The translations under genes were made by a program, and so were the position numbers. From Candidatus Krumholzibacteriota bacterium (GTDB taxonomy: Bacteria; Krumholzibacteriota; Krumholzibacteriia; LZORAL124-64-63): a DNA stretch of 64,000 nt. This document shows, one piece after another, positions 1 to 64,000 of this stretch. Numbering within the stretch: the first letter of the stretch is position 1; each line of letters starts with the position of its first letter. The DNA is taken from contig JAJRWA010000048.1 of the NCBI GenBank assembly GCA_024277025.1, forward strand, positions 29,653 through 93,652, written 5' to 3'. The notes under the pieces were generated by a model. The model did no database searches. It had not been told where the DNA came from and was given only the letters and a program-made list of their open reading frames with translations.

Positions 1-4
1 CGAA

Positions 5-718
5 TCAGGCCCGCTGGCGCCGTCGAATTCGGCGTTTGAGCCAGATCACCACGAGCCACAGGCCGCTGGTGGCCAGCAGCCAGGCCACCACCGCGGCGGT
101 GATCAACAACGGGTTGTTGAAGTCGTCCCGCGCGCTGTAGTCCATGATGTGCAGCATCCAGAAGAAATCATAGATGCGCCAAATCGTGTTGCGGCGGCCG
201 ACCACCTGGCCGGTCCGGGGCGAGACATATACCGTTGTGTGGCGTGAGTCGTTGAACTCGACGCGCCAGAGAGGCAGGTCGCGGCCGCGTATTTCGAGCA
301 GGGGTTCGGTCTGGTTGGTGATGGACTCCACCTCGCCGGGTCCGGCGTAGTCGTATTGGGCCACCGCGCCGGCGGTTTCGGCTGTCAGCGGGGAAAGCCT
401 TTGGCCGGTGGCGGCGTGAGCCAGGACGGTCTGTTCCCCAGCCCGCAGGCGGTAGACTGGTTCCTGCTGCCAGGTCGTCAGTTCGGCCCGGTCCAGTGCG
501 TCCAGTCCCAGATCACGGGCGATCCGGTCCGGCGCGCGCAGGCTGGTGTCAGCCGGCAGGGGCGCCGGTTCGTGGACGGCCACCCAATCCTCGCCGCGCA
601 CTTTCTCGATGGGCACCACACTCATGACAAAACCGCCGGTGATCCACAGCACGACCTGGATCCCGATCAACAGGCCGACGCCCTGATGGGTGCTGAGTAT
701 CAAGCGCGAAACCTTCAT
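5..718 (-). CDS. PepSY-associated TM-helix domain protein
   Basis: The track ORF is 5..838 (-). The internal Met MKVSRLIL at 718 sits just before a TM helix, so the N-terminus was trimmed to it. The C-terminal motif IWRIYDFFWMLHIMDY followed by a terminal TM helix is typical of the PepSY_TM family. Confidence 0.55.
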   Translation of the reverse strand: MKVSRLILSTHQGVGLLIGIQVVLWITGGFVMSVVPIEKVRGEDWVAVHEPAPLPADTSLRAPDRIARDLGLDALDRAELTTWQQEPVYRLRAGEQTVLAHAATGQRLSPLTAETAGAVAQYDYAGPGEVESITNQTEPLLEIRGRDLPLWRVEFNDSRHTTVYVSPRTGQVVGRRNTIWRIYDFFWMLHIMDYSARDDFNNPLLITAAVVAWLLATSGLWLVVIWLKRRIRRRQRA

Positions 719-989
719 GGAAGCGTCCTTCCGGCGAAACTGGAGAAAATTTATTTTGCGCAGTGAAGCATTGCTGCGCTGAACTGTCAAATAGCTGCTC
801 GCCGTTTGCGCCGAATGAGCCACCCCATAGGTCAACATTTTCGGCGAGTAGTGTCTATTGCCAAATTTCAGGACAATTGTTGCCTAAATATATGAAAAAT
901 GGTATGGTGAGGCCCTCGCCCAATGCCGTTCAGCGGTCATTTTGCCGCGCTTGCACAGGGTGTGTTTTTACCTTTGGGGATTGGTAGGA

Positions 990-2753
990 ATGAAGAAACT
1001 ACTCGTAGTGATTGTCGCCGTCGGCCTGCCTCTGGCGATCTGGGCCCCAGATAGCAGCGGCAGGAACATTCCGGCCGCCACCAATTGGATGGACATCGCC
1101 ACCGGCGCCACGGCGGATCCGGGCCACAATTCAGGGTTGGCCTGGGGCGATTTTGACGGCGATGGGGACGATGACCTTTACCTGACCAAGGCCGATTTGG
1201 GTGAACCGAACGTGTTGCTGATGAGCAATGGGGACGGCAGCTTCGACGTCTGCGATGTGCCGGTGCTGGGTGACACCCTGACCAGCCTTTCCGCCTCGTG
1301 GGGCGACTTCGATCACGATGGCGATCCGGATCTCTTTCTGGCCAATCTGGATGGTTCGAACCGGGTCTTCCGCAACGACGGGGCCGGCGGCAGCTGCTGG
1401 CAGTTCACTGAGTTGTTCAGCGCCAACCTGGCTTTGGTCGGCGAGACGACCAGTGCCGAATGGGTGGACTACGATCACGACGGCCAGCTCGAGGTCTATG
1501 TTTCCAATCGGGACGGCAACAATCAATTGCTCGCCGGCGGGGCCGGGTTTGTGGACGTGGTGCCGACGGACCTGCTGTTTCCGGGCGCGTCGCAGGGCAC
1601 GGCCTGGTGCGACTACAATGGCGACCTGCTGCCCGACATGTACCTGGTGGGTGAAGACACGAACAACTTCCTGTATGAACAGCAGGGACCGTCATCCTTC
1701 ATCGAACAGACTCTGACGACCAACCTCAGTGGCCAGGGATGTTCCTGGGGCGACTACGACAATGACGGTGATTTTGATGTCTTTGTGACGCACTGGAACC
1801 GCCGCGACATCTTGTGGGAGAACCAGGGTGGGGGCGTCTTTGCCGCTCTGACCAGCTCCTGGCTCAGCAACAGCAACGGCCAGGCCGCGGCCTGGGGCGA
1901 CTACGACAACGACGGGTTCCTGGACTTGTTCGTGGCCAATTCATACGGGCCGAACGAGCTCTATCACAACGAGGGCGGCAGCGGAAACTTCACCTTGGTG
2001 GGCAACGTGGAACCGCCGGCCACCGACCGGACCATCGGCGCAGCCTGGGCTGATGTTGATCTGGACGGTGACCTGGACTTGTATCTGTGCAACCACGATG
2101 CGAGTAATAAACTGCTGCGCAATGACCAGTCCGGCGCCACCCAATGGTTGCGGGTCGAGGTGCGCGGTGTGGGCACCGGTGCCCAGTCCAACGGTTCGGC
2201 CCTCGGGGCAATCATCAAGGTCGAAGCCGGTGGCCTGACCATGTGGCGCCAGGTCAGCGGCAGCACCGGTTATGGCAGCCAGGGTCCTCTGGTTCAGCAC
2301 TTCGGTCTGGCCGGCGAAACGGTTGTGGATCGGGTTACGGTTACCTGGCCCTATCGCGACGGCAATGGTCTGCACTACCAGTCCCAGGTCACCAACCTGG
2401 CGGCGAACCAGACCATCCTGATGGTCGAGCCGGTCATTGCCGCTTCGGCGGTGCCGGACCGCCAACTGCCGCTGAACTACACTCTGGGCCGGAGTGTTAC
2501 CAACCCGTTCAATCCCCAGACAACCCTGCCCTACTCCCTGGTGCAGGCCGGCCGGGTGGATCTGCGCGTGTACGACCTTAACGGCAACCTGGTCAAGGTC
2601 CTGATTGCCGGGGAGACCCTCGGTGCGGGCCAGTACTCGGCAACCTGGCAGGGACGCGATCAGGCTGGCAAGCGGGTGGCTGCCGGCGTGTACTTCTACC
2701 ACTTCCTTTTTGACGGCGTCGGCGAGACGCGGCGCGTGGTGCTGGTCAAGTGA
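990..2753 (+). CDS. CRTAC1-like FG-GAP/VCBS-repeat protein with ASPIC/UnbV domain and C-terminal T9SS (Por_Secre_tail-like) sorting domain
   Basis: The ORF 942..2753 was trimmed to the signal-peptide start MKKLLVVIVAVGLPLAIWA (ATG at 990, GGTAGGA upstream). It has repeated WGDxDxDGDxDLF FG-GAP-type repeats. The UnbV/ASPIC-like stretch reads GAIIKVEAGG...GSTGYGSQGPLVQHFGL. The C-terminus reads NPFNPQTTLPY...DLRVYDLNGNLV...AGVYFYHF, typical of T9SS type-A CTDs. Confidence 0.7.
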   Translation: MKKLLVVIVAVGLPLAIWAPDSSGRNIPAATNWMDIATGATADPGHNSGLAWGDFDGDGDDDLYLTKADLGEPNVLLMSNGDGSFDVCDVPVLGDTLTSLSASWGDFDHDGDPDLFLANLDGSNRVFRNDGAGGSCWQFTELFSANLALVGETTSAEWVDYDHDGQLEVYVSNRDGNNQLLAGGAGFVDVVPTDLLFPGASQGTAWCDYNGDLLPDMYLVGEDTNNFLYEQQGPSSFIEQTLTTNLSGQGCSWGDYDNDGDFDVFVTHWNRRDILWENQGGGVFAALTSSWLSNSNGQAAAWGDYDNDGFLDLFVANSYGPNELYHNEGGSGNFTLVGNVEPPATDRTIGAAWADVDLDGDLDLYLCNHDASNKLLRNDQSGATQWLRVEVRGVGTGAQSNGSALGAIIKVEAGGLTMWRQVSGSTGYGSQGPLVQHFGLAGETVVDRVTVTWPYRDGNGLHYQSQVTNLAANQTILMVEPVIAASAVPDRQLPLNYTLGRSVTNPFNPQTTLPYSLVQAGRVDLRVYDLNGNLVKVLIAGETLGAGQYSATWQGRDQAGKRVAAGVYFYHFLFDGVGETRRVVLVK

Positions 2754-2867
2754 CCGGTGGGGTTTGCGACAACCCATGCGTGTCCCGGGCTTCTTCACTA
2801 CCTTGTGCCCTCACGCGAGAATCGACGACCCCGGCGGCTGCGGTCGCCCTGCCGATAAAGGACTCCC

Positions 2868-4112
2868 ATGCGTCTTGGATCCATCGCCCTGCTCGGGCTG
2901 ATCATGCTGTCAGCCGGGCCCGCGTTCGCGGCCTGGCAAGGCCAGACCACCACCGTCGACGGCGTCACCACGGTGACCAATCCCGAAACCCCGGCCAATG
3001 GCGCAACCCGCCAGGAACTGCACGAACTGTGGCGCCGCGGGGGCGACGAGGACGAGATCTTCTTTGGCACCGTGGCCGAGTTTCTCACGGACCAGGATGG
3101 GAACATCTACCTGCTGGACGGCCAGCTGTCGGAGATCCAGGTCTTCAGCGCCGGGGGTGATCATCTGCGCACCATCGGTCGTCAGGGTGAGGGGCCGGGC
3201 GAGTTTCAGAACGGCGCCGACATGTTCTGGAGTGCCGCAGGCGAGATCGGTGTGGTGCAGGCCTGGCCCGGCAAGATCGTCATGATCACCCCCGAGGGTG
3301 ATCCCGGCACGGCCTATCCGCTGCCCTACCGCCAGGGTGGTGGCTATCAGTCCGTGGTGCGCGCCAAGCTGGCCGGCGGCAACATCATCCTGACCGGAAC
3401 GGCCTGGACCCGCGAGGACGGCAACCAGATCCAGTACACCTACCTGAACGCCTACGACGCGGGTGGCCAGGAGGTGGCCCACTACACCGAGACCGCCGAG
3501 GAAATGCACTTCGGCCAGTACGAATTCCAGGAAGCCAACTACACTGATTTCAAGCGGCGCTGGGATGTGGCGCCCGACGGTCGGGTTGCCGCCGCGCTCA
3601 GTTTCGACGACTACCGCGTTCACATCTGGCATGCCGACGGCACCCTGGACCGGATCATCGAGCGTCCGGATTACCAGCCGGTCGCCCGCACGGCCGCGGA
3701 GAAGGACCGCTTCCAGGCCATGTACGATTCGTTCACCCGCTGGAACCGCGGCAGCACCTTCAAGGTCAGCGACCGGCACCAGGCCATCGGGCAGTTGTTC
3801 TTTCGCGAGGATGGCACCCTGTGGGTCCAGTCCAGCGCGGCCCGGTGGCGCTCCGCTGACGGCATCTACACCAGTTTCGATGTCTACGACACGGTGGGCC
3901 GCTACCTGCAGCGGGTCGATCTGCTGGCCGACGCGGATGCCAGCCAGGACATGTTCTACATAACCGGGGACCGGGCCTACATCGTCACTGATCTGATCAA
4001 CGCGATCATGGCCAGCGTGGGGGGCGACAGCGAAGACGCTGAAGATGAGGATGCCGAACCGGTGGAGGTCATTGCCTTCGAATTCAACCCCATGGTGGCC
4101 ACGGCACCCTGA
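2868..4112 (+). CDS. secreted NHL-repeat / six-bladed beta-propeller protein
   Basis: Signal peptide MRLGSIALLGLIMLSAGPAFA. NHL-like repeats such as DGNIYLLDGQLSEIQVFSAGGDHLRTIGRQGEGPGEF. An acidic C-terminal tail. Confidence 0.5.
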   Translation: MRLGSIALLGLIMLSAGPAFAAWQGQTTTVDGVTTVTNPETPANGATRQELHELWRRGGDEDEIFFGTVAEFLTDQDGNIYLLDGQLSEIQVFSAGGDHLRTIGRQGEGPGEFQNGADMFWSAAGEIGVVQAWPGKIVMITPEGDPGTAYPLPYRQGGGYQSVVRAKLAGGNIILTGTAWTREDGNQIQYTYLNAYDAGGQEVAHYTETAEEMHFGQYEFQEANYTDFKRRWDVAPDGRVAAALSFDDYRVHIWHADGTLDRIIERPDYQPVARTAAEKDRFQAMYDSFTRWNRGSTFKVSDRHQAIGQLFFREDGTLWVQSSAARWRSADGIYTSFDVYDTVGRYLQRVDLLADADASQDMFYITGDRAYIVTDLINAIMASVGGDSEDAEDEDAEPVEVIAFEFNPMVATAP

Positions 4113-4231
4113 ACAAAGCCTTTTCGGCTTGCGCCGGCTTGGTCTTGCATTAAATTGGACAAAAAGATCCAGATACACCAGTCCACTCCGCAGGGAGGCC
4201 TAAGATTAATACAGCCGCCATCACACAGGAA

Positions 4232-5452
4232 ATGACACTTTTTGCCATCACCGAGGAATTCCCCGAGACCATCCCTGTTTTTGTGACCAACGGCTACGAG
4301 CACGTCGGCGACGAGAAGAAGCGCCAGGCCCAGGGCAGGATGGTCACCCTGGCCCAGGCCATGCAGATGAAGAACAAGGACGCGGCTGCCTTCATCAAAC
4401 TGCTGGAAGCGGCGGTGGCCGAGAACCGCCAGCAGCAGGACGTGACCCTCAACACCATCGAGGACGAGAACGAGATCTTCCCCACCAGCGGTGATATCCG
4501 CGTGGCCGGCTTGTTGCCTTGTCCGGTGCGCATCCCGCTGCTCGAGGCGTTCGACAGCCTGAGCAAGAAGATCACCGCCGAGACAGGCAAAACCGTGGGC
4601 ATGAAGCTGGCTGCGGCCTCGGTCGGTGCCGATATCCTGGATCAGGGCCTGGCCAGGATCGAAACCGAGGCCGACCTGCCGGATATTTTCCTCTCGGCCG
4701 GCTTCGAAGCCTTCTTCGACCAGAAGAACATGGCCCGCTTCAAGGACAAGGGCGTGTTCACGGACCGCAGCTGGGACGAGCACAACGCCATGATGAAGCC
4801 CTATGGCCTGCAGGATCCGGACGGCCACTACGCCATGCTGGGTATCGTGCCGGCTGTGTTCCTGGTCGACAAGACCCAGCTCGAAGAGGGCGAAGAGATC
4901 CCCCGGACCTGGGCCGAGATCCTGGGGCCCCGCTTCAAGGGCAAGGTCAGCATGCCGGTCGGCGACTTCGATCTGTTCAACGGCATCCTGCTGACGATCT
5001 GGAAGGAATTCGGCGACGAGGGCGTCGCAGCCATCGGGCGCAACCTGCTGGAAGGCATGCACCCCAGCCAGGCCGCGGGCCGGTTCGCGCCCAAGGGCGG
5101 CAAGGGCCCGATGATTTCGGTCATTCCGTATTTCTTCAGCAAGATGGCCCAGTTCAACCCGCACGCGGAGATCGTCTGGCCCAGCGACGGCGCCGTGGTC
5201 AGCCCCATTTTCATGCTGCTGAAAAAGAGCGCGCCCAGGGAAGCCGAGCAGATCGCCGAGTTCTTCGCCAGCAAGGAAGTGGGCGAGATTCTGGCCCATC
5301 GCGGCCTGTTCCCCAGTTGCCATCCCGAGGTCGAGAACCACGTGCCGGACGAGGCGCCGCTGATGTGGCTGGGCTGGGACTTCATCCGCGAGAACGATCT
5401 GGGCGCGCTCATTCCCCGGGTCAACGATATCTTTCTGAAGGCAGGCGAATGA
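4232..5452 (+). CDS. cytoplasmic DUF1858-domain protein fused to an ABC-type substrate-binding-protein (SBP) fold
   Basis: The N-terminal roughly 65 aa (FPETIPVFVTNGYEHV...MVTLAQAMQMKNKDAAAFIKLLEAA) fit the DUF1858 pattern. The remainder resembles periplasmic-binding-protein type II folds but has no signal peptide. The stop overlaps the next gene (TGAcATG). Confidence 0.55.
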   Translation: MTLFAITEEFPETIPVFVTNGYEHVGDEKKRQAQGRMVTLAQAMQMKNKDAAAFIKLLEAAVAENRQQQDVTLNTIEDENEIFPTSGDIRVAGLLPCPVRIPLLEAFDSLSKKITAETGKTVGMKLAAASVGADILDQGLARIETEADLPDIFLSAGFEAFFDQKNMARFKDKGVFTDRSWDEHNAMMKPYGLQDPDGHYAMLGIVPAVFLVDKTQLEEGEEIPRTWAEILGPRFKGKVSMPVGDFDLFNGILLTIWKEFGDEGVAAIGRNLLEGMHPSQAAGRFAPKGGKGPMISVIPYFFSKMAQFNPHAEIVWPSDGAVVSPIFMLLKKSAPREAEQIAEFFASKEVGEILAHRGLFPSCHPEVENHVPDEAPLMWLGWDFIRENDLGALIPRVNDIFLKAGE

Positions 5453-5453
5453 C

Positions 5454-6194
5454 ATGCGTTTCGTGACGGTTAGCGGTCCGCCCAGCTCGGGGAAGACCGC
5501 GGTGATCATCAAGACCCTCGAGCATCTGCAGAAGGCCGACAAACAGGTGGGCGTCGTCAAGTTCGACTGTCTGTTCACCGACGACGACGAGCTGTACCGC
5601 AAGCACGGTATCAAGGTGCGCAAGGGCCTGGCCGGCGCTTTGTGTCCGGACCACTACTTCGTCAGCAACGTCGAAGAGTGCGTGCAGTGGGGCAAGCTGG
5701 AGGGCCTGGACGTGCTGGTCAGCGAGAGTGCCGGCCTGTGCAACCGCTGCTCGCCGCATATCCGGGAGATCATGGCCGTCTGCGTGATCGACAACCTCAG
5801 CGGCATCAACACTCCCAAGAAGATCGGGCCCATGCTGAAGGCCGCCGACGTGGTGGTGATCACCAAGGGCGACATTGTCAGCCAGGCCGAGCGCGAGGTG
5901 TTCGCCGCGCGGGTGCACATGGTCAACAGCAAGGCGCGCATCCTGCACGTGAATGGTATCACCGGCCAGGGCAGTTTTGAGTTGAGCACCGTCTGGACCG
6001 AGGTCGAAGACACCGAGACAGTGGAAGGATTGCGCCTGCGTTTCAGCATGCCGGCGGCCCTGTGCTCGTACTGCCTGGGCGAGACGCGCATCGGGTCGGA
6101 TTTCCAGATGGGCAACGTGCGCAAGATGGACCTGGAGATGCCCACGGGTGTGAAGACCGATGGCGGACCGACCACTCTGGGGGGCCAGTCATGA
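5454..6194 (+). CDS. G3E-family P-loop GTPase (HypB/UreG/CobW/MeaB-like metallochaperone-type)
   Basis: Walker A GPPSSGKT, a Cys/His stretch ALCPDHY, the switch/ESAGL motif VLVSESAGLCNRCSP, and the NKxD-like VVITKGDI. Tightly coupled to the flanking genes. Confidence 0.7.
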   Translation: MRFVTVSGPPSSGKTAVIIKTLEHLQKADKQVGVVKFDCLFTDDDELYRKHGIKVRKGLAGALCPDHYFVSNVEECVQWGKLEGLDVLVSESAGLCNRCSPHIREIMAVCVIDNLSGINTPKKIGPMLKAADVVVITKGDIVSQAEREVFAARVHMVNSKARILHVNGITGQGSFELSTVWTEVEDTETVEGLRLRFSMPAALCSYCLGETRIGSDFQMGNVRKMDLEMPTGVKTDGGPTTLGGQS

Positions 6195-7156
6195 GCCGTG
6201 GCCTGGCAACCCTGACGGTCGCCGACATGCTCGACCGCTGGCCTTTCGCGGCGCAGCATTTCGCGGACGGTGGTTATGCCGAGATTGCCGATCAGCCCGA
6301 GGCTGTACTGGGCGAGATTTTCGACTCTGGGCAACTGACGGCTCTGGACGAGTTCCTGACCATGATGGAGGACTTCCTCGGCGGCAACGAGGAGAAGGTG
6401 GCGGAGATCACCATCACCGGCGGCTTCGCCAAGGACGGCAGCGACGAGCCTGTGCGCAAGCTGACGGTTAAGGTCGGCGAAGTGGTCTGCATCGTCGGAC
6501 CCACCGGCAGCGGCAAGAGCCGCCTGCTGGCGGACATCGAGTGGGTGGCCCGGGGTGATACGCCGACCGGCCGCCACGTGACGATCAACGGCCAGGTGCC
6601 CGATGACAAATGGCGTTTCTCGTCGGAGTACAAGCTGGTGGCGCAGCTCTCACAGAACATGAACTTCGTCATGGACCTGACGGTGGAGGAGTTCCTGTCC
6701 CTGCACGCGGAGTCACGGCAGGTCGGCGATCCGGCCGGGAAGATCCAGCGCATCTGGAATTGGGCGAATGAGTTGGCGGGCGAGCCGTTTGCGCTCGATA
6801 CGCCGGTGACCAGTCTGTCGGGCGGCCAGTCGCGGGCCTTGATGATCGCCGATACGGCGGTGTTGAGCGCCAGCCCGGTGGTGCTCATTGATGAGATCGA
6901 GAACGCGGGCATCGACCGGCAGCAGGCGTTGGATATCCTGATCCGCGAAGAGAAGATCGTGCTGATGGCGACCCATGATCCGATTCTGGCCTTGATGGGG
7001 GACCGCCGGGTGGTGATCAACAACGGGGCGATGCGGAAGGTGATCGAGCCGAGCGAGGCGGAGCACGCCAATCTGGAGGAGTTGCGGGCCATTGACGAGC
7101 GGATGATGGGGCTGCGGCATCGGTTGCGGATGGGGGAACGGTTGGATGAGATATAA
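6191..7156 (+). CDS. ABC transporter ATP-binding protein with roughly 100-aa N-terminal extension (no cognate permease nearby)
   Basis: Walker A GPTGSGKS, signature LSGGQ, Walker B VVLIDEIE, H-loop ATHD. The start was set at ATG 6191, which overlaps the upstream stop (ATGA), rather than at the ORF-track start 6062. The N-terminal extension LTVADMLDRWPFAAQHFADGGYAEI...ALDEFLTMMEDFL resembles the DUF1858 pattern of the upstream protein. Confidence 0.75.
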   Translation: MSRGLATLTVADMLDRWPFAAQHFADGGYAEIADQPEAVLGEIFDSGQLTALDEFLTMMEDFLGGNEEKVAEITITGGFAKDGSDEPVRKLTVKVGEVVCIVGPTGSGKSRLLADIEWVARGDTPTGRHVTINGQVPDDKWRFSSEYKLVAQLSQNMNFVMDLTVEEFLSLHAESRQVGDPAGKIQRIWNWANELAGEPFALDTPVTSLSGGQSRALMIADTAVLSASPVVLIDEIENAGIDRQQALDILIREEKIVLMATHDPILALMGDRRVVINNGAMRKVIEPSEAEHANLEELRAIDERMMGLRHRLRMGERLDEI

Positions 7157-7423
7157 GGGGATCCGGAATTGTTCACTGTACACCGTAGGTGCACCCTGTC
7201 CCTTTCACCATATGAGTATTCAGCGGGGAGCGCTCTCTGGCTCTGCCGGTCCGTATTTTGTTGTGGTCCAGTTATCGGGGAGCAGATTCGCGGCATTGGG
7301 ATCTTTTATTGATCGGAGAACGGGATATCCCGGTTGTTGAGTCCGGTGTCAAGAGGCGGAGGTTCGGGCCTATGTGGCATCCGGGGCTTCCGGAATGATA
7401 TGAGTTCGCCCTCCTGCTGTAGC

Positions 7424-7466
7424 CCGGGTCCGGGCCGCCGGGAGGGAAAGTGTCACCCGGTTTTTC
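7424..7466 (+). terminator. possible intrinsic terminator (GC stem followed by TTTTT) downstream of the ABC gene
   Basis: The sequence cccgggtccgggccgccgggagggaaagtgtcacccggttttt, in which the ccgggt and acccgg arms are followed by a T5 run. The stem is imperfect and the loop long, so confidence is low. Confidence 0.2.
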
Positions 7467-7504
7467 GGCCAGGACATGAACATGCTGCACTGCTCGCTAA
7501 ACTG

Positions 7505-9004
7505 TTAGAACCCGTTGACCCTGACCGGCTCCCAATGCCCGACAACGTTGCCATCGCCCAACTGACCATAGGTGTTGGCGCCCCAGGCCCACAGGGTCCC
7601 GTCACTCCGCAGGGCCAGATTGTGACTTCCGCCCGCCGCGATCATGGTGATATCGGTGAGATTGTTCACCCAGGTGCGCACATCGGAGTTGTTGTAGGTC
7701 CCGTCGCCCAGTTGGCCAAACCCATTGCCGCCCCAGGACATGACCCGGCCATCGGCACCCAGGGCCAGGCTGTGGAAAGATCCTGCGGCCACGGCCAGGA
7801 TGCTATCAATCAATTCCACTCCGTTCGGTCCTCTGCTGGTCGCGTCGCTGTATCGACCCAACTGGCCTTCGGCATTGACGCCCCAGGAATATACGGCACC
7901 TGACTCATGCAAGGTCAGCACATGGAGGTAGCGCGTCGAGATGGCGGTGTAGTTGTCCGTATTGGCTATGGCCGAAGGTGTGTTGCCCAGGACAAGATCC
8001 CCGTCGGTCACCCGGCCCAGCAGGCCGCCAGAATTAGATCCCCAGGAGGACAGAGGACTATCGTGTGTGCCGTCGCTAAAAGGCTTGAAGAAATTGTCGT
8101 TGTTGCCAGCCGCGACCAGGCCCGGCGTGTGCCAGAAACTGGTAAGCACCAGGGTCGGTACCTCGACCCAGCCACCCTCGTAGCCCAGGCCCAGATGGCC
8201 ACCCGTGTTGCTACCCCACACGTAGACGTCCCCATTCCCGGTGACGCCCAGTGAGTGGGTGCGTCCCGCCGCCACCGCAGTAAAATTCGTCGGCGCGGAG
8301 ACGAGGGTTGGCGACCAGTGTGGCTGGTTGTCGCCGACGCCCAGGGCACCATAGGTGTTGTAGCCCATGGCGTACAGCCGGCCACTACCGGTCAGCACCA
8401 AAGTATGTCGCCAGCCCGAAGAGACGGCTACCACGTCAGTGACGCCGGCCACCAGGACCGGCTCGTGCGCGTGTTGGAAGGAGCCGATACCCAGTTGGCC
8501 GTCGTCATTCCGGCCCCACGCGTAGAGGAAGCCCTGGGCGTCAACCAGGAACGAGCAAAAATCACCGCACGCTATAAGCCTGATGCCAAGTGCCTGGGTG
8601 GGGGTTGCTGCGATCTGGGTGGATAAATCGCTTGTGCCGGCGTCATTGACTGCAGCGACCCGATAATGGTAGGTCGTGCCGTTGGTCAGATTCGCGTGGA
8701 CAAATGGTGGCGCCGCAACCGCGATGGCCGAGTCGTCGACCTGGACCGACTCGTCCAGGTCCCAGTAGACAATGTAGCCGGTGGCATCTGAGACAGTGGC
8801 CCAGGTCAAGGTTATGCTGGTCGGGGCCGCGGTGGCGGTCAACCCGCTCGGGATGCCCGGCGGCACCGGCGCCTGGACCGCCGTTGGGGTGTTGTTGTCG
8901 CAGCCCGAGCCCACAAGAGCCAAACCGAGAATCAGAACAGTCACGACGCGACGGTGGAACTTGGGGTGAGCGTGATGACTTCGGGTACTAATTTGCTTGG
9001 ACAT
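7505..9004 (-). CDS. lipoprotein with fibronectin type III domain and RCC1 (regulator of chromosome condensation) beta-propeller repeats
   Basis: Lipobox LVGSGC, an FN3-like stretch (LTATAAPTSITLTWATV...YHYRVAAVN), and repeated RCC1 motifs (WGRNDDGQLG, GYNTYGALGVG, WGSNTGGHLGLG, WGVNAEGQLG, WGANTYGQLGDG). Confidence 0.7.
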   Translation of the reverse strand: MSKQISTRSHHAHPKFHRRVVTVLILGLALVGSGCDNNTPTAVQAPVPPGIPSGLTATAAPTSITLTWATVSDATGYIVYWDLDESVQVDDSAIAVAAPPFVHANLTNGTTYHYRVAAVNDAGTSDLSTQIAATPTQALGIRLIACGDFCSFLVDAQGFLYAWGRNDDGQLGIGSFQHAHEPVLVAGVTDVVAVSSGWRHTLVLTGSGRLYAMGYNTYGALGVGDNQPHWSPTLVSAPTNFTAVAAGRTHSLGVTGNGDVYVWGSNTGGHLGLGYEGGWVEVPTLVLTSFWHTPGLVAAGNNDNFFKPFSDGTHDSPLSSWGSNSGGLLGRVTDGDLVLGNTPSAIANTDNYTAISTRYLHVLTLHESGAVYSWGVNAEGQLGRYSDATSRGPNGVELIDSILAVAAGSFHSLALGADGRVMSWGGNGFGQLGDGTYNNSDVRTWVNNLTDITMIAAGGSHNLALRSDGTLWAWGANTYGQLGDGNVVGHWEPVRVNGF

Positions 9005-9385
9005 GGATAGCTCCCGGTTGACACAATGGTGACACTACTGAGACGTCTGATCCGGAACAACAATCACAGATATGAAGATGTTTTTTGCCGCGAGATAGCC
9101 GACAAATACGACAAATCCCGGCGACACCCGGACCGAAGACTTATCCAGCGGTTTCTCTGCAAGGCCTGCAAGCACAGCTTCAGCACCCGGATTTTCAGCA
9201 CCACCTACTGGCAGAAGCGACAGCCCGCCATATGTGGAGTTGAATCGCCGCAATTTCGAAGGCTGGGGACAATACGGCGGACGGCGTAGTTGCGGGCGGC
9301 GCGAGGCGGAGGGAACTATCGATCCCGGTTTGGGTCAGGGCTGGTTCGGGAGGTTGGGTTGTGGGCTCTCGCCCCGGGGGGGGCG

Positions 9386-19261: not shown

Positions 19262-20706
19262 TAGAAACGATTCCACAGCATCTGGTTGGTCACCTCGTGG
19301 TGGAACATGATCTCCGCGCGCTTGATGCGGTCGCCCAACTCGTGGGGACAGCGATGAGCGCTCATTTTCTTCAGCTCCAGATACTTGCTGTGGGAGTCTT
19401 CGCCCAGCACTTCACGCACCCAGGAGCTGCGCCGGTAGCTGCCCATGGCGTCGTAGATGTTGCCGGGCAACAGGCGTTTGCGGATCCGCTTGGGCTTGGG
19501 CGCGTCGGCGGCCGGCAGGGGACCTTCCAGGCCGGTTCGCAGCAGGGCGTAGATCAGCAGATAGGGGTTGGAATCGGGGCCCACCGACCGCACTTCGATG
19601 CGCTGGCCTTTGCGGCCCGCCAGGGGGATGCGCACCATGCTGCTGCGGTCGGTCGCGCTGGCGGCGATCTCGTTGGGAGCTTCGTAGTTGGGGTCCAGGC
19701 GGCGGTAGGCGTTGACGCTGGCGTTCAGCAGCAGGCACATCTCCTCGGCCGAGTGCAGCAGCCGCTTGGTGAAATCCAGGCCGGTGGCGGACATGTGGTT
19801 CGGGCCGGCCTCGTCGTAGAACAGGTTCTCGCCGTTGCGGGCGAGGCTCATGTTGGTGTGCATCCCGCTGCCGTTGATCCCGGTCACGGGCTTGGGCAGG
19901 AAGCTGGCGGTCATATCCATGGAATGGGCGACCTGCCGGCAGAGCAGCTTGTAGAGCTGGATGCGGTCCGCGGCGATCAGGGCGCCGGCGTACTTGAAGT
20001 TCATTTCGAACTGGCTGGGGCCGACTTCCGGATGGTCCTTCTCGTTCTCGAAGCCCATGGCGCGCTGCACTTCGGCCGCCGAGTCGATGAACTGGCGCAG
20101 GCGCGACTGGGGCAGGCTGTTGTAGTAGCCGCCGGTGCTGACCAGATCGAAGTTGCCGGTCTTGTAGTAGTGGCGTTCGACGTCCCGGCCATTGAAGATG
20201 AAGCCTTCGATCTCGGCCGAGACGTTGGCCACCAGGCCGTCGTTCCGGTAGAGGTCACGGGTGTACTCCATCAGGCGGCCGCGAAAATCCGAGATGTAGG
20301 GTCGCCCCGCCTGGTCGAGGACCGAGGCGAAGACCAGCACCTTGCCCGGACCGAATACGTCCGAAGGCATCCAGTAGAAGGCCCGCCAGTCGATGCCCAG
20401 CCGCAGGTCGCTTTCGGCGATGCGCGTGAAACCCCGGATTGACGACCCGTCGAACGTGAGCTGATCGGTGCCCAGCAGGTATTTCTTGTCGTAGTCCAGC
20501 ATGTGCAGCCGGCCTTCGAGGTCCGAAAAGGCCACGGTAACGGCCTTGATCCGCTTCTCGCCCTCGAGGTATTCACGGCGTTCCTTCTCGACCTTGTCCA
20601 TGGGAGTCCAGTTCTCCTGGTGGGCCTTGGACTCGAGGTTCAGTTCTTCCAGGCGGTCGTAGGGAATCTCCAGGAACTCGCGCAACGGGGTATTGGTCGG
20701 ATGCAT
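19261..20706 (-). CDS. glnA: glutamine synthetase family protein (type uncertain, roughly 480 aa)
   Basis: GS catalytic-domain motifs PSQFEMNF, KPVTGINGSGMHTNMSL and NPYLL. An N-terminal beta-grasp-like region. Confidence 0.75.
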   Translation of the reverse strand: MHPTNTPLREFLEIPYDRLEELNLESKAHQENWTPMDKVEKERREYLEGEKRIKAVTVAFSDLEGRLHMLDYDKKYLLGTDQLTFDGSSIRGFTRIAESDLRLGIDWRAFYWMPSDVFGPGKVLVFASVLDQAGRPYISDFRGRLMEYTRDLYRNDGLVANVSAEIEGFIFNGRDVERHYYKTGNFDLVSTGGYYNSLPQSRLRQFIDSAAEVQRAMGFENEKDHPEVGPSQFEMNFKYAGALIAADRIQLYKLLCRQVAHSMDMTASFLPKPVTGINGSGMHTNMSLARNGENLFYDEAGPNHMSATGLDFTKRLLHSAEEMCLLLNASVNAYRRLDPNYEAPNEIAASATDRSSMVRIPLAGRKGQRIEVRSVGPDSNPYLLIYALLRTGLEGPLPAADAPKPKRIRKRLLPGNIYDAMGSYRRSSWVREVLGEDSHSKYLELKKMSAHRCPHELGDRIKRAEIMFHHEVTNQMLWNRF

Positions 20707-20937
20707 CGGGAGCCTCGCTTGGCAGGGTGGATGAGTCGTACTTGCGTCTATTATACAGTGTTTAAGACTATCGGCAAGTAAAATAAGCTAAAAGTGTTAA
20801 TATTGTGCGCAATGGACCCAGATGTTTCGTGTTGTGGCGCAAGAGGGATCACGCCGAACCCGAGTAGCCAGTTGTTTACGGCCCGGCCGGATGTCTCTAT
20901 GATCAAGTCCACACTGGAAGCGAAAGAGAGGCGCACC

Positions 20938-21507
20938 ATGCTCAAGCGGATACTCATGACAGCCTGGCTCTGCGGAGCGCTGATCACGGCGGCCGCCCTG
21001 GCCGGCGAACCAGCCCCCGACGTGGCGCAGGCCCGGGCGCTGGTGCAGGAATTCGGCACCGGCCTGAAGAGCAAACTGAAGACGGCCATGAAAGAGGGCG
21101 GGCCCCTGGCCGCGATCGAGGTCTGCCACCTTGAGGCGCCCCTGGTGGCCGCCGCTGTTGGTGCGGACACGGGCTGGGAGGTCGGCCGCACCAGCCTGAA
21201 GCTGCGCAATCCGGACAACGCCCCGGATGCCTGGGAGACCGCCGTGCTGAAAGCTTTCGCCGAGCGCCGGGCCGCCGGCGAGGACGGCAAGACACTGGAA
21301 TTCTTCGAAGTCGTGACGCAGGACGGGCAGTCGACACTGCGCTACATGAAGGCGATTCCCCTGGGCGGCGTGTGCCTGAAGTGCCATGGCCGACAAGTGA
21401 GTGCCGAAGTCAGGCAAAAAATCGGCGAGTACTATCCGGAGGACGCGGCCACGGGCTACGGGCCGGGAGAGATTCGCGGGGCGTTCACGCTGCGGAAGAA
21501 AATCTAG
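20938..21507 (+). CDS. secreted DUF3365 (Tll0287-like) c-type heme family protein
   Basis: The ORF was trimmed to MLKRILMTAWLCGALITAAALAG (ATG 20938). A C-terminal CLKCHG (CXXCH). The overall pattern matches DUF3365 proteins. Confidence 0.5.
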   Translation: MLKRILMTAWLCGALITAAALAGEPAPDVAQARALVQEFGTGLKSKLKTAMKEGGPLAAIEVCHLEAPLVAAAVGADTGWEVGRTSLKLRNPDNAPDAWETAVLKAFAERRAAGEDGKTLEFFEVVTQDGQSTLRYMKAIPLGGVCLKCHGRQVSAEVRQKIGEYYPEDAATGYGPGEIRGAFTLRKKI

Positions 21508-21549
21508 CGGGAGGGCCGACGCGGTCGGCCCTCCGCACGGTCGGCAGGA

Positions 21550-23595
21550 CTACCAGACCTTCACGCGCTCTTCGGGCGGCAGGTACATCTTGTCGCCCTC
21601 CTTCACGTCAAAGGTCTCGTAGAACTCGGGCATGTTGGCCAGGGTGCCCAGCACCCGGAACCGCGGCGGGCTGTGGGGGTCGGTGGCCACGCGGTTGCGC
21701 ATGGCCGCTTCCCGCGCCTTGGCGCGCCAGACCTGGCCGTAGCCCAGGAAGAAGCGCTGGTCGCCGGTCATGCCGTCGATCACCGGCGCTTCCTGGCCGT
21801 CCAGCGAGTTGTGGTAGGCTCGCCAGGCAATGGTCACGCCGGCCAGGTCGCCGATGTTCTCACCGAGCGTGAGCTCGCCGTTGATGTTCAGGTCTTCGAA
21901 CACCTTGTAGGAGGCGAACTGGGCCACCAGTTTCTCGGTGCGCTGCTTGAACTCGGCCAGATCATTCTCGGTCCACCAGTTGCGCAGGTTCCCGTCACCG
22001 TCGTAGCGCGAACCCTGGTCGTCGAAGCCGTGGCCCATCTCGTGGCCGATGACCGCCCCGATGGCCCCGTAGTTCACCGCGTCGTCGGCCGCGAGGTTGA
22101 AGAACGGCGGCTGCAGGATGGCGGCCGGAAAGACGATCTCGTTGCGCGTCGGGCTGTAGTAGGCGTTGACCGTTTGCGGCGTCATGCCCCATTCCCAGTC
22201 GCGGATCGGGCCGCCCAGTTTTTCGCGGCTTTGCTGCCACTGGAACGCGCTGGCCCGCATCAGGTTGCCCACCAGGTCGCCCGCGCGGATTTCCAGGTTG
22301 CTGTAATCCTTCCAGATATCCGGATAGCCGACCTTGGGCGTGAAACGGGCCAGCTTTTCCAGCGACGCCCGGCGCGTCTCGGGGCTCATCCACTCCAGGT
22401 TGGTGATGGCGTCGCCGTAGGCCCCGCGCAGGTTTTCCACCAACTGGACCATGCGCTCCTTGGCCTCGGGCGTGAAGTGTTTCTTGACGTAGACTTTGCC
22501 GATGACCTCGCCGAGGCTGCCGTTGACCGTGTCCACACCGCGCTTCCACCGCGGCTGCTGCTCGTCCTGCCCGTTGAGGGTCCGGCTGTAGAATGCGAAG
22601 TTCTGCCGCTCGAACTCGGGGCTCAGGTTGTCGGCGAACCGGTTCAGCAGATTCCATTTCAGGTAGGTCTTCCAGTCGGCCAGCGAGGTTGTGTTGAAGA
22701 TGGCGTTGAAGCCCTGGATGTAACTCGGCTGCGCGATGATCAGGTCCTGGACCTCGTCCAGCCCCGCTGCGTGCAGGTACGCGTCCCACTTCAGCCCGAG
22801 GCCCAGCTCACCCAGGTCGCTGACGGCATACTTGTTGTACCGTTTCTCGCTGTCGCGGTTGGCGACGTTGGTCCAGTGGTTCCTGGCCAGGCTCGTTTCC
22901 AGGGCCATCACCATGGCGGCCGATCCCGTCGGATCCGGCCAGCCGGCCAGGCTGAACATGCGGGTGATGTGGTCGACGTAGGCGGCCCGCAGGTCGAGCG
23001 AGCGGGGGTCATCCCGGAAGTAGTAGTCCCGATCCGGCAGACCGAGACCGGATTGCCACAGGTGCACCGCGTAACGCGTGGCGTCCTTGGCGTCGACGGT
23101 CACGAAGGCGGCGAAGGGGCCGCCCGCGCCGATCTCGCGCGAGTGGGCCAGGTAGGCTGACAGGTCGTGCTTGTCGAGCAGGGCGTCGATGGCGTCGAGC
23201 TCGGTCTTGAGCGGCGCGAGTCCGGCCTGCGCCACTGCAACCGTATCCATGAACGAGTTGTAGAGGTCGGCGACCTTCTGTTCATCACTGCCTGGCTGGA
23301 TGTCGGTCTGGGCGGCCAGATCCTGGATGATCACCAGCACATCCTGCCGGGCTTTCTCGCGCAGATCCCGGAAACCGCCGGCGCTGGTCTGGTCGGCCGG
23401 GATTTCGGTTTCCTTCAGCCAGGTGCCGTTGACGTACTCGAAGAAATCGTCCTGGGGCCGCACCGACTTGTCCATGTTGGACTGGTCGATACCGCTGACC
23501 AGGGTCTCGGTGCGGGTTGCACCGGAGTCGTTTGAGCCGCCGCTGCAGCCCGCCAGCAGGGCGACGCAGCACAGCAGCCAGAGTGTCTTTTCCAT
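21550..23595 (-). CDS. pepO: M13-family zinc metallopeptidase lipoprotein (neprilysin/PepO-like)
   Basis: Trimmed to MEKTLWLLCCVALLAGCSGG (lipobox). HEMGHGFDD zincin motif, the NAYY motif, and GENIGDLAG (ENIADxGG-like). Confidence 0.85.
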   Translation of the reverse strand: MEKTLWLLCCVALLAGCSGGSNDSGATRTETLVSGIDQSNMDKSVRPQDDFFEYVNGTWLKETEIPADQTSAGGFRDLREKARQDVLVIIQDLAAQTDIQPGSDEQKVADLYNSFMDTVAVAQAGLAPLKTELDAIDALLDKHDLSAYLAHSREIGAGGPFAAFVTVDAKDATRYAVHLWQSGLGLPDRDYYFRDDPRSLDLRAAYVDHITRMFSLAGWPDPTGSAAMVMALETSLARNHWTNVANRDSEKRYNKYAVSDLGELGLGLKWDAYLHAAGLDEVQDLIIAQPSYIQGFNAIFNTTSLADWKTYLKWNLLNRFADNLSPEFERQNFAFYSRTLNGQDEQQPRWKRGVDTVNGSLGEVIGKVYVKKHFTPEAKERMVQLVENLRGAYGDAITNLEWMSPETRRASLEKLARFTPKVGYPDIWKDYSNLEIRAGDLVGNLMRASAFQWQQSREKLGGPIRDWEWGMTPQTVNAYYSPTRNEIVFPAAILQPPFFNLAADDAVNYGAIGAVIGHEMGHGFDDQGSRYDGDGNLRNWWTENDLAEFKQRTEKLVAQFASYKVFEDLNINGELTLGENIGDLAGVTIAWRAYHNSLDGQEAPVIDGMTGDQRFFLGYGQVWRAKAREAAMRNRVATDPHSPPRFRVLGTLANMPEFYETFDVKEGDKMYLPPEERVKVW

Positions 23596-23759
23596 ACCAA
23601 ACCTCTTCGTTGTTCTGTAGTGTCGGACAAACCCGTTGTGGGGCAACGGGTTGAACAATATTGGGTCAAGGTGGGTCGGGTGGGATCTACCGCAGCCTTT
23701 TTCAAAAAGTAATGCGGATTCGTGCCGTGAATGTTGCCAAAAATCTGACCGGGGAGATT

Positions 23760-25565
23760 CTACTGCACCATCACCTGGAATTTCAGCGAAAAACTGCTGG
23801 GCCCGGAAATATCCCGGCCCAGAAAAATACCGCGGGGGCGGATGCGGATGTGCGTGACCGCTGGATCGTACCCCAGGGCGTCGGGCACCGGTCGGTAGCT
23901 GAAACTGGCGCCGCCGTCATTGGAGAAGGCGATCAGGCGCCGGCGCAGCCGCAGGCCACTGCTGACCGGGCCGTCGACGAACAGGACCGCCCCGGTCGTC
24001 GAGCCGGGGAATGTGTTCACGTACAGAGCCGTGTTGGCGGGCACCGGATTGATGACTTCGACCGTGTTGCGGTCGACCGTGCCGGCCCTGATGTTGCTGG
24101 TCGTCACCGTGCAAACCAGGGTCGCGCCGGGAATCGCCTTGGGGTTGGCCGCGCCGTTGATCGGGTCGGCCACCGTTTCGGTGAAACTGGCCGAGGTGAG
24201 TTCGGCGTCGGGCAGCACGACATTCAGGGCCATGGTGCCGGTATCATTGGCCGGATTGAAGTCGAAGGAACCGCCGCTGACGCTGACCAGCAGGTCGGGT
24301 GATCCGACGGCGCCGGGATCCGGCTGCACGGTGAATTCCAGGGGCAGGCTCTGGCCGGCCAGGACCGGCCCCGGTCGGCTCCAGGTGATGACAGGCAGGG
24401 CGCCGGTGTTCACGGTCCAGCCGCTGCCGGTCGTGCCGGTGTAGGCCAGGCCGGCGGGCAGGGTCACCGTCAGGCTGACCGGCAGGGGCTCGTCGCTGGG
24501 GCCGTTGTTGACCAGGGTCAGCGCGATCCGGCCGGGTTCCAATACGAACAGGGGATCGTCCGGGGCCGCGGTGAAGGCCAGGTCGGTCAGGGGCGTGTTG
24601 GTCACCGAAATGACTTCGGCCGACAGCAGCACCAGGTCCCGCCCCGAGCGGTAGACGGTCGTGGCCTGGATGTCGCCGGCGTTCAGGTAGGGCGTGACGT
24701 CGTAGATATCCAGATCCACGCCCCACTGGTCGCTCAGCCCGGCGGTGTTGACCGTGGAATTGAACTGGTTGTTGACCGGATTCAGGGGGTCCAGCAGGGC
24801 GTTGCCGTTGAAGGTCAGCCCCTCGGTATAGCCATTGAGGCTGCCGCTGTTCTCGGCGTCGCCTTCCCAGGTCAGGTGCCCCACCTTGCCGTTGATGTCG
24901 CTGGCGGCGATCTCGAAATCGGTGGCCGTCACGGCGATCTGGCCGCCGCGGTAGTACTGGAAGCCGTCGAAGATGTTGACCACGCGGTTCGATTCGTCCG
25001 GATGCTCGTAGACCACGATCAGCGACCAGCCGGCCAGCACCGCCTGCACGTTGCAGTGGGGCCAGGCCGTGTTGACGTCCAGATTGCCGAAAGTGTAGAG
25101 TCCGTTGCCCTTGGCTGCGACCAGGGCGGTCACGTCGGCCATGCCGCTGAAGAAATCGTAACGGCTGAAGCCCAGGCTGAAGACCTCGGTGAACTGGCGA
25201 TCGGCCGTGACCGCGGCCCCGTCGAGGGTCACGTCCCAGTCCGGCGTGCGTTGGGTCGACAGGAACTGATCGGACCAGGAGCCGGCCCAGTACAAGTAGG
25301 CGGCCCGGACCGTGGCGCCGGCCGGCAGGTCGGTCAAGGCCGCGGTGTCGTAGTTGTCCACGGCACAGGCGTCGGTCAGGTTCGAGCCGCGGCGCAGCGA
25401 GCCGGCGGTGCCGACGAAGTTCACGTGGCCGGCGTGGGTGGCGTGCAGGCTGATCGGCGTGCCGGCGCGGACGCTGCCGGGCAGCAGCAGCCAGCCGCTG
25501 AGCAGCAGCGGGATCAGGCCACGAAGGCGCCGGTAGTCCGGCTGATGTCTAGCGCAGCATCTCAT
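23760..25565 (-). CDS. secreted DUF11-domain surface protein with N-terminal MshQ/LamG-like beta-sandwich region
   Basis: Signal peptide. The N-terminal motif DACAVDNYDTAALTDLPAGATVRAAYLYWAGSW is reminiscent of MshQ/LamG-type proteins (from memory, low certainty). DUF11 repeat TLVNNGPSDEPLPVSLTVTLPAGLAY. The C-terminal about 60 aa (NPVPANTALYVN...AVTHIRIRP...FQVMVQ) are shared with three downstream paralogs. The gene overlaps the giant gene's stop by 17 nt. Confidence 0.5.
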   Translation of the reverse strand: MRCCARHQPDYRRLRGLIPLLLSGWLLLPGSVRAGTPISLHATHAGHVNFVGTAGSLRRGSNLTDACAVDNYDTAALTDLPAGATVRAAYLYWAGSWSDQFLSTQRTPDWDVTLDGAAVTADRQFTEVFSLGFSRYDFFSGMADVTALVAAKGNGLYTFGNLDVNTAWPHCNVQAVLAGWSLIVVYEHPDESNRVVNIFDGFQYYRGGQIAVTATDFEIAASDINGKVGHLTWEGDAENSGSLNGYTEGLTFNGNALLDPLNPVNNQFNSTVNTAGLSDQWGVDLDIYDVTPYLNAGDIQATTVYRSGRDLVLLSAEVISVTNTPLTDLAFTAAPDDPLFVLEPGRIALTLVNNGPSDEPLPVSLTVTLPAGLAYTGTTGSGWTVNTGALPVITWSRPGPVLAGQSLPLEFTVQPDPGAVGSPDLLVSVSGGSFDFNPANDTGTMALNVVLPDAELTSASFTETVADPINGAANPKAIPGATLVCTVTTSNIRAGTVDRNTVEVINPVPANTALYVNTFPGSTTGAVLFVDGPVSSGLRLRRRLIAFSNDGGASFSYRPVPDALGYDPAVTHIRIRPRGIFLGRDISGPSSFSLKFQVMVQ

Positions 25566-28500
25566 GGGTCGTTTCCTGGTTGAGCCGGACCCGGAACCGC
25601 AGATACGGTCCCTGGGCCGTGTAGTCCACCGCCGAGAAATCGCGGTCGCGATAACCGGTGAAGTTGTAGCCGAGACTGAGCCAGATATCCTCGAGCAGTT
25701 TGTAGCCGCCGCTCAGTCCGGCGCTGTAGTCGACGATGCCCGTGCGCCAGGCGTGCCGCCCGGCGGCGCGGGCGCCGATATCCCAGTGGCTGCCCAGGAA
25801 GTGACGCCACTCCAGGCCCAGCTGGTCGGTCGTGCTTTCGTAACGGCGGCCGGCGATCGTGTCGCGGCCATAGCGCACTCCGATCAGGGTGGAAAGCTGG
25901 TCCCGCTCGCCGAACATGCGCAGCAGGTTCAGGTTGTTCACCACGCGCCAGCTGGACAGGGCCGTCAGGTCGCCGGTCTGGTCCTCGGCCCGCCACGACA
26001 GGCGGTGCAGAATCGTCCATGGGTTATCATCCGGCCGCCACGACAGGCCGACGCTCACATCGGACAGATAGTGGTGCCCGGCCAGGCGGTAGTCCGTGCG
26101 CACCAGTCGCAAGCTGGCCAGCAGGCCGGTCTGCGTGCCTGGTTCGACGTGCACGCCGCCGCTCAGGCCCCATTTTTCGGACTCGGTGCTGGTGCGGTAT
26201 TCCAGGCGCTGGTCCACCAGCCACAGGCCGCCGCGGTAGGTGAAGCCGAAGGTGCCGGCGGTGAAGTCGCTGTCGATCGTCGGTGCGGCAACAGTCGAGT
26301 CTGACGGTGCGCCGCTGCTGCGGCCGTGGTCCAGTCCGCCGTCCAGATACCAGTGGTCGTTAAGGCGCAGGCTCTGCTTCAGGCCCAGATTGGCAAAGAC
26401 GCGGCGGTCGCTTTCGCGGCTGCGCCGCTCGGCCGAAGAAACCAGCCGCGCCCCGTGCCAGGGCACCGATTCGACGCCCAACCGGGTGCGGTGAGTGGCC
26501 GGCCCGCCGCCATCGACCAGTTCCTGGGCCAGAAACAGCTTCTGGTTGCGCACGACTTCGTACTCCAGGGCGGCTGTCGTGCGGGTCGGGAAGTCGGCAA
26601 TGTCATCCTGGCCGGCGATGGCCTGCTCGCGCCCCAGCCGGATGCGGCCGCGGCCCTCGAGCACTTTCACCGAGGCGTCGGCTGTCAATTGGCGGGCTTG
26701 CTGCAAGGTACCGTCGCTCTGCTCGTCGTTGGCTGCGCGCAGGCCCAGCCCGGCGGTGAACACACGGCTGTTGTGGTTCACCTTCATCTCGCCGAACTGG
26801 CGCTCGGCGGTGCTGACCAGATCGCGCTGGGCAAACACGGTGGCGTCCAGCCGCCAGGCTTCGTGGGGCTGCCAACGGGCGTCGGCGCCGTATTTGCGTG
26901 CACCCGACTCGCTGGCGTTCTGGTGGCCGAGGCCGAATCCGGCCTGTTGGTCGCGGTAGTACAGCCGGCCGATCAATGGCCCGGCGCGCTGGCTGAGTTC
27001 GCCGAACCAGGCATCCCGTCGGCCGGTGCCGCGAATATCGCTGCCGGCATACTCGGCCTTCAAGCGCAGCGACTGAGTCAAGTCCCAGCGGGTGTCCACA
27101 CCGGCCAGAACATCGGCCTGGCCACCCTGGGTGCCTTCCCGGATGCCGGTCACGCCGACCTCGACCGGGCCGGCGCCGGGTCGCCAGGAGCCGCGCCCGC
27201 CGACGGTGACTTCGGCGCTGCTGGCGGTCTCGGTCTCGTACTCGGCAATGATCCAGATCGGGTTGAAATTCTCGTCCTGGCTGGGGATCGGTTCCTTGAA
27301 GAACAGGGTGCCGTCCAGGTCGTCCAGGGTGTAGTCGACCGAGCGGGTCAGGTGCCGCTCGCTGATAATGATCTCGCTGCGATAGCGGTCCCGCACCTGC
27401 AGGATAATCTTCTCGGACTGGGGGATCAGCCGGCCCGCGGTCAGGCGGTACAGCCCAGAGGTGCCGTCGCCCCGGATCTCGTCCCGCCGGAAATTCTGCC
27501 GGTTCTCGCTGGCAAAGACGTCGAACCCCAGCTGCGCGCCTCGCCGACTGCTGCGCAGACCGGTCAGCGCCCGGTTGTAGCGCCCCAGTTCGGTCACCGT
27601 CAGGCCCGAGTTGAAATCGCCGTACAGGGCGTAGAACTGAGCCCGCTCGAGCCGGATGTACAGGTGGTCACTGGTCGGCGCGTCGTGCTTCTGGACCACC
27701 GCGTCGCCGTACACCGTGTAGTACGCGTCGGGGTCCACCACGCCGAACAGGCCCGGCACCGGCCGCCGTTCCGGGTCGGTGCTGTCGTAGGCCAAAGTCA
27801 GCAGCCACTTGCCTTTCAGGCGGCCCTTGGCAAAGAAGGCCAGGCGCCCGTCGGCATAGAAATCCTCGTTCCGGTCGGCAGCCGCCAGCTGTTCAAGATT
27901 GCCGCTGACCGTGTTGTAGCCCACGGTCCCGGACACGACCCCGGCCAGGATCCAGTCACGGGCCGCGGGCTGCAGCCAGGCCCGCAGTTCCTCTTCATGG
28001 TCGAGCAACCCCAGGTTGAGCACCGCTTCGCCCGAACTCGTGGTCGGAGCCAGGGTCAGCAGGGCCACGCCGTCGGGCCCGATGGTGTAGGTGGGGATCT
28101 TCTCCTGCAGCTCTGTGATGGTCTCGCGCTGGGCCTGGCCCTTCTCGCGCCAGGCTTCGTGCGGGGGCGCCACGGTGAACTTGCCGACCACCTCGCGGCG
28201 CGCCGGATAGCCCATCGAGTCGGTCAGGCGCACCGCAATGACGGGCTTCGTCTTGCCGTCGGCCACCAGCCGGGATCGTTCGGGCACCAGCTGGACAAAG
28301 ACCGGCGGACCGGAGTAGTGGATCCTGCGCTCCAGGTGGCGGACCAGCCTGCCGCGGGTATCGACGATGTCCACGGCCAGCAGGTTGTCGCCGTCGGTGA
28401 GGTCCAGTCCGGTCCAGGTGCTGACGGCGATCCGGCCGTCCGGCCCGACGATCCGGCCCGCGAAATTCAGGCGCCCGGCGGCCTTGCCGTTCAGGAACAG

Positions 28501-31389
28501 GCGCAGGCTGTCGCTGCCGGCGTGCTGCACCGCGAGCTTGATGGACGGCAGATGGGGCAGGTGTCCGTGCGGCGGCCAGAGGATGCGCTCACCGGCGCTG
28601 GCGCTGGCCAGCCAGGCCTCGTCATAGCTCGGCATCGTGGCCGCGGGCTGGACGGTGCCACCGGCATCCGGCCAGGCTTCGCCCGGCCGGAAACCCGTGA
28701 CCGGCCGCCGGGCCTGCTCGTGATCGTGCAACGCCTGGTCCGGCAGCCGGTGCACCACTTTCCGGGTCCACACCTGCAGGGTCACCCGCCGGTTGGCGGC
28801 CCGCCCCGCTGCGGTGCGGTTGTCGGCCACCGGTTCCCTGGCGCCCAGGCCGTACATGGCCAGCTGGGCCTCACTCAGGTGCAGCTGCCGGGAAATGTAG
28901 TTGCCGACCGCCTCGGCCCGGGCCAGCGAAAGAGCGTGGTTGTCCGTGTACACCGGATGGGCGCCGGGCCGGATGCGCTGGCTGTCCGTGTGCCCGATGA
29001 CCTTGACCGCCGTGATCTCCAGGTTCGCCAGACCGGCCAGCAGGGTGTCGATCTCCGCCAGATCCGCCGGTCCCAGCTCGGCACTCAAGCTGGCAAAGCG
29101 CGGCCGCAGGACCATTTCCGGCTGTTCCTGGCGCAATACCTCGGGCACCAGATTGATCGCGGTGCGCACGACTGCGGACCGCAGGTTGCGCTCGGTCGGG
29201 GTGTCGCACACCAGCAGGGTCTTTACCGCCAGGTCAGCGCGGTGCAGCGGTGGGACGACCGTGGCGCCATATTCGATCGTGAGAGCCTGATCGGCCGGCA
29301 AGTCACCCAGCCGGTAGACCAGGGTGCCGTCGCCGACCACCGGGTCCGGCACCGGCTGGCCGCCCAGACGCGAAGAACCGGGCGTGTAGGCAATCCCCGC
29401 GGGCAGGACCACCGTCAGGCGCAGGTTGCGCAGGGGCACCAGATCCGCGTCGATCCGGACCTGGCCCGTGACCGTCGCACCTTGCAGGGCGGTGTCCACG
29501 GCCAGCCCGAGCGTGCCGGCCACCGGCGGCACCCGCTGCAGCCGGAAATCACTGCGCCAGACCGTGCCGCCCTGCAGGTCGACCAGATGGGACCAAGGGT
29601 GGGCGCTGTACAGCGTGTCACCGCTGCAGTCGCCCGGCACGTAGTCGGGCGGCAGGCTTTCGCGGTCCAGTTGCACGACGTGGGCGCCGGGCGCGACGCC
29701 CGCGATATGGTAGCGCCCCTGGGCGTCCGTCACGGCGAAGGCGCCGCTCTCGAGATAAATGCGCACGCCGGCGATGCCGGTGCCCGAATCGGCTTCACAA
29801 TCGAAGCCCAGGACCCGACCGAGCAGGGTGTTGCTTGCGCCGAACAGATCGCGCCGCACGTTGACCAGCGCGCTGGCCTCGTTGGAGGTGACGGCGGCCC
29901 AGCGGGCGGTCGCCCGGTTGACCGCGTCGCCGGCCGGCGCGCCCGGCACCACGGCCGCCACGTAGCGAAAGGTCACGGTCGCGCCCGCGGCCAGCTCGGC
30001 GTGGGCGAAGGTGAGGGTGCGGCCATCGGGCGTGATGACGGGATCGCCCACCGGTTGGCTGTCCAGCAGCGTCGAACCGGCTTCGTAGCGAAAGCCGAGC
30101 GGCAGCTTGTCGGTCACCGTCAGGTTCGACGCGTCGTTGTCGGTCGTGTTCTGGACGCGGATTTCGTAGGCGAGAAAGTCGCCGATGGCCACACTGGCCC
30201 GCCCGGCCGTCTTGGTCACGAAGAGGTCGGTGTCGACCCGGTCGACCGGCAGGTCCAGCAGGAGCGGCTGGTCCGGCATGGCGAACGGTTCACCGCGGGA
30301 GCCGGGTGTCAGCAAAGCGTAGGGGCCGCCGGCGACCGACTGCAGCTGCGCGTCGGTCAGGCGCGACGGCGCGCGGTAGCCCGGCGGCACGTCCAGCTCA
30401 AGCCGGTACTGGCCCGCCTGTACGTGCGGGAAACGGAAACCGCCGGGGCCAAATTCATAGATTTGGCCGCCCGTGTCGCTGACCGGCCGGCCGGTCGTGA
30501 CCGTCGCCGGAAAGGCGGCGCTGCCGTCGACACCCAGCACGACGGCCGGCAGCCCGGTGCTGTTGTCGATGAGGCGAACCGTGACACCGTCGAGGGCCTC
30601 GCCGGTGCGGGAATCGAATACGCGGCCCACCGGATCGAAACGAGCGGTGGCCTGGGACTGGTCGGCCGGATCCCGGACGTCGGCGTAGACCAGACTGACA
30701 GTCTGGTCCTGGCCCACGCTCAGGCTGCCGTCCTTGGCCTGGGCCACAGCGCCGGTGGTCTGAATGAAGCCGAGAAATTCACCGGTGTCCGGCCCGGTCT
30801 CGTACAACCTGAGCAATTCACGATCGCCCAGGCTGTCGTTGCGAATGGTTAACAGGATCGTGTCCCGGCTCACGGCATCCCGGTTCTGATCCGCATCGAC
30901 CAGGTGCAGAAAAACGGGATCGCCCTGGGCGAAGAGGGTGGTCGAAACCAGCGGGACCGGCTGCGAGATATTGATCGGCGCCCCGCCGACGGGGACTGGC
31001 CCGGGCAGGGTCCGGAAAGGACCGCCGGCCTCGCCGCTGACGCTGTATTCGGTGCTGACCACGGGTACGGCGAGGGCTGTCCGCAGGCCGGGCTCGTAAC
31101 GCATGAAACCCGCTTCGCTGCCGGAACGCGCCGGCACGACGACCAGATTGACGGCATTGCTCAACCGGTTGAGCCCGCTGCGCGAGCCGGCACCGTAGGT
31201 GGCGCTGGCGATGTTCGTGATGATCGTGCCCGGCGGCTGCTGGGCGCTGGCCGGCGTGGGAGTGCCGGAGTGGAAAAAGATCAGCGGCACCGCAACCAGG
31301 AAACACCGCCGCCACACATGCGGAATCACGGCTCTGAAAAGAGCCGCGATTCCGCAGGAGGCAGTGCGTTTGGTGCCGTTGCGCAACAT
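25549..31389 (-). CDS. giant (1946 aa) outer-membrane-associated protein: DUF11 and carboxypeptidase-regulatory-like domains, internal OmpA-like peptidoglycan-binding domain, probable C-terminal beta-barrel
   Basis: The N-terminus GTIITNIASATYGAG resembles the small DUF11 paralogs. CarbopepD_reg-like folds at about aa 255-335 and 525-575 (GVRIYLESGAFAVTDAQGRYHIAGVAPG). DUF11 at about aa 390-500 (LAYEIRVQNTTDNDASNLTVTDKLPLGFRY). OmpA C-like domain at about aa 760-875, roughly nt 28764-29109 (VIGHTDSQ...NHALSLARAEAV...NRRVTLQV). A roughly 1050-aa C-terminal region of alternating amphipathic strands ends ...PYLRFRVRL. The antisense 1508-aa ORF has low complexity and was rejected. Confidence 0.6.
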   Translation of the reverse strand: MLRNGTKRTASCGIAALFRAVIPHVWRRCFLVAVPLIFFHSGTPTPASAQQPPGTIITNIASATYGAGSRSGLNRLSNAVNLVVVPARSGSEAGFMRYEPGLRTALAVPVVSTEYSVSGEAGGPFRTLPGPVPVGGAPINISQPVPLVSTTLFAQGDPVFLHLVDADQNRDAVSRDTILLTIRNDSLGDRELLRLYETGPDTGEFLGFIQTTGAVAQAKDGSLSVGQDQTVSLVYADVRDPADQSQATARFDPVGRVFDSRTGEALDGVTVRLIDNSTGLPAVVLGVDGSAAFPATVTTGRPVSDTGGQIYEFGPGGFRFPHVQAGQYRLELDVPPGYRAPSRLTDAQLQSVAGGPYALLTPGSRGEPFAMPDQPLLLDLPVDRVDTDLFVTKTAGRASVAIGDFLAYEIRVQNTTDNDASNLTVTDKLPLGFRYEAGSTLLDSQPVGDPVITPDGRTLTFAHAELAAGATVTFRYVAAVVPGAPAGDAVNRATARWAAVTSNEASALVNVRRDLFGASNTLLGRVLGFDCEADSGTGIAGVRIYLESGAFAVTDAQGRYHIAGVAPGAHVVQLDRESLPPDYVPGDCSGDTLYSAHPWSHLVDLQGGTVWRSDFRLQRVPPVAGTLGLAVDTALQGATVTGQVRIDADLVPLRNLRLTVVLPAGIAYTPGSSRLGGQPVPDPVVGDGTLVYRLGDLPADQALTIEYGATVVPPLHRADLAVKTLLVCDTPTERNLRSAVVRTAINLVPEVLRQEQPEMVLRPRFASLSAELGPADLAEIDTLLAGLANLEITAVKVIGHTDSQRIRPGAHPVYTDNHALSLARAEAVGNYISRQLHLSEAQLAMYGLGAREPVADNRTAAGRAANRRVTLQVWTRKVVHRLPDQALHDHEQARRPVTGFRPGEAWPDAGGTVQPAATMPSYDEAWLASASAGERILWPPHGHLPHLPSIKLAVQHAGSDSLRLFLNGKAAGRLNFAGRIVGPDGRIAVSTWTGLDLTDGDNLLAVDIVDTRGRLVRHLERRIHYSGPPVFVQLVPERSRLVADGKTKPVIAVRLTDSMGYPARREVVGKFTVAPPHEAWREKGQAQRETITELQEKIPTYTIGPDGVALLTLAPTTSSGEAVLNLGLLDHEEELRAWLQPAARDWILAGVVSGTVGYNTVSGNLEQLAAADRNEDFYADGRLAFFAKGRLKGKWLLTLAYDSTDPERRPVPGLFGVVDPDAYYTVYGDAVVQKHDAPTSDHLYIRLERAQFYALYGDFNSGLTVTELGRYNRALTGLRSSRRGAQLGFDVFASENRQNFRRDEIRGDGTSGLYRLTAGRLIPQSEKIILQVRDRYRSEIIISERHLTRSVDYTLDDLDGTLFFKEPIPSQDENFNPIWIIAEYETETASSAEVTVGGRGSWRPGAGPVEVGVTGIREGTQGGQADVLAGVDTRWDLTQSLRLKAEYAGSDIRGTGRRDAWFGELSQRAGPLIGRLYYRDQQAGFGLGHQNASESGARKYGADARWQPHEAWRLDATVFAQRDLVSTAERQFGEMKVNHNSRVFTAGLGLRAANDEQSDGTLQQARQLTADASVKVLEGRGRIRLGREQAIAGQDDIADFPTRTTAALEYEVVRNQKLFLAQELVDGGGPATHRTRLGVESVPWHGARLVSSAERRSRESDRRVFANLGLKQSLRLNDHWYLDGGLDHGRSSGAPSDSTVAAPTIDSDFTAGTFGFTYRGGLWLVDQRLEYRTSTESEKWGLSGGVHVEPGTQTGLLASLRLVRTDYRLAGHHYLSDVSVGLSWRPDDNPWTILHRLSWRAEDQTGDLTALSSWRVVNNLNLLRMFGERDQLSTLIGVRYGRDTIAGRRYESTTDQLGLEWRHFLGSHWDIGARAAGRHAWRTGIVDYSAGLSGGYKLLEDIWLSLGYNFTGYRDRDFSAVDYTAQGPYLRFRVRLNQETTHEMLR

Positions 31390-31397
31390 GTCCGGGG

Positions 31398-32456
31398 CTA
31401 CTGGATGATCACCTGGAATGTGCTCAGGGCAGCGCCTGCGGCGGCAATGCTCGGAAACAGGACCCGCATGTGGGTGACCGTCGGGTCGGTGCCGTCACCG
31501 CTGTCGACCGGCGTGTAGGCCCAGGTCGTTCCGCCGTCGTTGCTGTATTCCAGCGTGCCGGCCGGGGCCACCGAGTGGCTGCCGACGACGAAGCTGGTGT
31601 TGGCCGGCACCGGGTCGACGACCACGATATTGTCGGCGCTCGAGCCGCCGTTGTTGGTCAGATTGACCGTGTAGTTGACGTTGGCGCCGGGGATGTTCTT
31701 GGGCCGGGTCACGCCGTTGATCGGGTCGCTCATGACCGCGTGGGTCTTGACGACCTGCAGGTCGGCCGAGGCCACCTCGTAGGTCGAACGGCTGCTGTGG
31801 GCGCCGTCGTTGGCACCGTCGGCGCTGCCGGCGGCGTCGGCGAACACGATCTGGACCACCGACGGATCGTCGGCGCTGGCCGCGTCGTCCGCGGCGATGA
31901 CCGCGCCCTGGGCGGCGGGGGCGCCGCCATTGCTGGTGCGGGCCAGCAGGTCGTAGTTGGCCAGTTCGGCGTTGGCCGCGGTCAGGGGAATATCACTGAC
32001 GATGAACACGTTCTGCGTGGCGTCAATGGCCAGCTCGTCGATGAACGTCGCGTTGTCGGTGGCCGGCTCGTAGATGCCGTTGCCGTTGACGTCGACGAAG
32101 ACGTTCACGTTGGTCGCGTCGAAGTCGTCCCCGGCATCGGCCACGGCGGTCAGGGCGTAGTCCTGGACCGTGTTGCCGCTGTTGGTGACGGCATAGCTCA
32201 GCACGCGGGCGAGCATGCCGGGCACGACCACGATGTTGGCGGCGTCCAGGGTGGCGACCGAGACATCAACGCGGTTGTCGACCAGAAAGGTCGCCACGTT
32301 GCTGTTGATCGTGGCCTGGGGCAGTCCGCCGACCTGATAGTCGACCGTGGCGCTGTTGTTGACCGTGGTGCCCGAGGGCGTGCCGCCGGCCAGGGCGCTG
32401 CCGGCCAGGGCCAGCAGAAGTACGGCCGCAGCCAGAGTAGTGATCCTTCGTTTCAT
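31398..32456 (-). CDS. secreted DUF11 (conserved repeat domain)-family protein, paralog A
   Basis: Signal peptide MKRRITTLAAAVLLLALAGSALA. N-terminal motif GTPSGTTVNNSATVDY. A Ca-binding-like stretch DxNGNGIYEP. DUF11 repeat NYTVNLTNNGGSSADNIVVVDPVPANTSFVVGS. C-terminal TVTHMRVLF...FQVIIQ. Confidence 0.55.
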   Translation of the reverse strand: MKRRITTLAAAVLLLALAGSALAGGTPSGTTVNNSATVDYQVGGLPQATINSNVATFLVDNRVDVSVATLDAANIVVVPGMLARVLSYAVTNSGNTVQDYALTAVADAGDDFDATNVNVFVDVNGNGIYEPATDNATFIDELAIDATQNVFIVSDIPLTAANAELANYDLLARTSNGGAPAAQGAVIAADDAASADDPSVVQIVFADAAGSADGANDGAHSSRSTYEVASADLQVVKTHAVMSDPINGVTRPKNIPGANVNYTVNLTNNGGSSADNIVVVDPVPANTSFVVGSHSVAPAGTLEYSNDGGTTWAYTPVDSGDGTDPTVTHMRVLFPSIAAAGAALSTFQVIIQ

Positions 32457-32480
32457 CTGTTCTACCTCCTGTGGAAGTTG

Positions 32481-32969
32481 CTAGAGCAACCGGGTGGTGT
32501 AGCTCACCTGACCGGTTTCGCCCGGCGCCAGTGATCTGTGGAATTGCCAACGGATATGGGTGCAGTCCTGGGGCAGGGCCCGACGCGACTGACCTGCACT
32601 GTCAGTCACCGTCAGGTCGGACAACGGGCCGAACACATGGCCGCCGTCCACCGAGTAGAGGGTTTCCAGCCCGGCCGGATTGGCGGCCGCGCGACGGAAT
32701 TCCATGTGCTCGGGAATCGGATTCGTGATGAAAATATCGTCGGCCGGCTCGCTGCCCTGGTTGTCGTAGACGAGGGTGTAGATGACCTCGTCACCGGGCA
32801 CGACCGTTTCGGCCGGCACCCGCTGCACGGACCGCGTGCCGTCCGGTTGTTCCTGGACGACTTCGACCTCGGCCAGCGCGCGCAGAGCCACGCCGGCCAC
32901 GGCCGTTTGGGCCGCCGCCAGCGAAACGCCGAGCAGACTGATGAAAATCAGCGTCCGGCGCAGGTTCAT
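32481..32969 (-). CDS. small secreted DUF11-like protein, paralog B
   Basis: The ORF (TTG-initiated to 33008 in the track) was trimmed to ATG 32969, MNLRRTLIFISLLGVSLAAAQTA. DUF11-like VPGDEVIYTLVYDNQGSEPADDIFITNPIPEHMEF. C-terminal CTHIRWQF...VSYTTRLL. Confidence 0.45.
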   Translation of the reverse strand: MNLRRTLIFISLLGVSLAAAQTAVAGVALRALAEVEVVQEQPDGTRSVQRVPAETVVPGDEVIYTLVYDNQGSEPADDIFITNPIPEHMEFRRAAANPAGLETLYSVDGGHVFGPLSDLTVTDSAGQSRRALPQDCTHIRWQFHRSLAPGETGQVSYTTRLL

Positions 32970-33000
32970 AGGGATAGTTGTCACTTGCTTACCTCCTGGG

Positions 33001-33996
33001 TTATTCAAGGGTCACCTGGAAAGAGATCCGTTGTGTCGGCGTGTCGGCTGTCATGTCTCCGAGGGCAATGGTGACCGCGCCCTCCAATTGGTCGGCCACG
33101 TCGCCGGCATCGCTGTCGGCGGCGTCGCTCAGGGGAGTGTCGTTGAGCAGAAGCGTGCCCGGGCGATAGACCGTGCCCGGGGGAATGGGGTCGGTCACGC
33201 GCACGTCGTGGGCGATGCCGCTGCCGCTGACCGTGACGGTGATCGTGTAGGTGATGAGGCCGGTCTCGTCGACCTCGTTGCCGGGCAGGGTGCGGCCCGC
33301 GGTGTCGGTCACCACGGCGGTCTTGAAGAGGTTGACCTGGACTGCGGCCACTTCCAGGGTGCCGACGGCGTCGGCGAACCCGCCGGCCAGCCCGATGATC
33401 GCGTCGGTGCCACCGTCGCCCTGGCCGTAGACCACGGTGCCCGGCACGCCGTAGCCCTCCGCGGAACCGACGGCCAGTTTCAGGTCGCCGCGATCGCCGG
33501 TGGCCAGAGCCGGCGGCACGATGCCCACCAGGAAGACCGTCAGCGGCTGGTCCGCGGCCAGTTCGGGATCGTTCACACCCTCGATGTAGATTTCATCCTG
33601 CAGGGGGTCGTAGTAGCCGTTGCCGTTGGTGTCCAGATGGATCGCGGGGTTCAGCGGGTCGAAGTCGTCGCCGGCCAGGGCGTTGATGGCCGTCAGCAGA
33701 AACGTCTCCTGGCCATTGCCCGTGTTCTGCAGGCGAAAGGTCAGCGCCGCGCCGGTGTCGCCAGCGTACACCGGCACGGCGGCCGCATCCTGCCAGGCCA
33801 GCGTGAAGTCCAGGACTTCATTGACCGGCAGGGAGAGCAAGTTGCTCGCCGTGGTCATATTCTGGCCGGCCTGCGTGTACGAGACCATCGCCTGGCTTTG
33901 GATCAGCGTACCGGCGGGCGTGCCGACTGCTGCAGCCAGGGATGTTTGCAGGCACGCCATGAGGGTCAAGGCCAACAGCCTTGCCGGGCGTCTCAT
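33001..33996 (-). CDS. secreted DUF11-family protein, paralog C
   Basis: Signal peptide MRRPARLLALTLMACLQTSLAAAVG. N-terminal GTPAGTLIQSQAMVSY, DDFDPLNPAIHLDTNGNGYYDP, and DUF11 repeat GLITYTITVTVSGSGIAHDVRVTDPIPPGTVYRPG. Clearly paralogous to 31398..32456. Ends ISFQVTLE. Confidence 0.55.
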   Translation of the reverse strand: MRRPARLLALTLMACLQTSLAAAVGTPAGTLIQSQAMVSYTQAGQNMTTASNLLSLPVNEVLDFTLAWQDAAAVPVYAGDTGAALTFRLQNTGNGQETFLLTAINALAGDDFDPLNPAIHLDTNGNGYYDPLQDEIYIEGVNDPELAADQPLTVFLVGIVPPALATGDRGDLKLAVGSAEGYGVPGTVVYGQGDGGTDAIIGLAGGFADAVGTLEVAAVQVNLFKTAVVTDTAGRTLPGNEVDETGLITYTITVTVSGSGIAHDVRVTDPIPPGTVYRPGTLLLNDTPLSDAADSDAGDVADQLEGAVTIALGDMTADTPTQRISFQVTLE

Positions 33997-34370
33997 GCGC
34001 GATCACTTCCCCCTCCGGACCGGGCCCCTGGGGGGCCGTCCGGATATTATCGAATCATGCCAACGGACGCCGTGGGCGACACGGCATCTGTGGGGGGCAT
34101 CGGAAGCGGGGCCTGCGGGATTGAGTTTATTTCCGGCTAATGAAGGCTGTAGCGGCGGTAATGGGCGATTGGGGGCGATCGGGGCTTATTGGGTGTGATT
34201 GTGCTTCAATGGGGAGCAGCCCGCCTTCGGATCCGTCGGCTCTGCGGGGGCTGGCGCGCAGGGCATCCGGCAATTGTTCCCAGACCGGCGGTTGATCATG
34301 TATCATGAGGCGGCAGGAGATCTTCTCTTTCAACCCTCGAACCGGCCACAACCAGAACAGCGAGGATCAC

Positions 34371-34859
34371 GTGCCATTCAATCATTTTGACCGGGAGGGC
34401 CACGCCCACATGGTCGATGTCTCGGGCAAGGAGACAACCCTGCGCGAAGCCGTCGTCGAGGCCCGGGTCACCGTGGGGCCAAAGTTGCTGCAGCGCATTC
34501 TGGACCGTGGCCTGACCAAGGGTGACGTGCTCGGCGTGGCGCGCCTGGCCGGGATCGCCGCCACCAAGAAGACCCCCGACCTGATTCCCCTGGCCCACCC
34601 GCTGGCTGTGCACCACGCGGCGATCGCGTTCGAGCCCGACCCGGCAGCCGGTGTGCTGAAGATCCGCTGCACGGTCCGGGCCGAGGAAAAAACCGGGGTC
34701 GAGATGGAAGCGATGACCGGCGCCACGGTGGCCGGCCTGACCGTCTACGACATGTGCAAGGGCGAGCGGCGGGATATCGAGCTGGGGCCGGTGCGCCTGC
34801 TGCGCAAATCCGGTGGCCGCAGCGGACTCTACCAATACGATGGCGACGGGGAGGGTTGA
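34371..34859 (+). CDS. moaC: cyclic pyranopterin monophosphate synthase MoaC
   Basis: GHAHMVDVSGKETTLREAVVEA...GDVLGVARLAGIAATKKTPDLIPLAHP...KTGVEMEAMTGATVAGLTVYDMCK aligns by eye with E. coli MoaC. The start was set at the GTG at 34371 (GAGGA upstream); the maximal ORF begins at ATG 34305. Confidence 0.8.
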   Translation: MPFNHFDREGHAHMVDVSGKETTLREAVVEARVTVGPKLLQRILDRGLTKGDVLGVARLAGIAATKKTPDLIPLAHPLAVHHAAIAFEPDPAAGVLKIRCTVRAEEKTGVEMEAMTGATVAGLTVYDMCKGERRDIELGPVRLLRKSGGRSGLYQYDGDGEG

Positions 34860-35367
34860 TTTGGCCGGCGCACTGAACCTGAAGACCGGAGTCCTGGTCC
34901 TGAGTGACAAGGGTTCCCGCGGCGAGCGCGAGGACGCCAGTGGCCCGGCCCTGCTGGACTTCCTGGCCGACCAGGGGGTGCCGGACGCCGAACTGGTCAT
35001 CCTGCCGGATGAGCGCCCGCTTATCGCCGAGTCCCTGGCGCGGTGGGCGGACCAGGAGGGTTTCGACCTGATCCTCACCTGCGGCGGCACCGGGGTTTCG
35101 CCCCGGGATGTCACCCCGGAAGCGACGCGCGACGTCATCACCACCGAGCTGCCGGGCTTCGGCGAACAGATGCGGGCGGTCAGCCTCACCAAGTCGCCCC
35201 ACGCCATCATCAGCCGGGCGACCGCCGGCATTCGCCGGCACACCCTGATCATCAACCTGCCGGGCAGTCCCCGGGCCGCGGTCGAAAATCTGGCCGCGGT
35301 CTGGCCGGCGGTGCCGCATGCGATAGCCAAGTTGCAGGGGGACGACGCGGACTGCGCCCAGGGTTAG
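34840..35367 (+). CDS. moaB: molybdopterin adenylyltransferase-like MoaB/MogA family protein
   Basis: LTCGGTGVSPRDVTPEA and GVLVLSDKGSRGEREDASG are typical of MogA/MoaB. The ATG at 34840 overlaps the moaC 3' end by 20 nt; alternative starts are GTG 34813 and TTG 34861. Confidence 0.75.
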   Translation: MATGRVDLAGALNLKTGVLVLSDKGSRGEREDASGPALLDFLADQGVPDAELVILPDERPLIAESLARWADQEGFDLILTCGGTGVSPRDVTPEATRDVITTELPGFGEQMRAVSLTKSPHAIISRATAGIRRHTLIINLPGSPRAAVENLAAVWPAVPHAIAKLQGDDADCAQG

Positions 35368-37184
35368 ACTTCAGCGGGTTGTTTGGTCCACCACAGGATC
35401 GTGTCGCGCAGTTGTTTGGCCTTCAGCGGCTTGGTCAGGAAGTCGTCCATGTTTGCGGCCAGGCACTTCTCCTTGTAGCCCGCCAGGGCGTGGGCCGTCA
35501 GGGCCACGATGGGAATGCGCCGGCCGGCATCCTCGAGCGCCCGAATCCTCGCGGTCGCGGCGAAACCGTCCATGACCGGCATCTGCACGTCCATCAGGAT
35601 CAGATCAAAACTGTTTTTCTCCCACAGGGCAACGCCCTCTTCGCCGTTCTCGGCCCATTTGATGTCGGCGCCGGCCTTCTGCAGGATGTGGGTGGCCAAC
35701 TTGGCGTTGACCAGGTTGTCTTCCACCAGCAGGATCCGGATTCCGCTCAGTTTCCGGTCATCGCCGTCGGCTGCCGGCGCGACGTCGGGCGTGGCGGCGA
35801 CCGGTGCCTGGCAGGAGGCCAGCGGCAAGGTGAAGGAGAACGTGCTGCCCTCGCCCTCGGTGCTCGCCAGTTTGATCTGGCCGTCCATCATGTTGATGAT
35901 GCGCGCGGAAATGGTCAGGCCCAGACCCGTGCCGCCGAACTGCCGTGTCGTGGTGCCGTCGGCCTGGCGGAAGGCTTCGAAAATGTGGGCCTGGTTGGCG
36001 GCCGGGATGCCGATGCCCGTGTCCTGCACGGCGAACCGGATCCGCGGCGAGTCGTTGCCCCGGTCCACGACGCTCACACTGAGCGTGACAGTGCCGTGTT
36101 CGGTGAATTTCAGGGCGTTGCCGACCAGGTTGGTCAGGACCTGCCAGAGGCGCAGGCTGTCCCCGAGCACCGCTTCGGGCAGGCCTGCCGCCAGCCTGAC
36201 TTCGAGTTTGTTGTGGCGGTCATCCGCCGCCGTCTGCAGCGGCTTGACGACGTTTTCCACCAGGTCGAGCAGGCGGAACGGCGCGGGATCCAGCTCGAAC
36301 TTGCCCGATTCGATCTTGGAGAAATCGAGAATCTAATTGATGACCCGCAGCAGGGTTTCACCCGAAATGCGGATGTCGTTCATGTACTCCCGCTGCGCCG
36401 GGTCCAGTTCGGTGTCGAGCATCAGGTTGGTCAGGCCGATGACCCCGTTCATCGGTGTGCGGATCTCATGGCTCATGTTGGCCAGGAACTCGCTCTTGGC
36501 GCGATTGGCCGCGACCACTTCGTCACGGGCGGCCTCCAGGTCATCCGCCCGCTGCCGCAAGTCTTCCTCGCGTTCGAGTCTCGTCCAGAACTCGCGATGG
36601 AAGTAGGCGCCCAGGGTGTGGACCTGGACCGTGTAGAACATCAGAAGCCCGGCCAGGGAGATCGCCCTGGTTTCGCCCGAGGCCAACAGCGTGATGATGT
36701 GCGGCAGCATGATCATGCCGACGAAGACGCGGAAGATCTTCATGCGGGGCGACAGGCTGCTGGTGGCGCTGGCCGCGATTCCGATACTGGTCATCACCAG
36801 GATGTAGTAGGACCAGCCCATACCGAAGTGGATCAGGACTCCGGCATTGCCCAGCCCCCAGACCAGGGCCGGAAACAGGGTGCCCAGGAAGAAGCGGTTC
36901 AGCCAGCGCCCGGGGTTCTTGTCGTAGCACGAGGCGAAGGATCGGGCCAACCGAATGCGCAAGAGCCCCGAGACCAGGTACAGGGCCGTCACACCCAACG
37001 ATGGCAACAGGGCTTCCGACTTGAGATCGGTCATCAGCATGACGATGATTGTCAGGGGCACATAGCTGAGGGCGACGCGCAGCGAACGGCGCGCCAGTTC
37101 CTGGTCGGCAGGACGGTTCAGCCGCAGGTTGTGGGCGGAATCACCTTGCTCGGTGGTCTGCAGGATTTGGGAATGTTCCATCAC
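35364..37184 (-). pseudogene. hybrid sensor histidine kinase (membrane sensor-HisKA-HATPase-REC) interrupted by an in-frame TAG; possible pseudogene or sequencing error
   Basis: The upstream half (36333..37184) has TM helices and an H-box, [18 protein letters not shown]...LLRVIN, then TAG (plus-strand cta at 36333-36335). Translation continues in frame as ILDFSKIESGKFEL. The second half (35364..36260 in the track) encodes HATPase_c (VGNALKFT...GGTGLGLTIS) and a receiver domain (ILLVEDNLVNAKL...DLILMDVQMPVMDG...TKPL). The stop replaces the conserved Asp of the NDILDFSKIE motif. Confidence 0.55.
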
Positions 37185-37399
37185 GGGTCCACAGGCCTCT
37201 TAGGGAAAAACAGGTGTACTTGTCACCATTATCGACCGCGGAAGTAACGTCTAAAGAATTCTTTGGCACCGCCGGCCAGCCCGAAACCGCCCTTGCGCCC
37301 TATCAATCCGCTCACCATCTTTGCGCCATGGACAACGACGACACAGCGATCTACCCCGTACTGCCGGCCGGTTTCGGCCGCTTCTTCAGGGATATATCC

Positions 37400-37885
37400 A
37401 TGCGGGTGACAGAGTTATCGGACGATGACCGCCTCTGGGTCAAGGAACGCACCGAGTTGCTATTCGGCGGCGATTTTGTTGTTTCCCGCTCCGAAGTCCA
37501 TGATCCCCACAAACTGCCGGGTTTCATCGCCACCGAGGGACGCGAGCGCGTCGGGCTCATCACCTATCATCTGGTCGATGATGTTTGCGAGATCGTGACC
37601 ATTGACGCTCTGTGCCAGTTCATGGGTGTCGGCACGATGCTCTTGGAAAAGGTGGAAAGCGTGGCCCGTGCGGCCGGCTGCACCAAGCTCTGGACCATCA
37701 CCACCAACGATCGTCTGGACGCGCAGCGGTTCTTCCAGAAGCGTGGCTTCGTGATCAGCGAGGTCAGGCTGGGGGCCATGACCAAGATCCGCCTGCTGAA
37801 GCCGAATGTGCCCAAGGTGGGTGACTACGGTATTCCGGTCCGTGATGAACTGGAATTCGAAAAGCCCCTGCTGCCGCTTGAATAG
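37400..37885 (+). CDS. GNAT-family N-acetyltransferase
   Basis: The acetyl-CoA binding region QFMGVGTMLLEKVESVARAAGCTKLW...RFFQKRGF. The start is uncertain; alternatives are ATG 37328 or 37214. Confidence 0.55.
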   Translation: MRVTELSDDDRLWVKERTELLFGGDFVVSRSEVHDPHKLPGFIATEGRERVGLITYHLVDDVCEIVTIDALCQFMGVGTMLLEKVESVARAAGCTKLWTITTNDRLDAQRFFQKRGFVISEVRLGAMTKIRLLKPNVPKVGDYGIPVRDELEFEKPLLPLE

Positions 37886-37891
37886 TCCTGC

Positions 37892-38593
37892 CTACCGCTC
37901 CTGCCTGCCATAGGCGCCTACCAGCCGGGAAATCAGCACCGCCAGAAAAAGCGTGCCCGTCAGGGCCTCGAGAATGGCCAGCGAGCGGGCAATGGGCGAC
38001 ACCGGGCTGATGTCCCCATAGCCCAGGGTCGTCAGCGTGACGAAGCTGAAATAGATCAGGTTCGCGCTGGGTGCCGTCGTTCCCCCGGCCAACGGTTGGG
38101 TGAACGCCTGCGGGTCCGTGGCCGCGACCGGCGCGTACAGGACGGTCCAGACCACGCCCAGCAGGACGTAGGTGCAAAGGGCGTAGCCGATGGTATCGAG
38201 AGTCACGCACTTCGCATTGAAGATCTTGATCAGCATGAGCCGGATGATCGCCAGGTACAAAGTCAGGACGAAGAGATAGGTCAGCCAGCGGAGCACCGGG
38301 TGGTCAACCACATCGGACAGGAAAGACAAGGCGATACTTGGGATGCCGAGGGCCAGTCCGGCCCACAGGTGGCGGTGGGAATCGGCCGCCACGATGATGA
38401 CGGCCAGCACGACCACGGCGTTGTAGATCGAGGGCAGCAGGCGCCCACCGGCGCCCAGGGCGGTCAGCAGGATCTGGCCGATCAGGGCCAGCAACAGGAT
38501 CAGCGTCCGGCTGCGGCCGGCGAGGTTGAACAGAAAAAAGCCGCTGTTGCCGCCGGCGTGCACGTACTGCTGTTCCTGATTCCGATGGGACAT
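37892..38593 (-). CDS. two-TM-type potassium channel family protein (Ion_trans_2)
   Basis: The selectivity filter TTLGYGD flanked by TM helices. Confidence 0.7.
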   Translation of the reverse strand: MSHRNQEQQYVHAGGNSGFFLFNLAGRSRTLILLLALIGQILLTALGAGGRLLPSIYNAVVVLAVIIVAADSHRHLWAGLALGIPSIALSFLSDVVDHPVLRWLTYLFVLTLYLAIIRLMLIKIFNAKCVTLDTIGYALCTYVLLGVVWTVLYAPVAATDPQAFTQPLAGGTTAPSANLIYFSFVTLTTLGYGDISPVSPIARSLAILEALTGTLFLAVLISRLVGAYGRQER

Positions 38594-38654
38594 GTCCGGG
38601 TCAGCTCTTCTTCCCGCCGTTCACGGCGTCCGGGTCAGTCGCATCCTAACCGGC

Positions 38655-41468
38655 TCACTTGGTCAGGACAACTCTTTGTGTGGCCTGGTCGCCGCGGCCG
38701 GCGACCAGCCGCACGAGATAGACCCCGCTGGCGGCCGTGCGGCCCCGGTCATCGCGCCCGTCCCACTGCAGTTGTCCGCGCGTGTCAGTGGTCGGTCCGC
38801 GGTAGAGCTGCCGGATCCGCCGCCCCCGCAGATCGTACACCGTCACCGCCAGAGGCCCGGGCCGCGCGATCGCATAGGAGATATTGACGACCGGATTGAA
38901 GGGATTCGGCCAGGCCGCCAACCGGGTCGTCACTGCGGTCGGCGGGCCGTCGGGTACCGGCGCCGGCGCGAGGCCGCGACCGAGCGTGATGCCGTCGATG
39001 AAGAAGCCGGCGCCGCTCACTCCGCTGTCCGATCCGAACGCCAGGCGGAAGCGGAACGAGCCCCCGGTCAGCCCGCTGATGTCAAAGACAGTGCCCGTCC
39101 AATGGTCGGAAGTCCCGGACCAGCCGGCCTGCTGGCCGAGGCCGCCCAGGAACAGATCACTGTAACCCTCGACGGGTGCCAGCAGGGTGGACGTGCTGTC
39201 GGTGCCGACAGTCAGATTCACGCCGTCGAAGTTGGCTTCCGTGGCGCTGAAGTAGTGGAAACTCAGGTAGTACGGCCCCGCGGACACGCCGCTCAGATCG
39301 TACAGGGGGCTGCTCAGGGTGTCGGCCTGGTCGTCGGCATAGCCCAGACCATCCATCCCGATCCCCCAGCACTGGCTGCCGGTGAAGGCGTCGGTCACGC
39401 CGGCCGGCGGGACCCCGTGGGTCCACAGACCCTGGCCCGCGGCGAAACCGCCGTCATCGGCGCCGAAATCCTCGCCGACCGGAGCGAGAACCGGGCTGAG
39501 AGTGACTGTGCCTGTGGCCCCGCCGGTCGAGAAGTCGAGCACCCGGGCGCCGAAGCCCGGCACGCCGTGGACCAGCACCTGGTCGCTCAGGCCCACCGGC
39601 ACCTGGGGCAGGACAAAAGAGCCGTCGGCGCCGCTGATCGCCGCCGGCACCGGCACGGTCAGCGGCTCGATGCGCGCGCCGGACAAAGGCAGCCCGTTGC
39701 CGTAGACCACGCCCGCGATATCCACCCGCGCCACCGGGGTCAGGACCATATCCGCGACAACCGGGCTGCCCAGGGCAATGACCGCCGCCGTGCTGTCCGG
39801 TTCGTAGCCAAAGAGGGAAAACCCGATTTCCGTGGGGCCGACCAGCAGGGGCAGACGCCAACTGCCGGCAGCATCGGTCAGGGTGGTTGCGCCGCCGCCG
39901 CTGACGGCCACCAGCACCCCGGCCACGGGCAGGCCCGTGGCCTGGTCCGTCACCACCCCCGACACCTCGCCAATGCCGGTGTCGGCCAGGGCGTAGGCGG
40001 CGACCAGATCGGGCCGGGTGCCGATCAGCTGCGGTCCGTTGACCGGGGTGCCGGTCTGGCGCAACAGATCCCGGGCCAGGCGGGCGTCCAGACTGAAGCC
40101 GTGCCGGGCGCGGACCATGCCCGCCAGGCTGACCACCGCGCCGGTCACCACGGGGGTGGCGCTGCTGGTTCCGTTGAACTGGGCGGTGTACCACTGCTGC
40201 TCGGGAAACTCCGGCGAACCCTGCAGGTCGCCATAGGCCAGAGTGGTCACATCGAAGCCCCAGCCGTTGAGGTCCACCCGCTGGCCGTGGTTGGTGAAGT
40301 AGGCCGGATCGAGCGTGACCCCATCGGTGGCCCCGACCAGGATGGCGCCGCTGTGGCGGACGGCCGGATCGAACAGCCCCTGATAGATGGCGGCGTCCAG
40401 ATCGACCGCGCCGTTGCCGGCCGCTTCGAGCACCATGATCCCCTGCCGGGTGACCGCCTCGATGGCCGCGAAGTTGTCCTGCCAGAATTCCATGGGCACG
40501 TAGCCCTCCTGGCCGACTCCGGTGGCCTCGGGCCCGGGCGCGTGCAGCTCGATGACAATGACATCACCGGGTCCGAGCAGGGCGCCTGCGGCCAGGATCG
40601 CTTCGCTGGTGGACTGGTCACCGATGGACGAACTGCCCACGGCACAGGCCGGGGCGATGCCGGTCACGCCCAACCCGTTGTCCTGGCCCCGGATCACGCC
40701 GAGCACCGCCGTGCCATGCCAGCGCCAACTGCCGCTGTCGATGTGGGTGCCGAGATCAGCCAGGGGCGCCGGCAGGTCCTCGTGGCTCCACAGCCAGGCA
40801 CCTTCGACATCGATCACCTGCACGCCGGCCCCCAGGGCGCCGGCCTGGCCGCGCATGCTCAAGGCGCCGATGCCCGCGGGCGCATCGGCCAGATACCCCT
40901 GCAGGTGCTCAAACGAGGCCGAAGCGGTATCGGCGGCTGCCGAGGGGAACCCGGGACCGGTTCGGCCGAAGTCCAGCACCGCCGGTGTGGCCACCGGCTC
41001 CAACCAGGCCAAATCGATGGCGGGGTCGTCCTGCAGTCGGGCGACCAGCTTGTTCAGTACCTGACGGTCGCGTGTTCCGGCCTCGAACTGGGCGTAGCGG
41101 GCCAGCGGCAAGTAGCGGGCGCGGTCCTCGGCTTGGGCCAGGCCGCGCGCGGCGGTCGGCATTCTGGCGGTCAGCCGGGCGCCCGGGACCAGATTCGTGA
41201 CCAGGTTCAGCACCCGCCGGCCATTGCCGGCAGCCTTGGCCGGGGCGGTAACTGACACGCCATCCGGCCCCATGTGCAGCCCCGCCGTGGGGGCAAAACG
41301 GATGACCAGCCGGCCGCTGGGTGCGGTCGTCTGCAAACGTGGTGAACCACCGGGACTTGCCGGATCCGGCGCCGCAACCAGCCTGTTGGGGCCGCCAAAA
41401 ACGCTCGATATCACAAAAACGGCCAAAAAATAACGAAAAACGCCGGTCCAGGTGATTTTCCTGTTCAT
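38655..41468 (-). CDS. secreted S8-family subtilisin-like serine peptidase with Cpd-reg-like domains and C-terminal T9SS sorting domain
   Basis: Catalytic triad contexts DSGSWRWHGTAVLGV and GTSSATPVVTGA. Repeated beta-sandwich GVVTDQATGLPVAGVLVAV. C-terminal WPNPFNPVVNISYAI...VTVYDLRGRRI...SGVYLVRLV. Confidence 0.8.
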   Translation of the reverse strand: MNRKITWTGVFRYFLAVFVISSVFGGPNRLVAAPDPASPGGSPRLQTTAPSGRLVIRFAPTAGLHMGPDGVSVTAPAKAAGNGRRVLNLVTNLVPGARLTARMPTAARGLAQAEDRARYLPLARYAQFEAGTRDRQVLNKLVARLQDDPAIDLAWLEPVATPAVLDFGRTGPGFPSAAADTASASFEHLQGYLADAPAGIGALSMRGQAGALGAGVQVIDVEGAWLWSHEDLPAPLADLGTHIDSGSWRWHGTAVLGVIRGQDNGLGVTGIAPACAVGSSSIGDQSTSEAILAAGALLGPGDVIVIELHAPGPEATGVGQEGYVPMEFWQDNFAAIEAVTRQGIMVLEAAGNGAVDLDAAIYQGLFDPAVRHSGAILVGATDGVTLDPAYFTNHGQRVDLNGWGFDVTTLAYGDLQGSPEFPEQQWYTAQFNGTSSATPVVTGAVVSLAGMVRARHGFSLDARLARDLLRQTGTPVNGPQLIGTRPDLVAAYALADTGIGEVSGVVTDQATGLPVAGVLVAVSGGGATTLTDAAGSWRLPLLVGPTEIGFSLFGYEPDSTAAVIALGSPVVADMVLTPVARVDIAGVVYGNGLPLSGARIEPLTVPVPAAISGADGSFVLPQVPVGLSDQVLVHGVPGFGARVLDFSTGGATGTVTLSPVLAPVGEDFGADDGGFAAGQGLWTHGVPPAGVTDAFTGSQCWGIGMDGLGYADDQADTLSSPLYDLSGVSAGPYYLSFHYFSATEANFDGVNLTVGTDSTSTLLAPVEGYSDLFLGGLGQQAGWSGTSDHWTGTVFDISGLTGGSFRFRLAFGSDSGVSGAGFFIDGITLGRGLAPAPVPDGPPTAVTTRLAAWPNPFNPVVNISYAIARPGPLAVTVYDLRGRRIRQLYRGPTTDTRGQLQWDGRDDRGRTAASGVYLVRLVAGRGDQATQRVVLTK

Positions 41469-41618
41469 GTATTTCCCCTCGGTCCTCTATGATGGGCCCA
41501 ATCGGATACCTGAGTTCGGTGGCTTTGGCCTCAATTATACCAAATCCCACCTCGTTCCGCCGGATTTTGGGACCAGACCGAAACTTCTGTTCTCGCGAAC
41601 CCCGTCCCGGAGGCTGAA

Positions 41619-43400
41619 ATGGACGCCCAGCAAAAGGTCGCAGCGCTACGCAAGCTGATGAAGAAAAACAAGGTGGATGCCTACTACATCCCCAGCGCCG
41701 ACCCCCACATGAGCGAGTATCTGCCTGACTGCTGGAAGTACCGGGACTGGTTGAGTGGCTTTAGCGGTTCGGCGGGCGAACTGATCATCGGGGCGCGCAA
41801 GGCCGGCCTGTGGACCGACGGCCGCTATTTTCTGCAGGCTGGCAACGAGCTCAAGGGTTCAGGCATCGACCTGATGAAGCTGGGCGAGCCCGGCACGCCG
41901 TCCATGACCGCCTGGGTCGCCGGTACCCTGAAGAAGGGTCAGGCCCTGGGCGTGGACCCGACGGTGATCTCGGTGGCCTCGGCCGAGCAGTTCGAGCGGG
42001 CTCTGGCACCCCACGGGATCAAGGTCAAATTCCTGCGCACCAATCTGGTGAACAAGTTGTTGGAGGACCGTCCGGAGCCCAGCCTGGCGCCGATCGTCAA
42101 TCACAGCTCCAAGTTTGCCGGCGAGACGGTGGGCAACAAGATGAAGCGCGTGCGCGAGGCCATGAAACAGGCCGGGACCAGGGCCCACGTCATCGGCGCC
42201 CTCGACCAGGTGGCCTGGCTGCTGAACATCCGCTCCAATGACATCGCCTACACGCCCGTGGTGATCAGCTACGTGCTGCTGACCGAGCGCGGCTGCAACC
42301 TGTACGTCGACCAGCGCAAGGTGCCGAAGGGCTTCAAGGTGGCGCTGCGCAAGCGGGCCACGCTCAAACCGTATGACGCGATCTGGAATGATCTGAAGGC
42401 CCTGGCCAAGAAGAAGCAGAAGATCTGGATCGATCCGGTCACGACCAACCGGCGGGTGGTCGACGAACTCAGGGGTTGCACCTTCCACCAGGCAGCCAGT
42501 CCGATCACGGCCATGAAGGCGATCAAGAACCAGGTGCAGATCACCGGAATCACCAACGCCCATCGGCGTGACGGCGTGGCCATGGTCCGTTTCCTGAAAT
42601 GGCTGGAGAAGGCGGTGCCGAAGGGCGATGTGACCGAGATCTCGGCCGCCGACCAGCTCGAGGCCTTCCGGGCCATGGGTGACGGCTTCAAGGACCTGAG
42701 CTTCAACACGATCAGTGGGTACGCGGCCAACGGCGCGATCATCCACTACGGGCCGAGCAAGAAGAGCAACGCCAAGCTCAAGCCGCAGGGGCTGTACCTG
42801 ATCGACAGCGGCGGGCAGTATCCGGACGGGACGACCGACATCACGCGGACCCTGGCCCTGGGCAAACCCACGCCCAGGCAGATCGACTGCTTTACGCGGG
42901 TGCTGATGGGCACGATCGACTGCACGATCACCCCCTTCCCCGCCGGCACGCCGGGTTACCGCAACGAGATGTTCGCGCGCAAGGCCCTGTGGGAGATCGG
43001 CGAGGACTACGCCCATGGCACCGGCCACGGGGTGGGGCAGTATCTGGGCGTGCACGAGGGGCCGCACAGCCTGAAGAACCTCATGACGCCGCCCTTTGTC
43101 GAGGGCAACCTGATGTCGATCGAGCCGGGGCACTACGAGGCGGGCAAGTTCGGCATCCGCATCGAGCATCTGGCCTTCGTGGTCAAGCACGAGAAATTCA
43201 GCACCAGGGAGCGCACCTGGTACACCTTCCATCCGGTGACGCTGTGCCCGATCGATCGCCGGCTGGTCAACAAGAAGATCATGACGCGGGTTCAGATCGA
43301 TTGGTTGAACAACTACCACAAGCGGTGCTATCAGGAGCTGGCCTCGAGCCTGGACAAGGATCACCGCGAGTGGCTGCAGAAAGCCTGTCGCCCGATCTAG
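41619..43400 (+). CDS. pepP: Xaa-Pro aminopeptidase (M24B, aminopeptidase P, three-domain eukaryote-like form)
   Basis: Creatinase-N-like N-terminal domains. M24 metal ligands in context: DSGGQYPDGTTDITRT, HGTGHGVG, SIEPGHYE. Confidence 0.85.
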   Translation: MDAQQKVAALRKLMKKNKVDAYYIPSADPHMSEYLPDCWKYRDWLSGFSGSAGELIIGARKAGLWTDGRYFLQAGNELKGSGIDLMKLGEPGTPSMTAWVAGTLKKGQALGVDPTVISVASAEQFERALAPHGIKVKFLRTNLVNKLLEDRPEPSLAPIVNHSSKFAGETVGNKMKRVREAMKQAGTRAHVIGALDQVAWLLNIRSNDIAYTPVVISYVLLTERGCNLYVDQRKVPKGFKVALRKRATLKPYDAIWNDLKALAKKKQKIWIDPVTTNRRVVDELRGCTFHQAASPITAMKAIKNQVQITGITNAHRRDGVAMVRFLKWLEKAVPKGDVTEISAADQLEAFRAMGDGFKDLSFNTISGYAANGAIIHYGPSKKSNAKLKPQGLYLIDSGGQYPDGTTDITRTLALGKPTPRQIDCFTRVLMGTIDCTITPFPAGTPGYRNEMFARKALWEIGEDYAHGTGHGVGQYLGVHEGPHSLKNLMTPPFVEGNLMSIEPGHYEAGKFGIRIEHLAFVVKHEKFSTRERTWYTFHPVTLCPIDRRLVNKKIMTRVQIDWLNNYHKRCYQELASSLDKDHREWLQKACRPI

Positions 43401-43426
43401 GACCCGGGACGGACGGGAGCCGCCGC

Positions 43427-44251
43427 GTGACTTCGTCGCCGAAAGACCAGGGTGCGTTTGCCGGCTCGAGCTGGAATCCCGAGCAGTACAACAAGTTCGC
43501 CGATAGTCGCTCGCGACCCGGCTGGGATCTTCTCAACCGGATCGCCGACTGTTCGCCGGCGGTCATCTACGATCTGGGGTGCGGCACCGGCCGGCTGACC
43601 CGGGCTCTGGCCGAGCGCTGGCCGGCCGCGCAGGTCATCGGCGTCGATCATTCGCCGGAGATGCTGGCGGCCGCCGCCGAGGGCGGTGGCCCCATCGAGT
43701 GGCGGCGGGCCGATCTGCAGGATTGGCTGCCCGACGAGCGGCCGGATCTGCTCTACGCCAACGCGTCCCTGCACTGGGTCACCGACCACGCCACGGTCTT
43801 TCCCCGCCTGCTCAACAGTCTGAACCCGGGCGGCTGCCTGGCGGTGCAGATGCCGCTCAGCTGGGCGCTGCCCTCGCACCGGCTCATGCGCGAAACGCTG
43901 GTTGACGGTGGTCCCGGCGGCCGGCCGTTGGGCCCGCCGGAGCTGCGCCAGGCCGTGGCCCGCAACTGGGTGGGCACCGCCGCCGGATACCATGAGATGC
44001 TGGCCGGGCTGACCGATAGCCTGGAGATCTGGGAGACGGAATACCTGCAGGTGCTGGCGGGTGACGATCCGGTGCTGGCCTGGGTGCGCAGCACCGGCCT
44101 GCGGCCCATCCTCAACAGCCTGGACCAACAGGAACGGGACCTGTTCTTGGCGGCCTACGCCCAGCGGCTGCGGGCGGCCTACCCCGTGCGAAAGGACGGC
44201 CGCACCCTCTTCCCCTTCCGGCGCCTGTTCCTGGTGGCCAGGGTCCGCTAG
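43427..44251 (+). CDS. tam: trans-aconitate 2-methyltransferase
   Basis: WNPEQYNKFADSRSRPGWDLL, DLGCGTGRLT, LYANASLHWVTDHATVFPRLLNSLNPGGCLAVQMP and LFPFRRLFLVARV align by eye along the full length with E. coli Tam. The start was taken as the in-frame GTG at 43427 (GGGAG upstream), since no ATG precedes the conserved WNP motif. Confidence 0.75.
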   Translation: MTSSPKDQGAFAGSSWNPEQYNKFADSRSRPGWDLLNRIADCSPAVIYDLGCGTGRLTRALAERWPAAQVIGVDHSPEMLAAAAEGGGPIEWRRADLQDWLPDERPDLLYANASLHWVTDHATVFPRLLNSLNPGGCLAVQMPLSWALPSHRLMRETLVDGGPGGRPLGPPELRQAVARNWVGTAAGYHEMLAGLTDSLEIWETEYLQVLAGDDPVLAWVRSTGLRPILNSLDQQERDLFLAAYAQRLRAAYPVRKDGRTLFPFRRLFLVARVR

Positions 44252-45120
44252 GCCGGCTGGGCGCCGCGGTGACCCATGATGCGCGCAACGGCGGCCCGCT
44301 GTTCTTCACTTTTCGCCTCGATCAGCCGTTCGTAGTAGGCGGAACAATGTTCCGGCTCGATGTGCTGGACGGTCGGCAGATCCCACGCCGTATCGTAGCC
44401 GAACGCCTGCAGAAAGGGATCCATGGCCGGCCGGTAGTGGGAGACGTCCGCGGGGGTGAACCACTGGCGCCAACTGCCGGCCTGTTTGGTGCGCACCACG
44501 CGGCTGTGCTTCCGGTCGACCTGTCCGGAGCCGGAGAGTTCGAACCCGAGGTAGGCCGCCAACCCGGCCAGGTCGTCCTGCACGAAATCCTCGTAGCGGA
44601 CGAAGTGGAATCCGGTCAGGGATTGGAACAGGGTCACGGCGTCCGGGGGCGCGGGGGCCGCCGTCGTGGGGGGCGCGGCTGCCGGGCCTGCAGCCTGCTG
44701 CAGTTCCCGGTCGAGTTCTTCGATTTCCCGGACGCTCACCGGGCGCCGGCCGCTTTCCTTCTCGCGCAGCAGGTCGGCCATGCGGGCGGTCTTGTCCGGC
44801 GCCATGAAATAGTCGCTGTGGTAGCCCAGCCGGTAGAGCAGGGCGCTGATATGGCGGTCGCGGGGGTCGCGGATGATGGCGATCTTCCGGTCGAAGGCGT
44901 CGAACGAATCGAGATCGACCGGGGCGGCGCCGCCAATGAGCGTCTTGGCCACAACGTGGTCGGCGCCCGGATCGAGCTGCGGGGGGCAGGCGGTCCGTTC
45001 GAAGAGTTCCTGCACCACACCGTCCAGCGAGTTGCGCAGCCGGTAGTGCAGGCCGGTGGTGCCCGTCTTGGCTTGCCCGACGATCAGGATTTTCACGGCG
45101 CCATTCCTTGTCCTGGCCAC
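44248..45120 (-). CDS. sulfotransferase-family protein
   Basis: A 5'-PSB-like P-loop KILIVGQAKTGTTGL and a 3'-PB-like IIRDPRDRHISALLY. Confidence 0.55.
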   Translation of the reverse strand: MARTRNGAVKILIVGQAKTGTTGLHYRLRNSLDGVVQELFERTACPPQLDPGADHVVAKTLIGGAAPVDLDSFDAFDRKIAIIRDPRDRHISALLYRLGYHSDYFMAPDKTARMADLLREKESGRRPVSVREIEELDRELQQAAGPAAAPPTTAAPAPPDAVTLFQSLTGFHFVRYEDFVQDDLAGLAAYLGFELSGSGQVDRKHSRVVRTKQAGSWRQWFTPADVSHYRPAMDPFLQAFGYDTAWDLPTVQHIEPEHCSAYYERLIEAKSEEQRAAVARIMGHRGAQPA

Positions 45121-45270
45121 TTTTCAGGCAGACTGACGGCACCGGGCGGGCCAAAGGGGGTCCGTGCCGTCGAAATCGGTTATACTCTGGCCGGATGTGC
45201 AATTGTGGGGCCGGAATGGTACCGGCCGCCGCAGTCAATGGTGTCTGGTCCAACGTGAACGCGAGGACGC

Positions 45271-46254
45271 ATGAGGAATCTCTTTCTGGCCCTGGTCTGT
45301 CTGCTGTTTGTGCCGGCGACCGCTCTGAGCGGCACGCTGCCGCCGGACGGTACGATTCTGCAGCGGGAAACCGTGGCCGCCGAAACGCCTGGCATCCGGC
45401 TCGAACGGATTGTCTACGCCAGCGATGGCCTGGAGGTCGAGGCATACCTTGCCCAGCCGGCGGCTATCACCGCGCCGGTGCCCTGCGTGGTCCGGCTGCG
45501 TGGCGGCAACCGTGACTTTGGCGCCTGGACCGATGAGCGGGCCCGCCTGCGCCTCGCGCCGCTCGCCGGGCGAGGCTACATCGTGGTCGCCACCCAATAC
45601 CGGGGCAACGGCCGGCACGGCCGCAAGATGTATCCGGGGGACCACATCTGCGCGGGCTGCGACGAGGCCGTCGGCGGCCGGGGACGGGAAGAATTCGGCG
45701 GCGCCGAGGTGAACGATGTGCTGGCGCTGCTGCCGCTGCTGGACGACCTGCCCGGGGCTGACACCAAACGCATCGGGTTGTTTGGCTGGAGCCGCGGCGG
45801 CATGATGACCTACCTGACGCTCAAGGCCAGCGACCGCTTCGCCGCCGCGATCGTTGGCGCGGGAGTAGCGGACGCCGTGGCGAGTTTCGCTCAGCGCCCC
45901 GGCATGGCCACCCATGTGTACGCCGAGTTGATTCCGGGCTGGGCCGATGAGAGCCGGCGCCAGGCTGCTCTTGAGGCGCGTTCGGCCGTGCTCTGGGCCG
46001 AGCAGTTGCCGGCCGAGACGCCGATACTGCTGCTGCACGGCACGGGCGACTGGCGCGTGGATCCAACCCAGGCCCTGGACATGGCGGCCGCCCTGCTGAA
46101 GGCCCACCGGCCGTTCCGCCTGGTGATGCTCGAGGGTGGTGATCACGGGTTGACGGAATATGAGGACGAGGTGCACCGGCAGGTGAACCACTGGCTGGAC
46201 TACTACGTTCGGGACAGGGGGCAATGGCCGGACCTGGCGCCCCACGGGCGATAG
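45271..46254 (+). CDS. secreted alpha/beta hydrolase (S9/dienelactone-hydrolase-like)
   Basis: Signal peptide. Nucleophile elbow GWSRGG, and HGTGDWRVD...GGDHGL (Asp/His). Confidence 0.6.
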   Translation: MRNLFLALVCLLFVPATALSGTLPPDGTILQRETVAAETPGIRLERIVYASDGLEVEAYLAQPAAITAPVPCVVRLRGGNRDFGAWTDERARLRLAPLAGRGYIVVATQYRGNGRHGRKMYPGDHICAGCDEAVGGRGREEFGGAEVNDVLALLPLLDDLPGADTKRIGLFGWSRGGMMTYLTLKASDRFAAAIVGAGVADAVASFAQRPGMATHVYAELIPGWADESRRQAALEARSAVLWAEQLPAETPILLLHGTGDWRVDPTQALDMAAALLKAHRPFRLVMLEGGDHGLTEYEDEVHRQVNHWLDYYVRDRGQWPDLAPHGR

Positions 46255-46358
46255 CGAGGAATCGGACTCCTGATCTGCGGTCGGCGTACCGCGAGACTCC
46301 CCGAGCCCGCCGGTACCGGCTCGGGGAGAAAAGGGAGACACAATTTCGGCGGCACAAC

Positions 46359-47009
46359 CTATCTGTAGAGAGCTTTTAGCGTCCCCCAGGTTTGGCTGTC
46401 GGTGGCGACCGGCTGCTCCTCGTAGATCGCGATCTGCAGTGACATGACCTGACCGGCAACGAGTGGATCAACGGGATCGTCGGCGTCCACATAGGCGGTG
46501 AAACCGGCAATGCTCTGGACGTTGGCCAGACCGATTTCAAGGGCGGCGTTGTCCTCATTGACACAGCGGCCAGCGGGTGCGGCCGGCAGGGTGAAGCTCG
46601 TGATGTTGCCGACAAAGAGATCGACGCTGGCCAGCTTCACGGCGCCGCCGACGACCGGAACAGGCTCACTGTACCCGACAATCAGTTCGCCGGAATCGCC
46701 AAAATTGAGGTAGGGAACCGGGAAACTCCAACCCAGGATGTTGATCCCTTCGGTACCGGTCACTTTGCATTCGAAGCCACTGACATTGGTCACCGTGCGC
46801 TCGGCGCCGGTGCCGAAGTCGGGATTCACCGGATTGAACAGATAGAAGTCCAGGGTCACTTGCGTGTTGTTGTACAGCCGGAAGCAGTTGGCATCGTAGG
46901 CCGTACCCGACCCGGGGTCAAAAGTGAAAGTGTTTGCCTGGGGGTCAAGCTGAGCCAACGAGCTGGAGGCGAAGAACAGCGCCATAAGAATAGTGAGGGT
47001 GGATTTCAT
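46359..47009 (-). CDS. secreted hypothetical protein
   Basis: Signal peptide MKSTLTILMALFFASSSLAQ. Coding-like composition, with no recognisable motif. Confidence 0.45.
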   Translation of the reverse strand: MKSTLTILMALFFASSSLAQLDPQANTFTFDPGSGTAYDANCFRLYNNTQVTLDFYLFNPVNPDFGTGAERTVTNVSGFECKVTGTEGINILGWSFPVPYLNFGDSGELIVGYSEPVPVVGGAVKLASVDLFVGNITSFTLPAAPAGRCVNEDNAALEIGLANVQSIAGFTAYVDADDPVDPLVAGQVMSLQIAIYEEQPVATDSQTWGTLKALYR

Positions 47010-47150
47010 GAGCTATGGTCCCTTCTGCCAAGGGTGGATGTGTCCGTACCAAAGATAGTGAGCAGGGCAATGGTTTTCAGTATACCAGACTGAACAGGGG
47101 TTTGGGGGTTATTCGTGGGGTGGAGTCAGAAGCGAAGTGGATGGACGTCG

Positions 47151-47176
47151 CGGAGCCGCCTGGCCGGGCGGCTCCG
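47151..47176 (-). terminator. hairpin downstream of the ammonium transporter gene (possible terminator, no U-run)
   Basis: A 10-bp perfect inverted repeat cggagccgcc/ggcggctccg with a 6-nt loop, 22-47 nt beyond the minus-strand stop at 47198. Confidence 0.3.
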
Positions 47177-47197
47177 GGCCTTGTATCGCCTGGGCGT

Positions 47198-48355
47198 TCA
47201 TTCGACGAATTCCGTCGCGTCCTGGTAGGGCTGATCCCGGTGCCCGGATAGCGCCAGCACCCGGCCCGCGACCAAGCCGGCAACCAGCGCCACAACGATG
47301 GTGATGCCGATGCCCAGCCCCTGCGCCCCGCAGTTGATCCCGCCGACAAAGACCAGCGCCGCCAGACCGCCGAGCAGTCCCGGAATGCCGTGCAGGTTCG
47401 AGACGCCGCACGTGTCGACCAGGCGCAGGCCCTTTTGCAGGCGATCCTGGACCACAGCAAAGCCGAAAGTAGAGGCCAGACCGGCCACGGCGCCGATCAG
47501 AAAAGCCACCGGCAACGAGACCCGATCGCAGGTCGAGCCGATGGCGACGCCGCCGGCCAGAGTGGCGTTGGCGATGTCGGCCGCGTTGATGCCGCGGCGC
47601 AGAACGACGGTCGCCGCATAGGTCAGCAGCGTGGAACCGCACAGGGCGATGATCACGTTCATCGCCGTGGCGGGTACCGACTCGGCCGGTACCAGCGCCG
47701 CGCAGAAGCTGGGCCAGAAGACCCACAGCACCATGCTGCCCAACAACGAGAACCGGTCGCTGGTGAAGTCGCTGGCCACGGCCGCGCCACGATCCCGGGC
47801 GGTGGTCATGCTGATGGCGACGCCCAGACCGAACAGGGCCCCGAAGGCATGAATCACAATCGAGCCGCCGGTGTCGACAAAGGCGCCGCTCGCCACCAGG
47901 CCCCAGCCCCCGTCCAGCAGGATCCACTCGTTCAGCATGTAGGCCGGCAGGAAGAGAATTGCCAGTATCATGTACTGCCACATTTTCAGGCGACCGAGCA
48001 CCGCACCGGCACAGATCAGCAGGCTGGCCGCGGCGAACTCGGTCAGAACCAACCCCTCGATGCCCGCGGCCGGGTGTCCGAACCACCCGCTCGTTTTCAG
48101 CATGAAGTAGGCCGGGATGGCCGTGGCGACCATCAGGTAGGTCGCGGTCAGAGCGGACAATCCGTAGCCACGCACGAACACCATCAGAAAACCGAAACCG
48201 AGCAGGAGCATGGCCATGACATGGATGGCCCGGTTGTAGATCTGCACGTCGGTGACGGCAGCCAGGTCACTCTGGGCGCAGGCGGTTGAGGCGGCCAGAC
48301 CACTGCACAGCACAACACCCAGCACGGCCAACAGCATCGCGGATCGCTTGGTCAT
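47198..48355 (-). CDS. Rh-type (Rh50-like) ammonium transporter, Amt/MEP/Rh superfamily
   Basis: The ORF was trimmed to MTKRSAMLLAVLGVVLCSG (ATG 48355, GGAG RBS). Rh-family signatures DTGGSIVIHAFGALFGL and CGVSNLHGIPGLLGG, rather than the AmtB DFAGG motif. A signal peptide as in Nitrosomonas Rh50. Confidence 0.75.
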   Translation of the reverse strand: MTKRSAMLLAVLGVVLCSGLAASTACAQSDLAAVTDVQIYNRAIHVMAMLLLGFGFLMVFVRGYGLSALTATYLMVATAIPAYFMLKTSGWFGHPAAGIEGLVLTEFAAASLLICAGAVLGRLKMWQYMILAILFLPAYMLNEWILLDGGWGLVASGAFVDTGGSIVIHAFGALFGLGVAISMTTARDRGAAVASDFTSDRFSLLGSMVLWVFWPSFCAALVPAESVPATAMNVIIALCGSTLLTYAATVVLRRGINAADIANATLAGGVAIGSTCDRVSLPVAFLIGAVAGLASTFGFAVVQDRLQKGLRLVDTCGVSNLHGIPGLLGGLAALVFVGGINCGAQGLGIGITIVVALVAGLVAGRVLALSGHRDQPYQDATEFVE

Positions 48356-48385
48356 GGGATTTACTCCGGGAAAGAGGTGTGAAAC

Positions 48386-48410
48386 GGTTGTTGTTAGTTT
48401 TTCAACAACC
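48386..48410. promoter_or_regulatory. 8-bp inverted repeat GGTTGTTG-N9-CAACAACC in the amt/DUF4136 divergent promoter region (candidate operator)
   Basis: A perfect inverted repeat about 30-55 nt upstream of the Rh/Amt start codon, within a 240-nt divergent intergenic region. Confidence 0.25.
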
Positions 48411-48595
48411 AAGATGAGGTCTCGGTCAGCGGTTGTCAAAGCCGGTGTCCCCACTCGCTTGTTCGCCCGCCATATCATCTTCCGCATGGCGCTTTCGGGG
48501 GCCTCATAGTACAATTCAGCGCTACAGGGGAGCCCAAGTGGCCGTTTGTATCCCGTCAGGGTAACGCGACCGATATCACCAGGAGGTTAGAAGCG

Positions 48596-49159
48596 ATGAA
48601 TTCACGCCAGTCCAGGATCCTGCTCAGCGGTGCGCTCGGGGTGTTGCTGTTGGCCACGCTGACCGGTTGCTCCAGCATCTCGGTCAACTATGACTATGAT
48701 CAGAATGCGGCCTTCGGCAGCTACCGAACCTACGCCTGGCTGGGATCTCCGGACACCGGCAACGCGAATCCGGCGGTCAACAAGCTGAGCAGCGATCTGT
48801 TGGACAAGCGGATTCACGAAGCGGTCGATGCCGAGATGGGCAACCGCAACATCACCGCGGCGGACAATCCCGACGTGCTGGTGAAGTACTTCCTCGGCAC
48901 GGAGGACAAGGTGCAGGTCACCGACTGGGGCTATCGCTATTCCGACTACTACTGGGGCCACGGTGGCCGTCAGATCGACGTGACCCAGTACACGGAAGGC
49001 ACTCTCGTGGTCGACATTATCGACGCGGCGACCAAGACTCTGGTCTGGCGCGGTACGGCGACCGGTACGGTTGACGGCCAGCAACGTACCCCGGAGCAGC
49101 TGCAGGAACGCATCAATGAAGTGGTCGCCAAGATTTTTGCCAACTTCCCGCCCAAGTAA
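48596..49159 (+). CDS. DUF4136-like lipoprotein
   Basis: Lipobox LLATLTGCSS. Size and pattern (YDYDQNAAFGSYRTYAW...) resemble the DUF4136 family. Confidence 0.5.
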   Translation: MNSRQSRILLSGALGVLLLATLTGCSSISVNYDYDQNAAFGSYRTYAWLGSPDTGNANPAVNKLSSDLLDKRIHEAVDAEMGNRNITAADNPDVLVKYFLGTEDKVQVTDWGYRYSDYYWGHGGRQIDVTQYTEGTLVVDIIDAATKTLVWRGTATGTVDGQQRTPEQLQERINEVVAKIFANFPPK

Positions 49160-49222
49160 GTGAATGGGGCAATCGCGTGGGTGCGCGCGATTGTCCCGCC
49201 ATTCGAAGTGAGGATCCAACCG

Positions 49223-50374
49223 ATGTTTCCTGGTTTTCTGCGCCGGCAAAGGGCCGGTTCCGGTATCAGTCTGTTCCTGACGGCGATTCTGATCCTGGCG
49301 GCGACGGCCATGCCGTCCCGTGCCGAACAGGCCATCCCGGCCAAGGTGGATCCGCGCGTTGAACTGATGGGGATCATCTTTCGACTTGCCGGCAACCCGG
49401 AATTCAATCAGGGGCGGCTGCACGCCTATGAAAAGGAAGTCGACCGGGCCTTCGCGGAACTGGGCGGCCATCCGGCCGTGGTCCTGGCCCGCCGGCTGCG
49501 GGAAGACAATGGAATCGGTTACGGCGCGGTCATGGCCTTGGCTCTGCACGTGACCAACCCGCCGGAACTGGCGGAGCGGGTCCCGTTCGACCCGTTGCCG
49601 TCCGGCCTGGACCCGCGCTGGACCGCGGATACGGCCCGGGAATTCCTGCAAGCAGCGCGGCTCTTTGCGCGGGACTCCCATTTCATGGCTTTCTTCAGCG
49701 ATCACCAGGGGATCCATGATCTGACGATCAATCGCCTGAATATCGCGTTGGACAAGGTCTCGATGGCCGCCTGGTGCCGGGCGTACTTCGGCGCTGCGCC
49801 ACGGGAGGCTTTCTCGGTTGAAGTCGGCCTGATCAACGGGCCTACGGCCTACGGTCTCCGGGTCGTCCTGCCCTCGGGCGAGACGGAGCGCCACAGTGTC
49901 ATCGGGGCGGGACAGATCGACTCGGCCGGGATGCCGGAATTCTCACCCGACATCATGCAGACGATTATCCACGAGTACCTGTACACCCATGTGGCCACGC
50001 TGGATCTGGCAGGGAGAGACCGGTTGGCGGCGGCGGGGCAGGCCCTGTACGCCGAAGTGGGGCCGGTCCTGGCGGGACTGGGCTACAACGATTGGCTGGC
50101 GATGGTCGACGAGTCGCTCGTGCGGGCGCTCACCATCCGCTGGCTGGCTGCCGGCGTTGCCCGGGAACAGGTGACCGCGGCGGTGGATTATCAGCAGAAG
50201 ATGGGGTTCTACTGGATCGACGGTCTTGATGCCTTGCTGGCTGAATTCGAAGGGCAGCGCACCAAGTATCCGACCCTGGCCGGGTTCATGCCCCGCATCT
50301 CGGACTACTTCACCGAGTATGCGGCCGATGCCGTGGCGCGCATCGATGCGGTTGAGGCGGGCTGGGGGCACTAG
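49223..50374 (+). CDS. secreted hypothetical protein (possibly DUF4932-like)
   Basis: Trimmed to MFPGFLRRQ...AMPSRAEQ (ATG 49223, GAGGA RBS). No diagnostic catalytic motif; the family assignment is a guess. Confidence 0.45.
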   Translation: MFPGFLRRQRAGSGISLFLTAILILAATAMPSRAEQAIPAKVDPRVELMGIIFRLAGNPEFNQGRLHAYEKEVDRAFAELGGHPAVVLARRLREDNGIGYGAVMALALHVTNPPELAERVPFDPLPSGLDPRWTADTAREFLQAARLFARDSHFMAFFSDHQGIHDLTINRLNIALDKVSMAAWCRAYFGAAPREAFSVEVGLINGPTAYGLRVVLPSGETERHSVIGAGQIDSAGMPEFSPDIMQTIIHEYLYTHVATLDLAGRDRLAAAGQALYAEVGPVLAGLGYNDWLAMVDESLVRALTIRWLAAGVAREQVTAAVDYQQKMGFYWIDGLDALLAEFEGQRTKYPTLAGFMPRISDYFTEYAADAVARIDAVEAGWGH

Positions 50375-50412
50375 GTGGTTGTGACCGGCAGTGCCCCCGG
50401 GCGTGTCGGAGG

Positions 50413-51120
50413 CTACTTCTGGACCGGTAGACCGGCTGCGGTCCAGGCCTTGATGCCGCCGTTCAGGTTGGTCACGCTGGTGAAACCGTGGTCGATCAGC
50501 AGACGAGCGGCGACGGTACTGCGGTTGCCCGACCGACAATAGACGAAGACCGGCTTGTCCTTGTACGCCGCCAACTCACCCAGTTTCTCCTGCAGGACCT
50601 GCACCGGCACCAGATGGGCATCCTTGAGATGGCCATCGCTGAATTCTCCGGCCGTGCGCACATCCAGGATGAACGGATCCACGTTGCTGATCAAAGCGGC
50701 GCCTTCGGCGGCGGACACTTCCGCATATCCCGTCGCGACCAGATCCACGGCTGTGATGGCACCTTTGGCCGAACCGGCCGTGAAGGGGTAGCTGCCCACT
50801 TGCGGCACCTTGAAATAGGCTTTCTCGCCCTCGGCCACCGGATAGCTCTTGTTCACGTCGAGGTCGGGGATGACAATCGTGATCGCCTGGCCAGTAGTTG
50901 ATTCCAGACGCACATAATCACCGCGGTATATGGTGAAGTTCTGCGGCTCGGCCGCCGTCGGGTCGACAGTCAGCACCCGCAGGCCGGCTTCGATACGGCC
51001 CGAAATGGCGGGGCCGGCGTGGTCGGCCTGGGACTGGTCGGCCGCTCCGCCACCATTGCAGGCGGCGATGATAATCAGCAGGCTCACGGACAGGATCAGG
51101 ACGGGGATGCGGCGGGCCAT
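50413..51120 (-). CDS. lipoprotein with C-terminal rhodanese-like (sulfurtransferase) domain
   Basis: Trimmed to MARRIPVLILSVSLLIIIAACNGG (ATG 51120, GGAGGA RBS). Rhodanese active-site loop VYCRSGNRS. Confidence 0.65.
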   Translation of the reverse strand: MARRIPVLILSVSLLIIIAACNGGGAADQSQADHAGPAISGRIEAGLRVLTVDPTAAEPQNFTIYRGDYVRLESTTGQAITIVIPDLDVNKSYPVAEGEKAYFKVPQVGSYPFTAGSAKGAITAVDLVATGYAEVSAAEGAALISNVDPFILDVRTAGEFSDGHLKDAHLVPVQVLQEKLGELAAYKDKPVFVYCRSGNRSTVAARLLIDHGFTSVTNLNGGIKAWTAAGLPVQK

Positions 51121-51489
51121 GGATTTCCTCCGGAAGAAATGACAGAGAGCAAATTCCGAACAGTGGGGATTATGTTTACGAAGTGTTGGCATGGCAAGGA
51201 ATTCCGAGCAATCTGGTCGAAAAGGAATTTCCAGAATGTTAGCAAATGTCAAAACATAGGAAATAAATGGGAGATGGCGGTTCCTTAACCGGATTTTAAG
51301 TTATTGAAAATAAATATCATAACGAAGAATGACGCCGTGGATTTTTTTTTTGATTTCCCAAACGAGTCGACTACATTTCTTGCAGTTAAGAAAAATCGCA
51401 ACAAAGAATGTGCGATGCTCCGGAACGGCCCACCCACCCAACCATGGGGCGAGCCCGGGCCTCCGGAAGAACTGCGAAAGGCGCCGCCG
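51121..51489 (+). promoter_or_regulatory. roughly 370-nt AT-rich (about 40% GC) intergenic leader upstream of the mrp/mbx-like operon
   Basis: A marked compositional dip in a 65% GC background. It contains ggaattccgag...ggaatttccag half-site repeats and a T10 run, so it probably holds the operon promoter and operators. Confidence 0.35.
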
Positions 51490-51990
51490 ATGAAGCGTGC
51501 ATTTCCCTTCCTGTTCGTGACGGTGGTCATGTGGCTGCTCTGGCTGGTTCTGGCCGGCAATCTGGATCCCCAGGAAATGCTGGCCGGCGCCGTGGTCGCC
51601 GTGCTGGTGGCGGCCCTGCGCAGCAGCGGACCCTGCCTGCTGGGTGGTCCCGAAGTCCTGCATCCCAGGCGGATTCTCTACGCCCTCGCCTACATCCCCT
51701 ACATGATCTGGGCCATTGTTCTGGCCAACCTGGACGTGGCCGGTCGCGTGCTCCGGCCGCGCCTGAAAATCAACCCCGGCATTGTCAAGGTCCGCACGAA
51801 CCTGCACAGCCAGGTCGGCCGCATGATCCTGGCCAATTCCATCACTCTGACCCCCGGCACCCTGTCGGTGGATATCGTCGGTGACGACATGTACATCCAC
51901 TGGATTGATGTCGAGTCGCGGGATGCCGAAGCCGCCACGCGCAAAATCGCCGCGGGCTTCGAAAAGTATCTGGAGGTCATCTTTGGTTGA
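51490..51990 (+). CDS. mrpE: Na+/H+ antiporter subunit E homolog (MrpE/MnhE; MbhA-like)
   Basis: Trimmed to MKRAFPFLFVTVVMWLLW (ATG 51490). Pattern typical of MnhE (LANLDVAGRVLRPRLKINPGIV...LANSITLTPGTLSVD). Confidence 0.7.
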   Translation: MKRAFPFLFVTVVMWLLWLVLAGNLDPQEMLAGAVVAVLVAALRSSGPCLLGGPEVLHPRRILYALAYIPYMIWAIVLANLDVAGRVLRPRLKINPGIVKVRTNLHSQVGRMILANSITLTPGTLSVDIVGDDMYIHWIDVESRDAEAATRKIAAGFEKYLEVIFG

Positions 51991-52243
51991 TCTGCTGTTG
52001 AAAGCCGCGCTGCAGTTCGCCGGCCTGGCCATTTTGCTGGGTACCTGGCGCCTGCTCAAGGGACCGGACGCGCCCAATCGCGTCGTTGCCCTGGATGTGC
52101 TCACCCTGGTGACCATGCCGTTGCTGGTCGGTCTGGCCATCATGGCTGACCGGGTGATCTACCTGGATGTCGCGCTGGTCTACGCCGTACTCGCCTTCCT
52201 GGGCGTGCTGGCTCTGGCCCGCTACTACGATCGGGGGATCTGA
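51983..52243 (+). CDS. mrpF: antiporter subunit F homolog (MrpF/MnhF; MbhB-like)
   Basis: TTG at 51983 overlaps the mrpE stop. A small 3-TM protein with MnhF-like RLLKGPDAPNRVVALDVL. Confidence 0.55.
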   Translation: MVDLLLKAALQFAGLAILLGTWRLLKGPDAPNRVVALDVLTLVTMPLLVGLAIMADRVIYLDVALVYAVLAFLGVLALARYYDRGI

Positions 52244-52244
52244 G

Positions 52245-52643
52245 ATGACTGATCTGATGCGACTCGTGGGGGCGTCCCTGACCTTTCTGGGGTCCGCGTT
52301 CCTGTTTCTGGGCGCGCTGGGCATCTTCCGCATGCCGGATATCTACAACCGCATGCAGGCCGGCACCAAGGCCACGACCCTGGGCAATATCCTGACCCTG
52401 ACCGGATTGGGCCTGCTGGCGCCGGCCTGGCTGCCCAAGATCATGCTGATCGTGCTGTTCGTGCTGATCACCAATCCCCTCAGTAGCCACGCCCTGGCGC
52501 GGGCGGCCCACCGCAGCGGCGTAACCCTGGCCCGCGAGACGATCTATGACGCTCTGCGCGAGGACGAGGAAGCGGCCGGCATCGGTCCCGGCTCGCCCGT
52601 GGAGATCGATGCGGCGGCCGGAAGTTCAGAGGTGACACCATGA
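52245..52643 (+). CDS. mrpG: antiporter subunit G homolog (MrpG/MnhG; MbhC-like)
   Basis: ATG 52245, 1 nt after the mrpF stop. MnhG-like RMPDIYNRMQAGTKATTLG. Confidence 0.7.
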   Translation: MTDLMRLVGASLTFLGSAFLFLGALGIFRMPDIYNRMQAGTKATTLGNILTLTGLGLLAPAWLPKIMLIVLFVLITNPLSSHALARAAHRSGVTLARETIYDALREDEEAAGIGPGSPVEIDAAAGSSEVTP

Positions 52644-52879
52644 TGTATCTGGATCTGCTGGTCTGCCTGGTCCTGGTCCTGTCCGGCGTGGCGGCCATGA
52701 ATACCCGCAATCTGGTTTCGGCTGCGGTCATGGTCGGCGTCGTCAGCCTGCTGGTCAGCTATCTCTTCCTGCGCATGGGCGCGCCCGACGTGGCGATGAC
52801 CGAGGCGTCCATCGGTGCGGGCCTCAGCACCATCATCTTCCTGATCGCCATCCGGCGCACCGAGGAGGAGGAGCGATGA
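52640..52879 (+). CDS. DUF4040-like small membrane subunit (MnhB N-terminal-domain homolog; MbhD-like)
   Basis: 79 aa with 2-3 TM helices. ATGA overlap with mrpG. Confidence 0.45.
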   Translation: MMYLDLLVCLVLVLSGVAAMNTRNLVSAAVMVGVVSLLVSYLFLRMGAPDVAMTEASIGAGLSTIIFLIAIRRTEEEER

Positions 52880-53589
52880 AACAGATCCTGTCGGTCGTGC
52901 TGCTGCTGGCCATGGGCTGGTTCCTGGTGGGGCTGGTGCCCCTGGGACAACCCACTGAGCCGGGCCGCGTGGCGCAGCACTATATAGACAACGGTATCGA
53001 CGAGAACCGCGGCGCCAACCTGGTGACCAGCGTTATCGTCAACTACCGCGGCTTCGATACGCTCGGCGAGGTGACGGTGCTCTTCCTGTCGGTCGCCGGT
53101 GCGGGCTTCGTCCTGCGGCGGCGCGACGGCCTGGTCCGCCACGAGCACCGGCCCTCAAGTGAGATCCTGCAAACCGGTGCCCGGATGCTCTTTGCGCCGA
53201 TCGTCGTGTTTGGCGCCTACATCTTCGTGCACGGACACCTGTCGCCGGGTGGCGGCTTCCAGGGCGGTGCGGTGATCGCCTCGGCGGTGATGCTGCTGCT
53301 GCTGGCCGATCGTTCCCACCACCTGCCGCACGGCCTGATGCACTGGCTCGAGTCCATGGCCGGCTTTGGCTACGTCATGGCCGGTGTGGCCGGTTTGGTC
53401 GTGGCCGGATCCTTCCTCTCCAACCAGGGCGTGCTGCCCCTGGGCACCTGGAACCGCCTGTTCTCGGCCGGCATCATCCCGATCATCTACATCCTGGTCG
53501 GGCTGAAGGTGGGCACCGAGCTGAGCTCGCTGCTCGACGTGATGATCGACACCGGCCGGCCCGCCCGGCAGGAAGGGGGCCGGTCATGA
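52876..53589 (+). CDS. MnhB-domain membrane subunit (MrpB-like; MbhE/F-like)
   Basis: The canonical MnhB motif NLVTSVIVNYRGFDTLGEVTVLF. ATGA overlap upstream. Confidence 0.7.
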   Translation: MKQILSVVLLLAMGWFLVGLVPLGQPTEPGRVAQHYIDNGIDENRGANLVTSVIVNYRGFDTLGEVTVLFLSVAGAGFVLRRRDGLVRHEHRPSSEILQTGARMLFAPIVVFGAYIFVHGHLSPGGGFQGGAVIASAVMLLLLADRSHHLPHGLMHWLESMAGFGYVMAGVAGLVVAGSFLSNQGVLPLGTWNRLFSAGIIPIIYILVGLKVGTELSSLLDVMIDTGRPARQEGGRS

Positions 53590-53954
53590 ACGCCGTGACG
53601 CCCGCGACCCTGTACCTGGTGACGGCGATCCTGCTGATCCTGATCGGCCTGGCCGGCGTCCTGGTGCGGCGCAATATCCTGAAGATGGTGCTGGGCTTTG
53701 CCCTGGCCGATACCGGCATCAACCTGCTGATCGCCACCCTGGGCAGCAACCCCGAACGCACCGCGCCCATCCTGGACAAACCTGAACTGTTGGCGAACCC
53801 CTCGCTGGTGGTCGACCCGATCCCGCAGGCCCTGGTGCTGACCGCCATCGTCATCGGTCTCGGGGTCACGGCCCTGATGCTGGCCTACGTCATTCGCCTG
53901 TACGCTCTGCGCCAGAGCCTGGACATCCGTGACTTCGGGAGGCTGAAGTGGTAA
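53586..53954 (+). CDS. NuoK/MrpC-like small membrane subunit (MbhG-like)
   Basis: 122 aa, 3 TM helices, NuoK-like MVLGFALADTGINLLIA. Confidence 0.7.
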   Translation: MNAVTPATLYLVTAILLILIGLAGVLVRRNILKMVLGFALADTGINLLIATLGSNPERTAPILDKPELLANPSLVVDPIPQALVLTAIVIGLGVTALMLAYVIRLYALRQSLDIRDFGRLKW

Positions 53955-56900
53955 TCGATCCCATCCTGCTGGTAGCCGTACCGCTTGGTGTTGCTTTCCT
54001 GCTGCCTTTGTTCAGCAAGCTGGGCCGGACCGCGGCCACGGCCGTGCAAGGGCTGACCATCGTGTTCACGGCCCTGGTGGCGGTGTCCTGGTTGCCCGGT
54101 CTGCTGGACGGAAGCCTGGCGCCGGCCAATATCCTGACCGGCGGCTACGACGCCCCGATCGCGATCAACCTGCACTTCGGCTTGACCGAGGCCGTGCTCT
54201 GTCTGCTGGCTTCGCTGACCGCCCTGGGCAGTTTGTCCTACCTGTCGGTGCGCGAAGACGAGCACACGATCGGGCGCAGCGGCCTGCTGCAACTGCTGAT
54301 CATGACCGGTGCCTTCGGCCTGATCATGACCCGCGACCTGTTCAACCTGTTCGTGTTCCTGGAGATCGCTTCCATCGGCACCTACGCCCTGGTCGCCTTC
54401 GGCAAGGAAGAGACCAGCCTCGAGGCCGGCTTCAAGTACATGCTGACCGGCGCGGTGGCGAGCATCTTCCTGCTGATCGGCATCGCCTTCCTGTACAAGC
54501 TGACCGGCACCCTGAACATCGACGACATGGTGGGCCGGATGCCGCCGGCCGCGACGGCGGGCCTGGCTACGGTCATCCTGTTCCTGCTGATGGGCATGGC
54601 CATCGAGCTGAAGCTGCTGCCGGTCAACGGACCGGCCCTGGACCTGTATGACGGCGCGGACCCCGGCGTGATGGCCCTGCTGGTGGGCACCGTGGTCAAT
54701 GGCGTGCTGTTTGCCTTCTGGAAGATCGCCCTGCTGGTGCCCGGCACCTGGGACACGGCGATCATGACCCTGGGCATGGTGACTTTCGTGGGCAGCAACC
54801 TGCTGGCTGTCGCCCAGGATCGGCCGCGGCGCATGCTGGGCTACAGCTCAAGTGCCCAGATCGGCTTGCTGGTCTTTCTGGTGCCCCTGGTGCAACAGGG
54901 CACGGTGGCGTTGGCGGGCGCTGGCCTGCTGTTGATCAACCACACGCTGGCCAAAAGCGGCCTGTTGTGGCTGTCGGGCAAACATGCGGGCGAGACGCGC
55001 CGTGAATGGACCGGTGCCTTTGCCGGCAGCGTGGTGATGCGCACGGCCCTGATCATCTTCATTCTGGCGATCACCGGCTTGCCGCCCTTTCCCGGCTTCT
55101 GGGGCAAGTGGCAGGTCCTGAGCGACCTGATGGCCGGCGGTTACGGCTGGTGGGCGCTGCCGCTGCTGATCGGCTCGCTGCTGGAATTCGTCTACTACTA
55201 CGGCTGGTACCGGTATGTGCGCACGCCGGCGACCAGCAACGTTTCGGCGCGGCCATTGGGCGGGGCTTCCGACCTGGGTGGGGTCGTGGCTTTTGCCCTG
55301 GCCGCGCTGGTTTTCGGCGTGTGGCTCATGCGGGATCTGCCCGTGATGGGTGACCGGGTGCTGGTCTTCCTGACCGGTGTGGGCCTGGTGTTGACGCTGT
55401 TGCGTCGCCTGCCCCGCGTGGTGCTGGCCGCGACCGCGACGGCGGCCCTGGGCCTCGCGGCCTGGATCATGGCCACCGGCGGCGGTTTCGACCTGACGAC
55501 TCCGTCGGGCCTGTTCCACCTGCTGATCATCGGGGCCGGTCTGCTGGTGTCGATCGCCGGTTTGGCCGGCAGCTCGGGCACCGGTGAACGCTTCCACGGT
55601 CTGTTTCTGATCATGATCGCCTCGCTGCTGCTGCTGGTCAGCACCGACAACCTCCTGCTGTTCTTCGTGGCTTGGGAAGTGATGACCTGGACCAGCTATC
55701 TGGTGGTCACCTCCGGCCGGCTGGGCGCCAAACCCGGCCAGCTGTACATGGTGTTTTCCGGCGCGGCCGGCTTCCTGCTGCTCGGCGGGTTCATGCTGGC
55801 CATCGGCGCCGGCCACACCACGATCACCGGTCTGGGTCTGCTGACCGGATCGACGGCGGCCTGGACCTGGGGCCTGCTCGTAACCGGCTTCCTCGGCAAG
55901 TCGGCCGCCTGGGGCCTGCACATCTGGGCACCCGGTGCTTACAGTGAAGCCCCAGACCTGTTCACGCCGTTCCTGTCGGGCGTGATCTCCAAGATCCCCA
56001 TGTTCGGGATCGCCATGGTGGCCTTCCGCATCGCCGCGGGCAACCTGCCGGCCATCGGCGCGGTGGACCTGACCTGGTTGTTGGCGCTGATCGGCGGCCT
56101 GACCGCCTTCGGCCTGACCTTGGCCGCGGTGTTCCAGGAGGATGCCAAGAAGTTGCTGGCCTACTCGTCGGTCGGCCAGGTGGGCTACATCGTGGTCGGC
56201 CTGGCGATCCTGACGCCCCTGGGCTGGACCGCCGCCATGTTCCACGTCGTGCACCATCTCTTGTTCAAGGGCCTGCTGTTCCTGGCCATCGCCGGCGTGA
56301 TCATGCGCACCGGCACGCGCACCATGTACGAAATGGGCGGCCTGATCAAACGGATGCCCGTCAGCTTCATTTCGGTGCTGATCGGCATCATTGCCCTGTC
56401 CGGCGTACCGCCGCTGGCCGGCTTCACCGGCAAATGGCTGCTCTACCAGGCGCTGCTGGCCAAGGGCTGGCTGTTCATTCTGGTGCTGATGATGTTCTCG
56501 TCGGTCGTGGCCTTCATCTATATGTTCCGCCTGATCCACTCGGTCTTTCTCGGGCAGCTCAAGCCCCGGCACCGGGACATCAAGGAGGCGCCGCTGCCCC
56601 TGGTCATCTCCGAGGTGCTGATGATCGCCGGCGTGATGGCCCTGGCGGTGTTCCCGCAACTGCTGCTCAATCCGCTGAACGCCATGATGCACACCCAGTT
56701 CGGCCTGGACGCCCTGCGTATCGACGGCACGGTGCTGACCACCATGAGCGGCCACACACTGAACGCGACAGGCATGATGGTGCTGGTCCTGGTAATGTTC
56801 GTGGCCATGTTCCTGGTGCTGCTTCTGGTCAGCCCGCCCATGCGCAAGATTCGGCAGCTGGACATTGGCTTCGCCGGCGAGGTGCCACCGCCGGCCGAGG

Positions 56901-57115
56901 AAATCCACTTCGCCTCGCGCTTCGCCCAGCCCTACGAGCGGGCCTGGGCACCTTTCCTCAAGCCGCGGGCGACAAACTTCTGGCGGTCGGTGACCGAGAA
57001 CACCGGCGGCGTGATCGAGGCCGTGCGCAAGATCTATTCGGGCAACGGGCAGACCTACGTCCTGTATCCGGTGCTGTTGGTGGTCGTGTTCGCCCTGTTG
57101 GGCCTGGGAAGGTAG
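53948..57115 (+). CDS. fused tandem antiporter-like subunit (two NuoL/M/N-MrpD-type modules in one 1055-aa protein; MbxH+H'-like)
   Basis: GTG 53948 with a GGGAGG RBS. Two complete Proton_antipo_M-type modules, each with the YSS.xQ.G motif (LGYSSSAQIGLLVF at about aa 300, LAYSSVGQVGYIVV at about aa 740) and conserved TM Lys/Glu positions. Confidence 0.75.
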   Translation: MVIDPILLVAVPLGVAFLLPLFSKLGRTAATAVQGLTIVFTALVAVSWLPGLLDGSLAPANILTGGYDAPIAINLHFGLTEAVLCLLASLTALGSLSYLSVREDEHTIGRSGLLQLLIMTGAFGLIMTRDLFNLFVFLEIASIGTYALVAFGKEETSLEAGFKYMLTGAVASIFLLIGIAFLYKLTGTLNIDDMVGRMPPAATAGLATVILFLLMGMAIELKLLPVNGPALDLYDGADPGVMALLVGTVVNGVLFAFWKIALLVPGTWDTAIMTLGMVTFVGSNLLAVAQDRPRRMLGYSSSAQIGLLVFLVPLVQQGTVALAGAGLLLINHTLAKSGLLWLSGKHAGETRREWTGAFAGSVVMRTALIIFILAITGLPPFPGFWGKWQVLSDLMAGGYGWWALPLLIGSLLEFVYYYGWYRYVRTPATSNVSARPLGGASDLGGVVAFALAALVFGVWLMRDLPVMGDRVLVFLTGVGLVLTLLRRLPRVVLAATATAALGLAAWIMATGGGFDLTTPSGLFHLLIIGAGLLVSIAGLAGSSGTGERFHGLFLIMIASLLLLVSTDNLLLFFVAWEVMTWTSYLVVTSGRLGAKPGQLYMVFSGAAGFLLLGGFMLAIGAGHTTITGLGLLTGSTAAWTWGLLVTGFLGKSAAWGLHIWAPGAYSEAPDLFTPFLSGVISKIPMFGIAMVAFRIAAGNLPAIGAVDLTWLLALIGGLTAFGLTLAAVFQEDAKKLLAYSSVGQVGYIVVGLAILTPLGWTAAMFHVVHHLLFKGLLFLAIAGVIMRTGTRTMYEMGGLIKRMPVSFISVLIGIIALSGVPPLAGFTGKWLLYQALLAKGWLFILVLMMFSSVVAFIYMFRLIHSVFLGQLKPRHRDIKEAPLPLVISEVLMIAGVMALAVFPQLLLNPLNAMMHTQFGLDALRIDGTVLTTMSGHTLNATGMMVLVLVMFVAMFLVLLLVSPPMRKIRQLDIGFAGEVPPPAEEIHFASRFAQPYERAWAPFLKPRATNFWRSVTENTGGVIEAVRKIYSGNGQTYVLYPVLLVVVFALLGLGR

Positions 57116-57119
57116 CGCG

Positions 57120-58034
57120 ATGGAACTGTTCCCCAAGATCGGTTGGACCCTGTTGAGCCTGTTCGTGGCCATCAACTACGGGTTCCTCATCAACGGACTG
57201 ATCCGCAAGGTCATGGCCCGGATCCAGGGCCGCTTCGGACCGCCCCTGTGGCAGCCGTACATCGACATGGGCAAGCTGCTGGTGCAGCGCAACTCGATCA
57301 TGCACGGCTACATGCATTGGCTGGGGCCGATCTTCCGCTCGGTCGGCGGCATGGGCGTGTACGTGCTGGTGCCGGTGGTGATCGGCGAACCGCGCCTGGC
57401 CGGGTTCAGCGACATGGGCGATCTGCTGCTGATGATGTACTTCATGTTCTTCGGCTCGCTGGGCATGGCTCTGGGTGCCGGGGATGCCGGTCATCCCCAC
57501 AGCCCGATCGGCGTCAGTCGCGGCCTGAGCCAGATGACGGCCTTCGAAATGCCTTTCATTCTGGCGGTGGTCGCCCTGGCCGCCCACGTGGGCAGCTTCG
57601 ACATCAACGCGATCATCGCCACCCAGCAGCACGGCGTGCTGAGCTGGAACCTGTTCGCCAATCCGTTTGCTTCGGCGGCGGCGTTCCTGGCCCTGCTGGG
57701 CATGAACATGTACGCGCCGTTCAATATCGTGGGGGCGCCGACGGAAATCCCCGTCGGTCCGGCCACCGAGTACCAGAACTCGTACCTGTCGCTGATGATG
57801 ATCGGCCGCAGTGCCCTGGCCATCGGCAAGATGGTCATGTTCATGGACCTTTTCCTCGGCGGGGCGCACTCGATCGGCGCGGCCGTGGTCAAGATCCTGG
57901 CCATTTACTTCTGGTCCGTCTTCGTGGGTGCGGTCTTTCCCCGCTTCCGCACCGAACAATCGGTTCGCTTTTTTTTGCGCTGGCCCACCGCCTTTGGCGT
58001 GGCGGGCGTGCTGCTGACCCAGTGGGTGAGGTAA
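57120..58034 (+). CDS. NuoH-like membrane subunit (MbhM/EchB/HyfC family)
   Basis: NuoH signature region IRKVMARIQGRFGPPLWQPYIDMGKLL. 8 TM helices. Confidence 0.75.
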   Translation: MELFPKIGWTLLSLFVAINYGFLINGLIRKVMARIQGRFGPPLWQPYIDMGKLLVQRNSIMHGYMHWLGPIFRSVGGMGVYVLVPVVIGEPRLAGFSDMGDLLLMMYFMFFGSLGMALGAGDAGHPHSPIGVSRGLSQMTAFEMPFILAVVALAAHVGSFDINAIIATQQHGVLSWNLFANPFASAAAFLALLGMNMYAPFNIVGAPTEIPVGPATEYQNSYLSLMMIGRSALAIGKMVMFMDLFLGGAHSIGAAVVKILAIYFWSVFVGAVFPRFRTEQSVRFFLRWPTAFGVAGVLLTQWVR

Positions 58035-58038
58035 AACG

Positions 58039-58707
58039 ATGAAGAAGTTCGATCCGGATCGACCCTGGGACCTGACGACCCTGCCGACGACCATGGCACC
58101 GCAGGGCTCGCGTCCCCACGCGCCGGTGGAGGACCAGTGCTTCCTCGGCGCCGAGGCCGATATCAAGCAGCCGCCCAAGCTGCAGGAGGCCGTGGCCACC
58201 ATCAAGAACTGGTTCCGGGCCAGCAGCCTGAACGTGCTGGCCTTCGGCACCGGCTGCGGCGCCATCGAGCTGCGTCCGCTGTCGACCAGCCGTTTCGACA
58301 TGTCGCGCTTCGGCATCCCCGGCGCGCCGACACCGCGCCAATCCAACGTGTTCATCATCTCGGGCTACCTGTCGGTCAAGACCCTCACACGCGTGATCCG
58401 CTGCTACGAGCAGATGCCCGATCCCAAGTGGGTCGTCGCCCTCGGCTCGTGCACCATCAACGGCGGCATGTACTGGGACTCCTACAACACGATCAAGGTG
58501 TTGGATCTGTACCTGCCGGTCGACGTCTACGTCAGCGGCTGCATGCCGCGGCCCGAGGCCCTGATCGCCGGTTTCCAGTACCTGATGGACGACGTGAAGA
58601 AAGGCAAGGCCAACGGCTGGCACCACTACCTGGAGAACCTCGAGTGGTACCGCGAGAACCAGAAACAAGTCATCACCGACTGGGATCTTCCCAACTACAA
58701 CTGGTAG
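58039..58707 (+). CDS. NuoB-like [4Fe-4S] small subunit (MbhJ/EchC-like) with roughly 60-aa N-terminal extension
   Basis: FGTGCGAIE, LGSCTINGG and VSGCMPRPEA match the NuoB Cys ligand contexts. The first motif has a single Cys rather than CC. Confidence 0.7.
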   Translation: MKKFDPDRPWDLTTLPTTMAPQGSRPHAPVEDQCFLGAEADIKQPPKLQEAVATIKNWFRASSLNVLAFGTGCGAIELRPLSTSRFDMSRFGIPGAPTPRQSNVFIISGYLSVKTLTRVIRCYEQMPDPKWVVALGSCTINGGMYWDSYNTIKVLDLYLPVDVYVSGCMPRPEALIAGFQYLMDDVKKGKANGWHHYLENLEWYRENQKQVITDWDLPNYNW

Positions 58708-58713
58708 GGAGCC

Positions 58714-59295
58714 ATGTTCGATATCAACCACGGCAATCTCGATGACAGCCCGGATGTGGGCCAGGAAATCGTCCGCCGGATCCACGACCGGTTCGGCGAC
58801 TTCCCCGCACGTTTCCAGAAGGCGGACCTGGTCCGGCTGGACGTGCCGCAGAAGGACATCATCCCGGTGCTGAGTTGGCTGCGCACCGAAACACCCTTCG
58901 TGCAGCTGACCCACCTGACGGCCGTCGACTGGCTGGAGGACGGCCAGTTCGAACTGATGTACCTGGTCACGGCGCCGGACCTGATGGTCAGTCTGCACCT
59001 GTGTGTGCGCCTGGACCGCGCCAAGGCCGAGGCCGAAAGCGTGTTCAACCTCTGGCTGCAGGCCGAGACCTACGAGCAGGAAATCAACGAGATGTTCGGC
59101 ATTCATTTCCCGGGCAGTCCCCGGCAGGGCGTGCCGTTCATCCTCGAGGGCTGGCGGGATATGCCACCCATGCGCCGCGACTTCGACACCGTGGCCTACT
59201 GCGACCGCACCCATCCGGTGCGTCCGGGCCGCGAGCACCAGGACAGCCGCGTGTATGTCGGCCGCAAGTTCGGCGAGAAGGGGTATCTCAAATGA
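58714..59295 (+). CDS. NuoC-like (30 kDa subunit; MbhK-like)
   Basis: Size, position between the NuoB and NuoD homologs, and the ERExxDMFGIxF-like stretch YEQEINEMFGIHF. Confidence 0.65.
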   Translation: MFDINHGNLDDSPDVGQEIVRRIHDRFGDFPARFQKADLVRLDVPQKDIIPVLSWLRTETPFVQLTHLTAVDWLEDGQFELMYLVTAPDLMVSLHLCVRLDRAKAEAESVFNLWLQAETYEQEINEMFGIHFPGSPRQGVPFILEGWRDMPPMRRDFDTVAYCDRTHPVRPGREHQDSRVYVGRKFGEKGYLK

Positions 59296-60476
59296 GCGTT
59301 TTTGACTACACCACCCAGCCGGGCTTCGACCTGATCAGCGAGACGCCCAACGCGGGCACGACCGTCGATCCCAAGGAAGTGCAGCTGTGGTTCGGCCCCC
59401 AGCACCCCGGCATCACCGGCAACATGTCGGTGCAGTTGTGGCTCGAGGGCGACACGATCAAGCGCGGCATCACCCACGTGGGCTATCTGCACCGCGGCTT
59501 CGAGAAGCTGATGGAGCGCCGCAAGTTCATCCAGAGTTTTCCCATCGTCTGCCGCATGTGCGTGGCCGAACCGGACACCACCGAGTACCTGCTGGCCTCG
59601 TCGCTGGAAGAGCTGTCCGGTCTTGACCAGGCCGTGCCGGAAAAAGGCCAGTGGTTGCGCACCCTGGTCATGGAGATGTCGCGCCTGCAGGTGACGCTGA
59701 TGGTCATGGGCGGCCAGGTGGGCACCATGGGCATGGGCACGGCACCCAACTGGACCTACACCCTGCGGGATTTTCTGCTCGACAGCTTCGAAGAGCTGAC
59801 CGGCGGCCGCGTCTATCACATGTACATCACCTACGGCGGTGTGCGGCGCGATCTGACCCCGGGCTTTGCCCAGCGGCTGGAAGCCACCCTGGACCGGATC
59901 GAGGAGCGCCTGCCGTACCTCGACGACCTGATCCTGAACTCGGCCGTGTTCCAGCAGCGCACCCAGGGCGTGAGCGTGGTGCCGGCCGAGTGGGCCGACG
60001 AACTGGGCATCACCGGGCCGGTGCTCCGGGCCATGGGCGTCGCCCGCGACACGCGCCGGGACTATCCCTACCTGAAGTACCCCGAGCTGGACTTCAAGGT
60101 CTGCACCGCCACCGGCAGCGACATCTACGCGCGGACCCAGGTCCGGCGCGCCGAGATCGCCGAGAGCATCCACATCATCCGCCAGATCCTGCAGATGATG
60201 CCGCAGGAGGGGCCCTACTGCGCCAAGCTGCCCAACATGCTGACCTGGACCATCCCGGCCGGCTCGACCTATGTGCGGGCCGAGTCCAGCCGCGGCGAAA
60301 TGGGTTTCGTGATGGTCACCGACGGCAGCGACACGATCCGGCGCGTGCATCTGCGCGGGCCGAGCTACACCAACGCCGTGACGATCCTGGAGCGCATGCT
60401 GCCGGGCATGAACATCGCCGATCTGTCGGCCACCATGGTCTCGCTGCAGACCTGTCCGCCGGAAATCGAGAGGTAA
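59292..60476 (+). CDS. NuoD/[NiFe]-hydrogenase large-subunit homolog (MbhL/MbxL-like) retaining 3 of 4 Ni-Fe ligand cysteines
   Basis: ATG 59292 (ATGA overlap). FGPQHPGITG matches NuoD FGPQHP. The N-terminal CxxC is CRMC, at aa 87 and 90. The C-terminus ends LQTCPPEIER, where a hydrogenase has DPCxxCxxR, so the second Cys is replaced by Glu. Confidence 0.75.
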   Translation: MSVFDYTTQPGFDLISETPNAGTTVDPKEVQLWFGPQHPGITGNMSVQLWLEGDTIKRGITHVGYLHRGFEKLMERRKFIQSFPIVCRMCVAEPDTTEYLLASSLEELSGLDQAVPEKGQWLRTLVMEMSRLQVTLMVMGGQVGTMGMGTAPNWTYTLRDFLLDSFEELTGGRVYHMYITYGGVRRDLTPGFAQRLEATLDRIEERLPYLDDLILNSAVFQQRTQGVSVVPAEWADELGITGPVLRAMGVARDTRRDYPYLKYPELDFKVCTATGSDIYARTQVRRAEIAESIHIIRQILQMMPQEGPYCAKLPNMLTWTIPAGSTYVRAESSRGEMGFVMVTDGSDTIRRVHLRGPSYTNAVTILERMLPGMNIADLSATMVSLQTCPPEIER

Positions 60477-60480
60477 GCGC

Positions 60481-62256
60481 ATGAGCCTGAAGAATGTCAT
60501 CGCTCCGTTTTCGGCCTGGGCCCGTGCGGTCCAGAAACCGTTCACGGTACCCACGGCCGAGACCTTCCGGCCCGGGGCCGACCGCTACCGCGGCTGGCAC
60601 ATCAACGACACCGAGCAGTGCATCGGCTGCGGCACCTGCAGCGACATCTGCCAGAACAGCGCCATCGACATGAAGCCGGTCGACGAACCGAACAAGGGCG
60701 ACAGCGGTCTGCGGCCCCTGGTCGACTACGGTCGTTGCTGCTGGTGCGCCCTGTGCGTGGATGTCTGCCCGAGCGGTTCGCTGGGCCTGAGCAGCAACTA
60801 CATCTGGATCGACCGCGACCCGGATGTGTTCCGCTACATTCCCGGCGTGGACCGGAAGGAATGGGACAGCGACGAGAAGGGCTGGCGCAAGGATGACGGC
60901 TTCAACCTGGTCGACCCGGACCGCGTGCCCATGCCGATGATGATGCCTGTCGAGGACCGGGTGAAGACCTGGGCCGAGGTCGTCCTGGGCTACACCGAGG
61001 CCGAGGCGCGGGCCGAAGCCGCCCGTTGTGTGGAGTGCGGCCTGTGCGTGGCCGCCTGTCCGGCGCACATGCACATTCCCGACTACATCGCGGCGATCCG
61101 CGACGGCCACTACGACGTGGCCGTGAACCACATCTACGACAACAACCCGCTGCCCGAGATGTGCGGCAAGGTCTGCACACGGCGCTGCGAGGATGTCTGC
61201 TCGATCGGCGTCAACGGCGATCCGCTGGCCATCCGCTGGCTGAAGCGCTTTGCGACCGAGCAGTTCAGCGACCTGAGCGCGGTGCTCAGCCACGAGCAGC
61301 CCCAGATCGGCACCGGCAAGTCGGTGGCCGTGATCGGCGGCGGCCCCGGTGGTCTGACGACAGCCTTCTATCTGGCGGTGCGCGGTTTCAAGGTGACGGT
61401 GTTCGAGGCCTTGCCCCAAGTGGGCGGCGCCACGTTCTTCGGCATCCCCAAGTACCGTTTCCCGCTGGGTTCGCTGGAGAAGCAGATCAAGCTGATGACC
61501 GACTGGGGGGTCGAGATCAAGACCAATCACAAGGTTGAGCCTGACGAATTCAAGCAACTGCAGCAGGATTACGATGCGATCTACATCGGCACGGGCCTGT
61601 TGAAACCATCGAGCCTGCGGGCCGAGGGCGAAGATCTGCCCGGGGTGATGCCGGCGATCGAGATGCTGATCGACCACCACCTGGGCAAGACGGTCGAGGT
61701 TGGCCAGCACGTGGTTGTCGTCGGCGGCGGCAACGTGGCCATCGACGCGGCGCGCATCAGCCGCCGTCTGGGCGCCGAGGTGACCATCGCCTACCGGCGC
61801 CGCCTGGAGGACATGCCGGCGGACTACGAGGAGATCGAGGACGCCGAGGCCGAGGGCGTGCACCTGATGACCCAGAACATTCCCCTGCGCGTGGAACAGC
61901 TGCCCGGCGGCCGGCTGGACTTCATCTGGGGCCCGGCCGAGATGATCAGCGAAGGCGGCGGCCGGCCGCGGCCCAAGCTGATCGAAGGCATCGAGAACCA
62001 TCTCGCGGTGGACAAGGTCATCGTGGCCATCGGTCAGAAGCCGGATCTGCGCTGGCTGCCCGCCGATGTGGCCGAGCAGATCAGCAACAGCTGGGGCGGG
62101 ATCACCTGCGACGAGAACGGCATGACCGCCGCGCCGGGCGTGTTTGCCGGCGGCGACCTGGTGAATTCCACGGCCGACGCGATCAGCGCCATCGCCGACG
62201 GGCTCAAGGCTGTCGACGGCATCATCAACTATCTTGGCCTGGGCACCAAGCCGTAA
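60481..62256 (+). CDS. fusion of NuoI-like 2x[4Fe-4S] ferredoxin with GltD/SudA/NfnB-like FAD/NAD(P)H oxidoreductase
   Basis: The N-terminal region has CIGCGTCSDICQ and CCWCALCVDVCP (two 4Fe-4S motifs). Next come CVECGLCVAACP and GKVCTRRCEDVC, the Fe-S domain typical of the GltD small-subunit family. Then AVIGGGPGGLTTAF (FAD) and VVVVGGGNVAIDAA (NAD(P)) Rossmann motifs, and a C-terminal GVFAGGDL. Confidence 0.75.
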   Translation: MSLKNVIAPFSAWARAVQKPFTVPTAETFRPGADRYRGWHINDTEQCIGCGTCSDICQNSAIDMKPVDEPNKGDSGLRPLVDYGRCCWCALCVDVCPSGSLGLSSNYIWIDRDPDVFRYIPGVDRKEWDSDEKGWRKDDGFNLVDPDRVPMPMMMPVEDRVKTWAEVVLGYTEAEARAEAARCVECGLCVAACPAHMHIPDYIAAIRDGHYDVAVNHIYDNNPLPEMCGKVCTRRCEDVCSIGVNGDPLAIRWLKRFATEQFSDLSAVLSHEQPQIGTGKSVAVIGGGPGGLTTAFYLAVRGFKVTVFEALPQVGGATFFGIPKYRFPLGSLEKQIKLMTDWGVEIKTNHKVEPDEFKQLQQDYDAIYIGTGLLKPSSLRAEGEDLPGVMPAIEMLIDHHLGKTVEVGQHVVVVGGGNVAIDAARISRRLGAEVTIAYRRRLEDMPADYEEIEDAEAEGVHLMTQNIPLRVEQLPGGRLDFIWGPAEMISEGGGRPRPKLIEGIENHLAVDKVIVAIGQKPDLRWLPADVAEQISNSWGGITCDENGMTAAPGVFAGGDLVNSTADAISAIADGLKAVDGIINYLGLGTKP

Positions 62257-62267
62257 GGGAGAGCGCA

Positions 62268-62747
62268 ATGGTACGTGAAGGCGACGCGGGCAAGAAGAAC
62301 TTCAGCTCGGTGGACGACGCCATCGAGTTCGCGATCGGGCAGGAGATCAAGGCCGCGAATTTCTACCGCGAATTTGCCGGCAAGGCCACCCATCCGGGCG
62401 TGAAGAAGATGTGCACCGAGATGGCTGTGGAAGAGGACCGGCACAAGGAAATGCTGGAGAAACTCAAGGCCGGGCTGCCCTCCGGGCTGGCGACCGACCG
62501 GGTCACGGACCTGAAGATCAGCGACTATCTGCGCAGCTTCCGCATCGAGCCGGAGGCCGACCAGCAGGATCTGTTGATCGCCGCCATGAAGAGCGAAGCC
62601 CGCGCCGAACAGCTCTACCTGGACCTCGCGGCGATCTGCACCCTGCCCGACGTCAAGGAAGTGCTGTTGCGCCTGGCCGCCGAAGAGGGCGGCCACAAGG
62701 ACGTGTTCGAAAAGGAATACGACGACAATATCCTGGGCTCGAACTGA
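62268..62747 (+). CDS. rubrerythrin/ferritin-like diiron-fold protein
   Basis: Two E..H-type helix motifs (EIKAANFYREFA...EEDRHKEM and EARAEQLY...EEGGHKDVF). Confidence 0.55.
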   Translation: MVREGDAGKKNFSSVDDAIEFAIGQEIKAANFYREFAGKATHPGVKKMCTEMAVEEDRHKEMLEKLKAGLPSGLATDRVTDLKISDYLRSFRIEPEADQQDLLIAAMKSEARAEQLYLDLAAICTLPDVKEVLLRLAAEEGGHKDVFEKEYDDNILGSN

Positions 62748-62753
62748 GCGGCC

Positions 62754-63590
62754 CTACTTGTCGCCGAACCCGGCGCGCAGTTTGTCCAGCAGGTCCAGCG
62801 CCTCGATGTCGTTGGTCGCCGCGATGTCCTTCAATGACTGCTGCGGGTCCACCGTCAGGCCGGCTGCTTCCAGAATGCCGACGGCCTCACCCAGGTCCCG
62901 ATTGTAGTTCTCGCAGAATACGGCCAGGCTCAGCCGCCCCGAGCCCATGGGCATTGAAGTGGGGATCGCTTTGGGACCGGTCGGCCACTGTTCGGCCGGA
63001 CCTTTCATGATCTCGAACAGTTCGTGGGGTGAGAGGCCGTTGTCGTGGGCCAGTTTGGCAATGGTCACGTCCGGATCGGCAACCTCGATACCGGCTGCCG
63101 CCAGATGCGTTTTGGCCACATCCTTGTCCAAACCCACGTTGCGCAGGAATATGCGCAGGCCCGACTCTTCGGCGTGCCCGTAAGGGGGTTCGCCCAGAGC
63201 CAGCGCCGCATCGTCTTTGATTCCCTCACCCAGATTCTGGACCCAGACCATTGGGGGCACTTCCAGCAGCGTCAACGTGGCCACCACCGCCGTCACGCCC
63301 AGGGCCACATTGAAGTTCGGCGTGAAGAGTCGGAAATCCCGTGCCTTGTTCTTCATGTAGCTGGTTACCGGGCGCCAGTTGTAGTAGAGGTGGAAGAATC
63401 CGGCCAGCAGCATCAGGAAGCCTGAATTGGTGTGCAGGTTGCCCCATTGCGTCTTGGTCAGGCCCCATAATGACCAGTCGCTCCAGTAGGCGACCCGCCC
63501 CTGGGGCACGATGAACAGGATGATGCTGGAGGTGAGCATCAGGGCGATTGACATCAGCAGGGTCAACGAAACAATGCGGCGCAAGCTCAC
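62754..63590 (-). CDS. hypothetical integral membrane protein (DUF4405-like N-terminal TM pair plus soluble domain)
   Basis: Two N-terminal TM helices with conserved His/Trp (WGNLHTNSGFLML...FHLYYNW). Convergent with the rubrerythrin gene. Confidence 0.4.
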   Translation of the reverse strand: MSLRRIVSLTLLMSIALMLTSSIILFIVPQGRVAYWSDWSLWGLTKTQWGNLHTNSGFLMLLAGFFHLYYNWRPVTSYMKNKARDFRLFTPNFNVALGVTAVVATLTLLEVPPMVWVQNLGEGIKDDAALALGEPPYGHAEESGLRIFLRNVGLDKDVAKTHLAAAGIEVADPDVTIAKLAHDNGLSPHELFEIMKGPAEQWPTGPKAIPTSMPMGSGRLSLAVFCENYNRDLGEAVGILEAAGLTVDPQQSLKDIAATNDIEALDLLDKLRAGFGDK

Positions 63591-63646
63591 GACACAACTC
63601 TTTCGGGCAGGGGATGCGGGGGACCTGAAGTCCCCCTTGGGGTTCT

Positions 63647-64000
63647 CTATCGCCTGTAGGTGAGTCCGAAGACAATCTCGGCCCGAGTGTAGGCGAAAGG
63701 CTCGTTGTTGTTGTCCGCATCCTTGTATCGGTAGCGGATCAGGCCGGTCCAGCGGCTGCTCACAATATAGTCACCAGAGAGCTTGAAATTGAGGTAATTT
63801 TTCTGTCGCAGGTCCTGCGCCGGATCGTGGTCCACGTGGGCGGCATCGTAGCTTTTGCGGCTGTACCTGAGGCTTGCCCCCACCCTGTGGCCGGTGGGCC
63901 AGCGCCAGCCTCCGCCAACTTCGATCGCGGTGCCGGAGTAGTCCCAGTAACCCTCGTACTGGTCGGTGCTGTTGAAGAACTTCAACTCACCGTTGGCCCT
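63647..64000 (-). CDS. outer-membrane beta-barrel-like protein, 3' portion (gene continues beyond window end)
   Basis: Alternating aromatic/hydrophilic beta-strand pattern (RYRYKDADN, EIVFGLTYRR). The ORF is open to the window edge. Confidence 0.3.
   Translation of the reverse strand, partial: RANGELKFFNSTDQYEGYWDYSGTAIEVGGGWRWPTGHRVGASLRYSRKSYDAAHVDHDPAQDLRQKNYLNFKLSGDYIVSSRWTGLIRYRYKDADNNNEPFAYTRAEIVFGLTYRR

Follow-up and report, generated by a model that had tools for sequence, protein, structure and literature searches.

A gene in the window (the whole 64-kb stretch of DNA analysed here) encodes a homolog of NuoD and of the [NiFe]-hydrogenase large subunit, and its altered cysteine motifs raise the question of whether its product belongs to a hydrogenase, to an intermediate between hydrogenase and Mbx, or to an oxidoreductase that has lost the NiFe centre. 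A sequence-only reading had placed such a homolog at 59292-60476, and this is confirmed. The open reading frame spans exactly this interval on the forward strand (394 amino acids and a stop codon), its ATG overlaps the TGA of the NuoC-like gene just upstream, and its product (hereafter L) matches Pfam Complex1_49kDa at 1.2e-66. Among solved structures, L is closest to MbsL (6U8Y_L, 3e-88), followed by Nqo4 (4e-58), MbhL (8e-40) and HycE (2e-30); NCBIfam would name it NuoD, the score for PRK06075 being just above the cutoff. We are close to certain that the product is not a hydrogenase, and that it is the L subunit of a bacterial Mrp-Mbx (MBS-like) complex.

The ligand columns were assigned from pairwise HMMER alignments (query with MbsL, query with Nqo4, HycE with MbhL, and HycE with Nqo4) and from two MAFFT alignments, one of 150 representatives with faster settings, which gave the same register as the pairwise ones. 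The N-terminal motif IVCRMCVAEP occupies residues 85-94 (nt 59544-59573), and the hydrogenase L1 motif R-x-C-G-x-C aligns with R88-M-C90-V-A-E93 by both methods. C90 is the vestigial NiFe ligand 1 (MbsL C85, Thermus position 86), and the position of ligand 2 holds Glu93, not Cys. C87 is an extra cysteine three residues upstream of L1, in a non-ligand column that holds Glu in MbhL, Asp in HycE, Leu82 in MbsL and Pro in Nqo4. The pair C87xxC90, previously taken for an intact N-terminal CxxC, sits three residues out of register with the CxxC of L1. At the C-terminus, LQTCPPEIER (residues 385-394, nt 60444-60473) had been aligned with the hydrogenase DPCxxCxxR box, with the first Cys and the terminal Arg kept and the second Cys replaced by Glu. 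This alignment holds: the box pairs with Q-T-C388-P-P-E391-I-E-R394, in which C388 is the vestigial ligand 3 (MbsL C385) and E391 stands at the position of ligand 4. In all alignments, L keeps two of the four NiFe ligand Cys, the first and the third, together with one extra non-ligand Cys, and not three of the four as had been counted. Aligned against MbhL, HycE, Nqo4 and MbsL, C90 and C388 fall in the L1 and L2 columns and C87 does not. The loss of NiFe ligands put forward in the sequence-only reading is thus real, although its extent and its N-terminal register had been misjudged. With these ligand columns, L should not be read as a three-Cys intermediate between hydrogenase and Mbx. C87, C90, E93, C388, E391 and R394 are invariant among 119 homologs of L, each at least 59% identical to it, so the motif is not due to chance. 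Retention of the first and third NiFe Cys has already been published for Mbx/Mbs (PMC7684303, PMC4758237).

L shares with the group 4 [NiFe]-hydrogenases (MbhL 6CFW, HycE 7Z0S) its fold and ancestry, the L1 Arg and terminal L2 Arg, and NuoB/C/H/I-like partners. It descends from a group-4 large subunit and has lost the NiFe centre. That L might nonetheless be a true, if unusual, [NiFe]-hydrogenase, with Ni-Fe held by C87, C90, C388 and carboxylates, is hardly credible. Its two motif regions do hold three Cys and two Glu that are invariant among close homologs, but C87 lies outside the ligand positions, relatives with the same operon carry Ala90 and Tyr388, and the nearest structure, MbsL, has no NiFe. 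L contains neither an L1 RxCGxC nor an L2 DPCxxCxx(R/H) with both Cys; where MbhL and HycE have the two bridging Cys, it has Glu. The column of the MbhL proton-relay Glu21 holds G43 in L and Gly in 118 of the 119 homologs. The canonical hydrogenase L1 motif, RxCGxCxxxH, closes with a His; at what we take to be the corresponding position, L has Thr. The stop codon directly follows R394, and the search of the open reading frame for a C-terminal extension found none, in agreement with what had been noted earlier; on its own, this absence has no diagnostic value. No Hyp or HycI homologs were found within the 64-kb window by Pfam or by tblastn with E. coli HypA-F and HycI, in a search whose positive controls, HycE and HycG, matched L and J. 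A mononuclear 2Cys+2Glu metal site at the old NiFe position is likewise unlikely as a conserved feature, since the relatives with Ala90 and Tyr388 still keep both Glu.

L is the eleventh gene of a tightly packed 12-gene Mrp-Mbx operon of about 51.4-62.3 kb (Table 1). The order is A-B-C-D-E-G-(H+H' fused)-M-J-K-L-N, with start and stop codons overlapping or near-abutting. This MBS gene order, the best structure match to MbsL and the Gly at the MbhL E21 column together bear out the earlier view of L as Mbx/Mbs-type and not a true H2-evolving hydrogenase. The Mrp-type membrane arm is complete, with two antiporter-like modules joined in the H-H' fusion (residues 3-419 NuoN-like and 514-1051 NuoM-like by NCBIfam), and the fusion is also kept in related loci. 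Downstream of N lies a gene for a rubrerythrin-like protein with ExxH at residues 56 and 140, only two Cys and no rubredoxin domain; among the related loci compared, it follows N only in the closest relatives. On the other side, a rhodanese gene (50413-51252, reverse strand) adjoins the operon and is the only local hint of sulfur metabolism. Neither the rhodanese gene nor a DUF4405 neighbour is conserved beside the operon in 46 related loci, so both were rejected as functional links and given no weight.

Table 1. Features of the Mrp-Mbx operon and its surroundings, in window positions.
Feature	Position	Strand	Basis
MbsA/MnhE-like membrane subunit	51415..51990	+	Pfam MNHE 2.7e-42; ATG at 51415; start uncertain, ORF opens 51304
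MbsB/MrpF-like subunit	51983..52243	+	Pfam MrpF_PhaF 2.6e-15; inferred TTG start after GGAGG; overlaps A stop
MbsC/MnhG-like subunit	52245..52643	+	Pfam PhaG_MnhG_YufB 6.6e-25; ATG at 52245, one base past B stop
MbsD (MbhD family)	52640..52879	+	Pfam MbhD 6.8e-22
MbsE (MbhE + MnhB domains)	52876..53589	+	Pfam MnhB 2e-24, MbhE 9.6e-10
MbsG (NuoK/MrpC-like)	53586..53954	+	Pfam Oxidored_q2 6.8e-25
Fused MbsH-MbsH', 1055 aa, two antiporter-like modules	53948..57115	+	Pfam Proton_antipo_M in two stretches, NADHdeh_related
MbsM (NuoH-like), membrane anchor of peripheral arm	57120..58034	+	Pfam NADHdh 5.1e-45
MbsJ (NuoB-like), proximal [4Fe-4S] (predicted)	58039..58707	+	Best PDB match 6U8Y_J, 2.2e-63; residue-level alignment
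MbsK (NuoC-like)	58714..59295	+	Pfam Complex1_30kDa 3.2e-22
MbsL/MbxL subunit (NuoD-like, derived from hydrogenase large subunit)	59292..60476	+	ORF, Pfam, structure matches, alignments
C87-R88-M-C90-V-A-E93 motif of L	59550..59570	+	Alignments and conservation
C388-P-P-E391-I-E-R394 motif of L	60453..60473	+	Alignments; R394 last residue, then stop
MbsN fused to NfnB/SudA/GltD-like module, 591 aa	60481..62256	+	Pfam Fer4_9/Fer4_7, Fer4_20, Pyr_redox_2
Rubrerythrin-like diiron protein	62268..62747	+	Pfam Rubrerythrin 8.3e-18; starts 12 nt after N

The J subunit offers only three ligand Cys, C73 (nt 58255-58257), C138 (nt 58450-58452) and C168 (nt 58540-58542). These align with MbsJ C28, C93 and C123, and the motif has no fourth Cys. 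The position of the non-ligating MbsJ C25 is Gly in J, which has G-C instead of the C-C of the tandem-Cys N2 motif of NuoB. Across 45 loci, J conserves the motifs GTGCG[AS][IVM]E, GSC[TP][IV]NGG and GCMPRPE. As judged from these residues, the proximal [4Fe-4S] cluster of J has the three-Cys ligation of the MBS type.

At the other end of the peripheral arm, N combines two parts. Residues 9-117 are NuoI-like, with 2x[4Fe-4S], and match 6U8Y_N at 1.8e-20, while residues 147-586 match P. furiosus NfnII 5VJ7_A (7.5e-83), NfnI 5JCA_L and Tm NfnB 4YLF_B (range 1e-75 to 1e-83). The fused module is predicted to comprise a two-cluster Fer4_20 domain, of which one CxxCxxCxxxC motif was found, together with sites for FAD and NAD(P)H; Cys motifs lie at residues 47, 86 and 183 of N, and GxGxxG at 286. 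N has an AYRR motif in common with P. furiosus NfnII, and matches NCBIfam PRK13984 over its full length, below the cutoff of that model. The C-terminal 440 aa thus share the Fer4_20, FAD and NAD(P)H folds of NfnB/SudA/GltD, but here they are joined to a ferredoxin domain of the NuoI/MbsN type. Every related locus that reaches past the N-terminal ferredoxin part of N carries the fusion. Because N carries this module, its sequence strongly implies that the electron donor is NAD(P)H rather than ferredoxin. No NfnA-like partner was found in the operon, which disfavours electron bifurcation by the NfnB-like module and would make simple GltD-like electron input likelier.

Comparison with known systems places this complex beside P. 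furiosus MBS, which has the same subunit set and gene order (A-E, G, H, H', M, J, K, L, N), the same L ligands 1 and 3 only, with acidic residues at 2 and 4, and a three-Cys J cluster; both systems lack the residues for quinone binding and the proton-relay Glu of MbhL. P. furiosus MbsL retains C85 and C385, yet the C85A/C385A enzyme is active, and catalysis has been assigned to the three-Cys proximal cluster (PMC7684303). The two systems differ in several respects. MbsL and L are only about 40% identical, and MbsL has Leu82 where the window has C87. In the window, H and H' are fused, N bears a flavoprotein module of ~440 aa (NfnB/GltD-like), J has no equivalent of C25, and the host is a high-GC bacterium rather than a hyperthermophilic archaeon. 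Complex I shows strong homology as well, through Nqo4/NuoD (4e-58 for L) and Nqo6/NuoB, but the Nqo4 quinone residues H38, Y87 and D139 (Thermus numbering) are T42, V91 and T145 in L, and both the tandem-Cys N2 motif and a NuoE/F/G module are missing.

A 2015 study of bacteria (PMC4758237) described Mbx-like operons that carry a gltD-related flavoprotein, often end in a rubrerythrin gene and encode a NuoD in which the first and third NiFe Cys persist; the L gene is an ordinary member of that family. By their descriptions, the mbx-like operons of Thermotoga and proteobacteria have the same Mrp-type arm and, in place of NuoI or fused to it, a gltD-related flavoprotein (PMC4758237, PMC9431562). 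The window shares with the operons of Degli Esposti 2015 the gltD-related flavoprotein at the NuoI position and the rubrerythrin-like gene at the operon end. In T. maritima, S0 raises mbxA expression 4.4-fold (PMC9431562).

The full architecture, including both fusions, was found in 46 loci across many phyla, among them Krumholzibacteria, Acidobacteria, Bacteroidales, Marinimicrobia, Cloacimonadales, Spirochaetes and others. The nearest relatives are Krumholzibacteriia and 'Lysobacterales' MAGs (84-92% identity), and the window represents a new lineage. Some relatives have lost the vestigial Cys (C90 to Ala, C388 to Tyr), while E93, E391 and R394, like the three-Cys motif of J, are invariant in 46/46 loci. 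A Cys at L-86 or L-87 is also present in all 46, even where C90 and C388 are lost; P. furiosus MbsL and an unfused Mbx relative do not have it, and in both systems J retains its second Cys (C25). Given this extra invariant Cys and a J subunit without C25, the pocket of the NfnB-fused clade, as read from its residues, differs from that of P. furiosus MBS.

Given this architecture, we consider it probable, though well short of assured, that the complex of which L is the MbsL/MbxL subunit works as an ion-translocating oxidoreductase in which electrons pass from NAD(P)H through the J cluster to a hydrophobic acceptor. NAD(P)H would give hydride to the FAD of the NfnB/GltD-like module on N, from which single electrons would travel first through the two predicted [4Fe-4S] clusters of the module, then through the pair in MbsN, and so reach the proximal [4Fe-4S] of J. 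With three Cys ligands, as in P. furiosus MBS, this cluster would leave one Fe open, and the hydrophobic acceptor could be reduced there, in a pocket of L, J and M. If MBS is a guide, this acceptor may be polysulfide or sulfane sulfur, and its reduction would be coupled to H+/Na+ translocation by the Mrp-like membrane arm (A-G and the fused H-H'). The acceptor named here, like the direction in which the reaction runs, is inferred. Against this mechanism, we estimate the potential gap between NAD(P)H and polysulfide to be small, about 50-100 mV, which is modest for two antiporter-like modules; the sole local sulfur hint, the rhodanese, is not a conserved neighbour; the pocket differs from that of P. 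furiosus MBS, as noted above; and older literature gives Mbx the opposite role, from ferredoxin to NAD(P)+.

That older role would make the complex a Rnf-like ferredoxin:NAD(P)+ oxidoreductase that exports ions and retains the L/J pocket only as a structural or coupling relic, which we think unlikely. It was the original Mbx model, was assigned to gltD-bearing mbx-like operons by Degli Esposti 2015 (PMC4758237) and is also used in a Mesotoga analysis; moreover, the fused domain of N has its nearest match in NfnB, the subunit through which Nfn handles ferredoxin and NADPH. However, the NfnB-like module sits on N, at the distal end of the cluster chain, and electrons moving from ferredoxin to NAD(P)+ would bypass the proximal cluster and the L/J/M pocket, where the invariance of the J three-Cys motif and of L E93/E391/R394 argues for a working site. 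In P. furiosus MBS, reduced ferredoxin is the electron donor; if its docking site there is N, the fused module is more likely a substitute for ferredoxin than a partner of it. For P. furiosus Mbx itself, the Fd:NADP+ model has been superseded by sulfane-sulfur reduction.

Alternatively, the same architecture might serve another pocket chemistry: a quinone-like or other hydrophobic acceptor, a disulfide or persulfide at C87, or the reverse reaction, in which an ion gradient would drive electrons from a sulfur donor to NAD(P)+. Such a chemistry seems doubtful to us, although the distribution of Cys86/87 described above and the many lifestyles among carriers of the NfnB-fused complex are in its favour, as is a putative Mrp-Mbx complex, whether of the fused clade or not, reported in the sulfur-oxidising Riftia symbiont. 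The missing quinone residues and N2 motif speak against it; the extra Cys stands at 86 in some loci and at 87 in others, a mobility seldom seen in residues with an exact catalytic or ligand role, and its correlation with the loss of J C25 comes from two clades only, which are phylogenetically non-independent. Relative to archaeal MBS, the pocket could also have been rebuilt around the three-Cys cluster, with Cys86/87 as a fourth cluster ligand or a thiol/persulfide relay. This is rather improbable in our judgement, but, if true, it would imply an NADPH-linked ion-translocating reductase with a chemistry or acceptor unlike the polysulfide reduction of P. furiosus MBS. The gain of Cys86/87 goes together with the disappearance of the second Cys from J, and in the window lineage the gained Cys forms C87-x-x-C90. 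An attempt to place C87 near the proximal cluster, by equating the dimethylated Arg85 of the bovine 49-kDa subunit with the L1 arginine, was rejected: Arg85 lies in HIGLLHRGTEK and corresponds to R68 of the query.

For annotation, the L gene should be recorded neither as a hydrogenase nor as a three-Cys intermediate, but as the standard two-Cys vestige of Mbx/Mbs. Greater interest attaches to the wider family than to this one gene. NAD(P)H-flavoprotein-fused Mrp-Mbx is widespread in uncultured anaerobes (Bacteroidales, Marinimicrobia, Cloacimonadota, Spirochaetes, Acidobacteriota and Krumholzibacteriota), and may represent a module for energy conservation or redox balancing that is common but has been overlooked. 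A minor new point is that the vestigial NiFe Cys are dispensable among relatives while Cys86/87 is universal. The comparison also supplies targets for mutagenesis, setting these dispensable cysteines against the invariant acidic residues and upstream Cys.

The operon around this L subunit (MbsL/MbxL type) comprises twelve tightly packed forward-strand genes at about 51.4–62.3 kb, often with overlapping start and stop codons, and its gene order is that of the Pyrococcus furiosus (Pf) membrane complex MBS. The L ORF occupies exactly its tabulated interval, encoding 394 residues before a stop codon; its start codon (ATG) and the stop codon (TGA) of the NuoC-like gene before it overlap. The protein is assigned to Complex1_49kDa (Pfam, 1.2e-66). 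Among solved structures its top match was Pf MbsL (6U8Y_L, 3e-88), followed by Thermus thermophilus Nqo4 (4e-58) and then numerous further 49-kDa subunits of complex I; MbhL (6CFW_L) scored 8e-40 and Escherichia coli HycE (7Z0S_E) 2e-30. The top match of J was MbsJ (2.2e-63), and in alignment J keeps C73, C138 and C168, the counterparts of all three MBS proximal-cluster ligands (C28, C93 and C123). N is a fusion: residues 9–117 match MbsN (6U8Y_N) and residues 147–586 match NfnB/SudA-type proteins (Pf NfnII 5VJ7_A, 7.5e-83; NfnI 5JCA_L; T. maritima NfnB 4YLF_B). Of its three CxxCxxCxxxC motifs, two belong to the MbsN-like part and the third to a Fer4_20 domain; both dinucleotide folds, for FAD and for NAD(P)H, are intact. 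The next gene, 12 nt downstream, encodes a rubrerythrin-like diiron protein that lacks a rubredoxin domain.

Genes of the Mrp-Mbx operon
Gene	Strand	Position	Similarity and features
A	+		MnhE-like
B	+		MrpF-like
C	+		MnhG-like
D	+		MbhD
E	+		MbhE/MnhB
G	+		NuoK-like
H-H'	+		two antiporter-like modules, fused; 1055 aa
M	+		NuoH-like
J	+	58039-58707	NuoB-like
K	+		NuoC-like
L	+	59292-60476	NuoD-like; subject of this analysis
N	+		MbsN-like part and NfnB/SudA-type part; 591 aa

The hydrogenase ligand motifs were placed by HMMER alignments (query-MbsL, query-Nqo4, HycE-MbhL and HycE-Nqo4) and two MAFFT alignments, all concordant. In each, the N-terminal motif L1 (R-x-C-G-x-C) falls on R88-M-C90-V-A-E93, so that the first NiFe ligand position is C90 (MbsL C85, Thermus position 86) and the second is Glu93. 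C87 lies upstream of L1, three residues before C90, in a column holding Glu in MbhL, Asp in HycE, Leu82 in MbsL and Pro in Nqo4. The C-terminal motif L2 (DPCxxCxxR) corresponds to Q-T-C388-P-P-E391-I-E-R394, C388 being equivalent to MbsL C385. Of the four ligand cysteines, only the first and third are thus left, as published for MbsL, mbx and mbx-like NuoD homologs (PMC7684303, PMC8165549, PMC4758237).

The sequence-only reading had taken C87 and C90, in IVCRMCVAEP (residues 85–94), as an intact L1 CxxC and counted three of four ligands. This was a register error, since C87 is outside L1 and only C90 and C388 remain; the comparison it proposed with MbhL, HycE and Nqo4, to which we added MbsL, shifted L1 and left its L2 alignment (C388, E391, R394) as stated. 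It was also right that the protein has no C-terminal extension, because LQTCPPEIER forms the last ten residues (385–394). Its assignment to a non-hydrogenase Mbx/Mbs type agrees with the MbsL structure match, the MBS gene order and the failed hydrogenase motifs. The conclusion was right with a key detail wrong, and the finding is real but ordinary.

Residues tied to other chemistries are likewise replaced. The column of the MbhL proton-relay Glu21 holds Gly43, and those of the Nqo4 quinone-binding His38, Tyr87 and Asp139 hold Thr42, Val91 and Thr145. J has G-C, whereas complex I cluster N2 is ligated by a tandem C-C; J also has Gly at the position of C25, an MbsJ cysteine that is not a ligand. 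Hyp and HycI homologs were sought in the 64-kb window by scanning about 50 predicted genes with Pfam and by tblastn using E. coli HypA-F and HycI; none was present, while the positive controls HycE and HycG matched L and J as expected. The complex does not match the motifs that define [NiFe]-hydrogenases or those of quinone-reducing complex I, and a true three-Cys hydrogenase is essentially excluded.

Relatives of L numbered 3429 at E <= 1e-10 among 8000 scored candidates. In the best 119 (at least 59% identity), C87, C90, E93, C388, E391 and R394 were invariant. Scanning a single genome per species recovered 46 related loci, plus one distant match at 26% identity. The nearest were from Krumholzibacteriia (92%) and 'Lysobacterales' MAGs (84%); others came from Planctomycetota, Acidobacteriota, Gemmatimonadota, Bacteroidales/Draconibacterium, Marinimicrobia, Cloacimonadales, Delongbacteria, Aminicenantes and Spirochaetes. 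Gene order, including the fused H-H' and N-NfnB, was common to every locus long enough to judge, and rubrerythrin followed N only in the closest relatives. In one distant member (L053, L subunit 57% identical), a dihydroorotate-dehydrogenase-like gene (PF01180, 8074–9054) replaces it, an arrangement reminiscent of how domains are combined in dihydropyrimidine dehydrogenase. The CCE/CER pattern was restricted to this family in a library clustered at 50% identity; other Mbx-like proteins showed xC[DE]/C[DE]R, hydrogenases ECC/CCR and NuoD types DD./VER.

The vestigial ligands are not universal among the 46 loci. C388 is Tyr with C90 kept in five (L028, L034, L035, L037, L043), and C90 is Ala with C388 Tyr in nine from Marinimicrobia, Cloacimonadales and Spirochaetes (L021, L026, L030, L033, L036, L038, L039, L042, L044), which argues against conservation of any metal site where NiFe was once bound. 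Dispensability of both cysteines agrees with the active Pf MbsL C85A/C385A mutant (PMC7684303). Glu93, Glu391 and Arg394 are invariant, and all 46 loci carry a Cys either at 87 (VCR) or at 86 ([TI]C[IV]R), one that is missing from Pf MbsL and from an unfused Mbx relative whose N is a separate 197-aa protein (L050). The J motif is GTGCG, with a single Cys, in the NfnB-fused clade but CTGCG, the CxxC form, in Pf MbsJ and L050 (4381–5004); this J-Cys loss coincides with the L-86/87 Cys gain, in a comparison of two clades that is not an independent correlation.

By the criteria tested, the complex belongs to the MBS/MBX family and would work like its members. From the observed homology, architecture, ligand states and conservation, we infer that NAD(P)H would reduce the FAD of the NfnB/GltD-like module, with electrons then crossing the four [4Fe-4S] clusters predicted for N and reaching J at its three-Cys proximal cluster. 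The L/J/M pocket would then reduce a hydrophobic acceptor, by analogy with MBS sulfane sulfur, while the Mrp-type arm would translocate ions. For bacteria, the sulfur link comes from a single observation, the induction of T. maritima mbxA by S0 (PMC9431562). The older model of a Fd:NAD(P)+ oxidoreductase is improbable; we rank it lower in view of the distal position of the NAD(P)H module on the cluster chain and the invariance of the pocket residues. We also consider it unlikely that the complex uses a different acceptor or runs in reverse, possibly involving the extra upstream Cys.

Within the MBS/MBX family, the closer placement is with the bacterial "mbx-like" operons that include a gltD-related flavoprotein and end with rubrerythrin (Degli Esposti, 2015; PMC4758237). 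The operon is a further case of this described kind, from an uncultured high-GC bacterium that is probably Krumholzibacteriota-like; the remaining interest lies in the NfnB-fused clade and its conserved upstream Cys.

The flanking genes are not conserved neighbors in related loci. One (50413–51252, -), divergent from the operon, encodes 279 aa with rhodanese as its C-terminal domain and nothing assigned to its N-terminal half (about 170 aa); the other (62754–63590, -) encodes a DUF4405 membrane protein and converges on the rubrerythrin-like gene across 6 nt. Elsewhere in the window, Pfam places a 542-aa protein (9448–11076, -) in the thiol-activated (cholesterol-dependent) cytolysin family (1.9e-33), which is surprising given that the closest relatives of this genome are MAGs of uncultured environmental bacteria. 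A hybrid histidine kinase (35364–37184, -) seems split in two ORFs, with HisKA at the extreme end of 36333–37184 and HATPase_c and a receiver domain in 35364–36260, a split that may come from a frameshift or misassembly or mark a pseudogene. DUF11, CarboxypepD_reg and OmpA domains occur together in a 1946-aa protein (25549–31389, -) that adjoins a second DUF11 protein (31398–32456, -), where local GC reaches 0.71.

Follow-up and report, generated by a model that had tools for sequence, protein, structure and literature searches.

The stretch of DNA analysed here (64,000 nucleotides, hereafter the window) carries an open reading frame at 60481..62256 (+) in which a NuoI/MbsN-like domain is followed by a linker and an NfnB/GltD-type module (Fer4_20, FAD site, NAD(P)H site), and this raises the question of whether the joined protein is real and what it would do in the complex encoded by the genes next to it. 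In the ORF listing the frame begins with ATG and runs uninterrupted for 591 aa with both parts in one frame, as an earlier note on this DNA had claimed, and its identification as a fusion gene draws on the ORF list, Pfam, NCBIfam, PDB matches and an AF2 model. An RBS-like GAGAGG is located 8 nt before the ATG, and the stop codon of the preceding nuoD-like gene is separated from it by 4 nt. A 650-aa antisense ORF spans the entire fusion gene; the local DNA is 64% GC and yields long spurious ORFs. The domain matches, as well as the homologs, which reached E = 0 in the homolog search, come from the + strand ORF.

If the two parts were in reality separate mbxN and nfnB/gltD-like genes, joined near nt 60,840-60,960 by mis-assembly or by an overlooked stop or frameshift, the junction would be an artefact. 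At least 117 full-length homologs were found (50-91% identity, many phyla), so that orthologs with the same fusion, the search for which had been proposed earlier, exist across many phyla; all 117 keep the same frame and all 17 cysteines, and the linker is practically gap-free. The same unbroken ORF was present in independent assemblies at 91%, 84%, 55%, 52% and 44% identity, including that of Thermosipho melanesiensis, and no hidden stop or frameshift was seen between the halves. The linker itself (aa 121-159, about 40-60 residues, 60841..60957, +) is conserved in homologs, with 0-5% gaps and a mean identity to the query residue of 44-51%, and AF2 modelled it at pLDDT 83-91. Codon differences across it were mainly synonymous, with 17 synonymous and 8 nonsynonymous changes relative to locus L001 and 20 and 10, respectively, relative to locus L004. 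Nothing positive was found in favour of an artefact, and given the independent assemblies, the 117-homolog alignment and the synonymous codon pattern mis-assembly was rejected; we consider the artefact explanation hardly conceivable. Scanning genome contigs with the fusion protein alone gave three loci, the peptide patterns being too specific, and synteny was therefore taken from homolog-encoding contigs.

The N-terminal part (aa 1-120, 60481..60840, +) is NuoI-like, as proposed before, and its best solved relative is MbsN (6u8y_N, residues 23-131, 1.7e-21). A Fer4 dicluster was matched by Pfam at aa 43-99 (Fer4_9 42 bits, Fer4_7 41.9 bits), with cluster ligands C47-C50-C53-C57 and C86(C87)-C89-C92-C96, and all nine of these cysteines are invariant in the 117 homologs. 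Both ferredoxin motifs described earlier as CxxCxxCxxxCP are present, namely CIGCGTCSDICQ at aa 47-57 and CCWCALCVDVCP at aa 86-96, but the first of them terminates in CQ and not CP. NCBIfam NuoI models cover aa 7-121 below cutoff (TIGR01971, 62.2 vs 113.05). The features expected of a NuoI/TYKY-type protein were found, with two CxxCxxCxxxC motifs and a gene that adjoins a nuoD-like gene in a complex-I-type operon. Subunit N is, as had been pointed out, a stand-alone protein in the solved Pyrococcus complexes (MbsN 208 aa, MbhN 139 aa).

The second part begins with a Fer4_20 domain (aa 160-262, 60958..61266, +; Pfam 97 bits, cutoff 25.8), in which cysteines 183, 186, 189, 193, 228, 232, 236 and 240 are invariant among the 117 homologs, and these eight residues are enough for two [4Fe-4S] clusters. 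The GltD-type Fe-S motifs quoted in the earlier note were located at aa 183-194 (CVECGLCVAACP) and aa 232-240 (CTRRCEDVC). The FAD and NAD(P)H binding domains follow at aa 281-574 (61321..62202, +; Pyr_redox_2 108.7 bits, cutoff 26.1), and the two Rossmann motifs reported earlier were found as VIGGGPGG (aa 284-291, FAD) and VVGGGNVA (aa 413-420), the second being followed by Y438-R439-R440. These three residues are invariant in 62 aligned homologs and match the AYRR of the NADPH-dependent NfnII-L in the 5vj7_A alignment. Pfam thus supported all of the domains that had been suggested for annotation (Fer4, Fer4_20, Pyr_redox_2), and the failure of domain tools to back the GltD assignment, which was to have counted against it, did not occur. 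NfnB/gltA-type NCBIfam models cover aa 156-585, with scores that stay below the equivalog cutoffs for both NfnB/gltA (TIGR01316, 312.9 vs 471.75 bits) and GltD (TIGR01317, 256.9 vs 482.95; TIGR01318, 181.2 vs 447.7). The proposed likeness to NfnB, SudA and GltD was borne out by matches of about 1e-82 to 5vj7_A and 5jca_L and by a fold agreement with 5jca_L of TM 0.87 (rmsd 2.5 Å).

The two parts together are covered by the NCBIfam model NF010590/PRK13984 ('putative oxidoreductase'), which aligns end to end (aa 2-585 to model positions 7-606 of 611). The score of 568.3 bits is below the curated cutoff of 946, and judged from its sequence the protein has the same two-part architecture as this family but belongs to a more distant subgroup. 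The AF2 model was compact, with high confidence that extends over the linker (pLDDT 87.9, pTM 0.82), and Foldseek found no PDB chain spanning both modules, the best TM normalised to the query being 0.70.

The fusion gene is the twelfth ORF and last redox subunit of a co-linear operon of 13 subunits (51490-62256, +), arranged in the order MrpE, F, G, MbhD, MbhE, NuoK-like, two MrpD-like, NuoH, NuoB, NuoC, NuoD and NuoI, and the family matches of the neighbouring genes confirmed that it is the terminal redox subunit of an Mbh/Mbx-type operon. The first gene encodes an MrpE/MnhE-like membrane subunit in the MbsA position (51490..51990, +, start approximate) and was located by tblastn with the PF01899 (MNHE) gene of L004, with 72% identity over 166 aa at 51490-51987. 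An ORF at 51408-51884 was rejected as the opening gene, as it had no family match and the MrpE-like gene sits in another frame. It is followed by an MrpF/PhaF-like gene in the MbsB position (51983..52243, +; Pfam MrpF_PhaF 57 bits, 66% identity to L004 MrpF by tblastn) and an MrpG/MnhG-like gene in the MbsC position (52167..52643, +; NCBIfam antiporter subunit G 119.8 bits, Pfam PhaG_MnhG_YufB 87.6 bits), whose true start is probably near 52236-52248, given that the tblastn match covers 52248-52607. The MbsD and MbsE positions are taken by MbhD-like (52640..52879, +; Pfam MbhD 77.8 bits) and MbhE/MnhB-like genes (52876..53589, +; Pfam MnhB 86.7 and MbhE 38.8 bits, NCBIfam antiporter subunit B 199 bits), and the MbsG position by an MrpC/NuoK-like gene (53586..53954, +; NCBIfam antiporter subunit C 75.9 bits, NuoK matches being weaker). 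A 1055-aa ORF (53948..57115, +) corresponds to two fused MrpD/NuoN-NuoM-type subunits in the MbsH and MbsH' positions and has two stretches, aa 3-419 and aa 514-1051, that were matched by the NCBIfam NuoN/NuoM/MrpD models; this pair is one ORF in the window, L004 and L007 and two genes in L005 and L008.

The remaining genes encode a NuoH-like membrane anchor in the MbsM position (57120..58034, +; NCBIfam NuoH 108 bits), a NuoB/MbsJ-like protein predicted to carry the proximal [4Fe-4S] cluster (58039..58707, +), a NuoC-like protein in the MbsK position (58714..59295, +; NCBIfam NuoC 73.6 bits) and a NuoD/MbsL-like large subunit (59292..60476, +). No NuoE/F/G homologs were found in the operon by the NCBIfam scan. 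A gene for a rubrerythrin/ferritin-like four-helix protein (62268..62747, +; Pfam Rubrerythrin 65.5 bits) starts 11 nt past the stop codon of the fusion gene, with an RBS-like AGGGAGA ahead of it, and its product has two ExxH motifs and no rubredoxin domain. Such a gene is also located 3' of the fusion gene in L001, L004 and L008, and the published genome literature reports that mbx-like operons frequently terminate with a rubrerythrin gene; the protein probably serves the operon as an accessory.

The same gene order was found at four other loci, L004, L005, L007 and L008, the last of which is the 13-gene Mbx cluster that contains ABR31076.1 of Thermosipho melanesiensis. Given that this cluster has the identical order, the same fusion and the trailing rubrerythrin/ferritin-like gene, the operon in the window can be assigned to the Thermotogae 'Mbx' type, of which the mbx operon of T. 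maritima is another example. The Thermosipho fusion protein is 44% identical to that of the window across the junction and shares with it the eight Fer4_20 cysteines and the eight canonical cysteines of the NuoI domain, whereas the invariant Cys87 and the YRRR motif of the window are both missing from it. In Thermosipho the MrpD-like subunits are separate, and the known Mbx belongs to the Thermotogae, the window to a GC-rich lineage related to Krumholzibacteriia. A paper from 2015 describes that in the Thermotogae Mbx a gltD-related flavoprotein takes the place of NuoI, and Mbx is touched on briefly in PMC6349859 and PMC6085437. The fusion is thus already known from relatives of Thermotoga as the standard design of the bacterial Mbx, and the window adds an ordinary member. 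The impression of an unusual gene conveyed by the earlier note was not upheld, as the fusion is a conserved architecture of the bacterial Mbx-type operon that is in print and has a full-length NCBIfam model. Altogether we are confident, to a degree close to certainty, that an Mbx/MBS-type complex really has this fused protein as a subunit.

The type of the complex is indicated by its core subunits, for which MBS of Pyrococcus furiosus (PDB 6U8Y) is the best solved relative of the NuoD-, NuoB- and NuoI-like parts. The NuoD-like protein matched MbsL (6u8y_L) end to end with 3e-88, compared with 4e-58 for Nqo4 and 8e-40 for MbhL (6cfw_L). It lacks a complete NiFe site, and counterparts of MbsL C85 and C385 are retained in its motifs VCRMCVAEPD and CPPEIER, with one extra cysteine three residues ahead of the C85 equivalent. 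Similarly, the NuoB-like protein matched MbsJ (6u8y_J) with 2.2e-63 and 6cfw_J with 1.8e-24. In its FGTGCG motif a glycine stands in place of MbsJ C25 (cysteine in Thermosipho); C28, C93 and C123 have their counterparts, and only three cysteines are available for the proximal cluster in the window and in four other bacterial loci, so that this [4Fe-4S] cluster would be held by three cysteines. MBS and the window have in common the vestigial cysteine pair of the large subunit, the MBS-type proximal-cluster motif, two MrpD-like subunits, the Mrp module and the lack of quinone ligands.

These signatures bear on the idea that the flavoprotein replaces NuoEFG in an NADPH:quinone oxidoreductase and that menaquinone is reduced in the NuoD/NuoB pocket. 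The NuoH-B-C-D-I set with antiporter-like subunits is compatible with such an enzyme, and the span from NADPH to menaquinone is large and would easily be enough for pumping. The opening of the MBS chamber is moreover as wide as that of complex I (PMC7684303). However, at the positions of the complex I quinone head-group ligands Nqo4 H38 and Y87 the NuoD-like protein has Thr42 and Val91, and the proximal cluster is of the MBS three-cysteine type and not of the tandem-cysteine type of complex I. Thermotogae, which carry the same complex, are reported to be without quinones. Quinone reduction appears very unlikely on this evidence.

The flavoprotein module can be compared with the large subunits of Nfn enzymes, NfnI-L, NfnII-L (Xfn) and NfnB (5JCA_L, 5VJ7_A and 4YLF_B), with which it superimposes at TM 0.85-0.87 and rmsd 2.5-2.9 Å with 37% identity and shares a Fer4_20 domain with two clusters, the FAD site and an NADPH site with AYRR. 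The first Fer4_20 cluster motif of the window is four residues shorter (CxxCxxCxxxCP) and Cys228 is additional, bringing the number to eight, with a non-cysteine residue aligned at this position in NfnII-L. At 37-41% identity, the NfnB subunits of bifurcating Nfn complexes are nearer to the module than are GltD (30%) and DPD (26%), and this would fit a three-way bifurcating or confurcating enzyme in which the NfnB-like flavin serves NADPH, a ferredoxin docked at the NuoI domain and an acceptor at the membrane site, perhaps with the rubrerythrin-like protein as an extra high-potential partner. Such an enzyme is also suggested by the ferritin-like gene that trails the fusion from Thermotogae to the lineage of the window, and by NCBIfam PRK12775, in which a ferritin domain is fused to a GltD-like module. 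Against it, no NfnA/SudB-type (FNR-like, [2Fe-2S]) partner is encoded in the operon, nor was such a partner or GltB found among the genes scanned at about 38.6-64 kb of the window, and a single Fe-S chain exits the flavin within the polypeptide. NfnB has one cluster held by three cysteines and one glutamate, while all eight Fer4_20 cysteines are invariant here. Bifurcation is therefore regarded as improbable. In NfnABC/StnABC-type enzymes (9BOV_A, 9N5U_A and 8OH5_C; 1e-74 to 1e-82) the NfnB-like unit is fused to other redox modules as a portable NADPH module for larger Fe-S enzymes; the partners there are molybdopterin-like or other domains and the enzymes soluble, and none is mounted on a complex-I-type membrane arm.

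What distinguishes the window from MBS is the electron entry. MbsN is ferredoxin-fed, while in the window about 430 flavoprotein residues (NADPH/FAD/Fe-S) are fused on, and the operon adds the rubrerythrin-like gene. The window has no stand-alone, ferredoxin-accepting subunit N, and in this it agrees with the Thermotogae form and not with the Pyrococcus form. Taken together, the gene content suggests that the fusion is the electron-input subunit of a bacterial, Mrp-derived, ion-translocating membrane complex of the Mbx/MBS type. It is reasonable to suppose that the fusion would hard-wire NAD(P)H as redox partner, as had been argued for this gene and as published genome analyses of the Thermotoga Mbx also infer. 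In MBS, ferredoxin passes electrons to the MbsN clusters, and the three-cysteine proximal cluster has been proposed as the place where polysulfide is reduced (PMC7684303).

By analogy, NADPH would reduce the FAD, and electrons would move one by one over the two Fer4_20 [4Fe-4S] clusters and the two clusters of the NuoI domain (five [4Fe-4S] clusters including that of the MbsJ-like subunit) to arrive at the proximal three-cysteine cluster above the MbsL-/MbsM-like chamber. There a sulfane-sulfur compound such as polysulfide could be reduced as in Pyrococcus MBS, and this reduction would power the movement of H+ or Na+ via the two MrpD-like subunits and the Mrp module. Given that the NfnB-like module is on the same two-cluster domain and that the downstream ligands are conserved, all of the chain is apparently used. 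In that case the fused module would take the role of the NuoEFG N-module of complex I, in which a flavin unit likewise feeds an Fe-S chain via NuoI to the NuoB cluster. The likeness is purely one of function, between unrelated proteins, with FMN in NuoF and NADH in complex I and FAD in a GltD-type fold and probably NADPH in the window. The sequences show the fusion with its cofactor-binding motifs, the operon and the MBS-type signatures; we infer the direction of electron flow, the identity of NADPH, the sulfur acceptor and the pumping, and the mechanism as a whole is put forward tentatively, with somewhat less than even confidence.

The main alternative is an Rnf-like, ion-translocating ferredoxin:NAD(P)+ oxidoreductase, in which ferredoxin donates electrons, the flavoprotein reduces NADP+ and H+ or Na+ is pumped. 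The ferredoxin-NADP+ span of about 100-180 mV suits pumping, the solved NfnB-type modules belong to ferredoxin-linked Nfn/Stn complexes, and a wide distribution in fermenters fits redox balancing. This direction is the published assumption for the Thermotogae Mbx (PMC4758237), and a Mesotoga preprint that cites Schut 2013 presents Mbx as an NADP:ferredoxin oxidoreductase. However, a route from ferredoxin over the NuoI-domain clusters to FAD would skip the proximal cluster and the MbsL/MbsM chamber, both of which are strictly conserved, and a separate entry site for ferredoxin is not evident. The chamber between large subunit and membrane anchor is the place where members of this superfamily couple redox reactions to the movement of ions. 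Furthermore, the Pyrococcus Mbx on which the ferredoxin:NADP+ model was based is now cited as the sulfane reductase MBS. We consider the ferredoxin-driven direction rather unlikely. Both versions, NADPH to sulfur and ferredoxin to NADPH, occur in published metabolic models of Thermotogae (PMC9431562 and the Mesotoga preprint).

The reduction of sulfane sulfur by NADPH has difficulties of its own. Since the NADPH/NADP+ couple (about -320 mV) is close to polysulfide/sulfide (about -260 to -270 mV), little energy would be left for pumping. Carriers of the fusion family include mesophilic fermenters (Fermentibacteria, WOR-3, Bacteroidales and Spirochaetes), and sulfur respiration may suit these organisms less well than a general function in redox balancing. 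Cultivable carriers are found in Thermotoga or Thermosipho, Caldithrix abyssi and Pleomorphochaeta. The Thermosipho ortholog without the YRR motif indicates that members of the family differ in nucleotide specificity. In favour of sulfane-sulfur reduction, and as the sole indirect indication of such an activity, mbxA of T. maritima is induced 4.4-fold by S0 (PMC9431562). Within the window the link to sulfur is weak, its basis being an upstream rhodanese-domain gene on the opposite strand, and this gene was rejected as a sulfur link because its conservation does not extend to the other loci. A wider picture, in which the MBS-type core became an NADPH-driven, ion-pumping sulfane-sulfur reductase, a nucleotide-oxidising input like that of complex I evolved independently, and the rubrerythrin-like diiron protein is an extra partner or ferredoxin a third substrate, is possible but doubtful.

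With this locus a lineage related to Krumholzibacteriia joins the bacteria whose Mbx-type complex includes an NAD(P)H module of its own, and in many anaerobic phyla the fused form of Mbx is the rule. Biochemical work has concrete targets in the invariant YRR and in the three-cysteine proximal cluster, a constant sequence feature of this subgroup. If NADPH is the donor, the complex would have arrived independently in evolution at a solution for the task that the N-module performs in complex I.

The 591-aa reading frame described in the earlier note was found as a single ORF at positions 60481-62256 (+), with an ATG start 4 nt after the stop codon of the nuoD-like gene and a GAGAGG sequence 8 nt upstream of the ATG. 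The domain types suggested for its annotation (Fer4, Fer4_20 and Pyr_redox_2) were all assigned by Pfam, as a 4Fe-4S dicluster domain (aa 43-99), Fer4_20 (aa 160-262; 97 bits, cutoff 25.8) and Pyr_redox_2 (aa 281-574; 108.7 bits, cutoff 26.1). NuoI models of NCBIfam matched aa 7-121 and NfnB/gltA/GltD-type models aa 156-585. The 'putative oxidoreductase' family NF010590/PRK13984 spanned the fusion from one end to the other (aa 2-585 aligned to model positions 7-606 of 611), with a score of 568 bits that falls short of its cutoff (946); the full-length two-part architecture is already covered by this family.

The NuoI/MbsN-like domain (aa 1-120) carries the cluster motifs C47/50/53/57 and C86/89/92/96 and an extra invariant C87, and is followed by a conserved, nearly ungapped linker (aa 121-159), the Fer4_20 domain (aa 160-262; C183/186/189/193 and C228/232/236/240) and the FAD and NAD(P)H domains (aa 281-574), in which Y438-R439-R440 after the second Rossmann fold is invariant. 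The motifs quoted earlier were present, although the first ferredoxin motif closes with CQ instead of CP. C87 (60736-60741 = aa 86-87, in GRCCWC) adjoins the second NuoI-type motif; it was invariant in 117 aligned full-length sequences (the query and 116 homologs) and absent from MbsN of Pyrococcus and from the Thermosipho ortholog. A 650-aa antisense ORF (60316-62268, -) covering the whole gene was taken as probably a composition artefact because the window has 64% GC, and long overlapping ORFs elsewhere across the window are likewise probably artefacts, not genes. The homologs with E = 0 and the domain matches belong to the + strand ORF.

In a search over 5.8 billion proteins, 116 of the 120 matches listed were 570-680 aa long, with 50-91% identity and about 99% query coverage, and the named sources among them included Planctomycetota, Acidobacteria, Myxococcota, Deltaproteobacteria, Caldithrix, Bacteroidales and Spirochaetes. 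Among the cluster representatives of a 50%-identity library, about 15 proteins, with lengths of about 575-765 aa, also span the junction. The proposal that the two halves were joined by an assembly artefact has a negligible chance of being correct, given that in the 117-sequence alignment (query included) all 17 of 17 cluster-region cysteines were 100% conserved and aa 101-160 were almost gapless, with a mean identity to the query residue of 44-51%. The junction codons (aa 101-165) differed mostly by synonymous changes from two independent assemblies, with 17 synonymous and 8 nonsynonymous changes against a Candidatus Krumholzibacteriia MAG (L001, the closest genome match, 91% identity) and 20 and 10 against a second locus (L004, 84%). 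AlphaFold2 (62 sequences) gave a mean pLDDT of 87.9 and a pTM of 0.82, with a linker pLDDT of 83-91, which also speaks against an artefact.

The fusion comes twelfth among the ORFs of a compact + strand operon, whose genes were assigned by family-profile matches and by comparison with a related locus. It is preceded by MrpE-like (51490-51990), MrpF-like (51983-52243), MrpG-like (ending at 52643), MbhD-like (52640-52879), MbhE/MnhB-like (52876-53589), NuoK/MrpC-like (53586-53954), double MrpD/NuoN-NuoM (53948-57115, 1055 aa), NuoH-like (57120-58034), NuoB-like (58039-58707), NuoC-like (58714-59295) and NuoD-like (59292-60476) genes. Orthologs of the fusion, found as full-length proteins in many phyla, also end the same gene order in L004, a Caldithrix abyssi MAG (L005/L006, 55%), Pleomorphochaeta (L007, 52%) and Thermosipho melanesiensis (L008, 44%; ABR31076.1, 616 aa). 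The MbsH and MbsH' positions are occupied by one 1055-aa ORF in the window, L004 and L007, and by two separate MrpD-like genes in Caldithrix (L005) and Thermosipho.

A 159-aa rubrerythrin/ferritin-like protein (62268-62747, +) with two ExxH motifs and without a rubredoxin domain begins 11 nt after the fusion; such a gene also trails it in L001, L004 and Thermosipho. The protein has a weak match in NCBIfam PRK12775, to the ferritin domain that is fused to a GltD-like module in that family. In Caldithrix the next gene (L005, 12244-13212) instead encodes a DHO_dh (dihydroorotate/dihydropyrimidine dehydrogenase-type) protein, and a DHO_dh domain is likewise paired with a GltD-like module in DPD. 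In the window, the other strand downstream of the operon carries a gene for a DUF4405 membrane protein (62754-63590, -) and a short ORF (63647-63985, -) whose match to MtrB/PioB outer-membrane porins is weak (E = 5e-4). Divergent from the operon, a 279-aa protein (50413-51252, -) has a C-terminal rhodanese domain, which could hint at sulfur metabolism; no rhodanese gene was found adjoining the operon in the other loci compared. DUF4136 lipoprotein-like genes lie a few kb from the operon in the window (48596-49159, +) and in Caldithrix (L005, 19156-20396), which may be coincidence. About 4.7 kb downstream of the Thermosipho mbx cluster (L008, 16553-17893) is a 446-aa Pyr_redox_2/Pyr_redox_dim protein built like CoA-disulfide reductase or NSR-type enzymes.

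Judged by sequence, all three proteins of the peripheral arm resemble the Pyrococcus membrane-bound sulfane reductase MBS (6U8Y) far more than MBH (6CFW) or complex I. The NuoD-like subunit matched MbsL at 3e-88, MbhL at 8e-40 and Nqo4 at 4e-58, the NuoB-like subunit MbsJ at 2e-63 and MbhJ at 2e-24, and the NuoI-like domain MbsN at 1.7e-21, MbhN at 1e-7 and Nqo9 at 3e-9. The NuoD-like subunit keeps both vestigial cysteines of MbsL (RMCVAEPD, CPPEIER) and has Thr and Val in place of the quinone ligands H38 and Y87 of Nqo4. These replacements count against an NADPH:quinone oxidoreductase, to which we give a very slight chance. The NuoB-like subunit has FGTGCG (near aa 69-74) where MbsJ has FCTGCG, with Gly at the position of C25, and therefore only three Cys are available for the proximal cluster. 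The same holds for L001, L004, L005 and L007, so that in this subgroup the predicted three-Cys state of the proximal cluster is set by the sequence itself; Thermosipho, like Pyrococcus, keeps the fourth Cys. In MBS this fourth Cys (C25) is a dispensable non-ligand, and the three-Cys cluster is the proposed polysulfide-cleaving site (PMC7684303).

Over its C-terminal ~470 residues, the fusion matched the fold of the NfnB-type subunit NfnI-L (5jca_L; TM 0.87, rmsd 2.5 A, 37% identity) more closely than that of GltD (30% identity) or DPD (26%), and no chain spanning both modules was found in the PDB fold search. The first Fer4_20 motif is shorter than its NfnII-L counterpart by four residues, and NfnII-L has a residue other than Cys at the position of C228; both proteins have AYRR following the second Rossmann fold. 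The Thermosipho ortholog (L008, 10001-11851) has SLER where the fusion and NfnII-L have YRR, so that NADPH/NADH preference may differ within the fused family.

Cofactor motifs, chain components and MBS signatures are all present. For electron-flow direction, nucleotide, acceptor and pumping we tentatively infer, at slightly less than an even chance, an MBS-like reduction of sulfane sulfur by NADPH with ion translocation. The fused module would take the role of an N-module built into the complex: NADPH would reduce FAD, electrons would move on over both Fer4_20 clusters and both clusters of the NuoI domain until they reach the three-Cys proximal cluster, a sulfane-sulfur acceptor would be reduced there as in MBS, and ion translocation would follow. 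Conservation of the whole chain down to the proximal cluster supports this mechanism, as does the 4.4-fold induction of T. maritima mbxA by S0 (PMC9431562). It is weakened by the fused family being common in mesophilic fermenters and by the small span between NADPH and polysulfide. An Rnf-like ferredoxin:NADP+ oxidoreductase, the older literature model (PMC4758237; Mesotoga preprint), is the main alternative and rather unlikely, as this route would skip two conserved elements, namely the proximal cluster and the chamber for coupling; a bifurcating or three-substrate enzyme is improbable. 

The window operon has the arrangement described for mbx-like operons, which 'often terminates with rubrerythrin' and whose flavoprotein was taken as the NAD(P)+ site (PMC4758237). 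The published statement that a gltD-related flavoprotein replaces NuoI can be refined, in that NuoI persists as the flavoprotein's N-terminal domain, Thermosipho included. Later work on Thermotogae used an NADP:ferredoxin model (Mesotoga preprint) and a ferredoxin-dependent sulfur-reductase model (PMC9431562), and the fused module is undiscussed in both papers. The NuoI and NfnB/GltD-type fusion first noticed from the DNA was confirmed by domain matches and conserved homologs, and its interpretation as a terminal subunit with an NAD(P)H-FAD oxidoreductase module is supported by the domains, the operon and the MBS-type relatives. The fusion is how this already known bacterial complex is normally built, and the remaining value lies in the biochemistry of the whole fused family.
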